Program-made: the position numbers and the translations under genes
Shown: positions 1 through 64,000 of the stretch, one piece after another
Position numbering within the stretch: the first letter of the stretch is position 1
Layout: every line of letters begins with the position of its first letter
Notes under the pieces: model-generated
What the model saw: the letters and a program-made list of their open reading frames with translations, nothing else
Database searches by the model: none
What the model was told of the DNA's origin: nothing
Source: a virus
Taxonomy: Duplodnaviria; Heunggongvirae; Uroviricota; Caudoviricetes
DNA: 64,000 bases
IMG/VR virus record: IMGVR_UViG_3300028030_000006
Location: 29,611 to 93,610 of that record
Reading direction: 5' to 3' (one strand)

Positions 1-1
1 A

Positions 2-3000
2 TCCGGCAATATTTGTAGAGATGCCCATTCTAGTGGGTATTTTGTGGGTGGGTATAATAATATTGGGGCCAGTAATACAAAGACCAACCCAATCTTCACG
101 ATTGGTGGTCATTACTTACCTGGGGATAATGATTTATGTAATATGTATGGTATCGGCTATTCGCACTGTAATGCTAATTATGATGGTATCTCTACAGTAT
201 TACATAATGGGTGGGGAATGTATGTAGCAGCTGCTGGGTGTGCTCGTATTGGTCTTAATGCAACAGCTGGTGTTGGCTGTGCTGTAGGGTGTTGGAAAGC
301 TCCTACTGTTTGTGCTGATTTAAGACTAGCTTCAGTTTGTGGAGCTATTGACAATCTTTGTGTAAACTGTGCATGTATTAACTATACTACGATAGACTGT
401 GCTAGTATAAATCATTTAACAGCTAATACATGTGTTAGTGGGACCATTACGGCTGAGTATGTATGTGCAACTAACACCTTGTGCAGCTCAGACATGGTCG
501 TTGGTGATACGTTTAGAGCTAACTATGCGATGACAGTAGGACGTTTCAGTAACGATGATACGACACACAGTGCTACAATTACATTTAAATCTACAAAATG
601 TGTAGATAGTGCTGACGATATATGTCACGCAGGTACACTTACGTACGATGAAAATGGTGGGTTTCACCTTTCAAGTACTCTACAAAGTACTACATTTATA
701 GGGGATTGTTTAAGTATATCTGGAACTACATGCTTATATAGCGATGTAAGTATGAATAATAACCTATGCGTAGCTTCTAAGGTAAATATACAAGATACTT
801 TAACAACAGCAAGCTCTAAAGTAAGTAGTTATGCTGGAGGTAATGGGGCTCCTGCTATAGCTTTATGTAATAGCGATATCAATGGAATCAATGCTCTAGT
901 TTTTAACGACCCTTCTAACGTTACACATGAAGGTATTTTAGTTCCAACAAAAGATTCCCCTACACAGTTAGCTGACTACTCAAATCTAACTGCGAGAACA
1001 GATGGACAATGGTACGTAGCACCTAAAGCTAATGGTACTGCGTATAAGGTTTGGACTCAAGGCAATATGGGGCCTGGCAGTGGTTTAGACGCTGATAAAA
1101 TTGATGGGATTGATAGTTCTCAGCTAGTGTATGGGGATAATAGTACCGGTACTCGCTGTAATGATAACTTTGATACCATAACTAAATCTGGATTTTATAA
1201 TGCGCAGAATGCTACAGGTTCTCCTTATGATACACAGTGGACTTGGTTAGTACATCATGAACATTCTAACGATAATGGTTATGGGTTTCAAATGGCAGTA
1301 TGTAATGCTGCTACTGCACGTTTAGCTATTAGAACTAAAATGGATGGAAGTGTAAAACCTTGGAGAGAAGTAGCATTTTTAGATAGTGATATTAGTGGAG
1401 ATACTACTGGAAATGCGGCAACTGCAACAAAATTGGCTACAGCGCGAACAATAGGACTATCTGGTGATGTGTCAGGCTCAGCATCATTTGACGGCAGCTC
1501 AGATGTAACTATTATAGCTACTGTAGCGAATGATAGTCATACTCACGATACTAGATATTATACTAAGACTTGTACTGATAGTAAGTATGGAGCGAAAAGT
1601 GGGAGCTTAGATCAGTTTGCAGACTTTGCTGATGGCGATAATCACTGGCACACTGCAGGTAGAGACTTAAAAGTAAACAATAAAAGAGCTATGGTAGGTT
1701 TCTCTAGTACCGATGGTAATAAATTAGTTATTAATTATGACGACGATTTTTCGAATGGTACGTGTATATGTAAAAAGCTTAATACTGGTTGTGTATATGC
1801 CGGATTGTTGCAAGCTACATCAGTATGTAGTACATCTACAGCACGTGTTGGTTATCATAGTAATAATAATTCTACTCATTGTGGAGCTGTAGATTTTAGA
1901 TCAACATTGTGTGTTGACGGTGCTGATGACATCTGTAAAACTGCTAGGATACACTTACAAACTGACAATACACTATGTATTAGTAATGATACTTGGGCTC
2001 CTAAATTTACTGCTTGTGATATTGTAACAACTAGATATGTCTGTGCTCCGTACGTCAAAGGAACTACTTGGGTATGTAGTCCTACTGTATGTGCTACGTC
2101 TAAAGTAAGTACTCCTACACTGTCTGTTGGTACTGTTTCGGAAGGGTTTAGTGTAGGTAGTGTAACTAAAACATCCGATACCACTATTCGTATTAAGTCT
2201 GATGATGGGCATCAAGCGTCTTTAATGGTCTATGGAGATATTCAAGGTACTGGTAGAGTTTATGTAGGACAGTCTCCTACTTATGGTGGTGGTATAGAAT
2301 ATAACGGGGATAATAATCCTGTAACTACTGGTGCTGGAGCCGATTATGTTACAATGTTTAGACGTAATTCAGGTACTGATTATTGGACGGCTAGAAATAA
2401 GTATGATGGGAATGATTGGGAATTTCGTGAAAATGCTATAGCACGACAATGCTTAGTAGCAGGTTATCACAGTAATGATAATACTTCGCATGCTGGTAGT
2501 TTGGTACTTAGAACGACGTGTTGTGTTGCTGATGCTGATGACGTATGTAGAACTGCAAAAATACAGCTATGGAATAATAATTGTGTTTATATAGATCATG
2601 GAATTGTTACTGGTGGTTCTGTTAAAGCTTGTGGTATTATTTGTAGTTGTAATGCAGATGGTAATGTATGTATTGGTGCTCAGAATACAACTTGGGCGCA
2701 TCTAATGACTGATAGACCTAGTTTTTACACTAATAAGTCTTTATCGGTTAATGGTAGTATTTGCGTACATAGTGGGTTAGCTTGTATAGGAGCTAGTGGT
2801 ACTATATTAGCTAAAACTTGTATGATTACACCTATGTTGTGTGGCTGGACCGGTGGTGTAGTAGGACGCTTCAGTAATGATAATACTACACATGCTGCTA
2901 CTCTTACATTTAGATCTGCTAAATGTGTAGATAGTGCTAATGATACTTGCTATTCCGGGTATTTAAACTTTACAGAAAATGGGTATTTTCAGTTATCTGA

Positions 3001-5014
3001 TCACTTATACGGACAAGATTTTCATGGTGGTTTATTTTCAGGTACGTGTTTGAGTATTAATGGTGTTGCTTGTGTATATAATGACATACGTACTAGTAGT
3101 AAAGTATATGCTAATAGTGGTATTTGCGTATCTAGTGGTACTATTACTACTGCACCAGGTAAGAATAGTAGTTACGCCGGTGGCGGTGGAGCTCCTGCAA
3201 TTGCATTATGTAATAGTGAAATTAACGGAATTAACGCTTTAGTGTTTAATGATGTGTCTAACGGTCCTGGTGAGGGTATATTAGTACCTAAAACAGATAA
3301 CCCGTCAGGGTTAGCTAACTACACTAGTTTATATGCTAGATGTGACGGTCAGTGGCATATAGCACCTACTGCTTGTTCTACGTCTTATAAGATCTTTCAT
3401 CAAGGCAATATGGGACCTGGTAGTGGACTAGATGCAGATACTGTGGATGGAGTTGAAGCTAACTCATTAGCTAGGGCAGCTTTTAGGACTGACAATTCTG
3501 GTACAGACAGTACAACATGGTATAAAATTGCGAGAGTGACTCTATCAGGACGTTACCAAAATTATAACACGGAACTTCACTATATGAGTGAAGGTAGTAG
3601 TAATGTTATGCCGTATGTAGGTAAGCTTAATTTGCGTGTTAAGCAGCAAGCTGACTTTGGGAATGATCCTTATGTATCGGTATATGATTATTATGATGTA
3701 GCATCAGTTACAGATTTTAGTTACGTTATTGTTGATAATTCAGGACCATCTATTGTAGATATCTATGTAAAAAATAAATTAACTTATAACTATATTATAG
3801 GTACGCGTATTGAATCTTCTAGTGGTGCTGATAAAGTTGAATATTATGATTTAGCTACAAAACTTACTACGGAGCCTGCTGGGTTAGTACCTGCAGTTAA
3901 GCAGCATGTTGGACGTAGCTATGTGCAGACTTGTGGCGATACTATGACAGGCCAATTAAGTGTTTGTGGTAGTGGTACTATTGGTGGACCTAATGGTAGT
4001 GTTAATAATGGATATATTAGAGTTACGTGTGGTGGTGCTACGCTAGGTATAGATCCTAACGAAATTCAAACTACTGAGAGTGTATTGGGTTTATCTACTG
4101 CTGGTGGTACTGGGACATTAAAATTTAATGATCATACAGTTTGGCATGTAGGAAATATGGGAAGTGGGCATGGTTTAGATGCTGATAAGGTAGATGGATT
4201 ACACGCTAGTCAATTTGTTAGAAGTGATGCTGAAGACCATGCCACGGGTAAATTGTGGTTAGATGGCGGAGCTGTAATAAATAGTCACGTGTGTTGGACA
4301 AACACTAAGAATATTGTTCTTAACGCTAACGCAGATAACGCTGAATGGTCATTTGATTTACATAAATGCGGATATACTGGTGCTAAGTGGCATGTATGGG
4401 ATGAAGATAAAAGTTCATTGTTATCCGTACATCCTGATGATGGTACTGTTTGTACTCACTATAACTTAAGAGTCGGTAGTGCGCTGACTGTTGGCGGGTC
4501 AGCTGGACACTTTTTCAATGATGGTAATGGACGTACTGCGTATACTGGTGCGGACTTTTATATTCAGAGTGGTGCCCCTGTAACATACATTTATAGTCCT
4601 AATATCTACTTAGGAGATTCCGCAGGCTCTACTGTGTGGATGCGCGGCAATGCTTTAGTTGGTAATAATTGGGAGTTTAAAACTTCTGGTGAACTGTTAA
4701 TACATAGCTCTACACCGACGATAAGATTAAAAGATGTAGATAGTACTGGCTCCAATAATGCTATTAAATTCCAAACAGGTGCTAGTCAGGACTTGGCAAT
4801 TCGTCATGAGATCTCTGATAGTAATTTACCAACACCAGGGCAAGCAGTCGTAATACAGAATACATCTGATGCAGGTAATCATACGCAGTTAATAGTAGAT
4901 GAAGATGTATATGTACATGGTGGGAGTGGTACTGATGTATCAGGTGCTGTTAGGGTGCTACATTTAGGAGATTGTGATGATTTTGAAACGGCATATAACG
5001 CTGCCAAAGCGTAA
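2..5014 (+). CDS. Giant tail fibre protein, 5'-truncated by the window start. Internally repetitive, with a repeated ~33-aa Cys-containing motif (GYHSN/RFSNDDTTH...CVDSADDIC) and a repeated 'GNMGPGSGLDADKIDG' motif.
   Basis: The open frame runs from nt 2 with no upstream stop. Residues from nt 2 (SGNICRDAHSSGYFVGGYNNIGASNTKTNPIFTIGGHYLPGDNDLCNMYGIGYS) are near-identical to an internal segment of the next gene (nt 6020-6190). The 1656-aa ORF has low-complexity beta-rich G/S/T/N composition typical of fibres. A ~200-aa module is duplicated at nt 540-1130 and 2860-3470. Confidence 0.7.
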   Translation, partial: SGNICRDAHSSGYFVGGYNNIGASNTKTNPIFTIGGHYLPGDNDLCNMYGIGYSHCNANYDGISTVLHNGWGMYVAAAGCARIGLNATAGVGCAVGCWKAPTVCADLRLASVCGAIDNLCVNCACINYTTIDCASINHLTANTCVSGTITAEYVCATNTLCSSDMVVGDTFRANYAMTVGRFSNDDTTHSATITFKSTKCVDSADDICHAGTLTYDENGGFHLSSTLQSTTFIGDCLSISGTTCLYSDVSMNNNLCVASKVNIQDTLTTASSKVSSYAGGNGAPAIALCNSDINGINALVFNDPSNVTHEGILVPTKDSPTQLADYSNLTARTDGQWYVAPKANGTAYKVWTQGNMGPGSGLDADKIDGIDSSQLVYGDNSTGTRCNDNFDTITKSGFYNAQNATGSPYDTQWTWLVHHEHSNDNGYGFQMAVCNAATARLAIRTKMDGSVKPWREVAFLDSDISGDTTGNAATATKLATARTIGLSGDVSGSASFDGSSDVTIIATVANDSHTHDTRYYTKTCTDSKYGAKSGSLDQFADFADGDNHWHTAGRDLKVNNKRAMVGFSSTDGNKLVINYDDDFSNGTCICKKLNTGCVYAGLLQATSVCSTSTARVGYHSNNNSTHCGAVDFRSTLCVDGADDICKTARIHLQTDNTLCISNDTWAPKFTACDIVTTRYVCAPYVKGTTWVCSPTVCATSKVSTPTLSVGTVSEGFSVGSVTKTSDTTIRIKSDDGHQASLMVYGDIQGTGRVYVGQSPTYGGGIEYNGDNNPVTTGAGADYVTMFRRNSGTDYWTARNKYDGNDWEFRENAIARQCLVAGYHSNDNTSHAGSLVLRTTCCVADADDVCRTAKIQLWNNNCVYIDHGIVTGGSVKACGIICSCNADGNVCIGAQNTTWAHLMTDRPSFYTNKSLSVNGSICVHSGLACIGASGTILAKTCMITPMLCGWTGGVVGRFSNDNTTHAATLTFRSAKCVDSANDTCYSGYLNFTENGYFQLSDHLYGQDFHGGLFSGTCLSINGVACVYNDIRTSSKVYANSGICVSSGTITTAPGKNSSYAGGGGAPAIALCNSEINGINALVFNDVSNGPGEGILVPKTDNPSGLANYTSLYARCDGQWHIAPTACSTSYKIFHQGNMGPGSGLDADTVDGVEANSLARAAFRTDNSGTDSTTWYKIARVTLSGRYQNYNTELHYMSEGSSNVMPYVGKLNLRVKQQADFGNDPYVSVYDYYDVASVTDFSYVIVDNSGPSIVDIYVKNKLTYNYIIGTRIESSSGADKVEYYDLATKLTTEPAGLVPAVKQHVGRSYVQTCGDTMTGQLSVCGSGTIGGPNGSVNNGYIRVTCGGATLGIDPNEIQTTESVLGLSTAGGTGTLKFNDHTVWHVGNMGSGHGLDADKVDGLHASQFVRSDAEDHATGKLWLDGGAVINSHVCWTNTKNIVLNANADNAEWSFDLHKCGYTGAKWHVWDEDKSSLLSVHPDDGTVCTHYNLRVGSALTVGGSAGHFFNDGNGRTAYTGADFYIQSGAPVTYIYSPNIYLGDSAGSTVWMRGNALVGNNWEFKTSGELLIHSSTPTIRLKDVDSTGSNNAIKFQTGASQDLAIRHEISDSNLPTPGQAVVIQNTSDAGNHTQLIVDEDVYVHGGSGTDVSGAVRVLHLGDCDDFETAYNAAKA

Positions 5015-5031
5015 ACTAAAAGGATAAATAT

Positions 5032-8000
5032 ATGGCAGATATGACAAGTTTAGGTACCTTAATTGGTACCGATATAAAAAATATAAATACATGTTTGGGT
5101 ACAAAGTTGAATTGTGCTGGTGGGGCGCTATCTGGAACATTGTTAATGGATAAAATTGGTAGTTGTTCACAATCTATCTATTTTAAAAGCTCTGATTCGA
5201 CCTCTGCTGATTTCGCTATCCGTTCTTACGGTGAAGGGTTAGATTTTTATGAGCCAGAAGATGGTTGTAAATTGCATATGAGAATTTGTGATGACTCTGG
5301 AGTTAATGCTGTCTATGGCTTGATGGAAAATAATGTTAAGTTATGTAATAAGTATTTAGGAAAAACAGCTAAAGCAGCGGATTCTGACAAATTAGATGGC
5401 CAATATAGTAGTGGGTTCAGGAGATCAATTGGTAATGCGTCTGCTAATGTTGGAGTTAATGGAGAATCTCATTGGGTAACTGTTGCTAAGAATGTCGGTG
5501 GTAGGCATAGCGGTACTGTTATTGTCAGTGACCAAGATAGTGGAGATCACTCATTTATTGAAATTAACTGGGTGCGTTCTTATCTAGACTCCTCGTTTAA
5601 TGTTATTAATATTGGAGGACATGCTAACAAGATAACAGGTGTGCGGGTATTATATAATAACAATAATGATGGGTCTAATGGAAATATCTATAAAGAAAAA
5701 TTGTTACAAGTACAAGTGACTGCTCAAAGTACATATTCAGTAAAAGTTATAAGTGACTCATACACACCTGGTTGGGGTGGGCATACTGTAGTTACACCAA
5801 TTGTGGAAGATACAAAAACTGACTATTTAACTAAAGGCCCAGTACTTACAGATATTGCTTGTAATACAAGTGCTATACAGAAACATTTGACTGTTGGGGG
5901 CGATACTAAAGTACATGGAATGATGTGCTCCACTAAATCTTGCAGTAGTTGTGACTATGGGGCTTATATGTGCAGGAGCTGTATCAATACTATTGTAACT
6001 TGTGCAGATAAAGTATTGATGTCAGGTAATATTTGTAGAGATGCCCATTCTAGTGGCTATTTTGTTGGTGGGTATAATAATATTGGGGCCAGTAATACAA
6101 AGACCAACCCAATCTTCACGATTGGTGGTCATTACTTACCTGGGGATAATGATTTATGTAATATGTATGGTATCGGCTATTCTAACCATTGTGCTAACTA
6201 TGATGGTATTTCTAATGTGCTAGGTGGCAGTAATTGGGGTTTATATGTGGCTTCTGCTGGGTGTGCTCGTATTGGTCTTGGATCAAGTAATGGTGTTGGC
6301 TGTGCTGTGAGTTGTTGGAAAGCTCCTGTTATATGTGGAACCACTGCCGTATGTACAGCGTGTATAGCTACTGGGCGATTGGAGGCTACAGCAGACATTA
6401 CTGCTCAAGGTTGTATTTACTCGAATAGTTGTATTGTAACAAGTGGTATTATTAAGGGAGCTACAGTTTGTGGTTTTAATAAAGTAATTGGTCCTGTTGG
6501 ATGTTTTACTACACAAAACACGGTAGGGTACTACAGTAACAACGATACAACACATTGCGGAAAAATAGAATTTCGTTCAGCGTTAAGTGTAGCAAATGCT
6601 GATGATACGTGTCTATCATCTTGCCTATATCTGCACACAAATAATATATTACACTCGAATGTATCTATATGTACTCAAAGATTATACACTAACATTACCT
6701 GTACTGATAGGATTAAATTTAAGCCTGGTACGGCTGGTAGTGATGATGCGTCAATTGAGTGGTTAGGTAGTGACAATGCTGGATGTTTAAGGATATCAAC
6801 TAGTGATGATAATGGTTCTGAGCCAATAGAGTTTGGGGATTATGATAATACACACCAAGGTGGAGCTTTTTGTAGTTGGGGTAGATGGAATAGAGCAGGA
6901 TTACAGCTATCTAATGATTTAGTAGTTAAAGGTGGTGATATATGTATCTGTAACGTTAATAAAGGTATCAGTTTTCAAGACTGTAATAGGATGTGGTTAT
7001 CTACTGGTGGCAATAAAGACTGGGGGTTATTTTGGAATACTGATACTAACTCATTTGAGTTGAAGGCTGCTGGTACAACTAAACAGATCTTTGATATTGA
7101 TGCTAATAGTATTACTGCTGGCTGTTTTTGCGGTAAAGCTAGTAGTGCTAATGGTGCAGATTGTGCTGACCATGCAAGATTTGCTTGTTGTGTATGTGTA
7201 CACCAGACGGATACTGGAACTGGTGAGTATGAGATGGTTTGGCAAAATGCTGATAAGTGTCTGTATAGTTCGACTAGCTTTGTTATATACAGAGGTGGCA
7301 CATCACGGGAAACTCCATTTATTAAAATTGGTGCTTGGGGGTCTGATGACGTAGATAGAACGTCAGCTATCTGTTTTAGAAGTCAGTGTAAGTGCGGTGA
7401 CGGGGATACTGTATGTCATGCAGGATCAGTATACCTTGCAAAAGATGGAGACTTATATACTGCACAAAATTTCCACTCTAACGCACTATATTCTGGTGCT
7501 TTATGCGCTAATACTATCGGTGTAGGACAAACAGACGGTGTTTGTGGCCATGGTGTAAGTTTGTACGGTGGTCCGAGTAGCGGCATGCCAACATACGGTA
7601 TGGCATTTGCAAAAACTTGTACGTATGGTACATATGGTTGTGTGTCTGGAGATTGGGCGACTTATCTTACTATGAGCACTAATGCAGGACGTGGGTGGAT
7701 ATTTAAAGCTGCTGGTGGTAGTAATGTCGCAAGTATTAGTAATGACGGTAGGATGTGGTTAAATAGTAGTATGTACTCTCCTACCATTTGTGGTTGTAAT
7801 TACCAGACTAGAGACCAAAACAGTGGATACTGTCTAAAACACGTATCTAACAGTACTACACCTGTTTGCAGAACGTCTGGTAATATTATAACAGGTGGTA
7901 GTGATTATGCAGGGTTAGGTAAGCTTAACAATGTTGCGGTACAGACATGGTATGGATTTTCTATTAGTCCGACTATTAGTGGGCAAGCTATTGCTCAAGG

Positions 8001-8934
8001 TAAACCAGCATTTAGTGTTAACGCTAGAAATGGTTGTACGATTGTCGCAGGAAATGCTACAGCATTGGGATCAATTACAGCAGAATGCTCTATCACTGCA
8101 GGGCACTATAGTAACAACAATACGATCCATGGTGGTGTTATCCTATTCAAAGGGTCTAAATGTGTAGCGGATGCTGATGATATCTGTATTGTACAGCGCA
8201 TATGTTTGAACCCTTATGCTGGCTCATTAGAGACAGCTACAACATTTTGCGCCTCACAACTCCATACAGATCTAGTATCAGCGTGCAACCTTCACGCAGA
8301 ATGTACTGTAGAGATCGGTAGTATATCGTGCAATCGAGATAGTAAGTTGTCTGTATTTGCTGGCGATGCTAATGTAGCTACAATACAGGCACTAGGAAAT
8401 AGTCAAGGAACAGGTAGATTATTCGTTGGCCAGTCCACTACTTATGGTGGAGGTATTGAGTACAATGGTGATAATAATCCTGTAACTACTGGTGCTGGAG
8501 CCGATTATGTTACGTTATATCAAAAACGAAACGGAACTTTTAATTGGACTGCTAAAAACTATGTTAATAGTTATAATTGGGAGTTTCGAGGGGATGTTAA
8601 AGCTGTATCGTTTACAGAGACTTCTGCTAAACGGTATAAAACTGATATTTGTGAGTATGGTAAACAAACTTGCGTTTTATGTAGTTTAGCTAAATTAAGA
8701 CCAGTTACATATAAATTAAAGGAGGATTCAAATCATTGTAATCAGTATGGATTTATTGCAGAGGATGTGGAACAAGTATTCCCTGAATTTGTTCAGTATG
8801 ACGTATCTGGTGAGCAGGTAGAAGGGCTTCAGTATGCTAAAATGGTTAGTGTACTAACCGCAGGTATACAAGAGTTAAAAGAGCTTGTTGAGAAGCAAGA
8901 TAAACGAATAAAAGAGCTAGAGCAGATACTTTAG
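5032..8934 (+). CDS. Tail fibre protein with C-terminal intramolecular chaperone (peptidase S74-like) autoproteolytic domain
   Basis: RBS AAAAGGA precedes the ATG at 5032. The 1300-aa product shares modules with the upstream fibre (nt 6020-6330 ~ nt 2-330; GQSPTYGGGIEYNGDNNPVTTGAGADYVT at 8428-8510 ~ 2268-2350). The C-terminus '...QYGFIAEDVEQVFPEFVQYD...LQYAKMVSVLTAGIQELKELVEKQDKRIKELEQIL' matches the endosialidase/T5 L-shaped-fibre chaperone domain pattern. Confidence 0.75.
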   Translation: MADMTSLGTLIGTDIKNINTCLGTKLNCAGGALSGTLLMDKIGSCSQSIYFKSSDSTSADFAIRSYGEGLDFYEPEDGCKLHMRICDDSGVNAVYGLMENNVKLCNKYLGKTAKAADSDKLDGQYSSGFRRSIGNASANVGVNGESHWVTVAKNVGGRHSGTVIVSDQDSGDHSFIEINWVRSYLDSSFNVINIGGHANKITGVRVLYNNNNDGSNGNIYKEKLLQVQVTAQSTYSVKVISDSYTPGWGGHTVVTPIVEDTKTDYLTKGPVLTDIACNTSAIQKHLTVGGDTKVHGMMCSTKSCSSCDYGAYMCRSCINTIVTCADKVLMSGNICRDAHSSGYFVGGYNNIGASNTKTNPIFTIGGHYLPGDNDLCNMYGIGYSNHCANYDGISNVLGGSNWGLYVASAGCARIGLGSSNGVGCAVSCWKAPVICGTTAVCTACIATGRLEATADITAQGCIYSNSCIVTSGIIKGATVCGFNKVIGPVGCFTTQNTVGYYSNNDTTHCGKIEFRSALSVANADDTCLSSCLYLHTNNILHSNVSICTQRLYTNITCTDRIKFKPGTAGSDDASIEWLGSDNAGCLRISTSDDNGSEPIEFGDYDNTHQGGAFCSWGRWNRAGLQLSNDLVVKGGDICICNVNKGISFQDCNRMWLSTGGNKDWGLFWNTDTNSFELKAAGTTKQIFDIDANSITAGCFCGKASSANGADCADHARFACCVCVHQTDTGTGEYEMVWQNADKCLYSSTSFVIYRGGTSRETPFIKIGAWGSDDVDRTSAICFRSQCKCGDGDTVCHAGSVYLAKDGDLYTAQNFHSNALYSGALCANTIGVGQTDGVCGHGVSLYGGPSSGMPTYGMAFAKTCTYGTYGCVSGDWATYLTMSTNAGRGWIFKAAGGSNVASISNDGRMWLNSSMYSPTICGCNYQTRDQNSGYCLKHVSNSTTPVCRTSGNIITGGSDYAGLGKLNNVAVQTWYGFSISPTISGQAIAQGKPAFSVNARNGCTIVAGNATALGSITAECSITAGHYSNNNTIHGGVILFKGSKCVADADDICIVQRICLNPYAGSLETATTFCASQLHTDLVSACNLHAECTVEIGSISCNRDSKLSVFAGDANVATIQALGNSQGTGRLFVGQSTTYGGGIEYNGDNNPVTTGAGADYVTLYQKRNGTFNWTAKNYVNSYNWEFRGDVKAVSFTETSAKRYKTDICEYGKQTCVLCSLAKLRPVTYKLKEDSNHCNQYGFIAEDVEQVFPEFVQYDVSGEQVEGLQYAKMVSVLTAGIQELKELVEKQDKRIKELEQIL

Positions 8935-8961
8935 TTCTATAAATAATTTAAAGGAAACAAA

Positions 8962-9261
8962 ATGGTATATTTAGAAAGTTTAACAATGATTGATGGGACA
9001 GAGATTGATGGTGTAGCTATTAGAGTTAATAGTGTACAAGTTCGTAGAGCTATGATGGTAGCTGATACAAAGTTTGAGTGTGAAGCTAATATAGAATTCT
9101 TCAGATACGATAAAGAAAATGAGCAACTAGGGGAGTATATACAAATACCTTTCTATAGTTTACAGTTCCCTTATGATGGTGCAGAAGATGGTAATATTAT
9201 CAAACTAGCATATCTTGAGGTTGTAAAATTGCCGGCATTCACCGACGGCGTAGAGATATAA
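8962..9261 (+). CDS. Hypothetical protein (possible fibre-associated/assembly protein)
   Basis: 99-aa ORF with RBS AAAGGAAAC 5 nt upstream of the ATG. It sits between the fibre and lysin genes. Confidence 0.45.
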   Translation: MVYLESLTMIDGTEIDGVAIRVNSVQVRRAMMVADTKFECEANIEFFRYDKENEQLGEYIQIPFYSLQFPYDGAEDGNIIKLAYLEVVKLPAFTDGVEI

Positions 9262-9284
9262 AGTAAAACAGTAAAAGGATATTT

Positions 9285-9809
9285 ATGAGTAATTTTGAAA
9301 AGGCGTTAAACGAAGTATTAAAAGATGAGGGAGGGTACGTAAAAGACCCTCTCGATAATGGTGGTGAGACATTTAAAGGTATATCTAGACGTTACTTTCC
9401 TAAGTGGGAAGGGTGGGACATTGTAGATGTAAACCATTTTGATGAACGTTTAGATGATCTTGTGAGTAAGTTTTATAAGCACTACTTTTGGGATACTTTA
9501 AAGTTGGACGACGTACAGAGCCCATTTATAGCTGAAATGTTATTTAATGTTGGAATAAATCAAGGTAAGAAAGTTGTAACGAAGAAAGTGCAGCGTATCT
9601 TAGGCGTATCCGTAGATGGTATTATTGGGCCTAAGACGATAAGTGCTTTGAATAGTGTAGATGAAGGTAAATTTGTATTTCAATTTATTCTTGAAACTAT
9701 TGACTTGTATGTACATATCGTAAACACACATACAAACCAACGAAAGTTCCTACTTGGTTGGTTAAATAGGGCGATGCGTTTATATCATAAATACCTACGA
9801 GAGGGTTAA
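9285..9809 (+). CDS. Peptidoglycan hydrolase: GH108 N-terminal domain plus C-terminal peptidoglycan-binding domain
   Basis: N-terminus 'FEKALNEVLKDEGGYVKDPLDNGGETFKGIS' matches the GH108 signature (EGGY..DP.D.GG.T..GI). The C-terminal 'VSVDGIIGPKTISALN' is a PG_binding-like motif. RBS AAAAGGA is present. Confidence 0.7.
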   Translation: MSNFEKALNEVLKDEGGYVKDPLDNGGETFKGISRRYFPKWEGWDIVDVNHFDERLDDLVSKFYKHYFWDTLKLDDVQSPFIAEMLFNVGINQGKKVVTKKVQRILGVSVDGIIGPKTISALNSVDEGKFVFQFILETIDLYVHIVNTHTNQRKFLLGWLNRAMRLYHKYLREG

Positions 9810-9819
9810 ATCTCTCGTA
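9796..9819. terminator. Hairpin at the convergent gene junction (8-bp stem TACGAGAG/CTCTCGTA, 8-nt loop). Candidate bidirectional terminator.
   Basis: A perfect inverted repeat overlaps the lysin stop codon and lies 14 nt from the stop of the convergent - strand gene. No clear U-tract is present. Confidence 0.35.
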
Positions 9820-9832
9820 AGTATATGGTACG

Positions 9833-11032
9833 TTAAAAGTGTACAACCTTAACGTCCTCAATTCTCCCATCAGACTCTACAAATAATAACGTCTGACATG
9901 GTGTAATAGCAGAAAATCCTGACTGAACACCATATGATGTGTTACCAACCATTGTACCATTTACAATATTTAGACCTTTGTACTGGTTAGTTGCAGATAT
10001 AAATGAATGTGTATGCCCAGATATTGCGTGCCTGTAAGGTTTACCAAACAGTTGGATACAAGTATCTTGAAGTTTAGATCTAGCTGCTACTGTAGTGGGG
10101 CTGTATGTACGTTGAGTATCTCCGTGCATCAGCAAAATATTTGCAGTATTTACATTTAATAGCTGGTAGCCTGTATCGGTCGTGTGTATTATTACATTAT
10201 CCCATTTACCTGCTGTGATGATCTGCTTTAAAAGTAAATCGATTAACCTACCATAATCAAGATGTTTATTAGTTGTTTTAATGTCATCAGTTAAACGCTC
10301 ATGATTAGATCCTGTTGAATATAGTTCTACTACTTCATAATGTGCTCGCAAAGTGTTTAGCATAGCAGTGTACAACTCAACGGCTTTAGCAATGCTCTCA
10401 ATCACACTTCCCTCAGTTTCCCACATACCTCCATGAATCACACCTTTTAAGATATCTTTAAGGTCTGCAATTATTAACCTTTTTGACTGCTTATTACTAT
10501 TTAGGATAGCTGAAGTAAAACGCTCGATACGTAATTTTGCCACTTCATAGTTATACTCATTATCCGGCACATCATTTGGTGTTACTACTTCACCTAAGTG
10601 AATATCAGACATAACTGCAATCAGACCATACATTGGTATATTAGCGGTAAGCTCTGCATGTGTAGTTAGCTCAGGCACCTCTATAGCATCAACAACAGAT
10701 GATAATACAGACGTAAACTTATCTAAAGCTGCACCTTTAGCGATACTTCTACGTTTCGTAGCTCTATGATAATTCAACTCATTTCTAGAGTGTTGTAGTG
10801 ATTTTTCTAACTGTAATGCTTTGGTTTCGATAACATCAAACTTTGTCTCAATACTTTCACCACTTAAATACTGCTCATAGCTTTCAGCTCTATCTTTAAC
10901 CCTAATCTTCAAACCTTCTGATATGAACCAACGGCGTATTGCGTACTGATTAACACCAATAATGTCCTGCATCTCTTTCATAGATTTACCTTCTACATAC
11001 ATAGAAAGCAATAACTCTTCATAATCCTCCAT
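9833..11032 (-). CDS. HTH (sigma region-4-like) DNA-binding domain fused to a calcineurin-like metallophosphoesterase
   Basis: N-terminus 'SMKEMQDIIGVNQYAIRRWF' is HTH-like. Metallophosphoesterase motifs are present: 'AVMSDIHLGE', 'GNHE', 'LLMHGD', 'GHTHS'. Confidence 0.5.
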   Translation of the reverse strand: MEDYEELLLSMYVEGKSMKEMQDIIGVNQYAIRRWFISEGLKIRVKDRAESYEQYLSGESIETKFDVIETKALQLEKSLQHSRNELNYHRATKRRSIAKGAALDKFTSVLSSVVDAIEVPELTTHAELTANIPMYGLIAVMSDIHLGEVVTPNDVPDNEYNYEVAKLRIERFTSAILNSNKQSKRLIIADLKDILKGVIHGGMWETEGSVIESIAKAVELYTAMLNTLRAHYEVVELYSTGSNHERLTDDIKTTNKHLDYGRLIDLLLKQIITAGKWDNVIIHTTDTGYQLLNVNTANILLMHGDTQRTYSPTTVAARSKLQDTCIQLFGKPYRHAISGHTHSFISATNQYKGLNIVNGTMVGNTSYGVQSGFSAITPCQTLLFVESDGRIEDVKVVHF

Positions 11033-11041
11033 ACTACAACC

Positions 11042-11950
11042 TTATTTAGACTGTAGTTGTTTATCTAACTCAGCAATAATAGTATTACTATCGATACTGA
11101 TATAGTATGGATCAAACGGGTTAAACTCTTGAATTTTCCCTTTGAAGTTAGTTAAGTTTGTATGTATTTTCCACCCAAACTGCCAAGCAGGGATACCACC
11201 ATATAATGCTATAGCTGGTTTGTTATTTGCTGCCGCCATATGACATAAGCTACTATCAATACAAATTATTGCTTTAGCGTGCTTTGCAAGAATATTATAT
11301 GCTATTGATGGCAACTCTAACTGCGTTGTATGAGGAAATTTAGGGTGCTCATTTGGTAAACTATAATCAACTATAGCAAGATCCGGATACTTAGCATGTA
11401 TCTTCTGTAACAGCACATTAACAAATGGTATAGGATAATTACGCTGCTCATGCATCAACCCAGTATGATACTGCGACTCTTTCGGGTTAAAATCTACAGG
11501 ACTTTGGCCTCCTGTAAACTGGACTAAGATAAAGTCCACTAATTCCTCAGCAATACTTTCTGCATGCTTTGTGAGATCTTCAGGTATGACTGGTAACTGC
11601 GGTAAATTGTCTGGAGAATATTCAACCCCTAACTCATTAGCCCAATACTCGAGTAGATGCTTATCGCCATATAAACTAAAATTACCTTTGTATGGTTCGC
11701 TATAAATTAAATCTGTAGTTACTCTACGTAAATCCTCAGTACCTACAGCATCTGGAGTAAATACTCCTTGAACCCCTGGTATACCTACATATACATCAGG
11801 ATATGGGGACACGATATTGATAGCCCCGACTCCTGATTTACGTACCAATGCTGGAATCAATGATGTAAACATTATATGCTTACCTATACCACCCTCCACA
11901 TTATAGGTTGGTGCTTTGACAATTTGTTGTGTTTGTTGTTTATTTTCCAT
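11042..11950 (-). CDS. Glycosyltransferase family 9 (heptosyltransferase-like)
   Basis: C-terminal 'AIICIDSSLCHMAAANNKPAIALYGGIPAWQFGW' fits the GT9 'DSGpmHLAAAlg.P.vaLFGpT' motif. Confidence 0.45.
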   Translation of the reverse strand: MENKQQTQQIVKAPTYNVEGGIGKHIMFTSLIPALVRKSGVGAINIVSPYPDVYVGIPGVQGVFTPDAVGTEDLRRVTTDLIYSEPYKGNFSLYGDKHLLEYWANELGVEYSPDNLPQLPVIPEDLTKHAESIAEELVDFILVQFTGGQSPVDFNPKESQYHTGLMHEQRNYPIPFVNVLLQKIHAKYPDLAIVDYSLPNEHPKFPHTTQLELPSIAYNILAKHAKAIICIDSSLCHMAAANNKPAIALYGGIPAWQFGWKIHTNLTNFKGKIQEFNPFDPYYISIDSNTIIAELDKQLQSK

Positions 11951-13604
11951 TTGTTTCCTTTTTTGTTACTAATAGGTTTTGGTCAGCAAAGTAAATATAC
12001 TTAAATTCAGCATTGTCTAACGTGTGTAGTGCATCTTCTACAGTTTCAACAAGAGGTTCCCCACTTAAGTTGAAGCTAGTATTCCCTAATACGCCTACTC
12101 CACTAAGTTTTTTATACTCGACAAGAATGTCGTATAGTACTTTGTTCTGCTCTCGAGTGACTGTTTGTACTCGTGTTGTTAGATCATGATGAACTACAGC
12201 AGGTATTTGTGCTTTAACATCTTCAGTTGTAGGAAATGCTACCATCATATAAGGACTACTAGTGATACCAATAGGATCCCAAAGTGTTGATAAATCTTCT
12301 TCAAGTACGCTACAAGCGAAAGGTCTAAAGTACTCACGTTTTTTAACGCGATTCATACTATCTTTCCCGTCGTGTAATGTTGGGTTAAATAAAAATGAAC
12401 GATTACCTAAAGCTCTTGGACCTGCTTCTGAACGTCCTTGGTATAAAGCAACAATCTCACCCTCATCCACCAATTTAGCGATTTCTTTAAGATTTCCAGG
12501 CTTAGTTACCATGTACTCATAAATTGGTACCACATCATCAGCAGTATACTCCCCACCGGTGTAGTAGTTATCTATACCGCGAACCTTATTAATATCTCCA
12601 CCTGCTGTGATAAATCCGTACTTTGCTGCACCTATACTATTACCTGAATCATTACAAGTAGGCTCAAACCAGAACTCGTAATCTGGAAACTTTTGAAGAA
12701 GTTTCGCATTATTTACAACATTTAACCCGTACCCGCCAGAGATACAAATATGTTTACTACTTGGATTCATTGCAATAGCCCTACTCACAAGCATAGTAGC
12801 TAGCTGTTCGCTAGTATATTGAATTTTTCTAGCGATATTTTCAGCGAACCCTTCAGGATTACCTTTATTTACCTGAGCTGTTACTGTATCTGTAACGCTA
12901 GTTGTCGCAGGATAGTGCGGTTCAAAGTACTCTAGCTTACCTCGATTACCTGTATATAATTGAGGGATACGACTATCGAATTTACCATAAGCAGCTAAAC
13001 CCATTGTTTTTCCTGCTTCGATAGGGTGCCAACCTAATAACTGAGTTACGCCTTCATACATCTTCACTATGGTAGGCTCTGGCGCTACAGTTACATCACC
13101 AGACGTGCCTCTCAATTCAACGTTATTGGTTATAGCTTCTAGATGTAAGCGTTGAATACCTGCAGAAGCAGAAGCTTTAAATATCGACTCTGCCTCATAA
13201 GCAACATCAGTATCTGTAACTTTCAGCTCACTACCAGCACCATCAATGACAACTACAGTAGCATCATTAAATCCGCTATTTAAAAATGCGTTAGTAGCAT
13301 GCATAAGATGGTGTTTATCGCTTACATCTATAACATTTTTAACAGTCGCTCCTAGTTTTTCCAAGAACTCAACGTAGTAACTCGTACCATTCCACGGCGT
13401 TGGTGTAATAGGTGTGGTTGCTGATAGTACTAATGTGTCAATCTCTTTTGTATATTCAAGTACTTTTAACAGTGCTTTAAAAGGATTACCATCTCTTTTT
13501 ACTCTTGATAAGCGTTCTTCTTCTATATGCAGAACTAGCTCACCATCTTTTAGTAGTGCTACGGAACTGTTGTGTCCTATAGCAACTCCAAGTATGTAAC
13601 TCAT
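11940..13604 (-). CDS. NodU/CmcH-family carbamoyltransferase
   Basis: N-terminus 'MSYILGVAIGHNSSVALLKDGELVLHIEEERLSRVK' matches the carbamoyltransferase N-terminal (ASKHA-like) signature. The 554-aa length is typical. Confidence 0.6.
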   Translation of the reverse strand: MSYILGVAIGHNSSVALLKDGELVLHIEEERLSRVKRDGNPFKALLKVLEYTKEIDTLVLSATTPITPTPWNGTSYYVEFLEKLGATVKNVIDVSDKHHLMHATNAFLNSGFNDATVVVIDGAGSELKVTDTDVAYEAESIFKASASAGIQRLHLEAITNNVELRGTSGDVTVAPEPTIVKMYEGVTQLLGWHPIEAGKTMGLAAYGKFDSRIPQLYTGNRGKLEYFEPHYPATTSVTDTVTAQVNKGNPEGFAENIARKIQYTSEQLATMLVSRAIAMNPSSKHICISGGYGLNVVNNAKLLQKFPDYEFWFEPTCNDSGNSIGAAKYGFITAGGDINKVRGIDNYYTGGEYTADDVVPIYEYMVTKPGNLKEIAKLVDEGEIVALYQGRSEAGPRALGNRSFLFNPTLHDGKDSMNRVKKREYFRPFACSVLEEDLSTLWDPIGITSSPYMMVAFPTTEDVKAQIPAVVHHDLTTRVQTVTREQNKVLYDILVEYKKLSGVGVLGNTSFNLSGEPLVETVEDALHTLDNAEFKYIYFADQNLLVTKKETNGK

Positions 13605-14359
13605 TTGCTACCCCCTTTGCAGTGTATACCAACATTATTAAAGTCTCTAAACTCATTTACTGGTCGTATAACATAACCTTTTTTGTTTACCCGTTGTAGT
13701 GTGCCTATTTTTATAGTCTCAACAGGTAATTTATATGTATTTGTTTGCAAATTGTCATTCCAAGATAATTCACTCATTTTATCGTCCCATAGAATGTCTG
13801 GAACACCAACCCATAAATCTTCAGACGGGACGATAAGTTTGGCGTCTGACAACTCAGTATAATACTTAGAACGCAAATAGTTCTCCTTTCCAAATAACTT
13901 ATAAATCCAGTAACTATCACATAAGTCGTATAGTCCTGTCGTTTTCTTAACACCTGACGCAAGAACTAATGAGATAAACTCAGGACTGTCATCATTTGTA
14001 GCGTTAAACATATCTACTTTCTTTGCGGTACCTTTACCAGTAGCTAATTTTTTGACTTTAGTCACATGACTTTCTGCAAACAATAAATGCTCAGTCATGC
14101 ATAGATCCTGTATCATCATATGTAGGGCAGCTAGAGGTCTAACAGACGTACTATTAATACCAAAAGGTAGACTCTCAATTACAATTGTAGTAACATTAAA
14201 TTCTTTAACTAATTTACGTAACTCAGATAGTATGTAACGTATCCTCAATATGGTCTCTTGTTTTGGATCACTTTTAATGACTGTAAAACCTTCTAACGTG
14301 CCACCCTGCCATATTGTAACACCTGAAGCTGTTAGACTTTGGTCTATACTCATAATCAT
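13601..14359 (-). CDS. RuvC-like Holliday junction resolvase with a C-terminal extension
   Basis: 'IMSIDQSLTASGVTIW' is the RuvC motif I (IlGIDPG...G.a). 'IVIESLPFG' carries the catalytic Glu. 'DLCDSYWIY' carries the Asp motif. Confidence 0.55.
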   Translation of the reverse strand: MIMSIDQSLTASGVTIWQGGTLEGFTVIKSDPKQETILRIRYILSELRKLVKEFNVTTIVIESLPFGINSTSVRPLAALHMMIQDLCMTEHLLFAESHVTKVKKLATGKGTAKKVDMFNATNDDSPEFISLVLASGVKKTTGLYDLCDSYWIYKLFGKENYLRSKYYTELSDAKLIVPSEDLWVGVPDILWDDKMSELSWNDNLQTNTYKLPVETIKIGTLQRVNKKGYVIRPVNEFRDFNNVGIHCKGGSK

Positions 14360-14871
14360 AAGACCAAATCCCGAACAGGTGCTGGCAGTTTCAACTGTTG
14401 GACCAACTGTAACAAATCACGCTTGTCGTTATAAGTTAATACGCCTATTTTCTCAATCCCAGAGTGTGGGACAAGATACAACTTAAAGCCGATATCAAGC
14501 TCATTCACAATCCTAAATGTCTTAATAAGGGCACGCCGATCTGTATAGCCAGGCACCCAACTAGGTAAATCGATTATAGTAGAACGATCTATAGTCGGTA
14601 AAATAGGTCTAATCTCTAATAAAAATTGGACGGCCATAGGGTATCTAAAAAGGTATGGTATATTGTCTGTTGTAGCAATAGCTGTAAGTGGGGCTAGTAC
14701 TCCGTCAAACTCAAGATCTGTGTTGTTTGTAATCTCCTGTATAGCCGTACCTAACAGCTTATGCTTTGCTAAGGTACAGACAAGTCCAACTAACACATCC
14801 TCGATACCTCTTGGTCTGTAGGTTGGCTTTAAATGAAAGCCATCCAGCAGTGCTGTTGCTACTGATTGCAT
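14356..14871 (-). CDS. Hypothetical protein
   Basis: 171-aa ORF, tightly packed with overlapping start/stop contexts. Confidence 0.4.
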   Translation of the reverse strand: MQSVATALLDGFHLKPTYRPRGIEDVLVGLVCTLAKHKLLGTAIQEITNNTDLEFDGVLAPLTAIATTDNIPYLFRYPMAVQFLLEIRPILPTIDRSTIIDLPSWVPGYTDRRALIKTFRIVNELDIGFKLYLVPHSGIEKIGVLTYNDKRDLLQLVQQLKLPAPVRDLVL

Positions 14872-15786
14872 TTAGACCCCCTCAAGTAATGTTTTAACAT
14901 AAGTTTCCTTTCCCTTAAATTTACCAGACTCGCATACCTTACTTACTAATGTCTGAATCAAGTCTGTAGAGTCTGGTATGTCTTCAACTTCTGCATTTGT
15001 AACATCAATTACTTTAGTATAAAATACATTATTAAATTTTGGTAGTTTATTTAGCTCTTCTAACGTCCCATTTACAACTACTTTGTAAAGGTCTGTAGGA
15101 TTTGGTTCAAAATCCATGAAAGCATCGGCTTCTCCTACTAATTTAATCTTTTGTGGTAGTTGTAAATCTACATACTCCCAAGATAAGTCATCATTAATCA
15201 CAATATAAGAACCAGTAGGTTTACTAGATGTGAATGCTACTTGGTATGGGGATGAGGTATAGAAGGCATTACTTGCAACTTTGTACTTATGATGAATATC
15301 TCCAAACACGCAAAGTTTGTAGTTTTTAATAAACTGCATATCTCGCTCAGCCTTAATATGCGGAGGCATGTTGGCTCTAACATGTGTAATTAAAACATCA
15401 GCTGAACCAGTAGTAAGTCTCTTTAATACGCTCCAAGACGTGAGGCGGTATGTATTACCATCTAAACTGATTATCTTATCTTTAATATATTCACAATTGT
15501 GTGGAAGCACAAAGTCATATAATGATAGTCGCTTTTTTACGTTGATAGCTTCGTGATTTCCATCTAACAATAATACCTTAGAGACTTTACTTATCTCAGT
15601 AATAAAGTACTGAGCGAGCTGTACCTCCTCTAAGGTTGGTGGCATACTGTCCAGCAGATCACCATTAATGATAACTACTTGGTACGACTTATCAACAAAA
15701 TGTGCCGCCAGCTGCATCACACGACGTTCCTCAAACAGCTTATGCTGCCTGAGTTTAATGTGTATATCGGATACTACTGCTACCAA
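14872..15786 (-). CDS. Mre11/SbcD-type nuclease (calcineurin-like phosphoesterase)
   Basis: Motifs 'VVSDIHIK', 'INGDLLD', 'GNHE' and 'GDIHH' are present. It lies in the same cluster as a Rad50/SbcC homologue. Confidence 0.7.
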   Translation of the reverse strand: MVAVVSDIHIKLRQHKLFEERRVMQLAAHFVDKSYQVVIINGDLLDSMPPTLEEVQLAQYFITEISKVSKVLLLDGNHEAINVKKRLSLYDFVLPHNCEYIKDKIISLDGNTYRLTSWSVLKRLTTGSADVLITHVRANMPPHIKAERDMQFIKNYKLCVFGDIHHKYKVASNAFYTSSPYQVAFTSSKPTGSYIVINDDLSWEYVDLQLPQKIKLVGEADAFMDFEPNPTDLYKVVVNGTLEELNKLPKFNNVFYTKVIDVTNAEVEDIPDSTDLIQTLVSKVCESGKFKGKETYVKTLLEGV

Positions 15787-16601
15787 GCTAGATCATCATC
15801 CGGCTCTTCTTGAGTACCAGACCCTACTGGAGTAGCTTGCTTTGTACTATCAGGTGCTTGTAAACTCTCACGCCATGCTGCCATTTTCTTAGCTACGTCT
15901 GAAATCATATCACGAGTTTCAGGATTTGAAAAGAAATCAGCTGGACGCGGTGTAAATACACTTGCATCAGTATCAATAACCGTATAAGTTGTACTACCTT
16001 TTTTCTCTTTTTTAAATTTTAATGTATAAATTCCGTCCATGAGACCTTTTGACGGTTTATTATCAGTCAGAACCCCAAATGTATAATATGTTTTCCCTGA
16101 AATCTCATAGATTGCTGGAATCCAAGGACTTTTAGCATCAGAACGTACAAGTACGCCCATAATTTTACGCATTTTCCAACCTGCGGCCTTTTTATCTTCC
16201 TTAGATTTAGGTAATGGTTCACCATTAGCTAGGTTAACAGCTGAAGCCATCCCAGTAGTTACATCAGTAAACACATTTGAAGTCTCTGTACGTTCTTTTA
16301 CGTCGTCCCAACGACTATATTGATATGCTGTATCAATCACGAAAATATCAAAAGACACACCTAAATTGATACCCTTATCAGTAATAATACGCTCACCTGC
16401 ATCATTTTTCTCGGACTGTACGTTTACAACATGCTCACCCCATTTACCTAGTTCGCTGTCCATATCGGCAATCTTCTTTACGAATGAGAATGGTGCACCT
16501 TTTCCGCCAGTATTTGATTCCATTTGTGCTAACATTAATGCTGCTGTTTCTTCTCCAAATACTGCTATTAACTCTTCTCTACTCATTGTTACATTTTCCA
16601 T
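15780..16601 (-). CDS. Hypothetical protein
   Basis: 273-aa ORF in the recombination cluster, with no recognisable motif. Confidence 0.45.
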   Translation of the reverse strand: MENVTMSREELIAVFGEETAALMLAQMESNTGGKGAPFSFVKKIADMDSELGKWGEHVVNVQSEKNDAGERIITDKGINLGVSFDIFVIDTAYQYSRWDDVKERTETSNVFTDVTTGMASAVNLANGEPLPKSKEDKKAAGWKMRKIMGVLVRSDAKSPWIPAIYEISGKTYYTFGVLTDNKPSKGLMDGIYTLKFKKEKKGSTTYTVIDTDASVFTPRPADFFSNPETRDMISDVAKKMAAWRESLQAPDSTKQATPVGSGTQEEPDDDLAW

Positions 16602-16756
16602 TATATTTCCTTTGTTTTACGCTGTTGTTACGTTGTTTAAATTTATGTATTGTTGAACTATTAACCTTACCTCTTACCACGTTATTATGAGTCTTGTGTT
16701 ATGCTGATATCATTTGCACTCCTTATTAAATTAGTTTAATTATACACTATTAATGC

Positions 16757-17461
16757 TTAATTTAAGCTTAAAGCATACTCAATAAATGGTAATTTTGGTT
16801 GAAATTTCGTACCATTCCACGTGAATTTTACTTTATTTGTAGAATTTGACAAATGTTGAGCAGTGTATGCCATATAATGTACTGTAAAATTACCAATCTG
16901 TTGTCGAATACTACGTTTAAAGTTTTTGTAGTTAAGAGTCACGACTACTGGTTCCGTACTATAAAAGTATTCTGTAAACCTCTCCAATTCAAGTTTGCAA
17001 GGCTCACAAATACCTGTTTCAGTAACCTCAGTATCTCCACAGATAGCACATACAGGAATATCTATCGGCCGACCTAAAACCTCATAAATATTTATAACCT
17101 CAGCAACATCTACAAGTAATAGTAGTAATTGACCTTTGGTTAATCCTAGTGTTTTAGGTGTTGATAAGTAACTTAATACCTTAAGTGTTTTGAATGATAA
17201 CTTGGAGCTATCTTGGGTATTAAAATAACTAATAATATCAGTTAATAGGTCATTGGGCTCTCTTGTAGTATGTCGCATCTTAGGCCTCTTAATTACCTCT
17301 GCTGCCATAATATTTAACAGCAGAGGTAATCCTGGGATATATATATCTTGTATTATCCTAGTCTCTTTAAGCGCTAGCGTTTTTAGGCTAGCAACATCAT
17401 CAAATACTTGTAATATATCATCAATATTTATACTTGAATCACTCATATATAACCTCCTCAA
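16757..17461 (-). CDS. Hypothetical protein with C-terminal zinc ribbon (CAICGD...CEPC)
   Basis: 234-aa ORF with a CxxC...CxxC pair. Confidence 0.45.
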   Translation of the reverse strand: MRRLYMSDSSINIDDILQVFDDVASLKTLALKETRIIQDIYIPGLPLLLNIMAAEVIKRPKMRHTTREPNDLLTDIISYFNTQDSSKLSFKTLKVLSYLSTPKTLGLTKGQLLLLLVDVAEVINIYEVLGRPIDIPVCAICGDTEVTETGICEPCKLELERFTEYFYSTEPVVVTLNYKNFKRSIRQQIGNFTVHYMAYTAQHLSNSTNKVKFTWNGTKFQPKLPFIEYALSLN

Positions 17462-19061
17462 TTGTAGCTATCCCACCCTCTTTAATAACTTTGATGCTTC
17501 CTGTAAACGCAATTTTATCTAGTTGCTGTCCGTGTGATACTAATGCAATAAATTTTTGATCATTAGTAATTAGATAGTCAAACAGTTTCGCTAAGTCATC
17601 ACTAGCTGATGAATCTAAAGTATCTAACGACTCGTCGAATATTAATAAGTTTGTGGACGCATTTGTTAGATCTTTAATCGTGTATAGCATCCCAAGCAAT
17701 AATATTAAACGCATTCGAGTCTTTTCTCCACCAGATAATGAGTTTACGTGTATATTTTTGTTAAATCTTACATCATAAATAACAAAATCCACGCTAGATT
17801 TACTAGTTGTAGCTTGTACCGAGATATAAGGCAAGTTTACAAACGTTTTAAACTGGTTTAAGTAGGAGTTTAAGACCACTACAAATGTCTGTAATAGCTG
17901 CTTATGTAGATTTCCGCTTTTTATAATGCTTGACGTGTGGGATAGTATGTAATAGTCATCCTTCAACCTTCCCAATACAGCCTCAGCTTGTACTAAATCT
18001 TTGCGTAGGTTAGCTGTCTTATCTAAATTATCCTCATATATTTGATTCTTGGTATCAGCTGCTGTGATATCTAGTGTGATTCTATTGATTTCATCTGATA
18101 GCTCGATCTTCGTATCCTCTAACAGTGTTATAGTCTTAAAGATATCGTATGGCAATTCAGCTAAACTACGCTCAATCTCTGATAACTGCAACTCCAGGTC
18201 TGATATCGCTAGCTGAGACACGTTAATCGCGGCACCACAACACTTACATAATCCACTTTTCATATCTAGAAGTTTAGCTTCAGTGCTTGTTTGCTCTTCT
18301 TGTAAGCGTCTAAGTTGTGTACGGTACTCTTTATACTTAGTTAGTTTCGCATTCACATCAACTAACTTGGATACAAGTGACGCTTTATTTTTATGCATCC
18401 CAGACGTATCTATTTTGGTATATGTTGATAGCAAATCTAAACTGTTATTTATAGTTTTGATGCTAGACACTTTGCTGCTGATTTGGGAGTCTAAATCCTT
18501 AATTCGAGCTTTTACTCCTTTATCGATTGCAGATATCTGATTAAAGTCTAGTATAATTTTCATCAGACTAGAAGATGAGAAATTATCTAACAAATCACTG
18601 ATAGTTGTATGTGTGATGAATGTAAGAGTAATAAATGTAGTCAAATCCATACCAATAATATCTTGGATACGGCGTAACGCTCTTGGTATGGATGTTAAGC
18701 CTAGGTCTTTACCATCCTCAAGGATTGTTATTTTCATTAATTCTCTGTCATTAATTACTGTGTACACATGTCCAGACTTTTCAAACTCCGTAGTAAGTTT
18801 ATACTCTACTGTAGTACCACTCCCTATAAGCCGCCTAGATGTATCCTCAATAGGGATATTCAACGTCGTACGATTAAACAAACACTGCTGTACAGCCTCA
18901 AGTATAGTAGTCTTGCTACTACCATTTGATGAGAAAGGTCCATCCCTATTCTCACCATAGATTGACCACAAACCGGCCTTGTATTCTAATTTTACATCTT
19001 TAACTGCTTTAAAGTTTTGTATATGTATCCAGTTAAACTTCATTTGTTCCGATATCTCCAT
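17439..19061 (-). CDS. Rad50/SbcC-type ATPase (short form) with CxxC zinc hook
   Basis: N-terminal P-loop region 'NGSSKTT' is present. The central coiled coil carries a 'CKCCG' zinc hook. The ABC signature 'LSGGEKTRM' and the D-loop 'LLIFDESLDTLD' are present. Confidence 0.7.
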   Translation of the reverse strand: MEISEQMKFNWIHIQNFKAVKDVKLEYKAGLWSIYGENRDGPFSSNGSSKTTILEAVQQCLFNRTTLNIPIEDTSRRLIGSGTTVEYKLTTEFEKSGHVYTVINDRELMKITILEDGKDLGLTSIPRALRRIQDIIGMDLTTFITLTFITHTTISDLLDNFSSSSLMKIILDFNQISAIDKGVKARIKDLDSQISSKVSSIKTINNSLDLLSTYTKIDTSGMHKNKASLVSKLVDVNAKLTKYKEYRTQLRRLQEEQTSTEAKLLDMKSGLCKCCGAAINVSQLAISDLELQLSEIERSLAELPYDIFKTITLLEDTKIELSDEINRITLDITAADTKNQIYEDNLDKTANLRKDLVQAEAVLGRLKDDYYILSHTSSIIKSGNLHKQLLQTFVVVLNSYLNQFKTFVNLPYISVQATTSKSSVDFVIYDVRFNKNIHVNSLSGGEKTRMRLILLLGMLYTIKDLTNASTNLLIFDESLDTLDSSASDDLAKLFDYLITNDQKFIALVSHGQQLDKIAFTGSIKVIKEGGIATIEEVIYE

Positions 19062-19425
19062 ATTCTTTCATCGTAATCTCCTCAAGTATTTTATCCCCAT
19101 ATGGGTTTGGTATAAATTTAAACTTATACATCTTGGTACGTAATTGTCCTTGTAAATAACCTTGCACGTGGTAACGTGTTTTATACTTCTGTAGGCGTAG
19201 TACACCGGTAGAAAACTTAATACCCTCACCATGACTCAAAGCGTCATCAATAACAGCTCTAAAGGCCTTATACAGACGTTTCCCGTAGGTATTAGGTACC
19301 TGCAATTCATAAGCTAGACGCTTCGATAGCTCTTCCTCAGAAATGGATTTACCTGGAGCAGCTCGTGTCTTTTCAAAATCTCTATTAGTCCAACGTACGT
19401 CTGGATCTTCTAAATTATTTCCCAT
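19033..19425 (-). CDS. HU/IHF-like DNA-binding protein (tentative)
   Basis: 'GEGIKFSTGVLRLQKYKTRYHVQG...YKFKFIP' resembles the HU beta-arm pattern (G.G.F.v..r..R.grnP.tG...i....FK). Confidence 0.4.
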   Translation of the reverse strand: MGNNLEDPDVRWTNRDFEKTRAAPGKSISEEELSKRLAYELQVPNTYGKRLYKAFRAVIDDALSHGEGIKFSTGVLRLQKYKTRYHVQGYLQGQLRTKMYKFKFIPNPYGDKILEEITMKEYGDIGTNEV

Positions 19426-20386
19426 TAAATACCTTTCTGGCTGCTTCTGTCAATATTATTGGACGGTTAAAATACTCAAAACCTTTATTAAATGCGTCAA
19501 ACTGTTTATCTGGCAGTGGACGCTTTAGTGCTGCAATATACTGCTTCTGTTGTTCTGGTGTAAGCTGTGAAATATCCATCAATGTGCTTCCAAGTCTATA
19601 ATTAACATCAATAACCTCATCTATCGTAGACGCTACACCATATTCAACATACTTTGGAGGGACTTTAAATACTGCTGGATTCTTCTGCTTGTTTATGAAA
19701 TTGTGAATCTCCTCTCTTAAGATGTCCAGAGTAACCTCTCCTCGCATTTTACAACTCTCCCATATAATATCTGCTTTTTCTTTTCCGAGGTAGCGTATAT
19801 TTATAATAGAGTCTCCATCATCCCCGTATAAAGCTTTGCGTAGAGTAAACTCTTCACGAGTACTAACATTATACATTAAACGGACGTATTCAGGACCTTT
19901 ATCTTCTTCTCGAGGATAAGGGCTAATGATCTTCACGTTATCTCTATTAATGACAGAATGTAGCCAATCTAGATCTCTAGTGATTAACCCAACCCTATTA
20001 TGTGAATCTTGTGATAACGTATGGGCTAGTATCGATGCAACATCATCAGCCTCTACATCATTTATATCCATTACCGTTATAGGGAGCTCATTTTTAAGTA
20101 GTTCAATAAATTTAACATACTCCTCACTAAATAACTTATGAGCATCTTGTTCTGCTTGTGATTTCTTTGTCATCTGTTCTCTACGTTTACCTTTGTAGTA
20201 AGGTGATATAGCTAATCGATGCGTAGAAGACCCTAAATCAGCAACAACGTACACCTTACCTTTAGGTCTGCTAATTAAAGTCCTAGCAATATCATTTATA
20301 GACTCTAATACATCTCTACCAGTCTGTTTACAGCCGTAAAATATCAACTTAGTGTCTACTATGTAATGGTACGTAAAAGTGCTCAT
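19415..20386 (-). CDS. Flap endonuclease / 5'-3' exonuclease (RNase H-like, T5 D15/T4 rnh class)
   Basis: 'VYVVADLGSSTHRLAISPYYKGKRRE' and 'ITVMDINDVEADDVASILA' are PIN-like FEN motifs (the 'EADDV.a' signature). Confidence 0.7.
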   Translation of the reverse strand: MSTFTYHYIVDTKLIFYGCKQTGRDVLESINDIARTLISRPKGKVYVVADLGSSTHRLAISPYYKGKRREQMTKKSQAEQDAHKLFSEEYVKFIELLKNELPITVMDINDVEADDVASILAHTLSQDSHNRVGLITRDLDWLHSVINRDNVKIISPYPREEDKGPEYVRLMYNVSTREEFTLRKALYGDDGDSIINIRYLGKEKADIIWESCKMRGEVTLDILREEIHNFINKQKNPAVFKVPPKYVEYGVASTIDEVIDVNYRLGSTLMDISQLTPEQQKQYIAALKRPLPDKQFDAFNKGFEYFNRPIILTEAARKVFNGK

Positions 20387-20541
20387 ATTTTAGGCACCTC
20401 TACAACTGTAACTTCTTTTGTTATGTATCTTATAATATACCATAATGCTTGTAACTTCGAGTCTACCAACTCGTACTCGTACGAGTTTGTCTTTTTATCG
20501 TATATAGATACTAAATATGCTGTGCTATATGCTTTTTTCAT
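20383..20541 (-). CDS. Small ORF (52 aa) translationally coupled to the flap endonuclease
   Basis: RBS AAGGAGACAATTA precedes the ATG (revcomp 20539-20541). Its stop TGA overlaps the FEN ATG (ATATGA). It is below the ORF-track size cut-off and contains a 10-bp palindrome, CTCGTACGAG. Confidence 0.3.
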   Translation of the reverse strand: MKKAYSTAYLVSIYDKKTNSYEYELVDSKLQALWYIIRYITKEVTVVEVPKI

Positions 20542-20557
20542 TAATTGTCTCCTTTAT

Positions 20558-20866
20558 TCATTTACTCTCGATAATTTCGCGTCGTAACAGCATTTCTTTA
20601 TATTTTTCGACGCGACTCCTGTAGCCTACACACTCACGATATGCGATGAGCTCTGCAAAATCCTCTCTGCTAATAATCTGCAGTTTGGCGGAATACTCAA
20701 CATCTCCAAACATTGTACTAAACCGTTTATTTATTTGTGTGTGGCCTAATAAAGTTTCAGCTGCCTGCTCCGTAAGTCTTCTTTTTACCATACCTTCAAT
20801 AGTCTCTTGCGGTTGTTGCTCCAACAACTCATGAGAAACCTTTACTGTGGCTAATACCTCCTGCAT
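20558..20866 (-). CDS. Hypothetical protein
   Basis: 102-aa ORF with RBS TAAGGAGGTACTA before the ATG. It lies downstream of the iteron region. Confidence 0.45.
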   Translation of the reverse strand: MQEVLATVKVSHELLEQQPQETIEGMVKRRLTEQAAETLLGHTQINKRFSTMFGDVEYSAKLQIISREDFAELIAYRECVGYRSRVEKYKEMLLRREIIESK

Positions 20867-21018
20867 TAGTACCTCCTTACTAATAAAAATTTGCGGAATT
20901 CTTTCCTTTACAACTCAGAGCTATGCTCTTCGTATAGATATAGGTATAGATTACTATAACGTATTCGTGTTGTGTCATATAACTAAATGTTATATCAAAA
21001 TACAAGTGAAATTTTTCA

Positions 21019-21070
21019 CAACGTTTATATGTTTTTATACTCGTTTATAGACGTTTATATACGTTTAAAG
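21019..21070. promoter_or_regulatory. Three to four copies of 'ACGTTTATA(T/G)' (ATATAAACG on the - strand) in an AT-rich spacer
   Basis: aacgtttatatg / ctcgtttatagac / gacgtttatatac / tacgtttaaagg lie within 52 bp. A related 'gacgtttatat' recurs at 54287-54297 in another large intergenic region. Confidence 0.4.
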
Positions 21071-21107
21071 GTTAGCGAAACATCGTGCTACAGGGGTCTG
21101 TAGAGGA

Positions 21108-21213
21108 TTCTCAACACTTGATAATGTAATTTCAACACTTGATAATGTAATTTCAACACTTGATAATGTAATTTCAACACTTGATAATGTAATTTCAACA
21201 CTTGATAATGTAA
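21108..21213. repeat. Five tandem 21-bp direct repeats (TTTCAACACTTGATAATGTAA). Iteron-like array.
   Basis: Perfect copies lie at 21130, 21151, 21172 and 21193, with a variant first copy at 21108. The array sits in a 360-bp AT-rich intergenic region between two - strand genes. Confidence 0.85.
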
Positions 21214-21227
21214 AAACTATAAAAACA

Positions 21228-21911
21228 TCATATTTTGGTTCTACGTTTCCATATCAGTGTTTCATATATCTCGTCATACTTTACACCACTAAATGTCGAT
21301 TCATCATCATTCAAAGCCTTAACAACTTTCTGTACTTCATATATATTTGCTTTTGATTTTGGTAGTCTGCAAATATCCACCATATCATCTAGCGTAATAC
21401 CTACACGCTTTCGTATGCGATTATCCTGCATCGTAAGATACCAGAACAAGGCGCGCTGGTGTGGTCCAGATAAGCGCATCAACATCTTAAGCGAAGCTGA
21501 AGCAAACTTTTCAGATAAATTTAAAAGGTATGGCGCTAAGCGTTGGTTGATTAGTAGTGTAATCTTCCCAGCTTTCCATATACTTGTCGTAAAAATTACT
21601 TCAGTGATACGTTTATCGGTGTCTTCGTCAGTAAACGTAACTGTGACGCCTACAGCCTTTTGTACAGCTAAAGCACAGTTACGTTTACTCATAGGCATCA
21701 AATCGGTGAAATCCTCCCAATCAATCTGTATAGGTTTTATTTCACAATCTCCGTCACCAGATGTACCGTTATGGATATGACTTATAGCGTAATACATAAG
21801 GGCTGCTGTATTGGCCTCTTTAGGTACATCTATCACATGTCTAGCCATATCATTACGCATCACCACTTGATAATTTTCAACATTACGTATATATCCTTTA
21901 CGCTTACTCAA
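21228..21911 (-). CDS. Hypothetical protein adjacent to the iterons (possible DNA-binding or replication-associated)
   Basis: 227-aa ORF, basic, with no recognised motif. Its position directly upstream of the primase and beside the iterons suggests an origin-binding role, but this is inference only. Confidence 0.45.
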   Translation of the reverse strand: MSKRKGYIRNVENYQVVMRNDMARHVIDVPKEANTAALMYYAISHIHNGTSGDGDCEIKPIQIDWEDFTDLMPMSKRNCALAVQKAVGVTVTFTDEDTDKRITEVIFTTSIWKAGKITLLINQRLAPYLLNLSEKFASASLKMLMRLSGPHQRALFWYLTMQDNRIRKRVGITLDDMVDICRLPKSKANIYEVQKVVKALNDDESTFSGVKYDEIYETLIWKRRTKI

Positions 21912-22825
21912 AACTCATCTCCTGGATCCCATATTATAGGTTTGGCTAAGCCTTTACTTTTAACACCTTCTAGAAACTCATTAGCGTCCTTATATGGCGA
22001 GTTACGTACTAGTGTGACCATTGGATGGGCTACAATATTGAACCACTGCGAGTAGTATGGGAGCACACTAACCATACCTAATTGTCCAGCCTTGTCATTA
22101 TCGAAGGCTATAGTTATATCCTCTACACCTATAGATATTAAATCTTCAATACGCCGTATTGTTGGAGGCGATACGCCAAACGACGGTATCGATGGAACAC
22201 CCATTTGGATATAGGATACCGCATCCATAATACCCTCCGTTAAGACTACATGCTTAACTTGTTGTTCTTTTAACTGATCGTAGCGATATACAATTGAAGT
22301 AGCTGGCATAAGTTTAGGACGTAACCATTTAGCCTCTTTAGCTCGCGCTGTGTCGTCAACAATACGAGCATCAAACCCTACTGGAGCGCCTCTATAGTAG
22401 ATTGGGAAAATGTAACGACCTCTAAATCTGCCACGACTGCAATAATAAACACCAAGCTCCTGTAATAGCTTACTAGATATACCTCTCCAGTCCGTAGAGA
22501 CATAATAATCTATAGGCGGAAGATTTACCTTAGTAAAGTCTGCAATATCTTCAGCGTCCTCTGTCAGAATATTGGAATATCTCATCTGCCATAGTAGTTC
22601 TTCTTCATCTACCCCGGCAGTATCATCTTCTGTTATAAATTTCTCGGAGTGTCCACAACTGAAACAGTTAAATATGGCACTGTGTTTATTTATCCCTGCT
22701 GAAGGGTGCGTATCGTGGTGTTCTGGATTTATGCAACGACATTTGATCCAATCCGATAATGGGTTGTCAACATAGTCAATATGAAGTCTATCTAACTTCT
22801 TCTTGATTAGTTCTGTATAGTCCAT
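21908..22825 (-). CDS. DNA primase (CHC2 zinc finger plus TOPRIM)
   Basis: 'CINPEHHDTHPSAGINKHSAIFNCFSCGHS' is a CHC2 zinc finger. 'VLTEGIMDAVS' and 'IAFDNDKAGQ' are TOPRIM motifs. Confidence 0.7.
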   Translation of the reverse strand: MDYTELIKKKLDRLHIDYVDNPLSDWIKCRCINPEHHDTHPSAGINKHSAIFNCFSCGHSEKFITEDDTAGVDEEELLWQMRYSNILTEDAEDIADFTKVNLPPIDYYVSTDWRGISSKLLQELGVYYCSRGRFRGRYIFPIYYRGAPVGFDARIVDDTARAKEAKWLRPKLMPATSIVYRYDQLKEQQVKHVVLTEGIMDAVSYIQMGVPSIPSFGVSPPTIRRIEDLISIGVEDITIAFDNDKAGQLGMVSVLPYYSQWFNIVAHPMVTLVRNSPYKDANEFLEGVKSKGLAKPIIWDPGDEF

Positions 22826-23629
22826 CTATTCTCCTATTGCTAGTATGACAGGATTACTATGTCGTAACTCATTTGGATACCCAAACGGATTTACTATAAT
22901 ATCGGTCCCAGCAATGGTAGCATGTGCTTTTGTATGAGTATGGCCAGCTAACCAATACTGCATACTTCCATCTTTTACTAAATCTTCACAATCCATCACA
23001 AAAAACCCAGTAGTCGGCTCCAATCTGTACTCTGGAGCTAGTAGTGCTTCATTCATTGCTGGTGGATAATGTGAAATCATTACATCACATTCCTTATACA
23101 CAGATTTTAGCTTAGGAAGCTCCATTAAATACATTTCTTCAGGATCGTCTAAGTTATCTATCCAAACAGCATCGTTTAGGGTCTGGCTGTAAAATCCTAA
23201 CACTTTATCCTTATCCCAACCAAACTTTAGGACTTTATTGATGTATGGGGTACCATAAGACCAACCCATAGCACCACCAAATGTTACACCATCTATAGTT
23301 TTAGTTGTGCCGTTAAGTATTGTTACAACTTCTGATTCGTAGTTTACGTACTCAGTAAACCGTTTCATCGACGTATTGTGATTATCATTATATAGATCAT
23401 GATTACCTAACACAGCAATCACATGCTTAAAGTTAAATATTACTGCAATTCTTTCAAGTACGTATAAGGATTGTTTAGTGTCGTGCCCTAAGTCTCCTGG
23501 AACACACAATACTTCAACACTAATATCAGAACTTAAAACATCCTTAAACACCTCATAAATTTCAATGTCCTTTGCGTTAGCACGTACATGTGAGCTAATA
23601 TGTAAATCAGAAAGTACATTTATCTTCAT
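22826..23629 (-). CDS. Calcineurin-like metallophosphoesterase
   Basis: Motifs 'MKINVLSDLHIS', 'VPGDLGHD', 'LGNHD' and 'GHTHT' are present. Confidence 0.6.
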   Translation of the reverse strand: MKINVLSDLHISSHVRANAKDIEIYEVFKDVLSSDISVEVLCVPGDLGHDTKQSLYVLERIAVIFNFKHVIAVLGNHDLYNDNHNTSMKRFTEYVNYESEVVTILNGTTKTIDGVTFGGAMGWSYGTPYINKVLKFGWDKDKVLGFYSQTLNDAVWIDNLDDPEEMYLMELPKLKSVYKECDVMISHYPPAMNEALLAPEYRLEPTTGFFVMDCEDLVKDGSMQYWLAGHTHTKAHATIAGTDIIVNPFGYPNELRHSNPVILAIGE

Positions 23630-24288
23630 AACATCTCCTTAATGCAACACGTACGCAACACGTACATCTTTGTCGTAACACTTAGTACATGTGTCGCAAG
23701 TTTTTGTGTCTTACTTGGATCGGAAGCTGGACATACCCAAATACCATTCTTAGCAGCCTCAGGAATATCATTCACTCGTATTACAAAAGACATAATACCA
23801 GTACGTTCTAAGTTATTTAAGCCGATAGCGTCAGCTGATGGTCTTATACTTACATTTGGCAGCTTCCGAATATCGATATTTCCATCCATAAATAGTGCTG
23901 TTGCAATCTTATAGATCTTATCTGACCTAGTAGGAATCCAGTGCTTAACGTTAGGGGTTTTAAGTATAACCTCTTTTATTTTTAATGCAGTAGCTGCATC
24001 TGGAATATCTCCAGAATCAAACCAACGAAAATAATCATATTTAGCTACCTCTTTAACCATATTGTTTACCCAATCTGGATTTTGTAATCCTTCTAAATTG
24101 TAATCTCTAACTGCTTTTACTACAGGAAATCTGTACATACCTTTTGTCGCATAGCACTCCTTACAAACGTCTACTATTTCGCCGCTTGGATATTTACTCC
24201 CTGGACACGTTTTGCGTGCCTGGAGACTCCAACATCCTACCTTTTTACCTGTTATTTTCATCTTACTTGGTTTACTTATTTTAATCAC
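23626..24288 (-). CDS. Hypothetical Cys-rich protein
   Basis: 220 aa with N-terminal 'GCWSLQARKTCPGS...VCKECYA' and C-terminal 'CC' clusters. No family assigned. Confidence 0.45.
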   Translation of the reverse strand: MIKISKPSKMKITGKKVGCWSLQARKTCPGSKYPSGEIVDVCKECYATKGMYRFPVVKAVRDYNLEGLQNPDWVNNMVKEVAKYDYFRWFDSGDIPDAATALKIKEVILKTPNVKHWIPTRSDKIYKIATALFMDGNIDIRKLPNVSIRPSADAIGLNNLERTGIMSFVIRVNDIPEAAKNGIWVCPASDPSKTQKLATHVLSVTTKMYVLRTCCIKEML

Positions 24289-24301
24289 TTATACTCCTAT
24301 A

Positions 24302-25534
24302 TTAGGCATTTAATCTAATGCCGGTATCTTTAAATTTCATCCAATGTAAACGTCCTTCGACTAGACTATGGATTAATTTAGCGTATCTATTTTTAACTGC
24401 ATATACTACAAATGCGTCCTCATCAGAGGCGTCTAACTTTTTAGTGTAGAGCACTACTGATGAACTAAAGACTAATTCAGCAGATCCTCTAGATACTAAT
24501 GACACATTGTATTCATTTTCAATCTTAACTTCTGCTACCTGAGCTGCAGTTACAACAACAATTCCGTGCGTTACCGTCATTTTATGTAGGGATTTTACTA
24601 AATTACTCAGCGTTTTCCATGAGTCTGTTGCTGTAGAAGATCCGATCAATCCTAAGTAGTCAATATATACACCTCTAACGTCACTTGTTTGGGCTTGAAC
24701 AGATACCATAGCTAGTAGCTCTTTATCATCTAACTGCTCTGTGACAATCTTAAAGTCATCTTGACGTTCACCCCAAAATTCTTTCATTTTAGTGTCAATA
24801 AGTTTTCGTTCTTCTTCAGTAAGGCTATCTTGAATTATCTTATTGAAATCAATTTCACAAACATGAGATTTTAAACGAGCACCTAATGCTTTAGCTGATA
24901 ACTCTAACGAAATAAATAGAACAGCTTGACCTTCTTTAAAGGCCTCAATAGCAGACGATAACAGTTGTACAGTTTTACCGCCACCGGAGCTTGCTGTAAT
25001 AAGAGTAACGCCTGAAAATCTATTACCTAACAGTTCATCAAATTCTTCTCCAAATCCTGATGGGACGCTGTGTATTACTTCATCATTGTCCATAACATCA
25101 GCCATAGCGTTTATCTCTACACTACCTAATGATACTTCTTGCAAGGTCTCAGCTAGTAATGTTTTAACTGTGTCGAAGTCTTTATTACGTTGAGCTTCAA
25201 CTAGCTGCTCCATTTTATCGTCTACAGCGCGTAGTGTCCTTGCACCTTTTAAACCGGATATAACTTCATCATCGCCAACGTCTGAAACATCTTCAGGTAA
25301 AGCCTCTACGACAGCTTGAAATGGGCCTACCACGTTAGCAGGTGCTCGATTAGCTATTGTCGCTGACAGTGATAACTTATTTGGTAAGGTACTGTTATCT
25401 GCATAGTGCTGAATGATTAGTGAATATATTTTATTCTCTTTCCCTGTAAATAAGCTCTCATCTAAATCTTGTAATATTGTAATATTGCCTTTTAGTAATT
25501 TAGCTAAGGCTAATCTTTGATAGTTTATTCGCAT
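24302..25534 (-). CDS. DnaB-like replicative helicase
   Basis: Walker A 'TLITASSGGGKTVQLL' and Walker B-like 'VLFISLE' are present, as is the H4-like 'GVYIDYLGLI'. It is adjacent to the primase. Confidence 0.65.
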   Translation of the reverse strand: MRINYQRLALAKLLKGNITILQDLDESLFTGKENKIYSLIIQHYADNSTLPNKLSLSATIANRAPANVVGPFQAVVEALPEDVSDVGDDEVISGLKGARTLRAVDDKMEQLVEAQRNKDFDTVKTLLAETLQEVSLGSVEINAMADVMDNDEVIHSVPSGFGEEFDELLGNRFSGVTLITASSGGGKTVQLLSSAIEAFKEGQAVLFISLELSAKALGARLKSHVCEIDFNKIIQDSLTEEERKLIDTKMKEFWGERQDDFKIVTEQLDDKELLAMVSVQAQTSDVRGVYIDYLGLIGSSTATDSWKTLSNLVKSLHKMTVTHGIVVVTAAQVAEVKIENEYNVSLVSRGSAELVFSSSVVLYTKKLDASDEDAFVVYAVKNRYAKLIHSLVEGRLHWMKFKDTGIRLNA

Positions 25535-25599
25535 ATCTCTCCTTTTAAATTGTTAGCTTAATAGCTATCAGAAGGGCTGTATCGCCCCTCAAATAGATA

Positions 25600-26319
25600 T
25601 TAATCATGCTCTTCGGTTGAATCCCCTGACCATTTATCTATTACTTCTTGAGCTTTTTCAAACTCTTCTTTAGCTAAGCGTTTTTCCTCCTCCTTTAAAT
25701 ACTCTAAAGTTTGTGCCTTGCGTGCAGCCATAACAGACTCCCAACGTTGTAATATCTCATCTCGCGCCATAAATATATCAGTACCAGCAAGTACCGACTC
25801 AATTTCATCAGAGGATAAAAATGTGTCATATACATCACGGAAAAATGATTCAAAGTGTGGCAAATCAAACTTATACCGAGCTTTGTGCTCATTCGCTTTT
25901 AATACTCCGTTAGACCCAGACCACGCATGTATCATTATCGAGCCCCAAGTACTGACCTCGATAGTATCCATAGCCATTAATAGCATAGTACCTGCTGATG
26001 CTACATCTCCAACTACTCGTCCGTGTATACTAGCTTGGCATGTCAATATTGCATCTAATATAAACATCGCAGTATAAGCATCCCCACCAGGAGTACTTAA
26101 TATAAATTCGACAGTATCTTGCTCCTTCGCAGCTTTAAGTACTTCTACTATCTCAATAACGCTGTGTGGATCACCTAATGCGGTCGTAATGTAAATACGT
26201 GTATGTAATTTGTCACAACCAGCTTGCGTCGATAATATTGGATATTGCTTACTCCAGATATCTTTAGCTTCATCGTCAACAAGCTCCGTTGTATTTCCTT
26301 TTAAACTAGCACTAAACAC
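25600..26319 (-). CDS. ClpP-like serine protease
   Basis: 'GDVASAGTMLL' is Ser-nucleophile-like (G.AAS.G). 'IMIHAWSGS' is His-like. The fold length fits ClpP. Confidence 0.55.
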   Translation of the reverse strand: MFSASLKGNTTELVDDEAKDIWSKQYPILSTQAGCDKLHTRIYITTALGDPHSVIEIVEVLKAAKEQDTVEFILSTPGGDAYTAMFILDAILTCQASIHGRVVGDVASAGTMLLMAMDTIEVSTWGSIMIHAWSGSNGVLKANEHKARYKFDLPHFESFFRDVYDTFLSSDEIESVLAGTDIFMARDEILQRWESVMAARKAQTLEYLKEEEKRLAKEEFEKAQEVIDKWSGDSTEEHD

Positions 26320-26426
26320 TACTTATTCTCCTCAAACCATTTTAGTATCTCTTTATCTGTAGAGTACATCCCGGTAGCCTCAAAGTAGACTTCACGCATT
26401 GCCGGCGTTACTGTTTCATATTTCAT
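26319..26426 (-). CDS. Small ORF (35 aa from the internal ATG of the 67-aa track ORF), possibly coupled to phoH
   Basis: The track ORF 26319..26522 overlaps PhoH by 107 nt in another frame. Starting at the ATG at 26426 (MKYETV...) reduces the overlap to 11 nt, and a G/A-rich RBS-like stretch precedes it. Weakly supported. Confidence 0.2.
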   Translation of the reverse strand: MKYETVTPAMREVYFEATGMYSTDKEILKWFEENK

Positions 26427-27657
26427 GTTTCTTCCCTTCAAATAAATCATCAATGTATTCCACAAATGCTGACCGGTATACATTATCCAATCGTACATAA
26501 GAAATAAACTCCGTGTTTCCAAATTCGCCTCCTAACACTCTAAAACCTTCTTTGGCTCTATTTATACCATATACCTGCCCTACTGGATCACCTGCCAGTA
26601 TAACTTTCGTACCTTCACCTGCTCTAGTTAATAACATTTTCAGCATATCACGAGATAGTAGTTGGTACTCATCACAAATAATGGCCTCATCTTGCTGCAA
26701 GCTTAGCCCTTGTATACTTTCTAAACTTACGAACTCAAAAACTTCTGCTAGTAGTGTAGCTGCCTGATCTTCCCCTAATAGGAATTTTAGGTTTGATGTT
26801 ATACCCAACAACCACTGAGCGGATTTAGCTTCTAAATCACCAGGAGCAAATCCAAGTTCTAGTGATTTATCAATAGGAATAGGGGCTCTTGTATAGTAGA
26901 TTTTCTTGTACTTTTTGTGTTGTCGTTGTCCAATAGTCCTAGCAAGTAGGCCGACAAGTGCTGACATAGTTTTAGAGGAGCCAACACGACCCTCTAAAAC
27001 TGTTAATGATACATCACTAAATGCACTGTCCCAAGCGCACTGTTGTAGTGCGTCTAAAGGTGTTACAAGTATTCCAGCGTCTTTATAAGGTTTCGATGTT
27101 TTAGCTACACGCGTTACTTTCGTACCCTGCCGTTTCCATATATCAGTTTTTCCACCAACACGTTTAATCATAACATACTGGTTAATTTTCAGTTGTACAC
27201 CAATGACCGCTTCAAATTCTTCTAACGGTAACTCTTTTATTGGTACATAGTGCTCATAACTTAGATCACCGTCTACTTCAATATAGCCAGAGTACTCGAT
27301 CTGCGTAAATTCGTCAACAGTATTATCAACAACGTCTAAACCTTTGCTAATAGCTATCATACGACACCCAATATCATTAGTTAGTAATTTGCCTCCTGCT
27401 CGCCTAACACTTTCTACAATACGTTCATCGTTTGTAACGATATCTGTAGGTATATCTACTACCTCAACACCTCGCTTAATTGCTAGATATGTAGACTTAA
27501 TAGCCATTCTAGCTGCGTACCCAGTCTGCTCATTCCCTTTTAGCCCGTCCAATTCACGTAAAACTGTAAACGGGATAGCATACGTATCAGTAGCTACCCC
27601 TACCAGAAAGTCTGGATCGTCTAATAATATGTTTGTATCTACAAATATTTTTTGCAT
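26416..27657 (-). CDS. phoH: PhoH-like ATPase with N-terminal PIN domain
   Basis: 'MQKIFVDTNILLDDPDF' is a PIN motif. The P-loop 'LEGRVGSSKTMSAL' and the C-terminal PhoH core are present. Confidence 0.7.
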   Translation of the reverse strand: MQKIFVDTNILLDDPDFLVGVATDTYAIPFTVLRELDGLKGNEQTGYAARMAIKSTYLAIKRGVEVVDIPTDIVTNDERIVESVRRAGGKLLTNDIGCRMIAISKGLDVVDNTVDEFTQIEYSGYIEVDGDLSYEHYVPIKELPLEEFEAVIGVQLKINQYVMIKRVGGKTDIWKRQGTKVTRVAKTSKPYKDAGILVTPLDALQQCAWDSAFSDVSLTVLEGRVGSSKTMSALVGLLARTIGQRQHKKYKKIYYTRAPIPIDKSLELGFAPGDLEAKSAQWLLGITSNLKFLLGEDQAATLLAEVFEFVSLESIQGLSLQQDEAIICDEYQLLSRDMLKMLLTRAGEGTKVILAGDPVGQVYGINRAKEGFRVLGGEFGNTEFISYVRLDNVYRSAFVEYIDDLFEGKKHEI

Positions 27658-27658
27658 G

Positions 27659-27871
27659 CTATCCTTTCAATTGTTCTGCTGTTGCTACTAGCGGTGTTAC
27701 ATTCATATAGTCATGGTGGTCATAATAACCTTCCTGCGCTATAGGCGTATCATCAACTGGAGTCTGTGGATGTGTTTTATCATACCACTTCTTCTGCAAC
27801 CTATAATTAAGGTAAGAGCTAATCCCACCAGTTACCAATATTCCGTATATTATCACCATATACCACTGCAT
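27659..27871 (-). CDS. Small membrane protein
   Basis: 70 aa with one hydrophobic helix (MQWYMVIIYGILVTGGISSYL). Confidence 0.4.
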   Translation of the reverse strand: MQWYMVIIYGILVTGGISSYLNYRLQKKWYDKTHPQTPVDDTPIAQEGYYDHHDYMNVTPLVATAEQLKG

Positions 27872-27885
27872 ACATCTCCTTCTAC

Positions 27886-28995
27886 TTAAAGTAAAAACCC
27901 AGAGTAATCTTCATCCGTTACCTCTGTATCTAACTTACCTAACAGATAATTCGCACTATCTGTCTCTTTCATGGCAACTTGTACATTTGATAAGTTGCTA
28001 TACTTATCTACCCAAATGCATGGATTTTTTACACGCTTAACAAAGTGTGGTAGCTTCACATTAGACATAACATTATATAAATTGTACTGCACATACTGTT
28101 TCATAATAGCATTACTCACCCCTAGCAGAGGTATAGTCTCTCCCTCAGGGTAACAATAGTCTATCCACTCTAAGTCTGTTTCATACGCATCCTTATACAT
28201 CTGTATTGCTTGTTCTTCAACTTCTGCAAATGCACTAGACCACTCTAAATCGGCTTTTAGTCGTTTTATTAGGTAGTTTGATATCTGATAATGCATGATT
28301 TCATCCATAGATATCTTAGTTACAGCTTTCGCTGAACTTTCCATTATATGATTTTCTGCAAACGCAAAAGTAGTCACAAATGAAGATTTAAAGAAAACCG
28401 ACTCAAGTATGTTTAGAGCATACAGAGACAATACGATAGACTTTTTATGGTTATACTCATCATAATCTGGCGCTTGTAGTACCATCTTACTATTCAAAGT
28501 AATTGTACCATCAAAAGCCTGTGCTATTGCTAGTCCTCGCTTTATAATATGTTCATTAATCATAATATCATCAAATATCTCTTTAGCATCTACAGGTAGT
28601 GCCTTTAGGATTTCTGCGTAGGTTGGGCTATGAACTACACCCTCGAAGAACGCATGCTGGAACCACCACTCCTCGAGTTGCGGGTTTGTCGTTATAGGAC
28701 CAAATACCTCACTAACAGAACGTGCTGCAATCGAATCACCAACAGTCTGAAACTTTAAATTTTTCAGAAATAATACTCTAAGACTTGCAACAAGTTTTGC
28801 ATAATCCTCTCCATCTTTCTTATATGAAAAGTCAGTCTTAAACCAAATAAGCCCTAAAGCCTTATCTGTACGTTTTTGTATATCCTGTTCTAATGACAAA
28901 TCTAAACGTGCAACGTTTCTACCTTTACCTAAGAATAACGGCTCCTGCATAAATTCTATATTATCTGTAGTAAATGTACTAAATTTCACAACCAC
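27886..28995 (-). CDS. nrdB: Ribonucleotide reductase class I beta subunit
   Basis: The R2 ferritin-like fold is indicated by 'EEWWFQHAFFEGVVHS', the iron-ligand E/H spacing and a C-terminal acidic tail. The gene lies adjacent to nrdA. Confidence 0.7.
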   Translation of the reverse strand: MVVKFSTFTTDNIEFMQEPLFLGKGRNVARLDLSLEQDIQKRTDKALGLIWFKTDFSYKKDGEDYAKLVASLRVLFLKNLKFQTVGDSIAARSVSEVFGPITTNPQLEEWWFQHAFFEGVVHSPTYAEILKALPVDAKEIFDDIMINEHIIKRGLAIAQAFDGTITLNSKMVLQAPDYDEYNHKKSIVLSLYALNILESVFFKSSFVTTFAFAENHIMESSAKAVTKISMDEIMHYQISNYLIKRLKADLEWSSAFAEVEEQAIQMYKDAYETDLEWIDYCYPEGETIPLLGVSNAIMKQYVQYNLYNVMSNVKLPHFVKRVKNPCIWVDKYSNLSNVQVAMKETDSANYLLGKLDTEVTDEDYSGFLL

Positions 28996-31252
28996 CTCCT
29001 AAACATGCTTGTTTTGGTTGCTCTTCTACAGATGCAACTCTAGTATTGGTATAGTATAATGTCTTCACTCCGTAATATTTAGCAAAATACATATCTTTTA
29101 GTAAGGTAGCCAATGGTATCTTCCCGCCCTTAAATAAGTCTGGATTATAAAAACGATTAGCACTAATAGACTTATCTATCCACTTCTGTGTTACTGCTAC
29201 ATGCATCAAATAACGTATAGTCATATCTTTAGACTCATAAGCTAACTCATACTGATGTGCTAACTTCCGAACTTGTGGAGCGAATTGCTTCATTGTAGAC
29301 GTCTTATTATTTTTATAGGTAATAAAGTCTTTGATAGGCTCCAACCCATTTGTCTGGCTAGAAGGTCCTGCGGATGACTCTGCTGGTGGCACCATAGAAA
29401 GTGCAACATTCGCCATACCTACCAACATTACACGTTCTCGTAACCAGTCCCAATCTTGAGTATATTCGCGTTGTACTAGCTCATCTACATGTTTGTTATA
29501 CCGGTCTATTGGCATAATGCCTTTAGCGTATGTTGAACGTTCCCAAAATACTGGCGCAGGAGAAGTCTCCTCAGCGATATCAGTTGATGACTTAATCAAA
29601 CTAAACTGAAATAACTCCATCCATTCATCGTGTTTCAGTAACGCCTCTTTACTACCATACTTTAAATTTTGTTTTGCTAGCCAGTATGCATGATTTGAGA
29701 AACCTAGACCTACACTACGATACTGCTCAACGTAAGCTTGGGCTTGTGTTGTTGGATGCTTCTGGCGTAGCATAATATGCGTCTGTGCTCTCAATAGAAT
29801 ATCCACAGTATCTGCGAGTTCATCCATAGGTATTACTCCCTGATTTACATTACCTAGGACACATATAGCAATTGCTGGATCGTCTGGTTTGGTACTCAAT
29901 ACTGGTTTAGTTGGAGATACCTCCTCTACACAGATGTTGGATTGATAAATAGTTTCAACATACGGAGAGTTGGTATTAATATCATCAATATTGATCACAT
30001 AATACGCACTATTTTCAAAAGCTTCCGTGTTTAACTGCTCTAACAGCAACCTAGCTGAGATACGATGGTTATCTGGAAATTCCTCCTCTAGCTGCTCATA
30101 TAATGCAACAAACTCATCCTTGTTCCCAGAATGACATACTTCATATAACTCTTTAGAATCTCTAGTTGAGAATAGCGTAATAACCTTACCAGCTTTAGCA
30201 CGTTCATACACCAAATCACGTAATTTTATGCCATAAGACAAGTCATTAATACGCTTCTCTATTGACGTTCTAGGTGACTTTAGGGCTAGTACTTCTAGTA
30301 TTTCAGGATCGAAGAAAAGTAAGAATGGAGTTGCTGAACCCCGTCTGCCATTCTGTACCGCTTTTTGTATATCAGCATCGATAGATTTTAGTACAGGGAT
30401 TTTCCCTCCGTGGTTTATTAAACCTCCTTTAACTTTGTCACCAATCGATGCAATCGAAGAGACATCGATACCTATCCCAGCAGATGCGGCTGTATGCAAC
30501 ACTAACGCTTTGGAAGCTTCCACCCAAGAATCTAATGAATCACCCATAGAAAGCAGTACACACGAGGCATAATCCGTACTCTCAGTACGTAATGCATCCA
30601 TTTCAGGCGATGGGAACGTAATGTAGAAATCTCGTAACTTCTTGTACAGTTTTTTAATATAGTACATACGATCTTTATGATAATCCCGAAATGTGTCCAT
30701 AGCTATTAACATAAACATATGTTGTGGAAGTTCTATTAAACGTCCGTTATGCTTTTTCATGTAGCGTAACTGCATAAATTCCAAACCTGCTGTAGAGAAG
30801 TTAAAATCGTGTGAGTAATCAATCGCAGACTCGAGGTCTTGAAATTCGTCAGCAGTAAATGAGTCCAATAACACTTGACTATACACCCCATAACTTACAC
30901 CACGCTGTAAAATGTCTATTAATGGTAGCGCATGTTTGGATCTCCCAACATCTTTATACATACGATGAACCATCAAATTTTTAGCTATAATATCATACCA
31001 TATATCTTTAACGGTAGCCATATCTTTCGCAGTTTTAATCAACACCTCATCGATATGTCTAGTAGGGATGCCATTATAGAAATGCAATTTAGCGGCCAAC
31101 TCAATATTACCAATTAAATGCTCGTATTTGCCTTCAGCAGCAGCTTCAAGATGTGAATGAATTTTCCCAACGTCCAAAGGCTCTGTACTGCCATCAGCTT
31201 TGGTAACATTAATTACATTACCTTGCTGTTGAGACATCATACCTCCTCCCAA
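28979..31252 (-). CDS. nrdA: Ribonucleotide reductase class I alpha subunit with ATP-cone
   Basis: N-terminal ATP-cone 'VINVTKADGSTEPLDVGKIHSHLEAAAEG' is present. The active-site region 'NICVEE' and a C-terminal 'CLGGGCEI' thiol pair are present. Length is 757 aa. Confidence 0.8.
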   Translation of the reverse strand: MGGGMMSQQQGNVINVTKADGSTEPLDVGKIHSHLEAAAEGKYEHLIGNIELAAKLHFYNGIPTRHIDEVLIKTAKDMATVKDIWYDIIAKNLMVHRMYKDVGRSKHALPLIDILQRGVSYGVYSQVLLDSFTADEFQDLESAIDYSHDFNFSTAGLEFMQLRYMKKHNGRLIELPQHMFMLIAMDTFRDYHKDRMYYIKKLYKKLRDFYITFPSPEMDALRTESTDYASCVLLSMGDSLDSWVEASKALVLHTAASAGIGIDVSSIASIGDKVKGGLINHGGKIPVLKSIDADIQKAVQNGRRGSATPFLLFFDPEILEVLALKSPRTSIEKRINDLSYGIKLRDLVYERAKAGKVITLFSTRDSKELYEVCHSGNKDEFVALYEQLEEEFPDNHRISARLLLEQLNTEAFENSAYYVINIDDINTNSPYVETIYQSNICVEEVSPTKPVLSTKPDDPAIAICVLGNVNQGVIPMDELADTVDILLRAQTHIMLRQKHPTTQAQAYVEQYRSVGLGFSNHAYWLAKQNLKYGSKEALLKHDEWMELFQFSLIKSSTDIAEETSPAPVFWERSTYAKGIMPIDRYNKHVDELVQREYTQDWDWLRERVMLVGMANVALSMVPPAESSAGPSSQTNGLEPIKDFITYKNNKTSTMKQFAPQVRKLAHQYELAYESKDMTIRYLMHVAVTQKWIDKSISANRFYNPDLFKGGKIPLATLLKDMYFAKYYGVKTLYYTNTRVASVEEQPKQACLGGGCEI

Positions 31253-31524
31253 ATGTCTTTAAATTTGTGATCTGGTGTTGTGATAGACCATAAAGATGGG
31301 AAGTCATTTATGTATCTGAATGCTTTCGATCGAGTGACTAATTTAGTATACCCAGTACGCCGATTTTTAATCGTTACGTGGAAAGCTTCTGCAGTGTACG
31401 CCGGTGTTTTCACTACACCCTCGGCTCTAACAGCCCGTTTAGTTATATATCTTGGTTTTACTTTTGTAGCATCAACAACTCGTTTAATGCTACCTGTAAG
31501 TTCTACTTGATTGTCATCTGTCAT
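31237..31524 (-). CDS. Hypothetical basic protein
   Basis: 95 aa. Its stop overlaps the nrdA start by 16 nt. Confidence 0.4.
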   Translation of the reverse strand: MTDDNQVELTGSIKRVVDATKVKPRYITKRAVRAEGVVKTPAYTAEAFHVTIKNRRTGYTKLVTRSKAFRYINDFPSLWSITTPDHKFKDIWEEV

Positions 31525-31680
31525 GCTTTTCCTTTATTTGCTGTATAAACTTGATAATCTTTTGTATATTATCAGTGGTAGGTTCGGCATTAAGCAGCCT
31601 AGAAGCTTCTTTGTAGTGTTTACCACCGTTGTATCTAAGCCGCTGCAACTCTACTATATAAGAACACGCCTTATTTATGA

Positions 31681-32283
31681 TCATTTAGTTACCTTGTATA
31701 AAAACTTATGACTCTCTGGTATGACTTCGTATAGTAGTTTAGCCAACATTTGAATGTCGTAATGTGCATGGCTTTGTTCTCCGTAACGCATATCAAAAAA
31801 GTGCTGCAATGATTGTACATTAAAACTGACCACTAGATCATATTGCATTGCTTGTGGATATAACATAGCTAAATCTTCGGCTGATATTTTATGCTTTTTT
31901 GCTAATGTATGTATATCTTCAATATGTTTAGATAATAGGGCATTAACATGCTCATTAGGTGTTGTGGTATAGTTGGTCCCAAATTTATCAAGCTTACAGA
32001 ATCTTGAACTCATTACGCTCAAGTCTACAGCCGCTTGATGTCTGCTTAACCCTAGTAAAGTTTTCGTTGATATCCCTTGCACACTAAATGTATATTTCAC
32101 ATGCCGGCTTACTGAGTAATGTCCGTGTTGGTGCAACAACCGTTTTAGGTACTTTTCATCTGTCTCAGTGATATCATCTGTAGCTGTATCATAGTTTCCA
32201 CCTAAATGGAAAGACTGATAGCACACCCTACCACCTATAACTGCGTTACTTAGCTTTGTGTGATCTAATAATTCTACTTGCAT
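31681..32283 (-). CDS. thyX: Flavin-dependent thymidylate synthase, divergent
   Basis: 'VIGGRVCYQSF', 'HGHYSVSRHVKYTFSVQGISTKTLLGLSRHQAAVDLSVMSSRF' parallels the ThyX core 'HeSv.EH..fTF.i.g.SR....qL.RHR.aS.SqqSqRY'. Here RHR reads RHQ and SQRY reads SSRF. Confidence 0.55.
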   Translation of the reverse strand: MQVELLDHTKLSNAVIGGRVCYQSFHLGGNYDTATDDITETDEKYLKRLLHQHGHYSVSRHVKYTFSVQGISTKTLLGLSRHQAAVDLSVMSSRFCKLDKFGTNYTTTPNEHVNALLSKHIEDIHTLAKKHKISAEDLAMLYPQAMQYDLVVSFNVQSLQHFFDMRYGEQSHAHYDIQMLAKLLYEVIPESHKFLYKVTK

Positions 32284-32291
32284 ATTTCTCC

Positions 32292-32912
32292 TTAATTTGT
32301 AGTAAGTACTTCACGTAACTGTTTAACAGCTTTACCATATAATCCTGTATTATAAGATAATCCCTGTAACATTCTGTAAACTTCAGTACGAAGTTTCGGT
32401 TGTAGCTTCTCAATAGCGTCAGCTATATCTTCTAACATAGAATCTTCAACTTCATCAGTAGCATCTTGCATAGCAGTTAAGGATAATTTCACTAGCTCTT
32501 CACTGTTCCTTAGTGCGCGTTTATAAGCAACAGCAGGAATGTGTAAAGCTTCAAGTGTCATATCAATACTAGGTATTTTCTTATGTTCGACTATGTACTC
32601 ATCAATATACGTGTAGATCCTATTTAGTGTATGTTGATGTTTAGTTGATGTGGATGTAATACTACGAATAACAGCACCTGTAACAGCTTGTTGTATGAAG
32701 TTCCCGAATTTACCCTTCTCTGGATCATACCTCTTCTCGGCTACTAACGCAGCAATGATAGCCTCTGAGAGCATATCATCAACATCATGTTTTTTGCCAA
32801 ATTTACGGTGCAATTGATACACAATACGTCTGATCAGTGGTAAATACTGTACTGTTAAGCTGTCAGAATTTTCTGGTAAATCATCAGTAGATAAATTCAT
32901 CAGTAACTCCAT
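32292..32912 (-). CDS. Sigma-70 family sigma factor (region 2 and region 4)
   Basis: 'DDMLSEAIIAALVAEKRYDPEKGKFGNFIQQAVTGAVIRSI' matches region 2.1-2.4 ('DL.QEG.iGL..A...fDp..G.kFstYA...Ir..I'). A C-terminal helix-turn-helix-like segment follows. Confidence 0.5.
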   Translation of the reverse strand: MELLMNLSTDDLPENSDSLTVQYLPLIRRIVYQLHRKFGKKHDVDDMLSEAIIAALVAEKRYDPEKGKFGNFIQQAVTGAVIRSITSTSTKHQHTLNRIYTYIDEYIVEHKKIPSIDMTLEALHIPAVAYKRALRNSEELVKLSLTAMQDATDEVEDSMLEDIADAIEKLQPKLRTEVYRMLQGLSYNTGLYGKAVKQLREVLTTN

Positions 32913-33132
32913 TCAGGTATTCGAGTAACTCTGTTTTATGATTAAACACTTCTGTGACCGTTAACCCATCTTTTACTATTACAATATCATTAAGTGCAGC
33001 ATAATTGTATAAAGGTAGTACTCGAATGATATCATTTAGATCACTAATGTCCTTAAGTATAACTATTGATGTCGTCGGCTCAGGCGAAAAAACCTCCTGA
33101 GTTGTAAATTGTATCATATATTCTCCTTTCAT
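32884..33132 (-). CDS. Hypothetical protein
   Basis: 82-aa ORF overlapping its neighbours by a few codons. Confidence 0.35.
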   Translation of the reverse strand: MKGEYMIQFTTQEVFSPEPTTSIVILKDISDLNDIIRVLPLYNYAALNDIVIVKDGLTVTEVFNHKTELLEYLNGVTDEFIY

Positions 33133-33879
33133 TTAGATAGAGTATATCGGAAAGCTGCTTAAAACTTCCTTAATCTCTGCTTCAGTTACATTATTTGGTA
33201 GCGTAGTCTGATCTTTCCATGATGGTCCAATATCTAACTCAGCTTCGTTGTGGATAACTTGATTCTCACAATAATCTTGTACCATATGAGGGATAAGGTG
33301 GTCGTTTAACCATTTAATACTCTCAACATCAGCTTTCACTAAACCATACAAGGCATCATGTATTTGGTTAGTTACAATAACGTAATCTTGCATACTATCG
33401 TGCTCAATATCTTCTTGTAACCCAATACCAGCTCTGTTCATCAATAAACCGTATGACTGAATACTCATATTATTTAAAGTTCTACCTTCTTTACCAGCAA
33501 TAATACGGTCATTGCTCCATATCCTAGGGGTACGTAATTTTAACCCGAAAGCTCCAATAATGTATCCTGTAGCTTTCGATTTACGTATGTTCTCTTCTGC
33601 AAATTTAGCAGTACCGTAGTACAGCTCATGGTACCCGTCATAAACTGCATTTGCTACAGTTTTAGAGCACTTCAATAGATCCTGTATCTTACCTGGACCT
33701 GAACCATAAGCCATCGCAAAAGATGGGCTTTTACTTTTCGCCCTAATATCTGGCAACTCTGTTTTAATTCTGTTGATGGACTTTGGATCACTCATATCCA
33801 ACTCTTCGCCTAACGCTTCGTCTATCTCGTCTTTAAAGAACGCGTAAGCTCTTAGACTATGTCCATCGAACCCTTCACC
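33133..33879 (-). CDS. DNA polymerase A, C-terminal part (exon 2 or second polypeptide): O-helix (motif B) and motif C
   Basis: The open frame extends upstream of the track start (a TTG at 33801) to a stop at 33880-33882. It contains 'IRAKSKSPSFAMAYGSG' (motif B, R..AK...F...YG) and 'NQIHDALYG' (motif C, with HDA in place of HDE). Confidence 0.6.
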   Translation of the reverse strand, partial: GEGFDGHSLRAYAFFKDEIDEALGEELDMSDPKSINRIKTELPDIRAKSKSPSFAMAYGSGPGKIQDLLKCSKTVANAVYDGYHELYYGTAKFAEENIRKSKATGYIIGAFGLKLRTPRIWSNDRIIAGKEGRTLNNMSIQSYGLLMNRAGIGLQEDIEHDSMQDYVIVTNQIHDALYGLVKADVESIKWLNDHLIPHMVQDYCENQVIHNEAELDIGPSWKDQTTLPNNVTEAEIKEVLSSFPIYSI

Positions 33880-34010
33880 TTAATGTTCAACATAGGTCGT
33901 TAATCTATGCCAGTTCTCTTATGAACTTCTGTATATCTCTATACAGAGCAGATCATCTCAACATCCTAGTAATTTAAGGATGACCACCGTTTCTTCCCAC
34001 TTGGGTTCTA

Positions 34011-34196
34011 CTAGCTTACGCTATGATCGTTAGACATTTTAATAACGTCTGATATAATATTATGTGTAAATAGTTCTGTATTCCCTTTTCTCACCAATAC
34101 TCTCGAGCCTGTATACAATTTATCTTGATGTTTATTACGTATTTGTTGCTCAATTTTGTGGGCTAATTCTAAAGCTTCAAGTTCTACTGAGTACAA
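34011..34196 (-). pseudogene. Remnant of a T5orf172/GIY-YIG-like endonuclease C-terminal domain
   Basis: The 61-aa ORF 'LYTGSRVLVRKGNTELFTHNIISDV' parallels the C-terminus of the neighbouring 315-aa endonuclease ('YYGRKVIRSGNTELYTQDITEI'). Confidence 0.4.
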
Positions 34197-34393
34197 GATG
34201 TAATAATTTCACATTTATATCCGTTATTAATTTAGTACGGGATTGTCCACAACCTTACTTGTTTGGAGTTTCCCCGTTTAGATGGTTTTCGACATAAGAT
34301 TACTCTTATGAAGCCCTGAAATCAAGGAATTCTTTTCGTTTATTGGAGTCACCTGAAACCTGAGCCCCCACCCTATCTTCCTTTAAGGTTCCT

Positions 34394-35341
34394 TTAAGGT
34401 TCCTTTGTAATACTACCTAGGTATTTTGTGGTAATTTCGGTAATATCTTGGGTGTAAAGTTCAGTATTTCCTGACCTAATTACTTTTCGTCCGTAGTACT
34501 TGAATGGTTTTAATATTCCAGCTAGGTCAGCCTCTGCCTTATATGCTAATTCGCTAGAACCAAACGTATGCTGGTAGAGTACTATGTAAGGTTCAGGCTC
34601 TCCACTAAACCTATGTTTTACTGTATGTATAGTAACTCCAAGCTTCCATAAATTAAGTCGGGTAAAGTATATGACATACAAGAGTGTTTTAGTTTCTATG
34701 TCTTTATTTAAGTACCCTCGGTTACATAATGGACATCCTTTCCCTTTTCGATGGTTTTGATAGTCTTGTCTCACCTCGCCATGCACAGGACAGTCATAGA
34801 TAATCGTTGGATTTGCATCGACGCGTGCATAGATTAGGTCTTTATATGTATAAGTATGATTATGTGTTTGTATTAGTAGAGGTATTACCTGCTTTAACAT
34901 TACACGCTTCTGTTTGGCTGATGATAGAAAACCACAACACTTACAACCCTTACCTTGTAGATGATCATATTTTCTCTGTTTTCTAATACCATGCTCCATA
35001 CATATATAATAGACGTAATGTTTATCGATTTTTACATAACTATACTGATTATTATGAATTTTAGAGCAACGAATTTTAAAATCTTTAAATGATATCCTCC
35101 GATTAAGACCACGCTGCTTTCTAGCACAGATAGGACACCCATATTTAGTCTTGAGAATACCATCTGGCGTACTAGTAAAGTCTCCATGTAACTTACATGT
35201 AAATACTGATTTACATTTTGCACAAGAAAAGCTAAATTTATCTGTTAGAATCTTGCCATGGAATCTATTTTTGATTCGTTCTCTGTAAACCATAGAATAA
35301 TCTTTCACTTTACTTTCCTTCTGTTTTGTTGTTAATACCAC
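34394..35341 (-). CDS. Homing endonuclease-like protein: N-terminal Zn-ribbon repeats plus C-terminal T5orf172/GIY-YIG-superfamily domain
   Basis: Repeated CxxC pairs (CAKCKS, CPICARK, CKCCG, CPLCNRG) are present. The C-terminal 'LLYVIYFTRLNLWKLGVTIHTVKHRF...AEADLAGILKPF...GNTELYTQD' fits the T5orf172 pattern. The gene is located inside the polA interruption. Confidence 0.55.
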   Translation of the reverse strand: MVLTTKQKESKVKDYSMVYRERIKNRFHGKILTDKFSFSCAKCKSVFTCKLHGDFTSTPDGILKTKYGCPICARKQRGLNRRISFKDFKIRCSKIHNNQYSYVKIDKHYVYYICMEHGIRKQRKYDHLQGKGCKCCGFLSSAKQKRVMLKQVIPLLIQTHNHTYTYKDLIYARVDANPTIIYDCPVHGEVRQDYQNHRKGKGCPLCNRGYLNKDIETKTLLYVIYFTRLNLWKLGVTIHTVKHRFSGEPEPYIVLYQHTFGSSELAYKAEADLAGILKPFKYYGRKVIRSGNTELYTQDITEITTKYLGSITKEP

Positions 35342-35605
35342 ACTATGTCTCCATAGTGAATAGACTATATCACCACCCGTAGTGTAATCTACGGGGCTCC
35401 CCGTTTCGAGCTACCACTGCTCTACGTCTTACGACTAGTCGTTGAACCTTATCCATATCTAATAAAGACTTAGGATCTTGGCTGCTGATTGTCTCTATTA
35501 CTTAAATTTTCAGAGTTCGTTACATATTTCTATGTGATATTCTATTAAGTACCTTATAAGATATTCCAGCAATTAGAGGAGTTTTTCCAAATCTTATTAC
35601 TAAGA

Positions 35606-37393
35606 TTAGGCGCTCAAAGATTCAAGCGCCGCGTAGTCAGACGACCAAAATAAATAACCTTCTGGGGCGGGAAAGCAGGCTTTAATCAATTTTCCCATCG
35701 CCCCTTTTGAAGGGAGATTCGCGAAGTTTGGTGAGTTACTACTCAACCGACCTGTTACAGTTCCTCCAAGACGTTGATTGCCGTACAGACGTCCAATATC
35801 TCCTTGCCCTACATCTGTCCAAAGATCTTCAAACGCCTTCAAGAATGTTGATAGTACGATACTAGTCTCTGAGATAGTTATAAGATTTTCTAATGCCTCC
35901 TTAGCATCCGGATCTGTTACTTTATCTAAAAACTCTATAATACTGTCACGATTAGTTTTAGGTTGCTTTTTATCTGTAAAGTCAATAGGCTCAAACTCTA
36001 GAATATCAAAGAGTAATACACGTAGCTGAGCAGAACTATTAGGGTTAAATTTAAGATCCACAAAATCATCCGCAGTTTTCTTTTTAACTTTAGTCTTAGC
36101 ATTATACTTATCAGCAGCCTCTAGACGTAGTTGTGTTAGAGCCTGTTTGACGTAGAAATTATCTTGCAACGTATCCATAGCTGCATCATAGAGTTTCTTA
36201 ACGTGTATTTTTGCTTCTTTTGTCTTTGTTTTTGAGATAGGCAACCCGGCTACCATCATATTTACTAAGTACTTTAAAGAGGGTTGAATAATAATACGAT
36301 ATGTATCTTCTTGCTCTTCTTCTTGCATAAGCTTATAGTATTTATTATAGACCCAAAACGTGCCTACTACATCCATTGCATTGTACTTATAGAGAGTATC
36401 TTTAGGTAAAGCTAGTACGTCTTTAACGTCGACTGCATAATCACCCAAGTACTCATAAGCTAAGTCCTTCAAAGATAATGAGAATCTAGATGTACTATTC
36501 AAAGATAAAAATGCCATTAGCATCGTATCTTCCGAATCTAAATAATTAGCACCTAACGTACGCCCAATGTGATCTAAAGGGTCTGCCATAAACAGATGAC
36601 GCACTAAAAACTTAGCATCAAATAAATAGTTATGGAAAATCTTAACACCATTGTAAGCAATAAAAAACTCTTTAAGCCAACCTTTAACTTCTTCTGCTTT
36701 ATCTTTACGCTCTTGGTCAGTACCTTCCCACAACGATTCATGTATAGGTAAAGTAACCGCTTGAGTATCAGACCATGCAAATGCAATAGACACCAACTCA
36801 TCACGCTCAAAGCGTAAACCTGTAGCCTCAATATCAATAGCTAGTATATCTTTGGATAATAGATGCTGTAATTCCCTCTCAGTACGTATTACCTTATAAA
36901 AATCAAACTTGAATTTTTTATCTTCTATTTCCTCATGGTTCATCTCAGCGGCTATACGTTTTAATGCTAAGTCTTGAGTTTTCTGCCGATCAGGGTACAT
37001 TTGAAGTAACACATGACTAAGCATAGGAATTACTTTAATATGCTCATAGCCTGAAATAGCACATTGAAAGGCTTTACCAGCATTCTTTTCAATGCCTTTT
37101 GTACCAGCTAAGTAATAAAAATACTTTGAATCTGTAACAATGATACGTTCAATCCCAAGTGTATCACACTCGTCTAACACCTCACTAGCACTTTCCACTA
37201 AATCCTTCTTTTTCAGATTTCCTGTAGCTGGGTAGTATAAGCCAATAGCTCCTATGTCAGCACCTGCAGGCACCTCAGTAGAGTATTTACTTATTGGGTA
37301 GATATAATTTTTTAGTATGAGATCCTTTTTGAGATTCACTTGCTTAACTAGTAACGCCGTTGTTTGATTAGTATCTATACCAAATCTTAACAT
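35606..37393 (-). CDS. DNA polymerase A, N-terminal part (exon 1): 3'-5' exonuclease domain plus polymerase palm up to motif A
   Basis: Exo I 'LAIDIEATGL' is present. The polymerase region ends with motif A 'FWSSDYAALE' and then runs into an in-frame stop after 'SLSA'. Confidence 0.7.
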   Translation of the reverse strand: MLRFGIDTNQTTALLVKQVNLKKDLILKNYIYPISKYSTEVPAGADIGAIGLYYPATGNLKKKDLVESASEVLDECDTLGIERIIVTDSKYFYYLAGTKGIEKNAGKAFQCAISGYEHIKVIPMLSHVLLQMYPDRQKTQDLALKRIAAEMNHEEIEDKKFKFDFYKVIRTERELQHLLSKDILAIDIEATGLRFERDELVSIAFAWSDTQAVTLPIHESLWEGTDQERKDKAEEVKGWLKEFFIAYNGVKIFHNYLFDAKFLVRHLFMADPLDHIGRTLGANYLDSEDTMLMAFLSLNSTSRFSLSLKDLAYEYLGDYAVDVKDVLALPKDTLYKYNAMDVVGTFWVYNKYYKLMQEEEQEDTYRIIIQPSLKYLVNMMVAGLPISKTKTKEAKIHVKKLYDAAMDTLQDNFYVKQALTQLRLEAADKYNAKTKVKKKTADDFVDLKFNPNSSAQLRVLLFDILEFEPIDFTDKKQPKTNRDSIIEFLDKVTDPDAKEALENLITISETSIVLSTFLKAFEDLWTDVGQGDIGRLYGNQRLGGTVTGRLSSNSPNFANLPSKGAMGKLIKACFPAPEGYLFWSSDYAALESLSA

Positions 37394-37656
37394 TTTAAAT
37401 CCTTACAGGTAGTAATCAGCTCTTGCATATTTTTCTCAATAGCAGTCACAGCCTGCTTCAACGTTTTGCATTCACGGCTAGCATCAACAGTGGTAACACG
37501 TAATAGTATAGTAAAGGCGTCTAACATATCTCTAGGATAATAAACAGGAGTGAATACCTCCTCACCCGCTTGTTTGCCAGTCTTAGCCTTTGTAATCTTC
37601 CCTACTACAGGATACTCACCAGAAGTGCTAATTGCCCATGTTTTATATTTTATCAT
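37387..37656 (-). CDS. Hypothetical protein
   Basis: 89-aa ORF upstream of polA. Confidence 0.35.
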   Translation of the reverse strand: MIKYKTWAISTSGEYPVVGKITKAKTGKQAGEEVFTPVYYPRDMLDAFTILLRVTTVDASRECKTLKQAVTAIEKNMQELITTCKDLKC

Positions 37657-37948
37657 CTAACTCCTCCAATTTGAGTTGACGTATCCTCTCATCACATATA
37701 TGTTTAATTTTTTCATAGTCAGTAATTCTAGAATCGCCTTGCTTGGTACGCAATACTCGTTTAATAATGTCAGCATCCCAAGCATTTAAGCTATATTCTT
37801 TCCAGACCGCCCAAGGCTGTATGAAATGATTTGAGTAGTCACTAGTACCTACATTAGTACCACGAACTTCTGTATCTAACATACCGAGCTCTAACAGCTT
37901 TTTGTAGATAGGTTGCGGCACCACCTCCAATTTTTCCTCATCTATCAT
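37643..37948 (-). CDS. Hypothetical protein
   Basis: 101-aa ORF. Confidence 0.35.
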   Translation of the reverse strand: MIDEEKLEVVPQPIYKKLLELGMLDTEVRGTNVGTSDYSNHFIQPWAVWKEYSLNAWDADIIKRVLRTKQGDSRITDYEKIKHICDERIRQLKLEELDDKI

Positions 37949-39249
37949 TCTTCAATCCTCCCTATATGTTGAGATATGACCTTCTCTAAGGTATCAGCGT
38001 CATCCAGATCCACTCGCATTTGATCATACCTAGGTAAAAATAGACTATAAGTATCACTATCACGGCCTTTAATAAGTACATTAAACGTCACTTCGATAAT
38101 CTTACCTATTGGCGGCGTTTTAGTAAACATTTTAACATGCTCATCTGACAGTCCGCTACCGACGTTCACCTTGATCCGCCCATCAGCAGACTCACAAACT
38201 AGAGATCCTACCTGCCCAGCACGCTTACCTTTACCATTTACGACACCAACTACTCTCAATGAACATGAATTAACAGCTTTCATCTTAATCCAAGCTTTAG
38301 TACGTTTAAAGTTATATGGTGCATTTCTATCTTTAATAATTACACCCTCACCACCGGCATTTATAATCTCCTCATTAAACTGTTTAACTTGTCGCATTGA
38401 AGTCGCTAATCTAGACTCGGTAGTCTTTATATGTAGGGATTTAGTAAAAATTACACGTTTTTGTAATGAAAGTGTACGTTCATATTGAGGGTTAGACTTT
38501 CCTTGAGTTAAAAATACGTCTGTAGGAAGCTCATCAAAAGTGGAATACGTAATTATATCGTCGCTATTTGGCTGGTATCCGGACTTCAGGTTTTTATTAC
38601 AAATCCCTGATATAACAGTACGCTGTTCAGTGATTAATTCCCCATCAAACGTTAAGTCCTCACCATTAGCAACTTCTAAACATGCCTTCTCAATCTGAGG
38701 AAAGTGCAGTTCTCGGCCTTGTCGAGTAAATAGTGTACATTTATTATCTTTGATAACTGCTAAACATCTTACACCATCCTCTTTCTTTTCAACAATAGCA
38801 GGAAACTTGAACTTTACCTTCTCATCAAGCGGTGATGCTAAACCGCACTTGAATGTAGGGATAAAAGTATATCCAAAAGCTTTATTTACAGCTGTATCTA
38901 CACCTAACGCTAACTGTTTAGTGATAATACCTTCAACTACTTCTACAACGTCGGGATGTGTGTGTGACAACACGTTTAATGCCTTTTGTCGTAATTTATC
39001 ATTGATATTACTACTACGCAATATGTCTAGTAAAGATATAACATCATCAAACGTTGTAGTAGGCTCCAACATACGATACTCTTCAAATTTCTTAATCTTA
39101 TAAGAATACATAGGGTTTAACCTATATAAAAGTAAAGTCCGAAAATCTGCATCATCTTTGTACTTACGTAATACCTCAAGTTTATCATTTTTTCCGGTGG
39201 TACTTTTCAGTTCTTGTAATTTCTGTGTTGCTTGTTTTAATCGTTCCAT
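37945..39249 (-). CDS. ATP-dependent DNA/RNA ligase (nucleotidyltransferase with KxDG motif I)
   Basis: Motif I 'VEKKEDGVRCLAV' is present, along with downstream nucleotidyltransferase/OB-like regions. Length is 434 aa. Confidence 0.6.
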   Translation of the reverse strand: MERLKQATQKLQELKSTTGKNDKLEVLRKYKDDADFRTLLLYRLNPMYSYKIKKFEEYRMLEPTTTFDDVISLLDILRSSNINDKLRQKALNVLSHTHPDVVEVVEGIITKQLALGVDTAVNKAFGYTFIPTFKCGLASPLDEKVKFKFPAIVEKKEDGVRCLAVIKDNKCTLFTRQGRELHFPQIEKACLEVANGEDLTFDGELITEQRTVISGICNKNLKSGYQPNSDDIITYSTFDELPTDVFLTQGKSNPQYERTLSLQKRVIFTKSLHIKTTESRLATSMRQVKQFNEEIINAGGEGVIIKDRNAPYNFKRTKAWIKMKAVNSCSLRVVGVVNGKGKRAGQVGSLVCESADGRIKVNVGSGLSDEHVKMFTKTPPIGKIIEVTFNVLIKGRDSDTYSLFLPRYDQMRVDLDDADTLEKVISQHIGRIEE

Positions 39250-41468
39250 CTCTCTCCTTTAATTAGTTTAAAGTAATCATCCCGAAGCTTGACAGCATCA
39301 GTATACGGATATTTTGTAGCCAGTTCAATTACATGATACTCGATAGCTCTATACATATTTTCACGTATTTGTTGAAGTTTGCTTCTATCATCCTTAACTT
39401 TATATACTCTTGTTGCAACTGCTCGCATATGTTTCCAAAAACGATACCATCTAGTTTTATATTTAAATCGGTAGCCGTTAGCCCCTACATAAACATACCC
39501 TTCAACGAAGTTTTGACGATCTGCATTAGTATCTTGCTCCATCTCTTCGATATCTGCACGAAGTTCTTCTATAGTACTTATAACTTTTACTACAGATACT
39601 CGATGAACACCCTCGAACAGTACTTGTACATTAATCATTTCAACCTCACTTAAAACCTCAAACTTAATTTGATTCTTAATGGCATCGAGTAAAATTATTT
39701 CTGGTTTAGTATATTTAACTATATGTGGATCTTTTATTGGTTCGATTACTTCAAATGTGAGTGTAACATTATTATCCACTAGAAAATCTCGTAATTCATC
39801 TGTTAGATATGGTTTAAGCTGTTCACGAAACCATATACTATGGGATGATGTAATAGAGCTTTTTGATGCTATAAACCAAGCATCTTTGATAGTATCATAC
39901 GATAAAAGTCCTAAGTAACCATTAGGTTTTTCAACCTTCACGGTAGGGAATGTGATCTGGTTTGTGATTGCATCAAAATCTGTTTGAGGGTTCTCTTTAT
40001 AATTGAAAAACTTCTCGTAGCCTCTTGCAATAATGCTAGAGTCACTACGTATGAATAATCCTCGAGCTTTCGTAGATATGTCATCATACGTACCAGTTTT
40101 AAACGCTTTAGTAGTAAAGTTACAAGCAAACACATCATAGTCTAACTCTCTAACATTTACCATAGTATGTTCCTGCATTAGCTCAAATAAAGGTTTATCA
40201 TTCGCACATACACAAGTAGTTGAAGGCTCATATAATGAAGGATTAGTAGTAAAAGTATAGTCGGTATTTTTAACGGTATGTACTGTACAATCACCATCAA
40301 CAGGCACAATAACAGCTACTAACTCTCCACCATACTCAACGTTTCCTGTGATATTATACATACGATTTTTTACAACTTCTGGCTTCTGTTGTTTAATATT
40401 ACGATGTCCGTGTATTTGCAGCGCACGTGTTGGCATAGCATTAAGCCAATGTTCTTGTATCTTAGTAATATCAGAATAACTACCAACTCCTTTAATGAAT
40501 TCCTTAGTAGATGTTAGCAAACTAGGTATAGTGGGATATCCTGCATGATTAGCGAAAATAATACGATCACCAAACTTAGCATGAAACATTTGCCAATATC
40601 TAGTACGTAAACGTGTTACATCTTTTACTGTAATACCTGCCTGCATAAACTGATAAAAAGTTCGACGTGTTGCTGGGGATAGTTTAACTGTGCGTTTAAA
40701 TTCAGCATACTTATGATCTCCCGATGTACGTGCTGCTAACCACTCTTTGTAATGTATTAAGTGAGAATCATGATTACCTTCTAGTAGTACGTAATCAGGA
40801 CTGTCTTGGATAAGTTTAAATACTCCAGCCGCATCCTCTCCTCGATCAAACAAATCACCGATAAACACTGTCAACTGTTTATCCTGTTCTGTATCACTTA
40901 AGATTTGTTTAAGTTGTTTAAAGGAACTATGAACATCACCGATAAATCTAATACTATTATACTTATCCGTATAATCGAATAACGCTTCGTCTATTGTAAA
41001 CTCATCAGGTTTTACTACTTTAATCCAAGAAGGTATTATATTGTACTGAATACGCGCATACATGTTATCAATAACGTCTGCAGGAACTCTTTTAACGCCG
41101 CGTAAATCATTACGGCGGTGTAATTCTTCTAACGATACATCTCTAAAATCTACTGCAATAATTCGATATCTATACTGTTTGGCAAGTGTACGATACCTAT
41201 TAATCAGTTTAGAGCGCGTATGTGTTGCATCAATAATTGTAAAATCACCATTCTGCATTCGATGTTCTAGTAGTGTGAATAAGTGATCCCACACAGCTCC
41301 GTCATTCTTTTGTGATATGCCTTTGGATCCGTCTATCTGAGTTTCTGGTGCTTGGTACTGTAATCTAATAATGTCTGGAGACAATGTATAAGATTCTAAT
41401 CCTTGTGACGCAATCCACGTCGATTTTCCTGAAGCTGGCGTACCTACAGTAATAACTAATGTTCTCAT
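39237..41468 (-). CDS. Pnkp-like trifunctional end-healing/sealing enzyme: polynucleotide kinase, lambda-phosphatase-like phosphoesterase, and a C-terminal ligase-like domain
   Basis: The P-loop 'ITVGTPASGKSTW' is present. Phosphoesterase motifs 'GDVH', 'GDLFDRGED', 'LEGNHD' and 'HGHR' are present. The C-terminal 'VEKPNGYLGL' resembles ligase motif I (KxNG, as in Rnl2 KIHG). Confidence 0.55.
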   Translation of the reverse strand: MRTLVITVGTPASGKSTWIASQGLESYTLSPDIIRLQYQAPETQIDGSKGISQKNDGAVWDHLFTLLEHRMQNGDFTIIDATHTRSKLINRYRTLAKQYRYRIIAVDFRDVSLEELHRRNDLRGVKRVPADVIDNMYARIQYNIIPSWIKVVKPDEFTIDEALFDYTDKYNSIRFIGDVHSSFKQLKQILSDTEQDKQLTVFIGDLFDRGEDAAGVFKLIQDSPDYVLLEGNHDSHLIHYKEWLAARTSGDHKYAEFKRTVKLSPATRRTFYQFMQAGITVKDVTRLRTRYWQMFHAKFGDRIIFANHAGYPTIPSLLTSTKEFIKGVGSYSDITKIQEHWLNAMPTRALQIHGHRNIKQQKPEVVKNRMYNITGNVEYGGELVAVIVPVDGDCTVHTVKNTDYTFTTNPSLYEPSTTCVCANDKPLFELMQEHTMVNVRELDYDVFACNFTTKAFKTGTYDDISTKARGLFIRSDSSIIARGYEKFFNYKENPQTDFDAITNQITFPTVKVEKPNGYLGLLSYDTIKDAWFIASKSSITSSHSIWFREQLKPYLTDELRDFLVDNNVTLTFEVIEPIKDPHIVKYTKPEIILLDAIKNQIKFEVLSEVEMINVQVLFEGVHRVSVVKVISTIEELRADIEEMEQDTNADRQNFVEGYVYVGANGYRFKYKTRWYRFWKHMRAVATRVYKVKDDRSKLQQIRENMYRAIEYHVIELATKYPYTDAVKLRDDYFKLIKGERWND

Positions 41469-41839
41469 TCTGCACCTCCCACTTCAGGAGTTTGGCGATT
41501 TAAAGCATTTGCTTTATTTTGTACTAAGATAACTATAAAGGTCAAAGCGTCATCTAATGAAGCAAACAAAAAGTACCCTGCACGAGGATTAACGTCTACC
41601 ATAAAGTAGGCTACACCTGCGTCTAATCGATGTTCTAAAGGTGGCCCATCACTAAATCTGAAACGAGCGTCAACAGGCATAATGCAGGTTGCACTTATCG
41701 AGGATGTATGTAAATTAATACATGACTGAAAACCAACTAGCCATCGTGCGCCGTCATACTGCGTAAATTTATAACTACCTACTGTAGCAACCTCTTCATG
41801 ACCCTCTGGAACTTCAACCGTATCTGTAATTTCTAACAT
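41465..41839 (-). CDS. Hypothetical protein
   Basis: 124-aa ORF with stop/start overlap to its neighbours. Confidence 0.4.
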   Translation of the reverse strand: MLEITDTVEVPEGHEEVATVGSYKFTQYDGARWLVGFQSCINLHTSSISATCIMPVDARFRFSDGPPLEHRLDAGVAYFMVDVNPRAGYFLFASLDDALTFIVILVQNKANALNRQTPEVGGAE

Positions 41840-42039
41840 TATTTATCCTTGTCGTTAATGTGTGTCCAAAATCTGATGGCACTAATTATTTTATTTATCC
41901 GAACCGTATCACGAACTGTATAATCTACAGCTAACAGTTTTTGTAAATTACCATTAAGCAGCGAAACTCGCTTATCTATTAACTCTTGCGATATAGTGGG
42001 AACTTCTACACCCTCTCCATATAAATATGTATTTGTCAT
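41839..42039 (-). CDS. Hypothetical protein
   Basis: 66-aa ORF in an operon-like array. Confidence 0.3.
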   Translation of the reverse strand: MTNTYLYGEGVEVPTISQELIDKRVSLLNGNLQKLLAVDYTVRDTVRINKIISAIRFWTHINDKDK

Positions 42040-42272
42040 CGTACAAACTTATTTGGTTTTACTACTAGCACATGTTGTGTGCTAGTTATGTGGGCATGTA
42101 CTTCTAATTGAGGCTTAATACCAAAATCTAAAGCCTCTATAAGTTGCCTAACCGTATGATCTCGCTCAACGTCCTCTGGGTGTGTTATATAAAATTCTAA
42201 TAGATGTCGCCTATCTACATAAATGTTCATGCTTCTCCTTTGTGTACTGTTAAATTGCCTGCGTAATACCAA
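42036..42272 (-). CDS. Hypothetical protein
   Basis: 78-aa ORF with a 4-nt overlap to the downstream gene. Confidence 0.3.
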   Translation of the reverse strand: MVLRRQFNSTQRRSMNIYVDRRHLLEFYITHPEDVERDHTVRQLIEALDFGIKPQLEVHAHITSTQHVLVVKPNKFVR

Positions 42273-42397
42273 CGTATTATTTTGCTACGTACACGTTTTA
42301 CTGGTAAATGTAACGATAGTAAACTACCATCATCGAATACAAATAACGTTCTGTGTAGGTAGTTCTTTTTACGTTGCTTCCCATAAGTTTTCATTGT

Positions 42398-43054
42398 TTA
42401 GTGCTTTAAGGTTTGTATAAATTCTAGTGGGCCTATGTTATCAAAAGCACAAACCATTAATTCATCACTACCTATATTTACTAAAATAGCTTTACGGTAA
42501 TGACTGTATTTTCCTATACTAGGTATATTTTCGTCATCGTTATATCCGCACACTATTTCACCATCTTTAGGTTTCCATTTTTTAATTATACTTCTGTCAT
42601 AATTTTTAATATGATACCTAATTCCGCTAAGTGTTTCTAGGTTCTCATAATCTAAAGATGTATTCCAGCCGTATTTATCACCTGAAAATGCTTTAAATTG
42701 ATGAACTCTATTATTAGGAGTAACTATCCAATCTCCTATTGCAAATTTAGGCTCATCTGGTTTTATACGATATTTAAAAGCTTTAGAAAAATGTTGTATA
42801 GTATTCTCTACAATATTCCACTGCTCGCAATTTTTTAGTGAGTATTCAACATCTTTGTTATCAACTAATGCTTTCCTAAATTCAGCATATTCATCATTTC
42901 GTATAAATACATAAAACGACTCCCAATCAGGTTCATATGTTAATACCCAGTCTTGCAATCCTGTATCATTTCTTCTGCACCATACACCTTTACTAGGGTT
43001 ATTAATAAACCATTTGATTACTTCACCATGTTTTTCTATCTGCTCTTTTGTCAT
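42398..43054 (-). CDS. Hypothetical protein
   Basis: 218-aa ORF. Confidence 0.45.
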   Translation of the reverse strand: MTKEQIEKHGEVIKWFINNPSKGVWCRRNDTGLQDWVLTYEPDWESFYVFIRNDEYAEFRKALVDNKDVEYSLKNCEQWNIVENTIQHFSKAFKYRIKPDEPKFAIGDWIVTPNNRVHQFKAFSGDKYGWNTSLDYENLETLSGIRYHIKNYDRSIIKKWKPKDGEIVCGYNDDENIPSIGKYSHYRKAILVNIGSDELMVCAFDNIGPLEFIQTLKH

Positions 43055-43248
43055 CTAATACTCCAATTTATATATTAACACTTATAGCGTCTCGGAATAG
43101 GTAACTCTCTTAAAGCGTAATCTATTTCCACCCAATCCGTACCTTTTCGTTTACACAAGTAACCAAACCATACATATACTTCATGCTACTAGAAGAAAAT
43201 TAGTAATCTAGCTGCTTATTTTATAAAATTGTACTTTTAAATACTGGT

Positions 43249-43464
43249 TCAGTCATTTAAAAACCTTTCACAATCGAAAGCAGATAACATTGGTATATCT
43301 GTAAAATGTTTATACCTGTATAAACCATCACTATTTTTAAATCTAATAGCCAGTTCATACTCATTCCGTTCCTGACTTATAATGGGAATGATACTTGCAT
43401 CATATTTTTCAAGCAATTCTTTAAAGTCTTTTATAAAGTTACACATTTCCAGCAACCTCCCCAT
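43249..43464 (-). CDS. Hypothetical protein
   Basis: 71-aa ORF. Confidence 0.3.
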   Translation of the reverse strand: MGRLLEMCNFIKDFKELLEKYDASIIPIISQERNEYELAIRFKNSDGLYRYKHFTDIPMLSAFDCERFLND

Positions 43465-43556
43465 ATTTCCAACTAACTGTGTTGTTTCTGGTTGAAGACC
43501 AAGAGGTCATACCACTAGCAAATGTGTACCTTCTACATTCTTCTTTTGTCATTTTG

Positions 43557-44027
43557 CTAATTTTTTAATGATTTTTGTGCTTCTATAGCCCAGTCAGGGT
43601 ATTCCCAAGGCATAAGTTTACGGTAGTTATCATAAATAGCGCCATCTCTTGTACCATCAATTGAAAAAAGACAAGTATTTTTAGCATCATAAAAACTAAT
43701 TCTTCGAGTGTACGGATGGGCATTATCCCAACATTCTACTAAGTCTTTATCACATAATTCGTTAGGATTATTGACTTCTTTCCATTTATTTTTATTACTG
43801 CAATCAAACCAATGCTTACTATTATGTTGTATAGGATATTCAGAATTTTCAGCAGTTGCAATTACTGTTCCTTCATACATATTAGTAAATTCAACTATAA
43901 ATAATCTACTTTTGAATTTATTGGTTGCTAACATATATTTAGGATAATTGTTATTTAATTTCTCAACTTGCTGTTTAAGCTCTTCTATCTTTTTTAGTAA
44001 CTTTTCTTTTTCATTGCACACAATCAT
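43557..44027 (-). CDS. Hypothetical protein with N-terminal coiled coil
   Basis: 156-aa ORF. Confidence 0.4.
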   Translation of the reverse strand: MIVCNEKEKLLKKIEELKQQVEKLNNNYPKYMLATNKFKSRLFIVEFTNMYEGTVIATAENSEYPIQHNSKHWFDCSNKNKWKEVNNPNELCDKDLVECWDNAHPYTRRISFYDAKNTCLFSIDGTRDGAIYDNYRKLMPWEYPDWAIEAQKSLKN

Positions 44028-44042
44028 TATTTCTCCTTTAAG

Positions 44043-44267
44043 TTAATTATTTTTACAGTATTTAGCTTTTTTATATAAGTAATATGTTATCGCTGGTATA
44101 ACTAATGCTGTTAATATTGCTCTAATCATATACCCCTTTAGTTCCCACTTTATGAATGCTGTAATACTAAGCCCAAATAGTGCTAAAATAGATACTATAC
44201 TTAATATCACCAATATTAAGTATATAAAACTTTTATCTGCCCATTTTTCAAAATCTGCCATTATCAA
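44043..44267 (-). CDS. Small membrane protein (two predicted TM helices)
   Basis: 'SFIYLILVILSIVSILALFGLSITAFI' and 'AILTALVIPAITYYL' are hydrophobic helices. Confidence 0.4.
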   Translation of the reverse strand: MIMADFEKWADKSFIYLILVILSIVSILALFGLSITAFIKWELKGYMIRAILTALVIPAITYYLYKKAKYCKNN

Positions 44268-44332
44268 TCTCCTTACTTTTATTAATCTATATCAACGTTA
44301 CTTATAACGCTCATATAATGACCCTTCGGGGT

Positions 44333-44599
44333 CTAGTATAAAGCATACCACTTACTTATTGGGTAACACTGCATTGCAGGTGCAACCATTTTGTCTGAAC
44401 TTGCTATAAGTACAATACAGTGCTTGATAGGCTTTACTCTTGTAGTAAATTCGTACACTCGTGGGTTGACACCGGCGGTATCTATAGTATACGATGCTTT
44501 CGGTTTAACCTCTTTCATAGACATACCTGCAACCATACTATATAGTCCAGCATTAGCTACGGTACCTAATAATACCGCAGCTATGATAATTTTATACAT
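44333..44599 (-). CDS. Secreted small protein (signal peptide)
   Basis: N-terminus 'MYKIIIAAVLLGTVANAG' is signal-peptide-like. Confidence 0.45.
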   Translation of the reverse strand: MYKIIIAAVLLGTVANAGLYSMVAGMSMKEVKPKASYTIDTAGVNPRVYEFTTRVKPIKHCIVLIASSDKMVAPAMQCYPISKWYALY

Positions 44600-44600
44600 A

Positions 44601-45902
44601 CTATTTGACCTTCTCTAAGATATGAAGATTTGTTAAATCTTGAAGAGATGCTCCAGATGTACCTTCTCCAGCGTTTGTCATAAACAAGTTAGTAGGCATA
44701 GTAACAGCAGTGTGTTCTAATGCTTTATACTTAGCCAATTGTGTAATCTTCTCAACTTCTAGCTCTAAAATGTCTTTACGCACTGCTAAGTAATTTGCTT
44801 TCTTAACTGCAGCTTCTGCTAACCCTTTCTCTTTTATCGCTACAGCTTGAAATTTGGCTGCCTCTGCTGTTGCTTTCTGAATACCTTTGTTGGCTTTGGC
44901 AATTTCCAATTCTTTACGTTTACGTACGATTTGAAGTTCTGCCTCTTTTTGCTCTAAGTCAACTTTTTTCTGTGCTTGAATTACGGCTGCATCTTTTTCT
45001 CGTAACATCTTTTGTTTAGCCTCAATACGCTCTCTCGTACCTTTTAACTCTGCTGTTACTGCGGCTTGACGCTCATTTTCCTGCTCTTCAATTAACTTCT
45101 GACGTTTTGCGATTTGGTCTTTTTTACGGTTGATAAAGTCATTCAACTTAGGCTCTGGCTTAAAGTCATCAATAGTCAACTGTACGATTTTGATACCGTA
45201 CTTAGTAGTAGGTAGTGCTTGACGTTTTGGTACGCCTTTATCATCACGCTGAATCACATTACGGTAAATAAATGATTCACGTTGAGCACGTTTTTTAGGA
45301 TTTTGGTCATTTATACCAATATCTGATGCATTTTTAGAGACTTTAACTTTTTGACGTTTGGTTACATATAGACCATTATTGCCTTGGTCTTCTACCCTAA
45401 TCTGATACTCATTTTGCCCTCCTTGCATAAACTCTTCCCCAGTTATTTGGTTAGCTGTATATGTTAATAGCTGTTTGGAGACAGGTTCTAACCCACTACG
45501 GATTAAATTAGATTCGTTAACGTATGCCCTATGCATCGACACTAATAATGTCGGATCGGCAGGTAATTGATATCTAATAGTCCCACCTATAAAACCACCA
45601 TATGTATCAGCAAATGTAATCCTTTTCATAGTGCCATGCGTTTGTGGATCGCCATCATCATCGTCCTCATAACGCACTGTTTGAAATTGGTCGTACACAT
45701 GAACTGTAGACAAGAACGGTGTTTTAAAGTGTACTCCAGGTTCTATAATACCAATAAGCTTCCCACCAGGTGTTCGTTTAACCGCATACTCAGTACCTCC
45801 TAATATATAAAAACTACTAAATGCAGTCACTACTACAATAAAGCCTATTAATGAGGCTAAAATTGTTTTAATCCCTAACTTTTTAATTTGATCAAATGTC
45901 AT
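44601..45902 (-). CDS. SPFH/band-7 (HflK/C-like) membrane protein with a long C-terminal coiled coil
   Basis: An N-terminal TM helix is present. 'YAVKRTPGGKLIGIIEPGVHFKTPFLSTVHVYDQFQTV' matches the SPFH core (GE.aVv.rfGk....l.PGlhfkiPfi..v..vd.r). A 150-aa Lys/Glu/Ala-rich coiled coil follows. Confidence 0.5.
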   Translation of the reverse strand: MTFDQIKKLGIKTILASLIGFIVVVTAFSSFYILGGTEYAVKRTPGGKLIGIIEPGVHFKTPFLSTVHVYDQFQTVRYEDDDDGDPQTHGTMKRITFADTYGGFIGGTIRYQLPADPTLLVSMHRAYVNESNLIRSGLEPVSKQLLTYTANQITGEEFMQGGQNEYQIRVEDQGNNGLYVTKRQKVKVSKNASDIGINDQNPKKRAQRESFIYRNVIQRDDKGVPKRQALPTTKYGIKIVQLTIDDFKPEPKLNDFINRKKDQIAKRQKLIEEQENERQAAVTAELKGTRERIEAKQKMLREKDAAVIQAQKKVDLEQKEAELQIVRKRKELEIAKANKGIQKATAEAAKFQAVAIKEKGLAEAAVKKANYLAVRKDILELEVEKITQLAKYKALEHTAVTMPTNLFMTNAGEGTSGASLQDLTNLHILEKVK

Positions 45903-46020
45903 GTGTATCCTTTTAATTTTAGTACCTATCCGACTTGTTTTACGGAATCTATTTGTATCGATAGGTATGATAGACCAACCTTAGTCTTGTTTTAAACAGC
46001 TGTCTAAGGACGTTAAATGG

Positions 46021-46698
46021 TTACCATTGGGGAGTATACTCTTTACGCAGCTGTGCGACATCTTTAGCAGCTTGCAAATAGTCTTCGTAATGTTGTATGA
46101 TTTTATCATCATCCTGTTTTATACGTCTATTTAACTCTACCTTTATAAATTTATTAAGTAGTGTGTACTGCTTTCTATTATCGTAATCCTTATTGCGCCA
46201 CTCAATCAATGCAAACAAAAATGCAGCGTTTATAGGACTACCTCGCAATTCCATTGTTTCGTTAAAAGTAAACTTATATTCATAAGGTAGTGTATTAGTC
46301 CCAACGATCTCTATAATCGTAGCTATCTCCTGTATATTTATAGCATATCGTGATTGCATAACTTCAGTATACTGAAAAATGTCTATGATGTCATCAAATG
46401 TTATATCCTTAGGACTATCATAGATAGCAAGTAGTATTTGGTGATTAAGAATTTTGTTAAAGTGGATAAACTTGTCTGGCATCCTTCTAGAAGAGCGTTC
46501 ATTAAATAGAGACTCTACTAGTGTTAATATCTTAAAGAGCCTAACGGCTGTAGCAAAAGTATCCTTTGGTATCTTACTATAGTATGGTAGCTCCGTGCAA
46601 GACAACTGATGGTAAAATCGCCATAACTCCTCCAGCCGCTTTATTGTTTTAGCTGCCTTAATTTGCTGCATAGCTGCAGCATACTCAAAATCATTCAT
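46021..46698 (-). CDS. Hypothetical protein
   Basis: 225-aa ORF. Confidence 0.45.
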   Translation of the reverse strand: MNDFEYAAAMQQIKAAKTIKRLEELWRFYHQLSCTELPYYSKIPKDTFATAVRLFKILTLVESLFNERSSRRMPDKFIHFNKILNHQILLAIYDSPKDITFDDIIDIFQYTEVMQSRYAINIQEIATIIEIVGTNTLPYEYKFTFNETMELRGSPINAAFLFALIEWRNKDYDNRKQYTLLNKFIKVELNRRIKQDDDKIIQHYEDYLQAAKDVAQLRKEYTPQW

Positions 46699-46716
46699 TA
46701 TAAGTCTCCTTGATGT

Positions 46717-48108
46717 TTATGGTAATACAACATTAGTACCACCATAAATAGTAGTATCGATAGGACGCCCATCGCTTGGACATAGCCAGAACGTAGTAAT
46801 TTTGCTCAACTCAGGATGTTTGTCCCAGTAACGCTCAATATCTGAGTAATTATCACTAAATGATATGTATATCAGTTTGGTTAAATCTTTACCTTTTACA
46901 TACTTCTCTATATTTTTAAACACATATTTATGGCTAGTACCTCCGTTACACATCCTGGTAGCTAATGCTGCAGCAAAATCTGGATCATCTGTAATCTTGT
47001 TAAGTGCATCTAAATCATAAGTCACGATATCTACGTCATGCATTATCACACGCAGACTTTTTATGTATTTAGCGCGACTTTTCACCATACCTAAAACTTT
47101 CTGCAGATCTTCGGTATGGATTGAGCCGGACTGGTCAATACTTAGAATTAAATCAATCTTATCCTCTAAATTTACATGTACCGGGGCTTTAAACTTTTTA
47201 CGGTATCTTAATGATATGCTCTTCCAAGAACTATAACTTTCTTGAGTTTTGTAAAATACATCACGCTCAAATGCACTTTTCAATTTGTCAAACCATGCTG
47301 TATCTATTGTAATGGCTTCAAACTCTGCTTTAAAACGAGCACCGGCACTTGTACCTTTAGCGTGTGTTTGAATTATGTCAAAAACAGCTAACGATAATGA
47401 ACTTAAAGATCGTGTTGGATCTTCCATCATATCTGTAGGACTGCTTATAAATAAACGTTTTGATGGTACCGTGTATTTAATACCATCAATATTATACACA
47501 TCAACACTCTTTAACGTTTTTATGGGCTTGACGTTTTTATGTAATGCAGCTAAGTTTTGTAGGCATACTACAGGATCTGCACTAGCGGTAGTGTCTATAA
47601 CGTACTCAAGCTCACCCCAATATTTCTTAAATTGTGAGTCAATAAAGAAGTCTTTTAGTCCTTTATTTACTGCTTGAGTATCAGCTATTAGTATTAGTGT
47701 ATGGGGATCTGCCTTTTTCAATACGTGCTTGATCATCATCGAATGGTGAACCGATGTGTACATTTGGCGTAATACGAATTGGAGTTGTACCATATATTTA
47801 AATGTAAAGTAGAGTGTATGTTTAGTTACTATTTTAAGAATATGTTTAAGGTGCTTATCATCCTTATACTCGAATACAAAAAGTACTGAGTTGGTAGAAC
47901 TATCAAAAGTCGAATAAAATATTTTATCTAGTTCAATAATACCCATTCTAGTAGTTCTCTCAAGTTCTGGAGTCTTCTCAAAGACGACTTTTATAGGTAG
48001 CCGTAAAAATAAGCCGGTTGATAGAAAGCTGGTCTTACTTGTTCCTATTAGTTGGTTAATATTAACTACCAAGTTTGTTAGTAGTATTTTCTCTATCTGT
48101 TTTTTCAT
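46717..48108 (-). CDS. von Willebrand factor A (vWA) domain protein. Partner of the upstream AAA+ ATPase.
   Basis: MIDAS-type 'DLILSIDQSGSI' (DxSxS) is present. The 463-aa gene lies immediately downstream of a MoxR-like ATPase with a 14-nt gap. Confidence 0.5.
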   Translation of the reverse strand: MKKQIEKILLTNLVVNINQLIGTSKTSFLSTGLFLRLPIKVVFEKTPELERTTRMGIIELDKIFYSTFDSSTNSVLFVFEYKDDKHLKHILKIVTKHTLYFTFKYMVQLQFVLRQMYTSVHHSMMIKHVLKKADPHTLILIADTQAVNKGLKDFFIDSQFKKYWGELEYVIDTTASADPVVCLQNLAALHKNVKPIKTLKSVDVYNIDGIKYTVPSKRLFISSPTDMMEDPTRSLSSLSLAVFDIIQTHAKGTSAGARFKAEFEAITIDTAWFDKLKSAFERDVFYKTQESYSSWKSISLRYRKKFKAPVHVNLEDKIDLILSIDQSGSIHTEDLQKVLGMVKSRAKYIKSLRVIMHDVDIVTYDLDALNKITDDPDFAAALATRMCNGGTSHKYVFKNIEKYVKGKDLTKLIYISFSDNYSDIERYWDKHPELSKITTFWLCPSDGRPIDTTIYGGTNVVLP

Positions 48109-48122
48109 TAGATTTTCCTTTA

Positions 48123-49295
48123 TTACAGAATATATGCAGATGCTTTAGCTAGTAAGGCCTCAGGATCTTCAAATTTGATGGATTTAAGAGCTTTTAAGTG
48201 TTCAGCAGTATTATCGTTATCCAATAATTTATCGTAACCTAACAGCTTACTGATCACTAAATCTAAACCAAGTGATAGGTTTTCTCCTCTTGACCTTGCC
48301 TGATACTTTGTGTATATTGCAGCCATTAAATATCCAATGTAAGTCTCTTCATCTATGTTTTGATTTATCATCTTAACCAGATATTTAGCGTCATCAACCG
48401 TATGAATATATGGAATCATAAACGTATACAATATTTGATCAATCGTATTTAGTTCAGAAATACGTACCAGTTTCTTCTTTTTCACAACTGAAGCAAAATC
48501 AATTTTCATTAAATATTGTACGTGTTTAGTAAATTCAACAGCTGCTTGTGGAGAGACATACTGCCGTGTGATCTGCTCAAGATTTGCTACTACAAAATCC
48601 TCGTCCAGCAACTTAATTTGATCACTTAAAGCTTCCCAAGATCTTGGAGTACCATAAGGTGTATTTACATTTTCAGGTTCACTTAAAAATTCCGCATTGT
48701 TCTTGAGAAAGGACGCGACAAAGTGATGATAAAATCTACCAGCAACATCGTACCACTCTTCAGGACTAATCTCAAAACGTAAAAAGGCTAAACGATTGAC
48801 AACCGCTGAAGAAAATCCTGTGAATCCCGCCTCATCACTTGTATTCATAGTGCCAACAATTGCTACATTATCATCTAACTTAAAGTTTTTAAGCTTACGC
48901 TCCAATAGAAATTCATAAAGTGCTTTTTGGGTTGATCTATCAGACTCATGGATATCCTCTAACGAGATAACTACTGGAGTACCTTCAGAAGCATACATAT
49001 TGGCCTGATAGATCACCTCTGGACAACTCCACTCGGTAACTAAATCATTCCCGTGAGAGCTGTAAGGTAATAGTTTAGGTTCGTGCTTATCACTAGGCAA
49101 CCCAGAAAGTTCAGAGATGTCCATTGCAGCTATAGAAGCATAAATCAAGTGCCAACCGTTATCTTTACAAATTTGCTTGAGGGTTGCTGATTTCCCCCTA
49201 CCAGGTGCTCCTTGTAGTATAACCGGAGCAATTTTTTTAGTTCTATCGAACTGACCTCTGATGTTTGATTCTATAATTTTTATTGTCGTTTTCAC
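48123..49295 (-). CDS. AAA+ ATPase, MoxR/CobS-like
   Basis: Walker A 'LQGAPGRGKSATL' and Walker B 'VVISLEDIHESD' are present. 'AIVGTMNTSDEAG' is sensor-1-like (..atqNp). Confidence 0.6.
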   Translation of the reverse strand: MKTTIKIIESNIRGQFDRTKKIAPVILQGAPGRGKSATLKQICKDNGWHLIYASIAAMDISELSGLPSDKHEPKLLPYSSHGNDLVTEWSCPEVIYQANMYASEGTPVVISLEDIHESDRSTQKALYEFLLERKLKNFKLDDNVAIVGTMNTSDEAGFTGFSSAVVNRLAFLRFEISPEEWYDVAGRFYHHFVASFLKNNAEFLSEPENVNTPYGTPRSWEALSDQIKLLDEDFVVANLEQITRQYVSPQAAVEFTKHVQYLMKIDFASVVKKKKLVRISELNTIDQILYTFMIPYIHTVDDAKYLVKMINQNIDEETYIGYLMAAIYTKYQARSRGENLSLGLDLVISKLLGYDKLLDNDNTAEHLKALKSIKFEDPEALLAKASAYIL

Positions 49296-49341
49296 GTCGT
49301 TTTCTCCTTTAATGTTGTATGTAAAACCAAGAAAGTGTTAC

Positions 49342-49650
49342 CTATTCTCCAATTTTCAATAACTTTAATGCGTACTCTGTACCATCTTTAAAACCGTCTA
49401 AATATGTTACACCATCTGGTATTTCTATAGCATCCCCTATAGTCTCTACTAAACTTATTGCTTCGTCCTTATCACTCGTTGTATATACATTTGTAGCACC
49501 AGGAGTTCCGTGTAGTGATATATCTACACGATAAATAGGTTGTTTAGTATCCCAATGGACATCTTCAAAGATTGACACACTAGCAATAGCCGATGGGACA
49601 ATAAAAATTGGGTTTTTATTTATTTCTAGCCTCATATTATTTTCCTTCAT
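49342..49650 (-). CDS. Hypothetical protein
   Basis: 102-aa ORF. Confidence 0.35.
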   Translation of the reverse strand: MKENNMRLEINKNPIFIVPSAIASVSIFEDVHWDTKQPIYRVDISLHGTPGATNVYTTSDKDEAISLVETIGDAIEIPDGVTYLDGFKDGTEYALKLLKIGE

Positions 49651-50233
49651 CGAATAACAGTTCAGCTATTTGTTTTATGTTTTTATAGTGCAAGTTATCC
49701 TCTTTTTCAGCTTTAGCTATTAACTCATCTAAAATCCCATAAAAACAACCTCTATTAACGTATATAGTATTGTTATACCTTACCAAAGTTAATACACCAT
49801 TCTCATAACCGATATGGGATATAACTTTTATATCCTTTTGTCTTTTTAACTCAATGTCATCAAATAAAGTACCATATAATTTTGTATATAGCTTTGCATT
49901 ATTAAACATTATTGCATTATTAAACATTGCTGCATTATTAAACATTGCTGCATTATCATATAGCTTTGTATTATTGAACATTTCTGCATTATCATATAGC
50001 TTTGTATTATTAAACATTGCTGCATTATCATATAGCTTTGTATTATTAAACATTGCTGCATTATCATATAACCAACAAGTACCTTCTTGACTTAAGTTAT
50101 GTTCGTTGTTTACATAACCCCCTAAATCACCTTTTTTAACATTACCAAAGTCTTTTAATGCTTTAATTTGATAATTAACACCAGCACCATAAAATTTATG
50201 GTTTGGTTGTAATTTTATTAATTCATATTTCAT
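49637..50233 (-). CDS. Hypothetical protein containing an in-frame tandem 12-aa repeat (KLYDNAAMFNNT)
   Basis: The 36-bp DNA unit 'attatcatatagctttgtattattaaacattgctgc' is repeated about 3 times, plus 18-bp sub-repeats, at roughly 49890-50075. Confidence 0.45.
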   Translation of the reverse strand: MKYELIKLQPNHKFYGAGVNYQIKALKDFGNVKKGDLGGYVNNEHNLSQEGTCWLYDNAAMFNNTKLYDNAAMFNNTKLYDNAEMFNNTKLYDNAAMFNNAAMFNNAIMFNNAKLYTKLYGTLFDDIELKRQKDIKVISHIGYENGVLTLVRYNNTIYVNRGCFYGILDELIAKAEKEDNLHYKNIKQIAELLFDEGK

Positions 50234-50694
50234 TCTTGCTCCTTATTATAGTACATCATGTATACTAAAGATTTGGCTCTGTTACCTGTTTGATGGTACC
50301 ATAAACTAGATTTCATATGATTTGCAGCGGCATGCCAATATTTGTTTTTGAGGCACCAAATAAAGCCTTTGAATTGAAGAAGTTTAGCTAGACCTATGTT
50401 GTAGGTCATATCTAATAATACAACTTTACGATTTATTGGAAGCTCGTTGTACCATACGTATTGTTGTAGTTGATGTTCTACAATAGAAAGTCGATGTTTA
50501 AGAAGAAGAGATGCTTCTTCTTTTGTTATACCATAGGTTAAATTTGTGCCATACCCTATGGAATACCCGTTGGTATCAACATAAAGGTGCTTAGAATAAC
50601 CTTCATGTTGTTTAATCAATCTGGTAGCATGCGTTAATGTTTGTTCAGCGAACACACTCGATACCACAAATAGTATAAGTAAAAGTACTCGCAC
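50230..50694 (-). CDS. GH24 (T4 e / lambda R-type) lysozyme with N-terminal signal or signal-anchor sequence
   Basis: 'MRVLLLILFVVSSVFA' is a signal-like N-terminus. 'LIKQHEGYSKHLYVDTNGYSIGYGTNL' matches the GH24 catalytic E...D...T(IGyG) pattern. Confidence 0.6.
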   Translation of the reverse strand: MRVLLLILFVVSSVFAEQTLTHATRLIKQHEGYSKHLYVDTNGYSIGYGTNLTYGITKEEASLLLKHRLSIVEHQLQQYVWYNELPINRKVVLLDMTYNIGLAKLLQFKGFIWCLKNKYWHAAANHMKSSLWYHQTGNRAKSLVYMMYYNKEQE

Positions 50695-50698
50695 TTTA

Positions 50699-51595
50699 TT
50701 ACCTCATCAGAAAGTCTTTAACACTTATATCGTTTTTAAATAGATACTTCGCTACATCGCCGAATGATGTTAATGGGTACCCTTTTGCCAGTACCGCAGA
50801 AATAATATATGATCTAGGGTATGTGTCAAGCTCTTCTAGTAAATGTACCAATCTAGCACATTTAAATGGTTTTAACATATCTATAATATCTTTTACATGT
50901 CCAGGGTGTGTTACAATAACTTCCCATAAAGATGGTGATATATTACAGTGTTCAACAGACGTAGTACCATCATCAGCAGACGTAGTATCATCATCATCAG
51001 CAGACGTAGTATCATCATCAGCAGCAGACGTAGTATCATCATCAGCAGACGTAGTATCATCATCAACAGATGTAGTATCATCATCAGCAGACGTAGTATC
51101 ATCATCATCAACAGACGTATTACCTCGTGTAGCTGTTAATAAAAGGCCTATAATTGTAGTCCCGCTTGGAGCATTCTCCAACTGCTCAGCTAGCTGTGTG
51201 ACTGTTAAGTCACCTACATCTCTTTTTGTATGTACACCTAAGAAAAATAGAGCTGTAGGCAATTCTGTAAGTACTTGATCTAATACGTGCAATTTTTCAG
51301 ACTCTTGATTGTCTTTGAGTAACTTTTTAATTTTACTTATATCAGAGATCTTGTGAAGCTCCTCCCAACTAAGAGATTTATTAGTACCTGTATGACCATT
51401 AAGCTCATCTCTCATCCGTCTATTTATACCAGACCAAAAAGCGTAACCTTCGGGAGTCATATCCCAACTAAATGCAGTAACTAGGGTAGTATATTTATCA
51501 GTACAACTAATGTCACATTCTCCAATGTTCTCTTTTACAGCTTTCCATAAGTTATTGACTTGAAGCCATTGTTTTTGTTGTTTATTAAATTTCAT
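50699..51595 (-). CDS. Hypothetical protein with an acidic (D-D-D-T-T-S-A)n tandem repeat
   Basis: The 21-bp unit 'gacgtagtatcatcatcagca' is repeated about 7 times at roughly 50945-51125. Confidence 0.45.
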   Translation of the reverse strand: MKFNKQQKQWLQVNNLWKAVKENIGECDISCTDKYTTLVTAFSWDMTPEGYAFWSGINRRMRDELNGHTGTNKSLSWEELHKISDISKIKKLLKDNQESEKLHVLDQVLTELPTALFFLGVHTKRDVGDLTVTQLAEQLENAPSGTTIIGLLLTATRGNTSVDDDDTTSADDDTTSVDDDTTSADDDTTSAADDDTTSADDDDTTSADDGTTSVEHCNISPSLWEVIVTHPGHVKDIIDMLKPFKCARLVHLLEELDTYPRSYIISAVLAKGYPLTSFGDVAKYLFKNDISVKDFLMR

Positions 51596-51623
51596 TTTGT
51601 TGTCCTTTATTTTATATTTAGTG

Positions 51624-52973
51624 TCATTTATCGACTATTTGTCGTTCTAATGCTTGTTCGAGTTGTGACCAAGTATGTCTAGTCACTTTATACCCATTCT
51701 GTTTATATGCTTGTATTCGCCCATATGGGTTCTGGCCACGAAATACAAGATCAAAGATAAATGCCCCATCTTTCCCTGGAAAAGATCTTAGCGCTCTTCC
51801 TACTAGCTGGACGTTTTTCTCCTTTGAGCTGACAAAGGCTACACGAATTATTGTGGACACTCTAGGCATAGATAGTCCTGCATTCAACACTGCCGCCCCT
51901 ATAATCACTTTAATCTGACCTGAATCAAATTTCTGTAAAATATCATCTCGAGCAGACTTAGAAGTTTGACTATTTAGTATACCAACAGTTGTATACCCTG
52001 ATAACCGTTCATAAAGCTTCTCTTGGAACTCTTGAATATTGACCGCTATCAGAATATGTCTATTTTTAACTAAGCTTTTCTTAACTAAAAATTCAACTTT
52101 ATCGGCAATACTGTCTTGACGAAAAAACTTTTGCCGTCGTTTAACGGTTGTATGTTTTGATATGAATCTAGGGTATTGTTCATCACAGTAGACCATCATT
52201 ACACTTGGTACGATGATATCAGGGTTAACTAACTCAAATATAGTACCACCGGATAAATCCATCAATGCTTCGGTTCTATTATCTACAGAACGAGAGAATG
52301 TAGCACTTACAAAAATACGATATTTTGCATGAGCTCTTTGCAAAATCCTTAACATAGTTAAAGCTCCAGCTGATTCACTTTCATCTACAATAATGCACCC
52401 AATATTATGCTTTATCTCTCTCCACAGCTCAGGGCGTCCTGATATGAATTGGGATGTGGCAATATTGACATCTTTAAGTTCTAGATGCTTATCATCTAAA
52501 GTTGTTATATTGGCATCAGTAGCAGCACTAAGCTCTTTAAACAGTTGCGTTGTAAGTAACGTCATATGAGCAATGACAAGCGTCTTGATATTTAAGCTAG
52601 CCAGTATTGCCGCGATTAATACAGACTTGCCTGAGGATGGTTTACCAGATAAATTAAAAGTTGTACCACCAGACTCAAAAAACTCAAGTATTTCCACCAA
52701 TAACGTCTCTTGATAAGGTCTTAAAGTTAGACCAGTAAGGGTTATTGCTTTATTGGTGTGCGGAGCAATACGTTTATCTATTAAGTTAGCTTTAGGAAAC
52801 AACGCTAAAAACTTCTGCTTATTACCTATAGGAAACCCATAACGGCCTTTACTATATACATAAGTTTTAAAAGATGTTAGCTCGTGAGGGTGATGGTAGG
52901 TATAAGCGTGTAAAATCGTAGGAGTAACGTGGGCTTCATCAACCCAAGCTACACCAGTAATTACAACATCCAT
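51624..52973 (-). CDS. Superfamily 2 helicase (DEAD/DEAH-like)
   Basis: Walker A 'SGKPSSGKSVLIAAI' and the DExx box 'CIIVDESE' are present, with a helicase C-terminal domain. Confidence 0.6.
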   Translation of the reverse strand: MDVVITGVAWVDEAHVTPTILHAYTYHHPHELTSFKTYVYSKGRYGFPIGNKQKFLALFPKANLIDKRIAPHTNKAITLTGLTLRPYQETLLVEILEFFESGGTTFNLSGKPSSGKSVLIAAILASLNIKTLVIAHMTLLTTQLFKELSAATDANITTLDDKHLELKDVNIATSQFISGRPELWREIKHNIGCIIVDESESAGALTMLRILQRAHAKYRIFVSATFSRSVDNRTEALMDLSGGTIFELVNPDIIVPSVMMVYCDEQYPRFISKHTTVKRRQKFFRQDSIADKVEFLVKKSLVKNRHILIAVNIQEFQEKLYERLSGYTTVGILNSQTSKSARDDILQKFDSGQIKVIIGAAVLNAGLSMPRVSTIIRVAFVSSKEKNVQLVGRALRSFPGKDGAFIFDLVFRGQNPYGRIQAYKQNGYKVTRHTWSQLEQALERQIVDK

Positions 52974-53471
52974 TTAAGCCTCGAGAATTTTCCGCTCAAG
53001 ATCTAAATCACGAACTAGGGCGGCTTTCTTTTTAAACCCCTCAGGATAGCGAGCTTTTAGTTTTGCGACACCACGCTCTGTAATATCCTCAAGAGATGAG
53101 TCGTACAATTTAGCGAAGTTATCGATAAGTTCTCTTGTTCCATAAAATGTACGCTTTAATTCTGATTCGAGTATCACAACATAGAAAAATACGTCGAAAA
53201 GTTCTTCCAACACATTGACTACATCTAACTCTTTATGGTAAAACCAATGCTTTTTATATGCATCAATTAGCTCACCAAGTTCTGTTTGAGTACCCATAAT
53301 GCCGTGTAGTAGACGAGGATTGTCGTACATCTCATCAAAGTCATCACCAATGTCTCGATCGATACTCATCTCAATTGCGTAGATATGTTGAATTACTCCA
53401 ACGTCTGGCTGTACATCATCATATGGGCATTCCGTTGTTATGATTACATCATTAGGTATTAGTTGTTTCAT
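52974..53471 (-). CDS. MazG-like nucleoside triphosphate pyrophosphohydrolase (tentative)
   Basis: 'ELGELIDAYKKHWFYHKELD...EELFDVFFYVVIL' fits the MazG EEXX(E/D) helix pattern. Confidence 0.45.
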   Translation of the reverse strand: MKQLIPNDVIITTECPYDDVQPDVGVIQHIYAIEMSIDRDIGDDFDEMYDNPRLLHGIMGTQTELGELIDAYKKHWFYHKELDVVNVLEELFDVFFYVVILESELKRTFYGTRELIDNFAKLYDSSLEDITERGVAKLKARYPEGFKKKAALVRDLDLERKILEA

Positions 53472-53484
53472 GTTATATTTTCCT

Positions 53485-54120
53485 TTAAATAAATGTTGGT
53501 TGATCTTTAAGTTCTAAACTTAAAAAGTTTGTTGGTGTTAAATCATAGTGATTTCGTAACTCTGATTTGGTAAAATCAGTCTCAATAATTAAAAGCGTCT
53601 CCTCCTTTTTGTAGTGTGTAATCAAGGCGTGTAAAATTTGCCTTGAAATATTATAATTAGTTGTAACCTCAGCCCCAACTGAATGTATTAAGACTACGTC
53701 AGCTTGAGGATTATCATGTTGTTCAAAGGCAGCATTAGCCCTTTCTGTAAAATCAATTCCTCTAACTTCTCGACCTTCATCAACTAATTGATTAATGACA
53801 GGCGCTGCAGTCCCTTTAATCACAAGCAAACCAGTTTTTGGTGCTTGTGATATCTTACCCTGTAATTGCTTAGCTCTAGCTAAAGATATTCGAGTATCTT
53901 CATAATTAAGGTTTAAGTAAGTTACTGGTAATTTGTAATACGTATAGACTAATTTGTTTTTCTGCACTAGGTCTACCTCCTTCATAGTGGTTTTAATTGT
54001 TGCGTGTGTGTGTGTTTTATTTTCCAGATCCGGTGAATACAGGAATCTGCAGTGGGCTGTGCCCGGCCCTACATCTAACATAGGTTGTATTGCGAAGCTT
54101 GCTGAGCTCTTACAATACAT
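53485..54120 (-). CDS. Hypothetical protein; start uncertain
   Basis: The track ATG at 54120 has no SD. An internal GTG roughly 153 nt downstream is preceded by AAGGAGGT with 7-nt spacing. Confidence 0.4.
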   Translation of the reverse strand: MYCKSSASFAIQPMLDVGPGTAHCRFLYSPDLENKTHTHATIKTTMKEVDLVQKNKLVYTYYKLPVTYLNLNYEDTRISLARAKQLQGKISQAPKTGLLVIKGTAAPVINQLVDEGREVRGIDFTERANAAFEQHDNPQADVVLIHSVGAEVTTNYNISRQILHALITHYKKEETLLIIETDFTKSELRNHYDLTPTNFLSLELKDQPTFI

Positions 54121-54549
54121 GTTAGATGTAGGGATTAATACTAATAGTGAGGCTACCTCACATATGCTTAATGAGTACGAAGCTCAAAATAGGCAATTAA
54201 GCCAACAATTTTATATATATATATATGCGTGTTAGGTGACTATATTTTCGATGTCTGATACATAAGATAGGTTTAAATAGTCCTCTGTAGACGTTTATAT
54301 TCCCATGAAATAAATCCTGTATTAAATTGAAGCAATTAGATTAATGAACTCTAGAGTCTAAAATCAATCTAAATATTCATTGAATATAGTATTTATATCG
54401 TTGGAATGTAAGCTGTCTTCAGAAGGACATTTAAAGATTGTATACTGTATTATATTAATATTGGAGAACCTCCAAATTACTGATTAGTTTAACCAGTTAG
54501 CTATCAAACACAAAATAAAAGATACTCGTTAAGAGTATTTAATAGCCCG

Positions 54550-55443
54550 CTAAGCGGCTACATGCTCAGCCACAATTTTGTTTAACAATTCTTCCGGTTT
54601 TAGAGCACTATCGATCGTAATAACGCCTTTCAAACCATTTATAGCTAACCCATAACCGGATACCAATTTTTTATCATATTGGACTTCCTCAAATTTAAAT
54701 ATTAAGCGGCGTAGAAAGCTAGGATAAATAATACGAGCTATGGACTTAATATTTATCCATTCATCGTAACGCTTTACACAAACGTTGATAATAGATGATC
54801 TGCCGTCAGTTGATACATCTTTTGAAAAAGAGGAGGCAAATAAACGTATCTTATGTCCTCTCTTTTCTAGAGATACAATAACAGCTATCACATTACAAAA
54901 AGCTTCGATGATTTGATTTGTTGTGACATAATGGGCTACTCCAATATTTATATAAAGGTCATAAAAATGGTCTTTATACTTTTTATTTGGTTTTAAATAG
55001 CATTCAGCATCGCCAGCTATTAGCTTACCAATGTCTATCTCAACACCCTCTACATCATAATGATAATCCTCTACCAACCAATCTGTTAATAGACCCTTTT
55101 TGTGTAGGTTATTACGTATTTTCGCTTCTATGTCTAGAACAGCATCTTTAATATCTACTGGAGGTTCACCGTAAGGTTTTAACACCAACTCCAAAGCATC
55201 CTCGAAATTCTCTGTTCCGGTAAAATTCTTATCTCCTGTGTGAGAAGAATCACGATAAGTTTGTACGTCTTTAATAGAGCTTATATATCCAGCGAATGCA
55301 GCTAAATTATGGTATGTATGAATATCTAATTTAGTTGTATCGACGCCCTCGCTTTCTAACCAAGATCGACGAATATCGATCCCTGGGATTTGGTCACTTA
55401 ATTGTGACACCTTTGGTTTGTGTAGTTTGGTTGTTTTACTCAT
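54550..55443 (-). CDS. Hypothetical protein (partner of the upstream AAA+ ATPase). Start reassigned to the internal ATG.
   Basis: The track ORF starts at 55551 and overlaps the upstream gene by 98 nt. The ATG at 55443 (MSKTTKLHKP...) is preceded by AAAGGAGAGGTT and leaves a 10-nt gap after the upstream stop. Confidence 0.45.
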   Translation of the reverse strand: MSKTTKLHKPKVSQLSDQIPGIDIRRSWLESEGVDTTKLDIHTYHNLAAFAGYISSIKDVQTYRDSSHTGDKNFTGTENFEDALELVLKPYGEPPVDIKDAVLDIEAKIRNNLHKKGLLTDWLVEDYHYDVEGVEIDIGKLIAGDAECYLKPNKKYKDHFYDLYINIGVAHYVTTNQIIEAFCNVIAVIVSLEKRGHKIRLFASSFSKDVSTDGRSSIINVCVKRYDEWINIKSIARIIYPSFLRRLIFKFEEVQYDKKLVSGYGLAINGLKGVITIDSALKPEELLNKIVAEHVAA

Positions 55444-55453
55444 AACCTCTCCT

Positions 55454-56329
55454 TTAAAATAATGGTTCGACTTCTTCAGGTGCTTCTTCAGGTGCTTCTT
55501 CAGGTGGTATATACTCTGATAACTCGATGGGCTCACTTTTCGGTAAGACAACCTTTACGTAACTTAACAACTCTGGTCGTTGGCTAGGATCAACTTCACG
55601 CAAAATTGTGGATGCTGCAGCACTCTCGTATCCAATCCATACCTCAAGCAACGCTTTGTACGATAATGCATCTCGCATAGTTAATTCATAACCACGCTTA
55701 CGTAATTCTTCACGAGTCCTTTTTATTGCTTCATCTATTCGAAGATTATCCAGTAAATCAGTTTCTAGTTGTTCATCTAGTTCCCACTCAAGTCGTAAAA
55801 ATCTTGACATAGTTGAAGCATCTAGTTTTGTACGAGCATTATAGTTATCATCGCTACCACCATAAGTGTTAGCTGTTGCTATAAGACGAAAATCAGGGTG
55901 TCTTTCTACCATACGCCCTGCAAAATATCCACGATGTCCTGCAATAGCTGTATTCAAGTTAAGTAGGATGTTATTATTAATGGCATCAATCTCCTCTATA
56001 ACAAATACGCCACCTTGCTGATAGAATTGTCCTAACAAGCTATCAATTATCTTACCGTCAGGTGAGCGGTAACCTAACATGTCGCTTTTTGTGAGTTGTT
56101 GCGAACCTGCCATGTAGCCATAATTTAAGCCTAATGTTTCAGCTAGATGTTCAGCTGCTTGGGATTTAGCGGTACCTGCTGGTCCTGTAAGCATGATAGG
56201 CATATGAAGCCCGTCGTGATTTACTGCATTACTGTATTGTAGTAAATCAGTAAATCTTTTATGTTCTTTACGTTTTTTATTGGGCATTATATTCCTTTTA
56301 ATGATAAATTTACAAAGAATCTGTAACAT
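55454..56329 (-). CDS. AAA+ ATPase (CbbQ/NirQ/GvpN-MoxR class) with a C-terminal PEEA repeat tail
   Basis: Walker A 'LTGPAGTAKSQAAEHLA', Walker B 'VFVIEEIDAIN' and sensor 'RLIATANTYG' are present. The C-terminus is 'PPEEAPEEAPEEVEPLF'. Confidence 0.6.
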   Translation of the reverse strand: MLQILCKFIIKRNIMPNKKRKEHKRFTDLLQYSNAVNHDGLHMPIMLTGPAGTAKSQAAEHLAETLGLNYGYMAGSQQLTKSDMLGYRSPDGKIIDSLLGQFYQQGGVFVIEEIDAINNNILLNLNTAIAGHRGYFAGRMVERHPDFRLIATANTYGGSDDNYNARTKLDASTMSRFLRLEWELDEQLETDLLDNLRIDEAIKRTREELRKRGYELTMRDALSYKALLEVWIGYESAAASTILREVDPSQRPELLSYVKVVLPKSEPIELSEYIPPEEAPEEAPEEVEPLF

Positions 56330-56346
56330 TTCGATCTGAGACCCCA

Positions 56347-56392
56347 GCGACGACTCGAAGGCATCCTACCCGAGGATGTCCGTCTGTCGTCG
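56347..56392. other. G+C-rich nested imperfect hairpin (cgacgac...gcatcct-acccg-aggatgtc...gtcgtcg) in the 5' leader of the AAA+ gene
   Basis: Composition is locally about 65% G+C in an AT-rich genome. It has a two-stem dyad structure. It lies roughly 20-60 nt upstream of the RBS 'AAAAGGAATATAATG'. Confidence 0.3.
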
Positions 56393-56501
56393 GTCGAAGA
56401 TCGATTATGTTAAGATATATATAGAATAGTATTGTTACTATCGAGAGGTAACCTCGAATCCTTTTAAGCTAAATTTATACAATACGTTGTAATGACTACA
56501 A

Positions 56502-56548
56502 AATGTAAATCTTGACCGTTATTAGTTACAAAGGTCAAGATTTACATT
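56502..56548 (-). terminator. Perfect 16-bp inverted repeat (AATGTAAATCTTGACC ... GGTCAAGATTTACATT) with a 15-nt loop. Candidate terminator after the 129-aa gene.
   Basis: The perfect palindromic arms lie 90 nt downstream of the stop of the 56638..57027 gene. On the - strand the hairpin is followed by UUUG. Confidence 0.4.
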
Positions 56549-56637
56549 GATATGTTATGTAGTATTAGCGATACACTAAACTAAGAGCTAGTCATTTACG
56601 ATTATTGCGTTAAAATTGCACCTAAGTAAGGTCTACA

Positions 56638-57027
56638 TTATAGTAGAGCGTTAGCTTCTGTATCAGCATTACCTAACCAATATGCAGCACCTAGTAAGTT
56701 AGCATCTGTAGCAATTGCACGACATAACTCAGCATTTAGTGAAAAGTTCTCATCAGCGATATCAGTACAAGTAGCAGCAACTGCAGCGCTATGTCGCTGT
56801 TTAATTACTTGTAGCAGTGATTCCTCATCCAACATTGACATCGATACACACCCACTCACAGTCTCGATTGTTAAATTTTTGTTAGCTTTTAAAGCTCCTT
56901 TTGAAGAACCTTTATATGCTTCTACTGCTGCTTCGACTGTACCAATGATTGTATCGATCTCTTTGTCGATAGATTTACCTTTTTGTGCTTTTTTGATTGT
57001 TTGAGTTAATAATTTTGAGAAACGCAT
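56638..57027 (-). CDS. Hypothetical protein
   Basis: 129-aa ORF with RBS AAAAGGATATAAAATG. It is the last gene of the RT operon. Confidence 0.4.
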   Translation of the reverse strand: MRFSKLLTQTIKKAQKGKSIDKEIDTIIGTVEAAVEAYKGSSKGALKANKNLTIETVSGCVSMSMLDEESLLQVIKQRHSAAVAATCTDIADENFSLNAELCRAIATDANLLGAAYWLGNADTEANALL

Positions 57028-57109
57028 TTTATATCCTTTTATTTTAAAGTTTATGGGTTATGAAGGGACTTACCAAACTAAATACTCCGACCGTAAATAC
57101 AGATAGGTT

Positions 57110-58879
57110 TTAGCTAAAGCCTTCTATAACTGTATTTATGTACTTTAATACTGCTGTATAATCACCAGGCATGATTTTTACTCCTTTACGTGGATTTGAC
57201 ATATAGATCGTTTTAATTCCCTGAGTTTTTTGACAATCTATATGTAAAGGTATATTTGAATTAAGAACAGAGGATAGTGCTTTAAATTCAATACCATATT
57301 CATCATATAGTATGTCTTTCAGTGGTTGATCACCTCGATACACACTAATAGAACGTCTATCCTTATACGCTACAAACTTAGTAGGATCAGGTAACGGCAG
57401 CGTTGTATGTTTAACCTCATCCACCTTAGCCACACCGCCAACTGTAAGCATGATAGTCCGTGAATCTAATACCTCTTTAACCTGTCTAGGGATTTTAGAG
57501 TACGAGTCTACTACAGGAAGGACAATATCTCCTTCCTTAAATGTATCTGTAACAGATACACTATTTACTGCAATAATATTTTCTGTAGTTACAGTAAACA
57601 TAGTATCACTAGACATTATAGTAATACCAGATACATCTATTGACCTAATAATACCACTGTGGATGATGGAAGTATTAGGATTGGTAAATGTTACATTATC
57701 ACCAACCTGTACAAGTAGATGACTAACAGAGTTGATAGATACTACAACACTGGTATTTTCTGCATATATATTTATAATATTCTGCTGTTGATCTACACTA
57801 ATTACCTCGAAAGTACCTCCTCGAAGGGTTTTAGGTATCTCTGGATCAAACCGTAACACAACTTTCTGGTTTGGTCTGATTTGCAGCCCTGGTGTATACT
57901 CTACAATTTCATCAAGTCGTTTGGATAACACATCCCCAGTAGAGTTTCTATATTTAATCTCATCATCACTTACCGATATAACTGTATAACATCTTGTAAT
58001 ATTCCTGAAGTATACTCGAGAGCCTACTGGCGGCTCTAATACACAATTTGACTCCCGCGCTTTAAGTTCTGGTAAAGGTTCATCACGTTGGTGATAGGAA
58101 ATAATTTCTTCACTAACAGCAGTTATTACACCTTTTTGTAACTCTGCATCTTTTTGATATACTTGTATATGATCACCAATACGAAATTTTGTGGACTCTG
58201 GTGGCATTTCTCCTCCTTTTTTAATATGTACTATTTTATTATTACGGACCCATGTAGTAGTCCCAGATGGTTGTTGTATTTTGAACATTCTCTTGAAGGC
58301 ATCTATCTCTCCAACAGTTACCTCATGAGCTATACCATCATCATAAAATAGTAGCTCATCATCAACTTGTGGCACTAGTGAGTGTACAAAAGATAAGTTT
58401 ATCCTAGTAATTTTGCGTGTTTTTGGATCTTGGACATCAAAATCTAATGATACGTCTGGCATAGAAACTACATTTACTACAGCTTGAGAGAATTCATGAG
58501 GGATGGAGACCAGTACACTCGAGTGTAATTTAATTTGGTCTCCAATATTCAACTGTAAAGGCTTGGGACACACTTCCCTAATACTGCCATAATCTTTAAT
58601 ATTTTCGTATAATAGAGTAGTAGAAGTAAATATGCCTCGAGTCCTAACATAATAACTTAAGTAGAAATAACGAATAGAGTCATCATAGTCAAATTTAACC
58701 TCATCACCAATGTCAGGTCTAAGCATTAGATGCTTAGTATCCCAGCGAGTTACCCCATGTTCTGGTATCTGTACGGTAACCACATCAGAATTTGTTGAAA
58801 GTATCGTGCCTATTGAGTCTGTTGACTTATTATATACCTTATTACCAACATGAAAAACTTTTGAAACTTCCGATGACAT
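57110..58879 (-). CDS. Large hypothetical protein built of repeated small beta-barrel-like (SH3/KOW/Tudor-like) modules. Translationally coupled to the RT.
   Basis: The 589-aa product has recurring '(V/I)GD.(V/I)...' modules: VGNKVYNK, IGDQIKLH, IGDHIQVY, VGSRVYFR, VGDNVTFT, EGDIVLPV. Its ATG lies 1 nt after the RT stop (TGAtATG), with a GAGG RBS inside the RT 3' end. Confidence 0.5.
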   Translation of the reverse strand: MSSEVSKVFHVGNKVYNKSTDSIGTILSTNSDVVTVQIPEHGVTRWDTKHLMLRPDIGDEVKFDYDDSIRYFYLSYYVRTRGIFTSTTLLYENIKDYGSIREVCPKPLQLNIGDQIKLHSSVLVSIPHEFSQAVVNVVSMPDVSLDFDVQDPKTRKITRINLSFVHSLVPQVDDELLFYDDGIAHEVTVGEIDAFKRMFKIQQPSGTTTWVRNNKIVHIKKGGEMPPESTKFRIGDHIQVYQKDAELQKGVITAVSEEIISYHQRDEPLPELKARESNCVLEPPVGSRVYFRNITRCYTVISVSDDEIKYRNSTGDVLSKRLDEIVEYTPGLQIRPNQKVVLRFDPEIPKTLRGGTFEVISVDQQQNIINIYAENTSVVVSINSVSHLLVQVGDNVTFTNPNTSIIHSGIIRSIDVSGITIMSSDTMFTVTTENIIAVNSVSVTDTFKEGDIVLPVVDSYSKIPRQVKEVLDSRTIMLTVGGVAKVDEVKHTTLPLPDPTKFVAYKDRRSISVYRGDQPLKDILYDEYGIEFKALSSVLNSNIPLHIDCQKTQGIKTIYMSNPRKGVKIMPGDYTAVLKYINTVIEGFS

Positions 58880-58880
58880 A

Positions 58881-59789
58881 TCAACGCCTCGCTCTCGGCT
58901 CTTTACATGAAGCCCACTCTATTAATCCTAATGTACGTGTAATATCTTGCTGATGTATCGCTTGGCGAAGTTGCATTTTAGTCTTTCTAGTACGATATAC
59001 CTGTGTATGATCTACCGCAACACCACAAATGATACGACGCATCCAAGGCTTATGCCCAAACTTTAATTTGGTCTTTTTAAAGTTAATCTTAAAGTTCGAC
59101 TCTTTTAAAAGATGATAAACGGTCTGCTTAATGGCTTCATAATCCATGCGATTGTTAAATGAGATCGTAATATCATCAGCATATACTGTCATACGTGCCT
59201 CAGAGGCTATTGTACGTACAGCATCATCTATTTGGTATGCTACCTCGATAAAGGCTATCGAAGCCAGTAAAGGACTTGTAGGAAGTCCTTGTCGGGTTAC
59301 ACCATTTAACAGACAATAATCGAGGATATCACTACTTATAGATAAGTTGTCAAACCTTTCTCGTGTAATTTGGTCGAAGAAGTTTTTCATGTCGAATTTC
59401 GCCGAATAGTTATACCCAATATGAGCTTTAGCATTTGTAACCGCATTGTAATTACTACGAAAGGCGTGAAACATTCCTCGTGTATCCATCAGAGACAGAA
59501 TTTGCTCAAGGTTTGGCAATAAGGATTGTAGTTTATGCTTATACTGGGTATTTGGAGCATATACATAGCGATAAGACCCATTACCTTTATCTATACGATG
59601 TACTTTACATGCTTTACACAACACTGTTGCTGTAAGTAGGTATGCAGCCTGCTTTGGCGTTTTATTTGTAATGTCATGAGTAGCTCCGTCAATAGTAATG
59701 ACATTATTATCTTCGTCGATCGTGACTTCAGGGTTGAAGCGGTAACGCCACTTCAACTCTTTCCAATCTTTGATTTTAGAGTTCGACAT
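58881..59789 (-). CDS. Reverse transcriptase (small, retron/Abi-like domain set)
   Basis: RT motifs are in order: 'GMFHAFRSNYNAVTNAKAH' (NAxxH), 'FDMKNFFDQI' (motif A Asp), 'QGLPTSPLL' (QGxxxSP), 'MTVYADDITISF' (YADD), 'INFKKTKL' and 'RRIICGVAVD'. The 302-aa gene has a strong RBS, AAGGAGGTAGT, before its ATG. Confidence 0.75.
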   Translation of the reverse strand: MSNSKIKDWKELKWRYRFNPEVTIDEDNNVITIDGATHDITNKTPKQAAYLLTATVLCKACKVHRIDKGNGSYRYVYAPNTQYKHKLQSLLPNLEQILSLMDTRGMFHAFRSNYNAVTNAKAHIGYNYSAKFDMKNFFDQITRERFDNLSISSDILDYCLLNGVTRQGLPTSPLLASIAFIEVAYQIDDAVRTIASEARMTVYADDITISFNNRMDYEAIKQTVYHLLKESNFKINFKKTKLKFGHKPWMRRIICGVAVDHTQVYRTRKTKMQLRQAIHQQDITRTLGLIEWASCKEPRARR

Positions 59790-59790
59790 A

Positions 59791-60033
59791 CTACCTCCTT
59801 GGACGTAATGGGAATACTTTCCCTGAAAATACCATATATAGCTTCCAGAAAAATCCTTTGTTTGTGTCTATGCGCCACGTTGGGTGGTCGAGTGAGTATT
59901 CCCATTTACGTCTTTTGTTTGTGGAGTAGGACGTCCCGAACAGTCTAAATGTTCGAATTTTGTGGTGAGTTTCTATGAGTACAACACCTCGTTTAAAGGC
60001 GTCTCGCATTTCTTGTTGGTGTTTGGTATTCAT
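59791..60033 (-). CDS. Small basic protein (80 aa) overlapping the inverted-repeat element upstream of the RT. Coding status uncertain.
   Basis: RBS AAGGAGAAGTG precedes the ATG at 60033, and the TGATG overlaps the upstream gene's stop. The ORF spans the 59801-59912 dyad element. Confidence 0.35.
   Translation of the reverse strand: MNTKHQQEMRDAFKRGVVLIETHHKIRTFRLFGTSYSTNKRRKWEYSLDHPTWRIDTNKGFFWKLYMVFSGKVFPLRPRR
59801..59912 (-). ncRNA. Candidate retron-like msr/msd ncRNA. An 18-bp inverted-repeat pair (a1/a2-like) flanks 76 nt and ends 1 nt before the RT RBS.
   Basis: 59801-59818 'ggacgtaatgggaatact' is the reverse complement (one indel) of 59895-59912 'agtattcccatttacgtc'. The internal hairpin 'ccaccc aacgtgg' and its position directly 5' of the RT match retron geometry. 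The region is short and overlaps an ORF. Confidence 0.25.
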
Positions 60034-60512
60034 CACTTCTCCTTATTTATTATGTTCTGTATTGTGGTATTTATAGCATCCCAAAATAAGAATCCTTCAG
60101 GCGTATCTTTCCAAACGAACGCCTGTTTTAAGGTAAGGTTCTCCATATTTGACATTTCCGCATACTTAATATGTGACTTTACAAGTCGCCAAACGCCTAG
60201 GCGTTTCAGTATACGTTTTTGCTCTTTGTTGAACGGGGTATAAGGTTTAAGTACTAAATCGTTTGGTAAACATATAGCTATCTTAGGACTAAACTCGCTA
60301 GGTTTTATCACTGAGTACTCAGCATATAACTCAATCAGTTCCGGGCTACTTGCAGCAGTAGCTAAATCACTGTACTTAGTACCATATTCTAACGTATCCC
60401 GCAAATCTACTACCCTTACGAGCAACTTAGTACTATCTAGTGTACATTTAAAGAAATGGCCAACGAATTTCGTCCAGTTTTTATCCATATATTGAGTTGT
60501 GTATTTATGCAT
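60033..60512 (-). CDS. Hypothetical protein, paralogue of the upstream gene
   Basis: The 159-aa product shares 'NWTKFVG..FK', 'WKDTPEG..FW..IN' with the 166-aa neighbour. Confidence 0.45.
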   Translation of the reverse strand: MHKYTTQYMDKNWTKFVGHFFKCTLDSTKLLVRVVDLRDTLEYGTKYSDLATAASSPELIELYAEYSVIKPSEFSPKIAICLPNDLVLKPYTPFNKEQKRILKRLGVWRLVKSHIKYAEMSNMENLTLKQAFVWKDTPEGFLFWDAINTTIQNIINKEK

Positions 60513-61005
60513 TTTCGTTCTCCTTAATATGTTTATTTATGTTAGCCCAGAAATTATACCCTTCCGGTGTGTCTTTCCAACAAAAAGCGCTTTGAAGTGT
60601 TATAGTGCTACTAATACTTCGGTAATCGTTAGTACGTTTTATATATTGATATATACGCTTTTTTGTGCGTTTCCATAATTTAAGACGTTTTAGGTTATGT
60701 TTTTCAGCCTTATCAAACTGAATTACCAACTCTAAACATATAATATCTGACAGACAGACAGACTTCTTGAGGTCTGTAACCCCTTCAGGTAAATATTCAG
60801 CATACGTAGGTTCGCCTGGCTCATTCTGATTCCTGTCCGTATATTCACGAATCGTACTAGTGGAATGTATTTCGTCGACGTCTACTAGTTTTAACACTTG
60901 TCCAAATTTTCTCGAGTCGGTAGGACTAACCACTTTAAAACGGCACCCTACAAATTTGGTCCAGTTGGCATCAAGTTGTGGAGCTGTCAATATTAACTTT
61001 TTCAT
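60505..61005 (-). CDS. Hypothetical protein, paralogue of the downstream gene (tandem duplication)
   Basis: 166 aa with RBS AAAAGGATAATACAATG. It is the first gene after promoter P2. Confidence 0.45.
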   Translation of the reverse strand: MKKLILTAPQLDANWTKFVGCRFKVVSPTDSRKFGQVLKLVDVDEIHSTSTIREYTDRNQNEPGEPTYAEYLPEGVTDLKKSVCLSDIICLELVIQFDKAEKHNLKRLKLWKRTKKRIYQYIKRTNDYRSISSTITLQSAFCWKDTPEGYNFWANINKHIKENENA

Positions 61006-61067
61006 TGTATTATCCTTTTATGTTTTTGTTTGATATTAGGTATGTGTATTATTAGGTAGGGTATTGA

Positions 61068-61150
61068 GTTACCTATTGGGTTACTTATTGGGTTACTTAT
61101 TGGGTTACTTATTACGCTACCTATTGGGTTACTTATTACGCTACCGTTTA
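61068..61150. repeat. Short tandem repeats (GGGTTACTTATT / ACGCTACCTATTGGGTTACTTATT) in the transcribed leader downstream of promoter P2
   Basis: Directly visible. The track ORF 61002..61193 merely translates these repeats (SNPI/SNPIG). Confidence 0.8.
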
Positions 61151-61202
61151 GCGTATCTCTATAGGTGTAAGTACCTATTACCTCTGCCGGCAATAGGTTT
61201 TT

Positions 61203-61231
61203 ATTATATCCAGATTTGAGCTTTTTGTCAA
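61203..61231 (-). promoter_or_regulatory. Consensus sigma-70 promoter P2 (TTGACA-17-TATAAT) directed into the - strand operon
   Basis: The reverse complement of 61203-61231 reads TTGACAaaaagctcaaatctggaTATAAT. It sits inside a ~140-bp element duplicated at 62456-62585. Confidence 0.7.
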
Positions 61232-61277
61232 GCGATTTCGCTTAAAACCATCTTAAATTTACAAATTTCAGGTAGAT

Positions 61278-61493
61278 TTAAGCCTTGACCATCGCTTTCG
61301 CTTTTGGTGTGAGGTAGTAGTCCAGACCTAACACCGTCTCCCGCAGCTCCAATAGTCCTGCTTGTATAGCTTTAGCCGGGCTTTTAACAAGCTTATTGTA
61401 AAGCTTGAATTGGCCTTTTAAGCTTGTACAACTTTCGCTATTTTCATGATGGTAGGTTTGAGACCCGCCTCCGACAAACTCTCCGGCTATCAT
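61278..61493 (-). CDS. Hypothetical protein (G+C-richer island gene)
   Basis: 71 aa. Codon composition is shifted relative to the rest of the window. Confidence 0.35.
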   Translation of the reverse strand: MIAGEFVGGGSQTYHHENSESCTSLKGQFKLYNKLVKSPAKAIQAGLLELRETVLGLDYYLTPKAKAMVKA

Positions 61494-61741
61494 TTCAAAC
61501 CTCCACAGTGTTTAGGGAAGCCATTACTATCGAGACGTGGTGTCATACCCGCCCCGTAACGAGATTCGAGAATTAAATATTCCCTATAACTTTGTGGGTC
61601 ACAATAAACTGTGACGTTATTGGGTCTATTGTACTGTTGAGGTGTTGTATATGATTCAGTATGTAGACCGCCCGCACTCTGACACGCTGAGAATGTCATA
61701 ATTATTGCGACGATGCCTAAGGCGTATTGATGTAGTTTCAT
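61490..61741 (-). CDS. Small lipoprotein (signal peptide plus lipobox FSAC)
   Basis: 'MKLHQYALGIVAIIMTFSACQSAGG' is a lipoprotein signal with the Cys at +1. The mature part is about 63 aa. Confidence 0.5.
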   Translation of the reverse strand: MKLHQYALGIVAIIMTFSACQSAGGLHTESYTTPQQYNRPNNVTVYCDPQSYREYLILESRYGAGMTPRLDSNGFPKHCGGLK

Positions 61742-61751
61742 GATATATCCT

Positions 61752-61979
61752 TTACTTGATTTCTTTTAATAGTTTGGTACAACGCTCCGCTTCTAGGCGG
61801 AATATCTCCCTATCGAGTTGAAGCGTTGTTTGTTCGGAGCGCCTATTTAGCAATTTTATGTGTACTCTCTCACAGACGTTCAGAGCTTCGCCAATAGTTG
61901 GTATATGCTTTACCCTTCGCAGAGCGATAAACTCCGCCTCAGGGAAGCATATACCACATTTAGACATACCTAATCCCAT
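61752..61979 (-). CDS. Small Cys-containing protein (possible TraR/DksA-like zinc finger; tentative)
   Basis: 'MSKCGICFPEAEFIALRRV...C' has a CxxC near the N-terminus. Length is 75 aa. Confidence 0.3.
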   Translation of the reverse strand: MGLGMSKCGICFPEAEFIALRRVKHIPTIGEALNVCERVHIKLLNRRSEQTTLQLDREIFRLEAERCTKLLKEIK

Positions 61980-62167
61980 AGTTCATCGAGCCGTGAGACA
62001 GGTTTCTTCGTAGTCGCCAAATCTTGACGCTTCTTAATAGTTAGGCGTCCTAGTTTTGCCGCCCTAGTTAGCGGCATTTTATTTTGAGGAGGTTTCGTGG
62101 TGTTTCGCTGCGCAGAGCGTTGGGTATATGGCTCCGCCCCTCTTATGTGGGTTCTACAGTTTATCAT
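61970..62167 (-). CDS. Hypothetical basic protein
   Basis: 65-aa ORF. It is the first ORF downstream of promoter P1, after a ~340-nt leader. Confidence 0.3.
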   Translation of the reverse strand: MINCRTHIRGAEPYTQRSAQRNTTKPPQNKMPLTRAAKLGRLTIKKRQDLATTKKPVSRLDELWD

Positions 62168-62384
62168 AATGATTCCTTTGTATAGTAAGAGCGATACGCT
62201 CTAAGTGACGAATAAGGTTCGTTTGGAGGCGTTAGTATCTAACGCGGACTAAAGGTGTTAAGAGATTTAATAATCCCTCCAGAGATACATATTTAGTAAC
62301 TTAATATGCTCGATAAGAATTGGAGACGGTTTATATAGGTTAGTAGGATATGTATCTATGTAAGGATTGTGAGGTACTGTGTAT

Positions 62385-62435
62385 ATTGAGCTACCTATTG
62401 GGTTCGTTATTGAGCTACCTATTGGGTTCGCTAAA
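62385..62435. repeat. Tandem repeat (GAGCTACCTATTGGGTTCG(T/C)TA..) in the P1 leader. Related to the P2 leader repeats.
   Basis: Two direct copies are present. They share the 'CCTATTGGGTT' core with 61068-61150. Confidence 0.75.
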
Positions 62436-62512
62436 CGGTATCATAATAAGTTAGCGTTTAGCGTATCTCTATAGGTGTAAGTACCTATTACCTCTGCCGG
62501 CAATAGGTTTTT

Positions 62513-62541
62513 ATTTTACCCAAATTTTCCGTTTTTGTCAA
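62513..62541 (-). promoter_or_regulatory. Near-consensus sigma-70 promoter P1 (TTGACA-17-TAAAAT) directed into the G+C-richer small-gene island
   Basis: The reverse complement of 62513-62541 reads TTGACAaaaacggaaaatttgggTAAAAT. It is in the same register as P2 within the duplicated element. A 57-bp stretch immediately downstream (62456-62512) is identical to 61146-61202. Confidence 0.65.
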
Positions 62542-62678
62542 GTGAAATCACTTAAATCTACCTGAAATTTGTAAATTTAAGCGTCCTCTAAGCTTATAGG
62601 ACGATTTCCGCCCACTTAGCCAACTTTGTTTCGAGCTTATCAAGCCAATCGTTTAAGGTTTTCATAAGGTTTCTCCTT

Positions 62679-62735
62679 CCCAGTTTTGGGGACGCCAAAC
62701 GCCCCAGTTTTGGGGACGCCAAACGCCCCAGTTTT
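62679..62735. repeat. 2.4 copies of a 24-bp direct repeat (CCCCAGTTTTGGGGACGCCAAACG), each forming a GGGG...CCCC hairpin
   Basis: Directly visible. Upstream of P1, in a non-coding region. Confidence 0.8.
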
Positions 62736-63252
62736 CATCCCATATTAAACCTTAAATTTAGCTTAAAAAGTTCGTGTAGGGTCGAAAAAATTCGAATGTT
62801 TTTCAAATTCCTTAAGCTACGATTAAGTTTATACTATAAGGAATTTTCGAGGTGGTTAAAAATTAAGCAGTCCGTGAATAGAAACTGCCTAAATTTTAAT
62901 CAGTTGGTTCGTTTCTTCTTTCGGCGATGAGGTTTCGCCTTTTTGCACCGAGGTGCTTTGATAATACCCCGAAACCTCGGTTTCGGGTTCAGCACTTCCT
63001 CGTGTTGATGCTGGTATCGCTGCAATGGTGAGCGGCAAGCCTCTCGGAACTCTGGGTCGTCCAGAAAGCGGTCGCCCAACTCCGAGAACGCTATCGTCCC
63101 GCGGTTGATATGGTATGACATAGGTGTACTCCTATATTGGTATATGTTCGATAAACGCCCCAATCTAGGGCGCTTGGTAGAAAATATGAAGATAACAGAC
63201 GGACGCGAAACGATACCATTTAACGATACCGAAACATCCGCCGAGCGGTAAT

Positions 63253-63310
63253 TGAAGCCCGCCCAAAGACGGGCGAATACTTGAAGCCCGCCCAAAGACG
63301 GGCGAATACT
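63253..63310. repeat. Two copies of a 29-bp direct repeat (TGAAGCCCGCCCAAAGACGGGCGAATACT), each containing a CGCCC/GGGCG hairpin
   Basis: Directly visible. Confidence 0.8.
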
Positions 63311-63876
63311 TGTACTAGAGCCCTCCGCTATGGGGCTGTTGGCAATTACATAATTCATCTCCAGAAAATTTCAAAACGCTTGCCGCTCCTCCCGCTAGGG
63401 GCGACCCAATAAAGGACGCGAAACGGTATGATATGAAATTTGTAGAGACCACCCCTTGCCGTTTTGGGGTGATAGAGATACGCTCTCTATGGGCGTTTGA
63501 CGCCATCGGCACTACTGCTCTAGGTGACGCCACGGGATTTATACCCACCCGCTAAGGGCACTGCCGCCAATCTATCTTAGTACCCGATACGATAACCAAC
63601 ATTTCATAGAAAACCGCTATTTGCCTTTTACCCCGTGTCGCTTCACGGGAAGATTATAGGCGGTTTGACTAAAACCACTAAGGTCAGTTGGCTATATTCT
63701 ATGCGTACATAATACGCCCCTAAAGCGGGGATATAGCCCTTCGTGGGCGGTTTTGACGGGTTGCCATAATCTTGGAAAATTCGGGGGTTGTCGTTAATCT
63801 TGGATAAATTTTTGACAGAAGTCGCCCTATCCTACTAAATAGGGCTTTGAATTTTTAAGTTAGATACAATTTATAA

Positions 63877-64000
63877 GCCATACGCTAAGCCATACGCTAA
63901 GCCATACGCTAAGCCATACGCTAAGCCATACGCTAAGCCATACGCTAAGCCATACGCTAAGCCATACGCTAAGCCATACGCTAAGCCATACGCTAAGCCA
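63877..64000. repeat. 12-bp tandem repeat (GCCATACGCTAA) with at least 10 copies, truncated by the window end
   Basis: Perfect copies run from 63877 to the last base of the window. Confidence 0.9.

Follow-up and report, generated by a model that had tools for sequence, protein, structure and literature searches.

A phage protein predicted to heal and seal RNA combines a Pnkp-type kinase and metallophosphoesterase with a Trl1-like ligase module

RNA healing and sealing is a known counter-defence of phages. In phage T4, two separate proteins, Pnkp and Rnl1, repair anticodon-nuclease damage, and the Clostridium thermocellum enzyme CthPnkp heals the ends of tRNA halves so that they can be sealed (PMC1920235). 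CthPnkp, which belongs to the Pnkp/Hen1 system, is composed of an N-terminal P-loop 5'-kinase, a central lambda-phosphatase-type binuclear metallophosphoesterase and its own ligase, of the Rnl4 clade. The wild-type enzyme works through a 2'-phosphomonoester intermediate (PMC1920235), and its residues H189, R237 and H264 are needed for the Mn-dependent monoesterase (PMC2190708). The fungal tRNA ligase Trl1 has the order LIG-KIN-CPD, with a 2H cyclic phosphodiesterase as the 3' healing domain, and a His-Arg-Arg triad enforces the 2'-PO4 specificity of the fungal ligase (PMC11404444, PMC12440814). Regarding the reason why bacteria have Tpt1, Shuman and colleagues left open whether bacteria or phages have a fungal-type ligation route that depends on 2'-PO4 (PMC6182162). 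The protein described here belongs to a family that is already in the databases, and its proposed function is a variation on the T4 theme. The notable part is its composition: a Pnkp-type healing half joined to a ligase that resembles the fungal tRNA-splicing enzyme more closely than it does T4 Rnl1, and that keeps conserved counterparts of the residues enforcing the fungal 2'-phosphate specificity.

The two genes analysed are found in a window of 64,000 nucleotides from a virus of the Caudoviricetes (positions 29,611 to 93,610 of IMG/VR record IMGVR_UViG_3300028030_000006); some 29.5 kb of the phage contig fall outside it. ORFs of 743 and 434 aa lie on the same strand with a 13-nt overlap, each with an upstream Shine-Dalgarno sequence (Table 1). 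Tight packing with overlapping stop and start codons is the rule across the entire minus-strand block that holds both. The replication module adjoining the smaller ORF includes PolA, primase, helicases, RNR and ThyX. A nucleotide search with the 37-42 kb region found no match among cultured phages, indicating that the window comes from a novel phage. Between 33 and 46 kb, promoters and terminators were about as frequent as expected by chance, which left the operon boundaries unassigned. The original prediction, made from the sequence, had read the pair as a candidate end-healing and sealing module. Both ORFs and every motif it quoted were confirmed, and those of the larger protein fall within significant Pfam domain matches.

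Table 1. Coordinates of the two adjacent genes and of the domains of the 743-aa protein (positions in the window)
Feature	Residues	Coordinates	Strand	Basis or key residues
743-aa kinase/metallophosphoesterase/RNA-ligase fusion		39237..41468	(-)	ORF, three Pfam domains, phrog_8238, AlphaFold model; stop codon 39237-39239
P-loop polynucleotide 5'-kinase domain	1-160	40989..41468	(-)	K15, S16 (P-loop); D32 (general base); R35, R123 complete the site
Binuclear metallophosphoesterase, 2',3'-phosphate end-healing domain	165-402	40263..40976	(-)	D178, H180, D205, R209, N232, H233, H308, H353, H355
Disordered linker between healing and sealing halves	406-423	40200..40253	(-)	pLDDT <50
RNA ligase adenylyltransferase domain with Rnl1-like N-subdomain	424-672	39453..40199	(-)	PF09511, Trl1 and T4 Rnl1 alignments, invariance
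Four-helix C-terminal domain, apparently collinear with that of Trl1-LIG	673-743	39240..39452	(-)	W678-K679-x-x-R682, R729
434-aa ATP-dependent DNA ligase, T4 gene-30 type		37945..39249	(-)	PF01068 and PF14743, phrog_114, PDB matches, phage homologs

The order kinase, lambda-phosphatase-type phosphoesterase and ligase, which is that of Pnkp, had been proposed from motifs and is borne out by Pfam, with an AAA_33/Pnk-type kinase at residues 4-140 (E 7e-21) and Metallophos at residues 173-312 (E 8e-11) ahead of the ligase. The AlphaFold model of the fusion is confident (pLDDT 87.3), and fold matches place CthPnkp as the structurally closest relative of the kinase and phosphoesterase domains. The kinase is also homologous to that of T4 Pnkp (E 3e-10). 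T4, however, has a DxDxT (HAD) domain as 3'-phosphatase where the fusion has a metallophosphoesterase. H180, R209 and H233 correspond to the three monoesterase residues of CthPnkp and are invariant in the aligned homologs. Across 30 aligned homologs, no catalytic residue of the fusion varies in any of the three domains, and by this measure all three active sites are intact.

The C-terminal third matches RNA_lig_T4_1 (PF09511) at residues 467-675 with E 1e-31, in an alignment that spans the complete model (1-227). The lysine of VEKPNGYLG, K514 (codon 39927-39929), pairs with the motif I lysine in the alignments to both T4 Rnl1 and Trl1, so that the KxNG previously noted as reminiscent of ligase motif I is a true one. 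A nucleotidyltransferase fold is present, ruling out a fusion of Pnk and phosphatase only. Key residues of the domain are R469, K486, F487, K514-P-N516-G (motif I), E573 (motif III), H582, E656-G657 (motif IV) and K669/K671 (motif V); R469, K486, F487, K514, E573, E656, G657, K669 and K671 have aligned counterparts in T4 Rnl1, whose adenylyltransferase core is homologous, and the catalytic residues of the ligase module are invariant in 151 cluster representatives of the family. T4-type Rnl1 differs in having KxDG, with Asp at the N516 position and Ile in place of the His at the H582 position, and an unrelated C-domain; its homology to the family model ends after motif V. The T4-type C-terminal (tRNA-specificity) domain was not found in the fusion, nor does its TIGR02308 score reach equivalog level.

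In contrast, the alignment with Trl1 extends to the 2'-PO4 ligands, two of which, Asn150 and His227, contact a 2'-PO4 mimetic in CthTrl1. Asn150, His227, Arg334 and Arg337 of Trl1 pair with N516, H582, K679 and R682 of the fusion: N516 and H582 align to the Trl1 segments 'KxNG' and 'EEHIL', W678-K679-x-x-R682 matches R334xxR337, and R729 matches the segment 'IIKLRNxFL'. Among the 151 representatives, H582 is kept in all and N516 in 150; R682 is also present in all, Staphylococcus phage SEP1 having a Lys at this position. Where the Trl1 triad has its first Arg, the fusion has a Lys (K679; 149 K and 2 R), a conservative substitution that may be functionally equivalent. A distinctive all-helical C-domain marks the Trl1-LIG clade. 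The C-domain of the fusion has four helices and about 70 aa, compared with five helices and about 79 aa in Trl1-LIG, and a profile of this domain searched against the PDB placed the Trl1 C-domain at the right position with an E value, 0.16, that is not significant. The C-terminal module is assigned to the T4 Rnl1/Trl1 superfamily, closest to the fungal tRNA ligase Trl1-LIG ("Rnl6"). Relative to Trl1 as a whole, the domain order is reversed (KIN-MPE-LIG), a metallophosphoesterase takes the place of the 2H cyclic phosphodiesterase in 3' healing, and the hosts of the family are prokaryotes and phages, with no Tpt1 associated in the loci examined.

The fusion matches phrog_8238 over its full length (E 8e-182), and the family comprises 393 clusters at 50% identity. 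It includes 134 cultured-phage records, among them Staphylococcus phage Twort and SPbeta-like Bacillus phages, and is carried by at least 263 bacterial species. The kinase-MPE-ligase architecture is found in 109 of the 151 cluster representatives; long members (821-1035 aa) have no extra domains except a LAGLIDADG-type insertion in one. Database labels for the family (PHROG 8238) are inconsistent and include 'RNA ligase', 'polynucleotide kinase', 'protein phosphatase' and 'hypothetical'. A literature search found no biochemical study of any member, and a full-text search found no paper describing a kinase-MPE-Rnl1/Trl1-like family, although an earlier description of the architecture is possible.

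Analysis of the neighbourhood revealed no conserved partner. In 80 bacterial loci the gene stands alone, with no recurrent neighbour beyond local synteny among related Lachnospiraceae, and many Clostridia have solo chromosomal copies with ordinary cellular neighbours; the family is thus not exclusively a phage counter-defence tool. In the window, the fusion gene is within a replication and nucleotide-metabolism block and not in an obvious anti-defence island. The closest two relatives whose surroundings were retrieved as a long contig (60% and 53% identity) have a gene for the anti-Pycsar protein Apyc1 directly preceding the fusion gene, and NAD-salvage genes (NAMPT, Prs, NMNAT, Nudix) around it; NAD-synthesis genes are also near the family gene on a 631-kb phage-like contig. 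Among scanned window ORFs of at least 100 aa there are no Hen1, Tpt1, RtcB, 2H or RlaP partners, and no other RNA-repair genes were found in the window. Tpt1 is likewise absent from the 14 fetched loci and from within 10 kb of the gene in the 80 bacterial loci, where a Clostridioides-phage KptA probe was also used. An E. coli KptA probe matched 98 phage records, none from Staphylococcus phages, and the kptA of phage phiCD211 is without an RNA ligase neighbour.

Combining these results, we propose, with a probability of roughly 70%, that RNA is both healed and sealed by the 743-aa protein alone, as a self-contained repair enzyme. Its most likely role is to mend RNAs that host defences have cleaved, and by analogy T4 Pnkp and Rnl1, which divide among two proteins the three activities predicted here, would be the paradigm for this role. 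The repair of host-inflicted RNA cleavage had already been suggested, and in view of the T4 precedent and the Apyc1 and NAD-gene context it is the best explanation. The central Mn-type metallophosphoesterase would open the cyclic phosphate, as in CthPnkp probably giving a 3'-OH,2'-PO4 intermediate from which the phosphate is then probably removed. The N-terminal P-loop kinase would phosphorylate the 5'-OH, and the C-terminal ligase, adenylylated on K514, would pass AMP to the 5'-phosphate and join the ends. As a single polypeptide carries all three activities, its healing and sealing halves being joined by a flexible linker, neither Hen1 nor a separate ligase should be needed.

The original prediction had also included the 434-aa ligase as a possible sealing partner, such that the 743-aa protein heals and its neighbour seals, on RNA or DNA. 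The shared strand and the overlap of the genes are consistent with this, and some kinase-phosphatases, T4 Pnkp among them, are able to heal DNA ends as well. However, overlapping genes are the norm along this block, the fusion already has an intact ligase with all motifs invariant, and the 434-aa protein has the characteristics of a full-length DNA ligase of the gene-30 type. It matches DNA_ligase_A_M (PF01068, E 1.5e-16), DNA_ligase_OB_2 (PF14743, E 3e-10) and phrog_114 (E 1e-92), and is composed of an N-terminal DNA-binding region, a nucleotidyltransferase domain and an OB domain, with K156 in KEDG (codon 38782-38784), DGE202, EGVI301 and KMK322. Its PDB relatives are DNA ligases (6ras, E 2e-29, residues 19-410 aligned; T4 DNA ligase 6dt1, E 2e-23), and matches spanning at least 80% of the protein come from 1,693 phage records. 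Among them is KVP40 gene 30, with 29% identity over 95%; identity to cultured-phage ligases is only about 30%, with no functional distinction detected. The gene adjoins DNA polymerase A in the replication block. We therefore classify it, by homology, as the phage's ordinary replicative DNA ligase and not a functional part of RNA repair. Furthermore, no DNA ligase is beside the fusion in any of the 80 bacterial loci, nor in seven independent phage or metagenome contexts other than the window, including Staphylococcus phages and the closest relatives. Because the adjacency is not kept in any other context examined and the ligase in the fusion is intact, the arrangement is better described as an RNA repair enzyme, complete in itself, that lies next to a DNA ligase, and a two-gene module appears quite improbable. 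Even less credible is a Pnkp/Hen1-type enzyme, in which a Hen1 methyltransferase would be needed to activate sealing and 2'-O-methylate the junction. The domain order, the structural closeness of the healing half to CthPnkp and a partial match to TIGR04075 point in that direction; but the latter covers only residues 3-240 and scores 60.7 bits where the cut-off is 750, the 743-aa protein has no match to PF16542 (the Pnkp ligase domain), and the structures matching the C-terminal module are those of Trl1 and Rnl1, with no Rnl4 (CthPnkp ligase-domain) structure among the fold matches listed. The C-terminal region is therefore not the Pnkp/Hen1-type ligase first envisaged. The search for Hen1 was equally negative: no methyltransferase domain is present in the scanned window ORFs of at least 100 aa, or recurrently beside homologs.

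Within RNA repair, sealing might use 2'-phosphate ends as in yeast, but the residues point both ways: the ligase has the predicted Trl1 2'-phosphate site, and those needed for monoesterase action are retained in the phosphoesterase. Yeast-type chemistry would be a variant of the heal-and-seal reading and not an alternative to it: the phosphoesterase would stop at, or hand over, 3'-OH,2'-PO4 ends to a ligase requiring the 2'-phosphate, and the 2'-PO4 left at the junction would have to be removed by a host Tpt1/KptA or by the enzyme's own monoesterase. The (nearly) invariant N516, H582, K679 and R682, absent from T4-type Rnl1, the role of the triad in the fungal ligase and the 2'-phosphomonoester route of CthPnkp all favour this variant. 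On the other hand, the invariance of H180, R209 and H233 predicts complete phosphate removal, the first Arg of the triad is replaced by Lys, and Tpt1 is missing from the window, the fetched and bacterial loci and the Staphylococcus phage records, so that we consider the variant possible but doubtful. Alternatively, the protein could process RNA for housekeeping or for the phage's own purposes, for example by maturing or circularising phage or cellular RNAs, with no repair of defence damage. The solo chromosomal genes of Clostridia and the location inside the replication block are in line with such a function. Nevertheless, a tRNA scan found no tRNA genes in the window, and hence no split or intron-containing ones, and in phages the gene turns up repeatedly in accessory or anti-defence regions. 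To our knowledge, all characterised relatives act on nuclease-generated breaks, and we regard this alternative as unlikely, although less so than a two-gene module.

The heal-and-seal reading is relevant for predicting which phages are able to resist tRNA- or RNA-cleaving defences, and an RNA repair enzyme in one polypeptide could have practical use. We also put forward, tentatively and as a rather unlikely possibility, that the sealing module is a prokaryotic and viral member of the fungal-type tRNA ligase clade (Trl1, 'Rnl6') and recognises a 2'-phosphate through its invariant Asn-His-Lys-Arg site. If this were true, phages and gut Clostridia would run a yeast-type RNA ligation that leaves 2'-PO4 junctions. 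The orphan bacterial Tpt1/KptA enzymes would then have their natural substrate and the 'fungal-type RNA ligase' that has long been missing, and the ancestor of the eukaryotic tRNA-splicing ligase would appear to have a relative in phages or bacteria.

Two overlapping genes of 743 and 434 amino acids (aa), sharing 13 nucleotides and each with a Shine-Dalgarno sequence at its 5' side, were recovered at the coordinates of the original prediction, which had proposed them as a joint end-healing and sealing module. The three domains proposed for the larger protein, hereafter the fusion, all have Pfam matches (see table), and PHROG 8238 ("RNA ligase") spans it end to end (E 8e-182). Its AlphaFold model, built on an alignment of 30 homologs, has a pLDDT of 87.3 and shows a disordered linker (residues 406-423) between a kinase-phosphoesterase body, the healing half, and a C-terminal ligase body, the sealing half.

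Coordinates of the fusion, its domains and other features of the window
Feature	Position	Strand	Size	Evidence
Fusion ORF	39237-41468	(-)	743 aa	ORF scan
Ligase ORF	37945-39249	(-)	434 aa	ORF scan
AAA_33 (Pnk-type kinase)	fusion residues 4-140			Pfam, E 7e-21
Metallophos	fusion residues 173-312			Pfam, E 8e-11
RNA_lig_T4_1 (PF09511)	fusion residues 467-675			Pfam, E 1e-31
Family-A DNA polymerase, two ORFs	33133-37393	(-)		
3'-5' exonuclease + N-terminal part of polymerase domain	35606-37393	(-)		
C-terminal part of polymerase	33133-33801	(-)		
ORF between the polymerase ORFs	34394-35341		315 aa	DUF723 match
Reverse transcriptase	58881-59789	(-)	302 aa	RVT_1, E 1e-23
ORF directly downstream of reverse transcriptase	57110-58879	(-)	589 aa	no Pfam match
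Region of the carbamoyltransferase (size is that of the enzyme)	11042-13604	(-)	554 aa	Carbam_trans_N + Carbam_trans_C
Regions of two stand-alone metallophosphoesterase ORFs	14872-19061 and 22826-23629	(-)		

All three active sites of the fusion are intact. Across the 30 homologs, which have 35-61% identity to the window protein, the essential residues are invariant except H353, kept in at least 90%. The kinase residues K15, S16, D32, R35 and R123 align with K15, S16, D35, R38 and R126 of T4 Pnk. The phosphoesterase site comprises D178, H180, D205, R209, N232, H233, H308, H353 and H355, of which D178, H180, D205, R209, N232, H233 and H353 pair by motif with D187, H189, D233, R237, N263, H264 and H376 of Clostridium thermocellum Pnkp (CthPnkp). 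The ligase site is formed by R469, K486, F487, K514, N516, G517, E573, E656, G657, K669 and K671.

The domain order had suggested a bacterial Pnkp, the partner of Hen1, and this likeness holds for one half of the protein only. In the Pfam search the Pnkp ligase domain (PF16542) had no match to the fusion, and the NCBIfam Pnkp equivalog matches residues 3-240 only, reaching 60.7 bits where the cut-off is 750. Judged by these profiles, only the healing half is Pnkp-like. The family profile gives Trl1-LIG of Candida glabrata 108.7 bits (E 2e-30) and that of Chaetomium 82.8 bits, compared with 50.9 bits for T4 Rnl1; by profile score, Trl1 is thus the nearer relative of the ligase module. Alignments to Trl1 are collinear past motif V and across the helical region, up to a conserved 'II.LR..FL' segment, whereas the homology of a T4-type Rnl1 (Yersinia phage MHG19) to the family model ends directly after motif V.

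Two features define fungal Trl1-LIG: its unique C-domain and a 2'-phosphate site, to which motif I contributes Asn150, the stretch past motif III His227 (nine residues on) and the stretch past motif V Arg334-x-x-Arg337 (PMC6379707). The His-Arg-Arg triad enforces specificity for 2'-PO4 ends (PMC11404444); such ends are not sealed by T4 Rnl1 (PMC12440814). The alignments place N516, H582, K679 and R682 of the fusion exactly at the positions of the Trl1 site, the first two being occupied by Asp and Ile in the MHG19 enzyme aligned to the family model. Among 151 cluster representatives with pairwise identity of 50% or less, H582 and R682 are present in all, N516 in 150, and K679 is Lys in 149 and Arg in two; the putative 2'-phosphate site is thus as conserved as the catalytic lysine. 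In gp099 of Staphylococcus phage SEP1 (locus L001, 8001-10337) a Lys replaces the Arg at the R682 position (WKYMK), and therefore the second basic residue is not absolutely Arg in cultured-phage members.

The healing half bears on whether 2'-PO4 ends would be retained. Wild-type CthPnkp converts the cyclic phosphate to a 2'-phosphomonoester, removes the phosphate and so feeds T4 Rnl1, while the product of the H189D mutant, which halts at 2'-PO4, is passed to the yeast ligase (PMC1920235). H189, R237 and H264 are required for the Mn-dependent monoesterase, not for the diesterase (PMC2190708). Their counterparts H180, R209 and H233 are invariant in the 30 homologs. A T4-type route with full removal of the phosphate is therefore predicted, yet the ligase appears to have the 2'-PO4 site of Trl1. 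No Tpt1/KptA was found in the window or 14 fetched loci, within 10 kb in 80 bacterial loci, or in any Staphylococcus phage record. Because the monoesterase residues are invariant and no Tpt1/KptA was found, strict dependence of the ligase on 2'-PO4 is unlikely, in spite of its Trl1-type site.

Regarding the 434-aa protein, the proposal that it is the sealing partner is contradicted by its homology, which groups it firmly with replicative DNA ligases. It has the Pfam domains DNA_ligase_A_M and DNA_ligase_OB_2, with motifs I, III, IV and V all present. Among solved structures it is closest to full-length ATP-dependent DNA ligases, with 6ras at E 2e-29 over residues 19-410 and T4 DNA ligase 6dt1 at E 2e-23, and it matches PHROG 114 with E 1e-92. 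At least 80% of its length is covered by 1693 phage records, including KVP40 gene 30 (29% identity over 95%). The gene lies directly upstream of the split family-A DNA polymerase, in a block with genes for a sigma factor, ThyX, ribonucleotide reductase, PhoH, DnaB, primase, a Rep initiator, a 5'-3' exonuclease and Mre11/Rad50-like proteins. From homology and position, we infer that it is the replicative ligase of the phage. Nor is the adjacency meaningful: no DNA ligase lies beside the fusion gene in Staphylococcus phages SEP1 and CF1, in two relatives with 60% and 53% identity to the window protein, in one further related phage, on a 631-kb phage-like contig or two shorter contigs with the same protein, in the bacterial chromosomes examined, or in 80 species-representative bacterial loci (E<=1e-3). 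The two-gene module is thus absent from every other context examined.

In the 60% and 53% relatives (L003, 6251-10232; L005, 5111-8153) the fusion gene directly follows a gene for the anti-Pycsar protein Apyc1 and is surrounded by the NAD-salvage genes NAMPT, Prs, NMNAT and Nudix, a setting that suggests a counter-defence island. In both loci a conserved protein of 225-241 aa, with no assigned function, overlaps the 3' end of the fusion gene and is followed by ThyX.

The window has other features of interest. The 315-aa ORF between the polymerase ORFs looks like a homing endonuclease, and the polymerase may be intron-interrupted or genuinely split. The reverse transcriptase and the ORF downstream could be a diversity-generating retroelement or another phage RT system. 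The carbamoyltransferase has a GT9-like glycosyltransferase and a RuvC-like nuclease beside it, a group that might serve to modify nucleic acids or a surface. One stand-alone metallophosphoesterase is probably part of a Mre11/Rad50 pair, since it is paired with an SbcC/Rad50-like ATPase; the other adjoins a GP88-family protein and DnaB. Both are related to the phosphoesterase of the fusion at superfamily level only.

A search with just the ligase module finds 2072 cluster representatives at E<=1e-3, of which 908 reach E<=1e-10 and 393 reach E<=1e-30. Among the best 151, some of whose shorter forms may be fragments, 109 are kinase-MPE-ligase (MPE, metallophosphoesterase), 30 ligase only, 11 MPE-ligase and one kinase-ligase. 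The module occurs in 134 cultured-phage records, with hosts almost all Gram-positive or Fusobacterium; Gram-positive-host carriers include Staphylococcus (Twort among them), Lactobacillus, SPbeta-like Bacillus and Brochothrix phages. No cultured phage is a nucleotide-level relative of the window phage. At least 263 species-representative bacterial genomes also carry the module, mostly Lachnospiraceae and other Clostridia with some Bacilli. The bacterial copies are solo genes, with no recurrent partner in 80 species-representative loci. Family members on contigs labelled 'MAG: archaeon isolate Horse_feces6' and as a 'Bifidobacterium catenulatum' bin (L089, L047) are probably mis-binned Clostridia or phage rather than true archaeal or actinobacterial copies. 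A 1035-aa homolog (P0160) has a LAGLIDADG-type insertion at residues ~345-425, inside the phosphoesterase region, apparently an intein or homing endonuclease. GenBank labels vary among RNA ligase, tRNA ligase, polynucleotide kinase, protein phosphatase, 2',3'-cyclic nucleotide phosphodiesterase and hypothetical protein, and in Staphylococcus phages S-CoN_Ph16, Ph15 and Ph8 the fusion is divided into two 'RNA ligase' CDSs.

Unlike the characterised systems, the fusion joins a Pnkp-type healing half to a Trl1-like sealing module. [quoted passage not shown] The identities of the domains, their intact active sites, their fold relationships and the lack of partners are results of the analysis, and the enzymatic activities, the substrate and the biological role are predictions. 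RNA repair of this kind is a familiar theme, and databases already contain the gene; we found no paper on the fusion family in the literature covered, which did not include the key comparative-genomics survey, and the family is large and apparently uncharacterised. Its fungal-type ligase features bear on the question of why bacteria have Tpt1 (PMC6182162).

Follow-up and report, generated by a model that had tools for sequence, protein, structure and literature searches.

A putative phage-borne retron-like locus with a retron-lineage reverse transcriptase, a coupled barrel-array partner and several retron-style RNA units

The window (the whole 64,000-nt stretch that was analysed, DNA of an uncultured phage of virulent type) carries on its minus strand a gene for a reverse transcriptase (RT), directly followed by a gene for a 589-aa repeat protein, and beyond these three RNA units of retron style. 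From the promoter onwards, the features are as follows:

61203-61231, minus strand: predicted consensus sigma-70-type promoter, TTGACA-17-TATAAT (12/12 match)
60033-61005, minus strand: tandem paralogues of 166 aa (60505-61005) and 159 aa (60033-60512), 35% identical (E 3e-20)
59791-60036, minus strand: structured segment ("81-aa ORF"), non-coding in appearance from codon score and folding
58881-59789, minus strand: RT of the retron lineage, 302 aa, from profile, structure and motif matches, with intact catalytic motifs
57110-58879, minus strand: RT partner, 589 aa, an array of KOW/Tudor/SH3-like barrels with a C-terminal domain, from homology and modelling
56638-57027, minus strand: conserved helical protein, 129 aa, with homologues of 39-52% identity
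56491-56596, minus strand: retron-style ncRNA unit 1, a1 AAUGACUA / GCUC ... a2 UAGUCAUU
56304-56478, minus strand: retron-style ncRNA unit 2, a1 AUAAAUUUA / G(56469)CUU ... a2 UAAAUUUAU
53995-54210, minus strand: retron-style ncRNA unit 3, after a DUF7192 gene, a1 AAUUGUUG / G(54202)CUU ... a2 CAACAAUU

The consensus sigma-70 promoter of the preliminary description is borne out as a predicted element; it is the sole 12/12 match in 56200-61400 and heads a long minus-strand early/replication gene block. The phage also has a sigma factor gene of its own. The two tandem paralogues before the RT are real, but they are not conserved beside it elsewhere, as no homologues were found next to the RT in L001, L003 and L006, and the left flank of the RT is different in every lineage. 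The C-termini of both match phrog_16354, as does another gene of the window. By sequence comparison they are context, lying outside the conserved RT module. The small basic 81-aa ORF does exist as an open frame, but has no frame-specific codon signal (-0.03 in frame, -0.17 and -0.30 off frame, where real genes gave +0.17 to +0.41 and -0.44 to -0.98, respectively). This segment has a folding z-score of -3.9 (0/200 shuffles as good), with predicted pairing that masks the Shine-Dalgarno sequence and AUG of the RT gene, and is possibly a leader or translational-coupling element. It is not conserved in the other loci and no retron-style unit was found in it.

Homologues of the 129-aa protein are found in all RT loci, always after the RT/partner, and likewise in L091 and L092, where no RT lies within the contig stretch read (for L091, 15 kb of an 18-kb contig); its position is kept in a relative of this kind. 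Its only match was a weak one to LmuC (E 3e-5), with no relative in the PDB. This protein had been counted among the members of the RT system; its presence in a relative without an RT nearby indicates that it is a core phage gene and not RT-specific.

The 302-aa ORF matches Pfam RVT_1 (84 bits, E 1.3e-23) and possesses the RT motifs originally read from it (NAKAH, FDMKNFFD, QGLPTSP and YADD), all invariant or nearly so in 12 family members; in the alignment of this twelve-member family RRIICG, YADD, QGLPTSP and NAxxH are invariant. The same RT is present in about ten metagenomic phage lineages. With PADLOC, retron RTs were the best matches (RT_III-A, 114 bits). The 25 of 58 matches listed comprise 24 retron RT models and one CRISPR-associated RT model, with no DRT/UG models among them, and Drt3a gave just 19 bits. 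The NCBIfam model retron_St85 scored 108 bits, not reaching its cut-off of 235, and the RT is under the cut-off of every curated retron family, no curated retron type being fitted. Among solved structures retron Ec86 matches best (1e-12), and in the alignment with it the ICG of the window RT lies opposite the retron VTG motif. NAxxH and the retron thumb segment are kept, the latter aligning to that of Ec86. With retron families best and the UG/DRT and group II families far weaker, these comparisons support a genuine RT of the retron lineage that is not of the type found in diversity-generating retroelements (DGRs), as had been proposed.

That the RT is nevertheless part of a DGR, or is left over from a group II intron, has a negligible probability. 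Repeats of 84-94% identity are common to two tail-fibre genes, but their mismatches are not adenine-specific and no template/variable repeat pair was found near the RT, so that a DGR is effectively refuted. The group II intron RT profile does match, weakly (51 bits, cut-off 300), with retron profiles scoring far above it. Neither a maturase nor an endonuclease domain is present in the RT, and intron RNA was absent as well, Rfam being negative for the window at gathering thresholds and for the 56000-61500 module, L001, L003 and L006 at permissive ones. The degenerate group II ORF considered in the preliminary description is thereby also effectively refuted.

The start codon of the partner gene lies 1 nt past the stop of the RT gene in the window. 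The (V/I)GDxV beta-barrel-like modules noticed earlier in its product hold up, with the motif [VIL]G[DSN]x[VI] present in six modules, of which five are clearly sequence-related and one marginal in a leave-one-out test; their spacing suggests up to nine. Structure prediction of the two modellable modules yielded tandem KOW/Tudor/SH3-like barrels (pLDDT 75-87) that resemble the Spt5 tandem KOW, tandem Tudor and kin17 folds, while modelling was poor (pLDDT about 50) for the conserved domain of roughly 100 aa at the C-terminus. No toxin or enzyme domain is recognisable in the barrel array, nor did the partner match any PADLOC model.

A homologous partner follows the RT in most lineages. Homologues of 243-502 aa are located 3' of the RT in L001, L003, L006, L093, L095 and L096, and the partner lies directly downstream (4-17-nt overlap or 1-nt gap) in the window, L001, L006, L095, L096 and L097. 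These family partners have 2-9 KOW/Tudor/SH3-like barrels and the conserved C-terminal domain, and in most lineages the start of the partner gene overlaps the stop of the RT gene or is 1 nt away from it. In L094 the RT is followed by a reduced version of 132 aa, and in L099 the RT is present and the partner absent. An exhaustive HMMER search with the partner matched RT-linked relatives only. L091 has small paralogues that stand alone, and their homology to the last barrel and C-terminal domain (hhalign 95.5%, E 1.5e-8) indicates that the partner arose from a small family of paralogues in these phages. Binding barrels of such an origin, with no sign of enzymatic activity, do not bear out its proposed role as an effector.

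The two genes could be accidental neighbours. The RT would then be a retroelement, selfish or in decay, that was inserted among rapidly evolving early genes, and the repeat protein would be a further paralogue of a phage-specific family with an RT-independent role of its own. The L091 paralogues, the partnerless RT of L099 and the lineage-specific left flank would agree with this. However, the catalytic residues of the RT are invariant although family members are only 44-55% identical, the multi-barrel form occurs nowhere but directly after an RT, the stop and start of the two genes overlapping in six lineages, and the domains and RNA of an intron are lacking; such an accident is considered very improbable. 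The evidence supports, from sequence, a functional tie between the RT and the repeat protein that follows it.

The RNA units have the layout a1, G-CUU, short stem-loop, AU-rich linker, long hairpin, a2, in which the RNA is closed by two inverted repeats, a1 and a2, and a conserved G stands in U(A/G)|GCU(U/A) at the a1 end. Retron msr-msd RNAs likewise have a1/a2 repeats and a guanosine at the a1 end whose 2'-OH serves in priming. Unit 1 (MFE -33.9 kcal/mol over 106 nt) has a short stem-loop, an AU-rich linker and a perfect 16-bp hairpin; with a short span of 90 nt and GCUC as a variant of the motif, it is less certain than the other two. Its hairpin (56502-56548) had been described as a terminator; it is indeed perfect, but it is the long hairpin of unit 1 and was not called by a terminator scan, owing to a short U-tract and a loop of 15 nt. 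Unit 2 (-52.7 kcal/mol over 175 nt) contains a stem-loop, an AU-rich linker and a GC-rich long hairpin (56410-56335). Unit 3 (-68.7 kcal/mol over 216 nt) has two short stem-loops, an AU-rich linker and a 23-bp hairpin (54067-54133), and is intergenic, since the next gene has an AAGGAGG Shine-Dalgarno sequence and a GTG start at 53967. With RNA units at 56596-56304 and 54210-53995, the system is not self-contained within 57110-61005, as had been thought.

Across 10,065 nt of intergenic gaps in the RT family, 17 units, defined by an a1/a2 pairing that is 8 bp or longer and has U[AG]|GCU as its anchor, were found on the gene strand and 0 on the opposite strand, against a chance expectation of 0.31 +/- 0.56 (maximum 3 in 500 shuffles). 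The motif alone occurs 49 times on the gene strand and 19 times on the opposite strand (16 +/- 4 in shuffles). The search rule was devised after the first example had been seen and has a1/a2 complementarity built into it, so that evidence independent of it comes only from the interior common to the units, from their enrichment and from their strand bias. The a1/a2 sequences differ in every unit with their complementarity kept, and the internal layout is common to all. L093 has three tandem units (units 2-4) with the same 5' part and different long hairpins, and L003 has three at the position of the window's unit 3. A scan of the whole window gave 9 matches where about 5 are expected, i.e. a background is present, and the 15 kb read of L091, which has no RT, gave matches at background level only. 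L095 has a 7-bp unit only, no clear unit was found in L099, and the L096 stretch is too short for judging.

The nearest relatives of the RT family (30-43% identity) form a sister clade of "minimal" RTs, about 250 aa long and having RRIICG or RRVVTG, found at 88 metagenome loci. A conserved RNA consisting of UUUAGCUU, P1 and an invariant hairpin is present in 29-31 of these RT loci. Within it 97% of cells are paired and 9/9 P1 pairs show compensatory changes, with a covariation score of 0.389 against 0.121 in shuffles (0/500) and 0.03-0.05 in slid controls. In most loci this RNA precedes the RT and in some it follows it, so that positional variation is usual in this lineage. In several members a1/a2 is anchored at the same G (e.g. 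20 bp in L024). The sister-clade ncRNA, which can lie on either side of the RT, resembles that of the window family in starting with UUUAGCUU, but the window family lacks the conserved inner hairpin GUGUUGAUGnUUCGUCCAC of the sister clade, while its RT has a 60-aa N-terminal extension not found there. The sister-clade partner also differs, being a roughly 175-aa protein whose acidic tail (DFDDDIPF) is SSB-like, or else a C-terminal fusion, and the genomic contexts of that clade are mixed, bacterial and viral. The sister-clade RNA model gave no significant match in the window family (best 17 bits, E 0.11, in L001); its best match in the window, unit 2 via UUUAGCUU, is likewise not significant (12.9 bits, E 1.1).

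It could be argued from this last result that the units are general phage RNA elements, such as sites at which RNase III processes RNA or that affect its stability, terminators or mobile cassettes of promoter and stem-loop, which lie near the RT by coincidence, the RT having another template or none. Cassettes of this kind are known as PeSLs in T4-type phages. Some units are indeed away from the RT, after DUF7192 in the window and L003, long hairpins are frequent in the intergenic gaps of these phages, and with a phage-encoded sigma factor unfamiliar promoter motifs are possible. Against this, pairing is anchored exactly at the G-containing motif with a1 upstream of it, which places the motif inside the RNA, where it cannot be a promoter. 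In addition, UUUAGCUU stands at the start of the RNA which accompanies the sister RTs in unrelated genomic contexts, the strand bias is 17:0, a1/a2 vary among units as transposon ends would not, the L091 stretch without an RT also has no array, and the units match retron ncRNA in size and layout. This explanation is considered unlikely, though it is the foremost of the alternatives. Somewhat less likely still is an RT working without a dedicated structured template, protein-primed or template-independent as are AbiK, DRT4 and DRT9, with the partner coating single-stranded DNA. A variable-length string of nucleic-acid-binding-type barrels would suit this, as would the finding that no conserved RNA has a fixed position beside the RT across the family. 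However, the RT groups with retron RTs and not with UG/Abi/DRT, it keeps NAxxH and the Ec86-like thumb, and its family loci are strongly enriched in retron-style units.

The explanation which appears best, with a probability of roughly 60%, is a phage-borne retron-like system consisting of the RT, its coupled barrel partner and several template-type RNA units. Retron-like DNA synthesis, one of the options in the preliminary description, is thus now favoured, while nothing was found in support of another, genome-end processing. In such a system the three RNA units would share an early transcription unit with the RT and partner genes, the msr-like 5' part of each being recognised by the RT, which would prime at the conserved G and copy the long hairpin into small single-stranded DNA. 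The outcome would be a set of different msDNA-like molecules, to which the barrel array may bind, probably along with the RT. Since its genes are near an early promoter of a virulent-type phage, the complex would most likely serve in a conflict, whether with the defences of the host or with rival phages or satellites.

Bacterial retrons such as Ec86/Eco1 (PMC8632793) share with this system the RT lineage, NAxxH, a retron-like thumb, a protein partner gene adjacent to the RT and an ncRNA layout of a1/a2, G at the a1 end, msr-like stem-loop(s) and msd-like hairpin. They are located in defence islands or prophages, whereas the window system lies in the early block of a virulent-type phage, and one ncRNA per RT is their norm, whereas the window family has several, tandem or dispersed. 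The window family also has ICG for VTG, and its partner is, unlike those of retrons, an array of binding barrels. The RT stands below all curated cut-offs and outside the 13 retron types, reportedly numbered I-XIII by Mestre et al. in 2020, and its msDNA is a prediction.

Other phage-borne RTs of retron type are those of the Pseudomonas Pf filamentous phages and gp206 of Staphylococcus jumbo phage MarsHill and its relatives, the MarsHill RT adjoining a long non-coding stretch proposed as an ncRNA site (bioRxiv 10.1101/2020.12.14.422802). These are only 27-29% identical to the window RT over 70-78% of it. MarsHill gp206 carries an N-terminal domain of 200 aa and is not accompanied by a partner, and ncRNA units are not defined for the MarsHill and Pf phage RTs, in contrast to the window family. 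The combination of RT, barrel partner and several RNA units has not been previously described for a lytic phage. A literature search on arrays surfaced engineered ones only and was taken no further for natural ncRNA arrays; in the text of the paper on "multitrons", in which retron ncRNA or msd arrays are engineered for multiplex editing (PMC10370050), the terms "in nature", "naturally" and "natural retron" do not occur. In multitrons one RT serves arrayed units with a shared msr and a differing msd hairpin, and units 2-4 of L093 look alike in this respect. Multitron arrays are synthetic, however, while those of the window family are natural, and a natural array of template RNAs with a new binding partner, in a phage-borne retron, is the best reading of the locus.

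The window was taken from a 93.6-kb metagenomic contig and has no close DNA relatives among 50,697 GenBank phage records. For its best-conserved proteins, identity to those of cultured phages does not exceed 35%, and its RNA ligase/kinase and DUF7192 proteins likewise reach no more than 35% identity to GenBank phage proteins. The gene content includes an intron-split DNA polymerase, DNA and RNA ligases with polynucleotide kinase, ribonucleotide reductase, helicases, primase, an SbcCD-like nuclease, PhoH, MazG, a sigma factor and tail fibres, while scans for tRNA genes in the window and the related loci found none. Because this replication gene set is present and no lysogeny genes were seen in the window, the phage is, on its gene content, of virulent type. 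The reverse transcriptase (RT) gene is positioned near the promoter-proximal end of a long minus-strand early/replication block. The consensus promoter reported for its operon was recovered as TTGACA-17-TATAAT at 61231-61203 (12/12 match), and every ORF of the preliminary description is present, as follows.

ORFs of the RT region
60505-61005, minus strand, 166-aa ORF, paralogue of the next (35% identity, E 3e-20)
60033-60512, minus strand, 159-aa ORF, paralogue of the preceding
59791-60036, minus strand, 81-aa ORF
58881-59789, minus strand, 302-aa ORF, the RT
57110-58879, minus strand, 589-aa ORF, the partner, starting 1 nt past the RT stop
56638-57027, minus strand, 129-aa ORF

The 302-aa protein matches Pfam RVT_1 (84 bits, E 1.3e-23), and the motifs ascribed to it (NAKAH, FDMKNFFD, QGLPTSP and YADD) were all found, being invariant or nearly so in its 12-member family. 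Retron RT models make up 24 of the best 25 of 58 PADLOC matches (114-65 bits), the remaining one being a CRISPR-associated RT model. The NCBIfam ranking is headed by retron_St85 with 108 bits, a score under its cut-off of 235, with the group II intron RT at 51 and Drt3a at 19. The profile check that had been proposed for this RT therefore has retron models ahead of group II, DRT and CRISPR-type models among the PADLOC and NCBIfam matches listed. The closest solved structure in a PDB search is retron Ec86. By these comparisons the RT groups with retron RTs, away from other RT classes; it scores under every curated cut-off, and many retron types score about alike for it and for its sister clade, with no assignment to types I-XIII. 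NAxxH is present as NAKAH at residues 119-123, with A120 and H123 invariant and N119 nearly so in the family. The signature of retrons in RT motif 7 is VTG (PMC8632793); the family lacks it and has an invariant RRIICG, of which ICG aligns position for position to the VTG of Ec86. As part of the sister clade retains VTG (e.g. RRVVTG in locus L022), ICG is a derived state. Matches to GenBank phage RTs reach 27-29% identity at most, and nothing was found in single-protein scans of viral contigs or in an RT-alignment scan of reference genomes.

An RT of a diversity-generating retroelement (DGR) or of a group II intron can be excluded. The former had been argued against from motifs, and this holds: the window repeat search gave no template/variable repeat pair involving the RT region, the tail-fibre repeats have mismatches that are not specific to adenine, and profile searches gave no Avd match among the window proteins. 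The group II intron explanation has on its side a group_II_RT_mat match of 51 bits, against a cut-off of 300. The protein stops directly past the thumb, lacking a maturase/endonuclease extension, and Rfam gave no group II intron match in the window at gathering thresholds or, at permissive thresholds, in the 56000-61500 module and the related loci L001, L003 and L006, a group I intron being the sole match at both settings. With regard to the UG/Abi/DRT classes, none of their models is present in the best 25 of 58 PADLOC matches, and Drt3a, with a cut-off of 200, reaches 19 bits.

Relatives were sought in a search of 5.8 billion proteins and contigs of ten distinct lineages were then examined. 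About a dozen RTs show 44-55% identity, all of them metagenomic, and beyond these there are more distant retron-type RTs at 28-42%. The conserved gene order is RT, a protein of variable length, a protein of ~128 aa, an AAA_5 ATPase and a DUF7192 protein. The variable proteins (589, 502, 426, 374, 359, 323 and 243 aa) share homology across 150-250 residues at the C-terminus, and in six lineages the partner start is separated from the RT stop by a 1-nt gap or overlaps it by 4-17 nt. The suggested check of co-occurrence in other phage genomes thus returned a coupled, homologous partner in six lineages, that of the window included, and in locus L094 a partner cut down to 132 aa. This result is to be weighed against the rival explanation that RT and partner are adjacent by accident; on the side of the latter is L099, which has an RT and no partner. 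The 129-aa protein had been included in the RT operon, but it is a core phage gene and is placed outside the RT module because it is kept in the same position in a relative, L091/L092, that shows no RT over the 15 kb read. The two tandem paralogues, also assigned to the system, are not part of it either, as they, like the left flank, are different in each lineage. PDB sequence searches with the 129-aa, 166-aa and partner proteins gave no match.

The partner had been described as consisting of about six (V/I)GDxV modules of beta-barrel-like character. Six copies of this type of motif are present; in a leave-one-out test the relationship is significant for five modules and marginal for one. Their spacing suggests up to nine modules. 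A module profile built from the window protein finds nothing in the other partners, the profile being circular, and a word-indexed search for homologues returned only the protein itself. Exhaustive HMMER searching of 1.84 billion representatives gave only two syntenic relatives and single-module matches, one module also matching a protein built of SH3_3 repeats. AlphaFold was unusable with the single full-length sequence (pLDDT 33); with a 3-sequence alignment it gave two barrels at pLDDT 75-87, the model being good for those two only. In agreement with the description as barrels, these modelled domains resemble the KOW tandem of Spt5, Tudor tandems and the SH3-like tandem of kin17, with further matches to uncharacterised phage proteins of several barrels. 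Model quality is poor for the C-terminal domain. Because the last barrel and this domain have homologues in the RT-less relative, in the form of small paralogues that stand alone (hhalign 95.5%, E 1.5e-8), the partner resembles an enlarged member of a phage-specific family. Nothing marks it as an effector of a known retron type: no enzymatic domain was detected, PADLOC and NCBIfam gave no match for it and Pfam none above cut-off, and the barrels, as modelled, are of a binding type. The partner is likely to bind the RT, the nucleic acids that the RT makes, or both.

The 246-nt segment directly upstream of the RT was the first candidate for a template RNA. It had been read as a small basic ORF, but its codon signal is not frame-specific. 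The segment (59791-60036) folds better than all shuffles (z -3.9), with pairing that spans the RT ribosome-binding site. It was rejected as a non-coding RNA (ncRNA) since it is not conserved, contains no a1/G/a2 unit and has a coding equivalent in L003 and L096. No nucleotide or k-mer conservation was found among the non-coding gaps of different lineages and no Rfam match for a template RNA in the family loci; near-identical contigs had pairs that are 100% identical and thus uninformative for covariation.

The sister clade of RTs, with RRIICG or RRVVTG in 88 metagenome loci, has a conserved block upstream of the RT in 22 loci. RNAalifold on a MAFFT alignment missed its stem P1, the arms being out of register, and P1 was recovered by seeding an Infernal covariance model with six in-register sequences. 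This model retrieves the element in 29-31 loci, laid out as UUUAGCUU, the 9-bp stem P1 and an invariant inner hairpin. In the alignment 97% of cells are paired and 9/9 P1 pairs show compensatory changes; the covariation score is 0.389, in an alignment fitted to the model, whereas shuffles give 0.121 (0/500) and slid controls 0.03-0.05. One sub-clade has the RNA 3' of both the RT and its partner. In this clade (loci L011, L018, L033, L040, L041, L050, L052 and others) a minimal retron-like RT of ~250 aa is followed in 14 loci by a coiled-coil-like protein of ~175 aa with an SSB-type acidic tail (DFDDDIPF or DFDDDTPF), while other members of the clade are proteins of ~430 aa with a C-terminal extension. 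The minimal RT, tail protein and UUUAGCUU-P1-hairpin RNA (models R1/R2) together look like an uncharacterised retron type.

The sister-clade model has no significant match in the window family. Its top, non-significant match in the window (56480-56397, gene strand) has an exact UUUAGCUU and lies at a predicted unit consisting of a1 AUAAAUUUA, G56469, CUU, a stem-loop, an AU-rich linker, a GC-rich hairpin (56410-56335) and a2 UAAAUUUAU. By a rule devised after this first example (U[AG]/GCU; a1/a2 of at least 8 bp anchored at the G; span 80-300 nt), the family gaps (10,065 nt) contain 17 units on the gene strand and 0 on the opposite strand, against a chance expectation of 0.31 ± 0.56 (maximum 3 in 500 shuffles). 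A scan of the entire window is not free of background, giving 9 matches where ~5 are expected. The predicted units are the following.

Predicted ncRNA units of the window family
Window, 56596-56491, gene strand, unit 1
Window, 56478-56304, gene strand, unit 2
Window, 54210-53995, gene strand, third unit
L093, four units in tandem
L094, two units 5' of the RT
L097, two units, one terminating at the RT ribosome-binding site
L003, three units past the DUF7192 gene
L001, two units
L006, one unit
L095, one unit with 7 bp
L099, no clear unit

Every unit combines G-CU(U/A) with a short stem-loop, an AU-rich linker and a long hairpin, and in silico the units have the architecture of retron ncRNAs, namely a1/a2, the conserved G, msr stem-loop(s) and a long msd hairpin. 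In L093 the 5' part of units 2-4 is nearly constant, with long hairpins and a1/a2 that differ. The units of the window are predicted outside 57110-61005, the region that had been presented as self-contained. The 16-bp hairpin reported as a terminator does pair perfectly (56502-56548), but it would be the long hairpin of unit 1. The listed AAA_5 ORF (55454-56329, minus strand) begins inside unit 2 and has a better start, with an AAAGGA Shine-Dalgarno sequence and ATG, 42 nt downstream at ~56287; the ORF at 53485-54120 probably starts at GTG 53967. In L001 the motif CTATCGTTGGACGTAACGTCCATAGTAYGCTTAACA, with the perfect palindrome TGGACGT/ACGTCCA, occurs in three copies (9251, 9431 and 9827) in a 1-kb gap 5' of the RT, two of them followed by long hairpins and one being the family's best match to the sister-clade model (17 bits, E 0.11). 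In L091, RT-less over the 15 kb read, a 13-bp inverted repeat is anchored at UG/GCUGA (1897-2211, span 289 nt); it may represent another such unit or have arisen by chance.

The best-supported interpretation is that the locus encodes a phage-borne retron-like system with an RT, template RNAs and a translationally coupled barrel-array partner. Among the functions proposed in the preliminary description, retron-like DNA synthesis is the one best supported by the RT lineage and the predicted units. There are two further rivals. The units may be generic RNA processing or regulatory cassettes, an explanation against which their retron-type architecture speaks. Alternatively, the RT may perform template-independent DNA synthesis, with which the 17 units would not agree. 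Under the retron-like interpretation, one RT would be served by several template RNAs that lie with it in one early transcription unit. Our fuller reading, a tentative one with a probability of about 0.3, is that of a natural 'multitron' of virulent phages, in which one RT would copy several hairpins into small DNAs held by the barrel-array protein as an early counter-defence or weapon. The small DNAs could be decoys which keep msDNA-guarded or DNA-sensing host immune effectors silent, or alternatively a weapon against co-infecting phages.

Known retrons are anti-phage devices of bacteria in which a single RT is paired with a single template RNA. The window system resembles them in RT lineage, NAxxH motif and predicted ncRNA architecture, but differs in its lack of VTG, of a score above family thresholds and of a known effector, as well as in its carrier, number of templates and partner. 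Retron-like RTs in lytic Staphylococcus jumbo phages adjoin a 1.2-kb non-coding stretch and have no partner and no assigned function (bioRxiv 10.1101/2020.12.14.422802), and ncRNA arrays for multiplex genome editing are engineered 'multitrons' (PMC10370050). A targeted full-text search, of limited coverage such that absence is not proof, found no virulent-phage retron with defined ncRNAs and no natural ncRNA arrays, only the engineered ones. If the reading is true, a retron-type system would be kept by a virulent-type phage lineage in its early genes, reverse transcription would be put to use on the phage side of the phage-host conflict, and a bacterial anti-phage device would be turned to the phage's own ends. 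It would also be the first natural RT with a template-RNA array in the literature searched, with a common recognition part and differing template hairpins, and its partner would represent a new class consisting only of binding barrels. The two RT-linked RNA families defined here are absent from Rfam, and the sister-clade one, which is strongly covarying, is ready to be modelled and searched at once.

Phages use RNA-repair enzymes of the kinase/phosphatase-ligase kind against host anticodon nucleases. The window encodes a 743-aa polynucleotide kinase/phosphatase-RNA ligase fusion (39237-41468, minus strand; phrog_8238, 607 bits), which by analogy suggests an investment in counter-defence. The DNA polymerase gene is split across 33133-37393 (minus strand), with exon 1 at 35606-37393, a group I intron at 35341-35634 (Rfam RF00028, 92 bits), then an HNH/homing-endonuclease ORF at 34394-35341 and the C-terminal part at 33133-33801 (phrog_17 positions 1057-1247); the stretch 33801-34394 is not accounted for.

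A 198-nt repeat (61074-61271 and 62384-62581, 79% identity) duplicates the consensus promoter and leader 1.3 kb upstream, and the window therefore has two similar promoter-plus-repeat cassettes. The duplicated leaders (61037-61156 and 62371-62442) are built of 12-nt tandem repeats resembling GGGTTACTTATT, which could be binding sites. Other tandem arrays are a 21-nt unit in five copies at 21090-21215, apparently intergenic, an 18-nt unit at 49868-50088 in or near ORF 49637-50233, and an in-frame 21-24-nt repeat at 50928-51146 within ORF 50699-51595. At the window edge (63850-63993), the 12-mer TAAGCCATACGC is present in ~10 perfect tandem copies in a stretch of higher G+C content (44%).

What the first reader, a model, noticed from the sequence alone, without database searches (positions are those of the whole stretch)
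61140..62600. Duplicated ~140-bp promoter cassettes with consensus sigma-70 promoters and an internally inverted 31-bp segment
Two elements, 61146-61282 and 62456-62585, share an identical 57-bp core (61146-61202 and 62456-62512) followed by a promoter: P2 is TTGACA-N17-TATAAT and P1 is TTGACA-N17-TAAAAT, both pointing into the - strand.

Upstream of the -35 each carries the same 31-bp segment (CTTAAATTTACAAATTTCAGGTAGATTTAAG), but in opposite orientations, bounded by CTTAA/TTAAG.

Perfect-consensus promoters of this kind are typical of early phage promoters that hijack host RNAP, as with T5 early promoters. The flipped 31-mer could be an UP-like or factor-binding element that works in either orientation, or the footprint of a site-specific inversion.
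Basis: seen in the sequence. Interest (0 to 1): 0.6.

Follow-up and report, generated by a model that had tools for sequence, protein, structure and literature searches.

The report
Twin early promoters of a phage
Two near-perfect bacterial-type promoters, each followed by the same 61-base leader and a run of 12-base repeats, head the early genes of an uncultured 93-kb phage; this is an ordinary kind of phage control region, and the "flipped" 31-mer is a small palindrome-like site inverted in place.

Summary
Two cassettes on the - strand each carry TTGACA-N17-TATAAT or TAAAAT. These are the only two such matches in 64 kb. They share an identical block, which is 61 bp rather than 57 (61145-61205 = 62455-62515). 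They also share an exact 31-mer in opposite orientations.

The window is the end of a 93.5-kb contig of a novel lytic phage. The phage encodes its own sigma factor and a Rep3 initiator with separate 21-bp iterons. The cassettes sit at the head of a roughly 6-kb early operon, which includes a retron-type reverse transcriptase and ends at a strong terminator near 56.5 kb.

A related phage (L003/L016) has two homologous cassettes with the same hexamers. Its leader sequence is different, but it shares the motifs AACCCWATA and CCTATAGAG. One of its copies is convergent and precedes no gene.

The 31-mer consists of two 11-bp inverted half-sites around a 9-bp spacer. The promoter-distal (PA) orientation matches the relative, so the PB copy was inverted in place. 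Both cassettes still align without gaps. No recombinase gene was found in the window.

Best reading: tandem early promoters read by host sigma-70, with a phage-specific leader. New member of a known kind; modest interest.

The parts
62513..62541 (-). Promoter PB: TTGACA (62541-62536), 17-bp spacer, TAAAAT (62518-62513). Predicted start near 62506.
   Evidence: Homologous to the L003 promoters. G at -14 is conserved.
61203..61231 (-). Promoter PA: TTGACA (61231-61226), 17-bp spacer, TATAAT (61208-61203). Predicted start near 61196.
62455..62515 (-). 61-bp block identical in both cassettes (PB copy). It covers the last 3 bases of the -10 hexamer, the discriminator and about the first 52 nt of the transcript.
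61145..61205 (-). 61-bp block identical in both cassettes (PA copy).
62484..62507 (-). Predicted 5'-terminal RNA hairpin, PB copy: CCUAUUGCC-GGCAGA-GGUAAUAGG, 9 bp.
61174..61197 (-). Predicted 5'-terminal RNA hairpin, PA copy. Same sequence as the PB copy.
62429..62463 (-). Second predicted hairpin of the PB leader: CGCUAAACG...CGUUUAGCG. It uses the 3' end of the core.
   Evidence: I7; z -4.2.
61137..61155 (-). Second predicted hairpin of the PA leader: UACGCUA-AACGG-UAGCGUA. It uses the same core end but a different partner.
61062..61145 (-). 12/24-nt tandem array in the PA leader (GTAACCCAATAA / GTAGCGTAATAA on the sense strand), with four TAACCCAATA motifs.
   Evidence: One unit fewer in a second sample (L002).
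62384..62433 (-). 24-nt tandem array in the PB leader (CGAACCCAATAGGTAGCTCAATAA on the sense strand).
61252..61282 (+). 31-mer upstream element of PA, at about -86 to -56. It has 11-bp inverted half-sites CTTAAAT[T/C]TAC and the 9-bp spacer AAATTTCAG. This orientation is shared with the L003 - cassette.
62551..62581 (-). 31-mer upstream element of PB, at about -75 to -45. It is the exact reverse complement of the PA copy and is the derived, flipped state.
61230..61243 (-). 14-bp palindrome AAGCGAAATCGCTT overlapping the -35 hexamer of PA.
   Evidence: Read; coordinates. Not conserved in L003.
62540..62553 (-). 14-bp palindrome AAGTGATTTCACTT overlapping the -35 hexamer of PB. The palindrome is kept through paired C>T and G>A changes relative to PA.
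   Evidence: Read; coordinates.
61278..62167 (-). Four small early ORFs between PB and PA (65, 75, 83 and 71 aa). None has a family assignment above threshold.
   Evidence: Gene calls in L008/L014.
56638..61005 (-). Early genes downstream of PA: paralogous 166-aa and 159-aa proteins, a retron-type RT (58881-59789), a 589-aa protein and a conserved 129-aa protein.
56498..56548 (-). Probable intrinsic terminator ending the early operon: a 16-bp hairpin followed by UUUU.
   Evidence: -23 kcal/mol, z -6.95.

Best explanation
PB and PA are two tandem early promoters of a lytic phage, 1,310 bp apart. They are read by the host's housekeeping (sigma-70-type) RNA polymerase straight after infection. 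Together they drive a roughly 6-kb early operon running from 62.5 to 56.5 kb on the - strand. The operon holds four tiny ORFs, two paralogous proteins, a retron-type RT, a 589-aa protein and a 129-aa protein, and it ends at a strong hairpin terminator.

Both transcripts start with the same leader. A 9-bp hairpin sits at or within about 2 nt of the 5' end. A second hairpin is built on the shared CGCUAAACG. After that comes a G-poor, A/C-rich tract of 12-nt repeats carrying AACCCAAUA, and then the Shine-Dalgarno sequence.

I infer that the leader is a cis-acting module with two jobs. The 5' hairpin would protect the mRNA end, and the repeats would provide an unstructured, repeat-bearing tract. 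The leader is probably recognised by a phage-specific factor, because the two copies within each genome are kept alike while the leaders of the two related phages differ.

The 31-mer upstream element is a dyad-symmetric, A/T-rich (77%) site, most likely a binding site for a dimeric protein or an upstream activating sequence. Its opposite orientation in PB is an in-place inversion of a quasi-palindrome, of the kind produced by template switching between short inverted repeats. A symmetric site tolerates such an inversion.

What is shown: the sequences, their uniqueness, their position, their homology to the cassettes of a related phage, and the predicted folds. What is inferred: promoter activity, start sites, RNA-level function, and the existence of any trans-acting factor.
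For: - **Promoters.** They are the only two TTGACA-N17-TAWAAT matches in the window and the best 17-bp-spacer sites in a full scan. Both are intergenic and oriented with the gene array.
- **Phage context.** The window holds tail fibres, RNR, PolA, Pnkp/RNA ligase, a helicase, a Rep3 initiator and a phage sigma factor. Two sigma-70-dependent early promoters at the genome end, plus a phage-encoded sigma factor, were reported in phage 7-11 of the phiEco32-like group (PMC8948821).
- **Conservation.** L003 (ENA) and L016 (JGI) come from a phage whose RT is 53% identical. They carry two cassettes with TTGACA-N17-TAAAAT, partly conserved spacers and a G at -14. Nothing else in these non-coding regions aligns at blastn level.
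- **Leader.** The two copies are 61/61 identical while the flanks match at 60-80%. The 5' hairpin appears in every fold. The motifs AACCCWATA and CCTATAGAG occur almost only in cassette leaders in both phages. Leaders that precede ORFs are G-poor and C-rich (G 0.11-0.14, C 0.21-0.26), unlike other intergenic gaps.
- **31-mer.** It has a half-site structure (read from the sequence; one search shows perfect half-site matches at the cassettes plus a single extra copy at 14914). CTTAARTYTACCTGAAATTT lies at the same distance from the -35 hexamer in PA and in the L003 - cassette. PA and PB still align without gaps through this region, 24/31 forward against 31/31 reverse-complement. Spacer inversion by template switching is documented (PMC8604942).
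- **Terminator.**
Against: - There are no transcript data, so promoter use and start sites are predictions.
- The host is unknown. A Gram-negative proteobacterium is inferred only from the best protein hits and from GH108 and heptosyltransferase domains.
- The leader folds are only modestly better than shuffles for the core alone (z -1.6). With two copies per genome there is no covariation; the L003 pair shows none.
- Repeat copy number varies between samples. That argues against a precisely folded RNA.
- One L003/L016 cassette is convergent and is followed by no ORF. A pure mRNA-leader role does not explain it.
- The -60 to -38 regions are only about 70% A+T, against 63% for the genome. They do not obviously match the UP-element consensus.
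- The 61-bp identity could be a recent gene-conversion tract rather than the result of selection.
Confidence: 0.7

Rival explanations
1. The cassette is a self-contained unit whose product acts in trans. A strong promoter would express a short repeat-bearing RNA, or present a DNA array, that titrates a host or phage nucleic-acid-binding protein. This would be a sponge or decoy built on the AACCCWATA/UAG-rich repeats. Heading mRNAs would then be secondary.
For: - The L003/L016 phage keeps a full cassette (promoter plus about 170 nt of leader, 84-93% identical to its partner) in convergent orientation with no ORF downstream. Two independent assemblies confirm this.
- The motif arrays are confined to the cassettes and vary in copy number.
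- The two copies evolve in concert within each genome, while the leaders differ between genomes.
Against: - In the window both cassettes run directly into genes, with no terminator after the leader.
- No known RNA family matches.
- No candidate binding protein was identified. A weak HutP hint for the conserved 129-aa protein failed a profile search.
- The orphan copy could equally be an antisense or collision promoter, or part of a terminator.
Confidence: 0.15
2. The two 31-mers are recombination sites in inverted orientation, with lox/FRT-like or hix-like geometry (two half-sites around an asymmetric spacer). The 1,268-bp segment between them (61283-62550, holding PB, its leader and four ORFs) would then be an invertible switch.
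For: - The perfect 31-bp inverted repeats flank a promoter-bearing segment (I1).
- The geometry is 11 + 9 + 11 bp, read from the sequence.
- In the flipped state, PA and PB would be divergent around one shared 31-mer.
Against: - No integrase, resolvase or invertase domain (E < 4e-6) was found in about 70 ORFs covering 64 of 93.5 kb.
- Both large assemblies and a Logan contig show the same arrangement.
- The related phage has only one half-site-like copy and no dyad.
- The 31-mers occupy homologous, gaplessly aligned positions in two direct-repeat cassettes. That fits an in-place flip after duplication.
- A 9-bp spacer is atypical for tyrosine and serine recombinase sites (background knowledge).
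Confidence: 0.05
3. Only the promoters matter. The 61-bp identity, the 31-mer identity and the repeats would be by-products of a recent duplication, patchy gene conversion and replication slippage, with no leader or upstream function.
For: - Sharp-edged blocks of 100% identity sit inside 60-80% flanks, which is what conversion tracts look like.
- Tandem arrays of unrelated sequence are common all over this genome.
- Copy number drifts between samples.
- The leader sequence is not conserved between the two phages at blastn level.
Against: - The related phage keeps the same architecture: promoter, then a leader duplicated within the genome, then 12-nt periodic repeats carrying the same AACCCWATA and CCTATAGAG motifs.
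- The upstream CTTAARTYTACCTGAAATTT element keeps its distance from the -35 hexamer.
- The 5' end of the predicted RNA is base-paired in all four copies.
Confidence: 0.2
4. The cassettes are DNA elements for replication or partition. A promoter plus short iterons would form a transcription-activated origin or a centromere-like site.
For: Direct 12-bp repeats lie next to a strong promoter, and there are two copies per genome.
Against: - The phage has a Rep3/WH1 initiator (21228-21911). Five perfect 21-bp iterons and an AT-rich 10-bp repeat lie right beside it (21021-21213). That is a far better origin candidate.
- A 12-bp period is not helically phased.
- No partition genes were detected.
Confidence: 0.04

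Closest known systems
Tandem early promoters A1/A2/A3 of phage T7 and the strong early promoters of T5 (for example PN25). Host sigma-70 transcribes all T5 gene classes (PMC7472727 abstract). The remaining details are from background knowledge.
   Same: Several near-consensus host-type promoters are clustered at the start of the early region of a lytic phage. They point the same way and serve to capture host RNA polymerase.
   Different: The two promoters here are homologous cassettes that share a 61-bp identical initial transcribed region, downstream 12-nt repeat arrays and a dyad upstream element. None of this is tested experimentally. The phage is unrelated: its PolA is only 33% identical to the best GenBank phage hit.
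phiEco32-like phages (phiEco32, 7-11): a phage-encoded sigma factor plus sigma-70-dependent early promoters (PMC8948821).
   Same: The overall plan is the same. Host sigma-70 reads early promoters and a phage sigma (here 32292-32912) takes over later genes. In 7-11 the two validated early promoters lie together at one genome end.
   Different: No homology of the promoters or the sigma factor to those phages was tested or claimed. The late-promoter motif of this phage was not found.
Lambda-type nutL/nutR (or HK022 putL/putR) leader elements (background knowledge).
   Same: A cis element is duplicated in the leaders of two early transcripts. The copies are nearly identical within a phage and differ between related phages, which suggests co-evolution with a phage-specific factor.
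   Different: There is no boxA/boxB-like sequence. No internal terminators that would need overriding were found. No N-like protein was identified. One relative's copy heads no genes at all.
5'-terminal stem-loop mRNA stabilisers (ompA 5' UTR, T7 phi10 leader) and A/C-rich unstructured translational leaders (background knowledge).
   Same: A 9-bp hairpin is predicted at the very 5' end, followed by a G-poor, A/C-rich, largely unpaired tract that runs to the Shine-Dalgarno sequence.
   Different: The function is inferred from predicted folds only. The start site is unmapped, so the distance of the hairpin from the 5' end is uncertain by a few nucleotides.
Inversion of the spacer of short inverted repeats by polymerase template switching (PMC8604942). 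Related: IRs in promoters and dimeric transcription factors (PMC13100816 abstract).
   Same: A segment bounded by short inverted arms (CTTAAAT...ATTTAAG) is replaced by its exact reverse complement, and both flanks keep their register.
   Different: The arms' single mismatch was swapped as well, so the switch points lay in the outer 7 bp. The inverted stretch of 17-31 bp is longer than the 2-5-bp spacers in the cited yeast cases.

Membership tests
Bacterial sigma-70 (housekeeping) promoter | -35 TTGACA and -10 TATAAT hexamers with a 17 ± 1 bp spacer | tested here: met
   PA scores 12/12 and PB 11/12, both with 17-bp spacers.
Bacterial sigma-70 (housekeeping) promoter | Located upstream of genes and oriented with them, in non-coding DNA | tested here: met
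   Both are intergenic and lie 192 and 340 nt upstream of - strand ORFs.
Bacterial sigma-70 (housekeeping) promoter | Hexamers conserved in homologous regions of relatives while the surroundings diverge | tested here: met
   L003/L016 + and - cassettes carry TTGACA-N17-TAAAAT with a G at -14. The rest of the non-coding DNA is not alignable.
Bacterial sigma-70 (housekeeping) promoter | Transcription starts about 7 nt downstream of the -10 hexamer and depends on E-sigma70 | not testable with these tools
   Needs 5'-end mapping or in vitro transcription.
UP element (alpha-CTD binding site) | A/T-rich tract at -38 to -59 matching nnAAAWWTWTTTTnnAAAAnnn | tested here: inconclusive
   The -60 to -38 regions are 70-78% A+T, against 63% for the genome, with no clear match to the consensus. 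The 77% A+T 31-mer lies further upstream, at -86/-56 and -75/-45.
Invertible promoter segment (Hin/Gin, Fim or Cre/FLP-like) | Inverted repeats flanking a promoter-bearing segment | tested here: met
   31-bp perfect inverted repeats flank 1,268 bp containing PB.
Invertible promoter segment (Hin/Gin, Fim or Cre/FLP-like) | A cognate serine or tyrosine recombinase is encoded | tested here: not met
   No such Pfam or PHROG domain in about 70 ORFs of the window. About 29.5 kb of the genome was not visible.
Invertible promoter segment (Hin/Gin, Fim or Cre/FLP-like) | Both orientations are present in the population | tested here: inconclusive
   Two large assemblies and one Logan contig agree with the window. 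However, short-read contigs break at the 31-mer, and raw reads could not be queried.
nut/put-type antitermination leader | boxA/boxB or put-like RNA, plus downstream terminators that are read through | tested here: not met
   No Rfam match. No - strand terminator lies between the promoters and 56.5 kb in the scan.
Iteron-type replication origin | Direct repeats bound by the element's Rep protein, usually next to rep and an AT-rich region | tested here: not met
   The Rep3 gene at 21228-21911 has its own 21-bp x 4.9 iterons and an AT-rich repeat at 21021-21213. The cassette 12-mers are unrelated in sequence.
Retron msr-msd or other RT-associated ncRNA | A structured ncRNA immediately adjacent to the RT gene, with terminal inverted repeats | tested here: not met
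   The cassettes lie 1.4 and 2.7 kb from the RT, with ORFs in between. A separate structured 244-nt gap directly upstream of the RT is the better candidate.

The most novel reading that the evidence does not exclude
The cassette is an autonomous module that can work without a gene behind it. It would combine a consensus promoter, a phage-specific leader and an array of AACCCWATA repeats. The module would make a repeat-bearing RNA, or present a DNA array, that captures a host or phage nucleic-acid-binding protein. It would be kept identical within each genome by selection. The evidence for this is the orphan, convergent copy conserved in the related phage.
Probability: 0.15. Interest if true: 0.65.

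Novelty: new member of a known kind. Interest (0 to 1): 0.3.

Why it matters
For an uncultured 93-kb phage with no close cultured relative, this pins down where infection-stage transcription most likely begins. It also delimits an early operon of about 6 kb that contains a retron-type reverse transcriptase.

The promoters could serve as strong, portable promoters for a proteobacterial host. The within-genome identity of the leader, together with the motif arrays shared with a related phage, gives a concrete handle (a 61-nt core, AACCCWATA repeats and a 31-bp dyad) for finding the regulator that switches early genes on or off.

None of this changes current understanding of phage transcription. 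It is a clean but ordinary example.

Tried and rejected
- **GenBank phages.** Megablast and blastn of the region found no match.
- **IMG/VR, exact searches.** Exact searches for the core and the 31-mer found none.
- **IMG/VR, RT search.** A single-sequence RT search found no relative.
- **IMG/VR, degenerate promoter pattern.** It returned over 120 hits, but all were generic TGn-extended -10 promoters of low-GC phages. None had a cassette leader or the motifs.
- **Sensitive local searches.** blastn-short and an nhmmer profile of the four cassettes, run against the window and about 90 RT-relative loci, found no further copies.
- **Protein next to PA.** The 166-aa protein has no homologue other than itself.
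- **Rfam.** Nothing at the cassettes or in the upstream non-coding DNA, in either the window or L003.
- **Covariation.** None is available from the L003 pair.
- **HutP lead.** The conserved 129-aa early protein gave a weak Pfam HutP hit (E 0.11). This was tempting, because HutP binds UAG repeats. A 5-sequence profile found no HutP among PDB sequences, so I rejected it.
- **Small leader ORF.** The 63-aa ORF across the PA array (61002-61193) is not preserved in PB, so I rejected it (read).
- **Origin idea.** Rejected in favour of the Rep3 gene with its own iterons at 21.1 kb.
- **Single-subunit RNA polymerase promoter.** CCTATAGAG and TAACCCT resemble such promoters, but no such polymerase domain was found and the spacing is wrong.
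- **Late-promoter motif search.** A k-mer search of the intergenic gaps found nothing usable.
- **Alternative-junction test for inversion.** This was not possible. The Logan k=31 contigs end exactly at the repeats.
Full report

Yes. Reading 60600-63200 and the repeat finder show two - strand elements. The block identical in both is 61 bp, slightly longer than reported. It spans 61145-61205 and 62455-62515, with zero mismatches and zero occurrences in 100 shuffles.

The pattern TTGACA-N17-TAWAAT occurs exactly twice in the 64-kb window, against 0.12 expected. The two sites are 61231->61203 (TATAAT, here PA) and 62541->62513 (TAAAAT, here PB), both on the - strand. Among 17-bp-spacer sites they score highest in my own full scan.

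The 31-mer CTTAAATTTACAAATTTCAGGTAGATTTAAG lies at 61252-61282 on the + strand. Its exact reverse complement lies at 62551-62581.

In gapless register the similarity is very uneven. It is 61/61 in the core, 19/26 in the promoter spacer, 13/20 and 16/20 upstream, and 50/83 in the downstream arrays.

The duplication is not an assembly artefact. Two independent Logan contigs (L001 and L014, run SRR8439022) both begin at the same base inside the core. They continue into the PA-specific and PB-specific flanks respectively. A second large assembly (L008, ENA, 93,531 bp) is identical across the region.

Each core is followed on the transcribed strand by 12/24-bp tandem repeats, at 61062-61145 and 62384-62433.

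**2. What is around it?**

The window is the last 64 kb of a contig of about 93.5 kb from an uncultured lytic phage. The contig breaks inside a 12-bp tandem array at 63874-64000.

The window encodes:
- tail fibres, RNR, a family-A DNA polymerase, Pnkp/RNA ligase and a helicase;
- ThyX, DNA ligase, primase, lysozymes, a Rep3/WH1 initiator and a sigma factor.

The polymerase is only 33% identical to its best GenBank phage hits, which are N4-like phages of Vibrio, Pseudomonas, Erwinia and Acinetobacter. There are no DNA-level matches in GenBank phages or IMG/VR.

Almost every gene from 9.8 to 62.2 kb is on the - strand. PB and PA sit at the very top of this array.

Downstream of PB lie a 340-nt leader and four ORFs of 65-83 aa. 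Downstream of PA lie a 192-nt leader, two paralogous proteins (166 and 159 aa), a 244-nt structured gap, a retron-type RT (RVT_1, E 1e-23), a 589-aa protein and a 129-aa protein.

A 16-bp hairpin followed by UUUU at 56498-56548 (dG -23 kcal/mol, z -6.95) most likely ends this unit. The next genes (AAA_5, DUF7192, helicase) are conserved in all relatives.

**3. Evidence from relatives**

A search with the RT found relatives at 52-55% identity. I retrieved their contigs.

One related phage carries two cassettes that are clearly homologous to PA and PB. It was assembled independently as L003 (ENA, 88 kb) and L016 (JGI). The cassettes are at L003 + 4130-4158 and L003 - 13363-13335. Both are TTGACA-N17-TAAAAT, with partly conserved spacers (AAAATCTGG) and a G at -14.

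Within that genome the promoter plus about 170 nt of leader form a 185-bp inverted repeat, 84-93% identical.

The leader sequence differs from the window's. It is not alignable by blastn. It does contain the same short motifs: AACCCWATA in 12-nt periodic repeats, and CCTATAGAG. In both phages these motifs occur essentially only in cassette leaders.

The arrangement also differs. In L003/L016 the cassettes are convergent and bracket about 9 kb of early genes, including the RT. The - strand copy is followed by no credible ORF or terminator.

Repeat copy number drifts between samples. L002 has one 12-mer fewer than the window. L016 has one extra 40-nt unit relative to L003.

Other RT relatives (L005, L010, L011, L012, L015 and about 80 more distant loci) show no cassette. 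I searched them with blastn-short and an nhmmer profile.

**4. The 31-mer**

Read directly from the sequence, it consists of two 11-bp inverted half-sites (CTTAAATTTAC and GTAGATTTAAG, 10/11 complementary) around a 9-bp asymmetric spacer (AAATTTCAG). It is 77% A+T. Perfect half-site matches lie at the two cassettes, plus a single extra copy at 14914.

If +1 is taken as 7 nt past the -10 hexamer, the 31-mer spans -86 to -56 at PA and -75 to -45 at PB.

The PA orientation is shared with the L003 - cassette. CTTAAGTTTACCTGAAATTT begins 51 nt upstream of the -35 hexamer, exactly as in PA. PA therefore shows the ancestral state and PB the flipped one.

PA and PB still align without gaps through this region. 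PB's 31-mer matches the in-register PA sequence at 24/31 positions. It matches the neighbouring PA 31-mer at 31/31 as a reverse complement. The seven differences are exactly those expected from inverting a quasi-palindrome in place. The single mismatch between the arms is swapped too, which places the switch points in the outer CTTAAAT/ATTTAAG.

Inversions of this kind, bounded by short inverted repeats, are a documented product of polymerase template switching (PMC8604942).

A dyad site read by a dimeric protein would be indifferent to such a flip. That would explain why it survived.

**5. Is it an active inversion system?**

I think not.

The two 31-mers are perfect inverted repeats flanking 1,268 bp that contain PB. 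This is formally the geometry of a Hin-like or Cre-like switch.

However, about 70 ORFs of the window show no integrase, resolvase or invertase domain. The related phage lacks the dyad. Every assembly has the same arrangement.

Two caveats apply. About 29.5 kb of the genome was not visible. Short-read contigs also break at the repeat, so minority orientations could not be excluded.

**6. The leader**

All folds place a 9-bp hairpin (CCUAUUGCC-GGCAGA-GGUAAUAGG) at the first nucleotides of the predicted RNA.

The end of the core (CGCUAAACG) forms a second hairpin with a different partner in each copy.

The rest of the leader is G-poor and C-rich (G 0.11-0.14, C 0.21-0.26), unlike other intergenic gaps. 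In PA this part is largely unpaired down to the Shine-Dalgarno sequence.

In L003 the 5' end is likewise sequestered in a long-range helix.

This is the layout of a stabilised, efficiently translated early mRNA. Similar layouts are known from the ompA and T7 phi10 leaders (background knowledge).

The stronger inference comes from the pattern of conservation. The two copies are alike within each genome, the leaders are unlike between genomes, and the short motifs are shared. This is the pattern seen for lambda-type nutL/nutR and their phage-specific N proteins. It suggests that a phage-specific factor reads the leader, either as RNA or as DNA.

I could not identify that factor. The early proteins are ORFans. 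A weak HutP hint for the conserved 129-aa protein failed a profile test.

**7. Alternatives**

- **Replication origin.** This role is unlikely. The Rep3 initiator at 21228-21911 has five perfect 21-bp iterons and an AT-rich repeat right beside it.
- **Known RNA family.** No Rfam family matches.
- **Gene conversion only.** The identity blocks might be nothing more than gene-conversion tracts. This cannot be excluded with two copies per genome. The shared architecture and motifs in the related phage argue for function.
- **Orphan cassette.** The convergent orphan cassette in L003/L016 is the one observation the plain "mRNA leader" model does not explain. It keeps open a more novel reading, in which the cassette is an autonomous RNA or DNA decoy module.

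**8. Verdict**

The finding is real and correctly interpreted in outline. PB and PA are tandem early promoters of the host sigma-70 type, with a shared leader, in a novel phage that also encodes its own sigma factor. This plan was reported experimentally for phage 7-11 of the phiEco32-like group (PMC8948821) and resembles T7 and T5.

The flipped 31-mer is an in-place inversion of a dyad-symmetric upstream site. It is not evidence of a switch.

This is a new member of a known kind. The interest is modest and rests mainly on the conserved leader motifs and on the orphan copy in the related phage.

Noticed in passing
window 21021-21911: A Rep3_N/WH1 replication initiator gene lies at 21228-21911 (-, E 4e-11). 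Directly beside it are five perfect 21-bp tandem repeats (TCAACACTTGATAATGTAATT, 21111-21213) and an AT-rich 10-bp repeat (21021-21067). This is probably a plasmid-style iteron origin in a lytic phage.
   Followed up: partly
window 32292-32912 (-): A phage-encoded sigma factor of 206 aa (Sigma70_r2, E 1e-11). Its promoter motif was not found by a simple k-mer search of the intergenic gaps.
   Followed up: partly
window 33133-37393 (-): The family-A DNA polymerase gene is split. The N-terminal part is at 35606-37393 and the C-terminal part at 33133-33801. A group I intron lies at 35341-35634 (RF00028, 92 bits). A 315-aa ORF (34394-35341, weak DUF723 hit) is probably a homing endonuclease. A further structured gap lies at 33802-34393.
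   Followed up: partly
window 58881-60032 (-): The early operon contains a retron-type RT of 302 aa. Its NAxxH motif (NAKAH) is conserved in relatives. It is preceded by a 244-nt non-coding gap that folds well (z -3.9), with a 17-bp long-range inverted repeat (59895-59912 / 59802-59818). This gap is a candidate RT-associated ncRNA. The synteny RT - large protein - 128/129-aa protein - AAA_5 - DUF7192 is conserved in five phage lineages.
   Followed up: partly
window 62600-64000: A non-coding region upstream of PB is richer in G+C (0.44 against 0.37). It holds several unrelated tandem arrays: 24 bp x 2.4 (62679-62735), 29 bp x 2.1 (63252-63312) and 12 bp x more than 10 (63874-64000, where the contig ends). 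It also holds GGACG-N-AAACG motifs and an inverted copy of ATAGAGATACGCT from the core (63469-63486). The related phage has an analogous repeat-rich non-coding stretch (L003 680-4130). Function unknown.
   Followed up: partly
L003 13160-13364 (-) and L016 9997-10297 (-): An orphan cassette in the related phage. It has a full consensus promoter plus about 170 nt of leader. It is convergent with the early operon, lies between the 128-aa gene and the AAA_5 gene, and has no ORF downstream.
   Followed up: partly
window 61970-62167 and 62594-62722 (-); L003 5220-5285 and 7125-7190: A peptide motif AAKLGRL / SPKLGRL recurs with different codons. It appears in the first ORF after PB, in a small ORF overlapping the 24-bp tandem repeat just upstream of PB, and twice in the related phage. 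This may be a family of tiny basic early proteins.
   Followed up: no
window 60033-61005 (-), also about 51.4 kb: The 166-aa and 159-aa early proteins are paralogues. They share a C-terminal W-x-D-T-P-E-G-x-x-F-W motif (PHROG 16354). A motif of the same kind appears in a third protein of the phage, seen in the flank of a promoter-like hit in L008.
   Followed up: no
window 49886-50070: The 36-bp tandem array differs in copy number between the window and the ENA assembly of the same phage. L008 diverges from the window at this point.
   Followed up: no
L012 2266-2418 (also L013): In another RT relative, a promoter-like site (TTAACA-N18-TATAAT) is followed by a G+C-rich stretch of about 120 nt, apparently structured, that runs straight into the RT start codon. 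This is possibly an RT-associated ncRNA.
   Followed up: no
L011 790-818 (-): A perfect TTGACA-N17-TATAAT with a GTAAATTTATAAATT upstream tract lies next to the RT gene of a third lineage and drives a divergent 222-aa gene. AAATTT-rich upstream tracts may be a shared feature of early promoters in this phage group.
   Followed up: no
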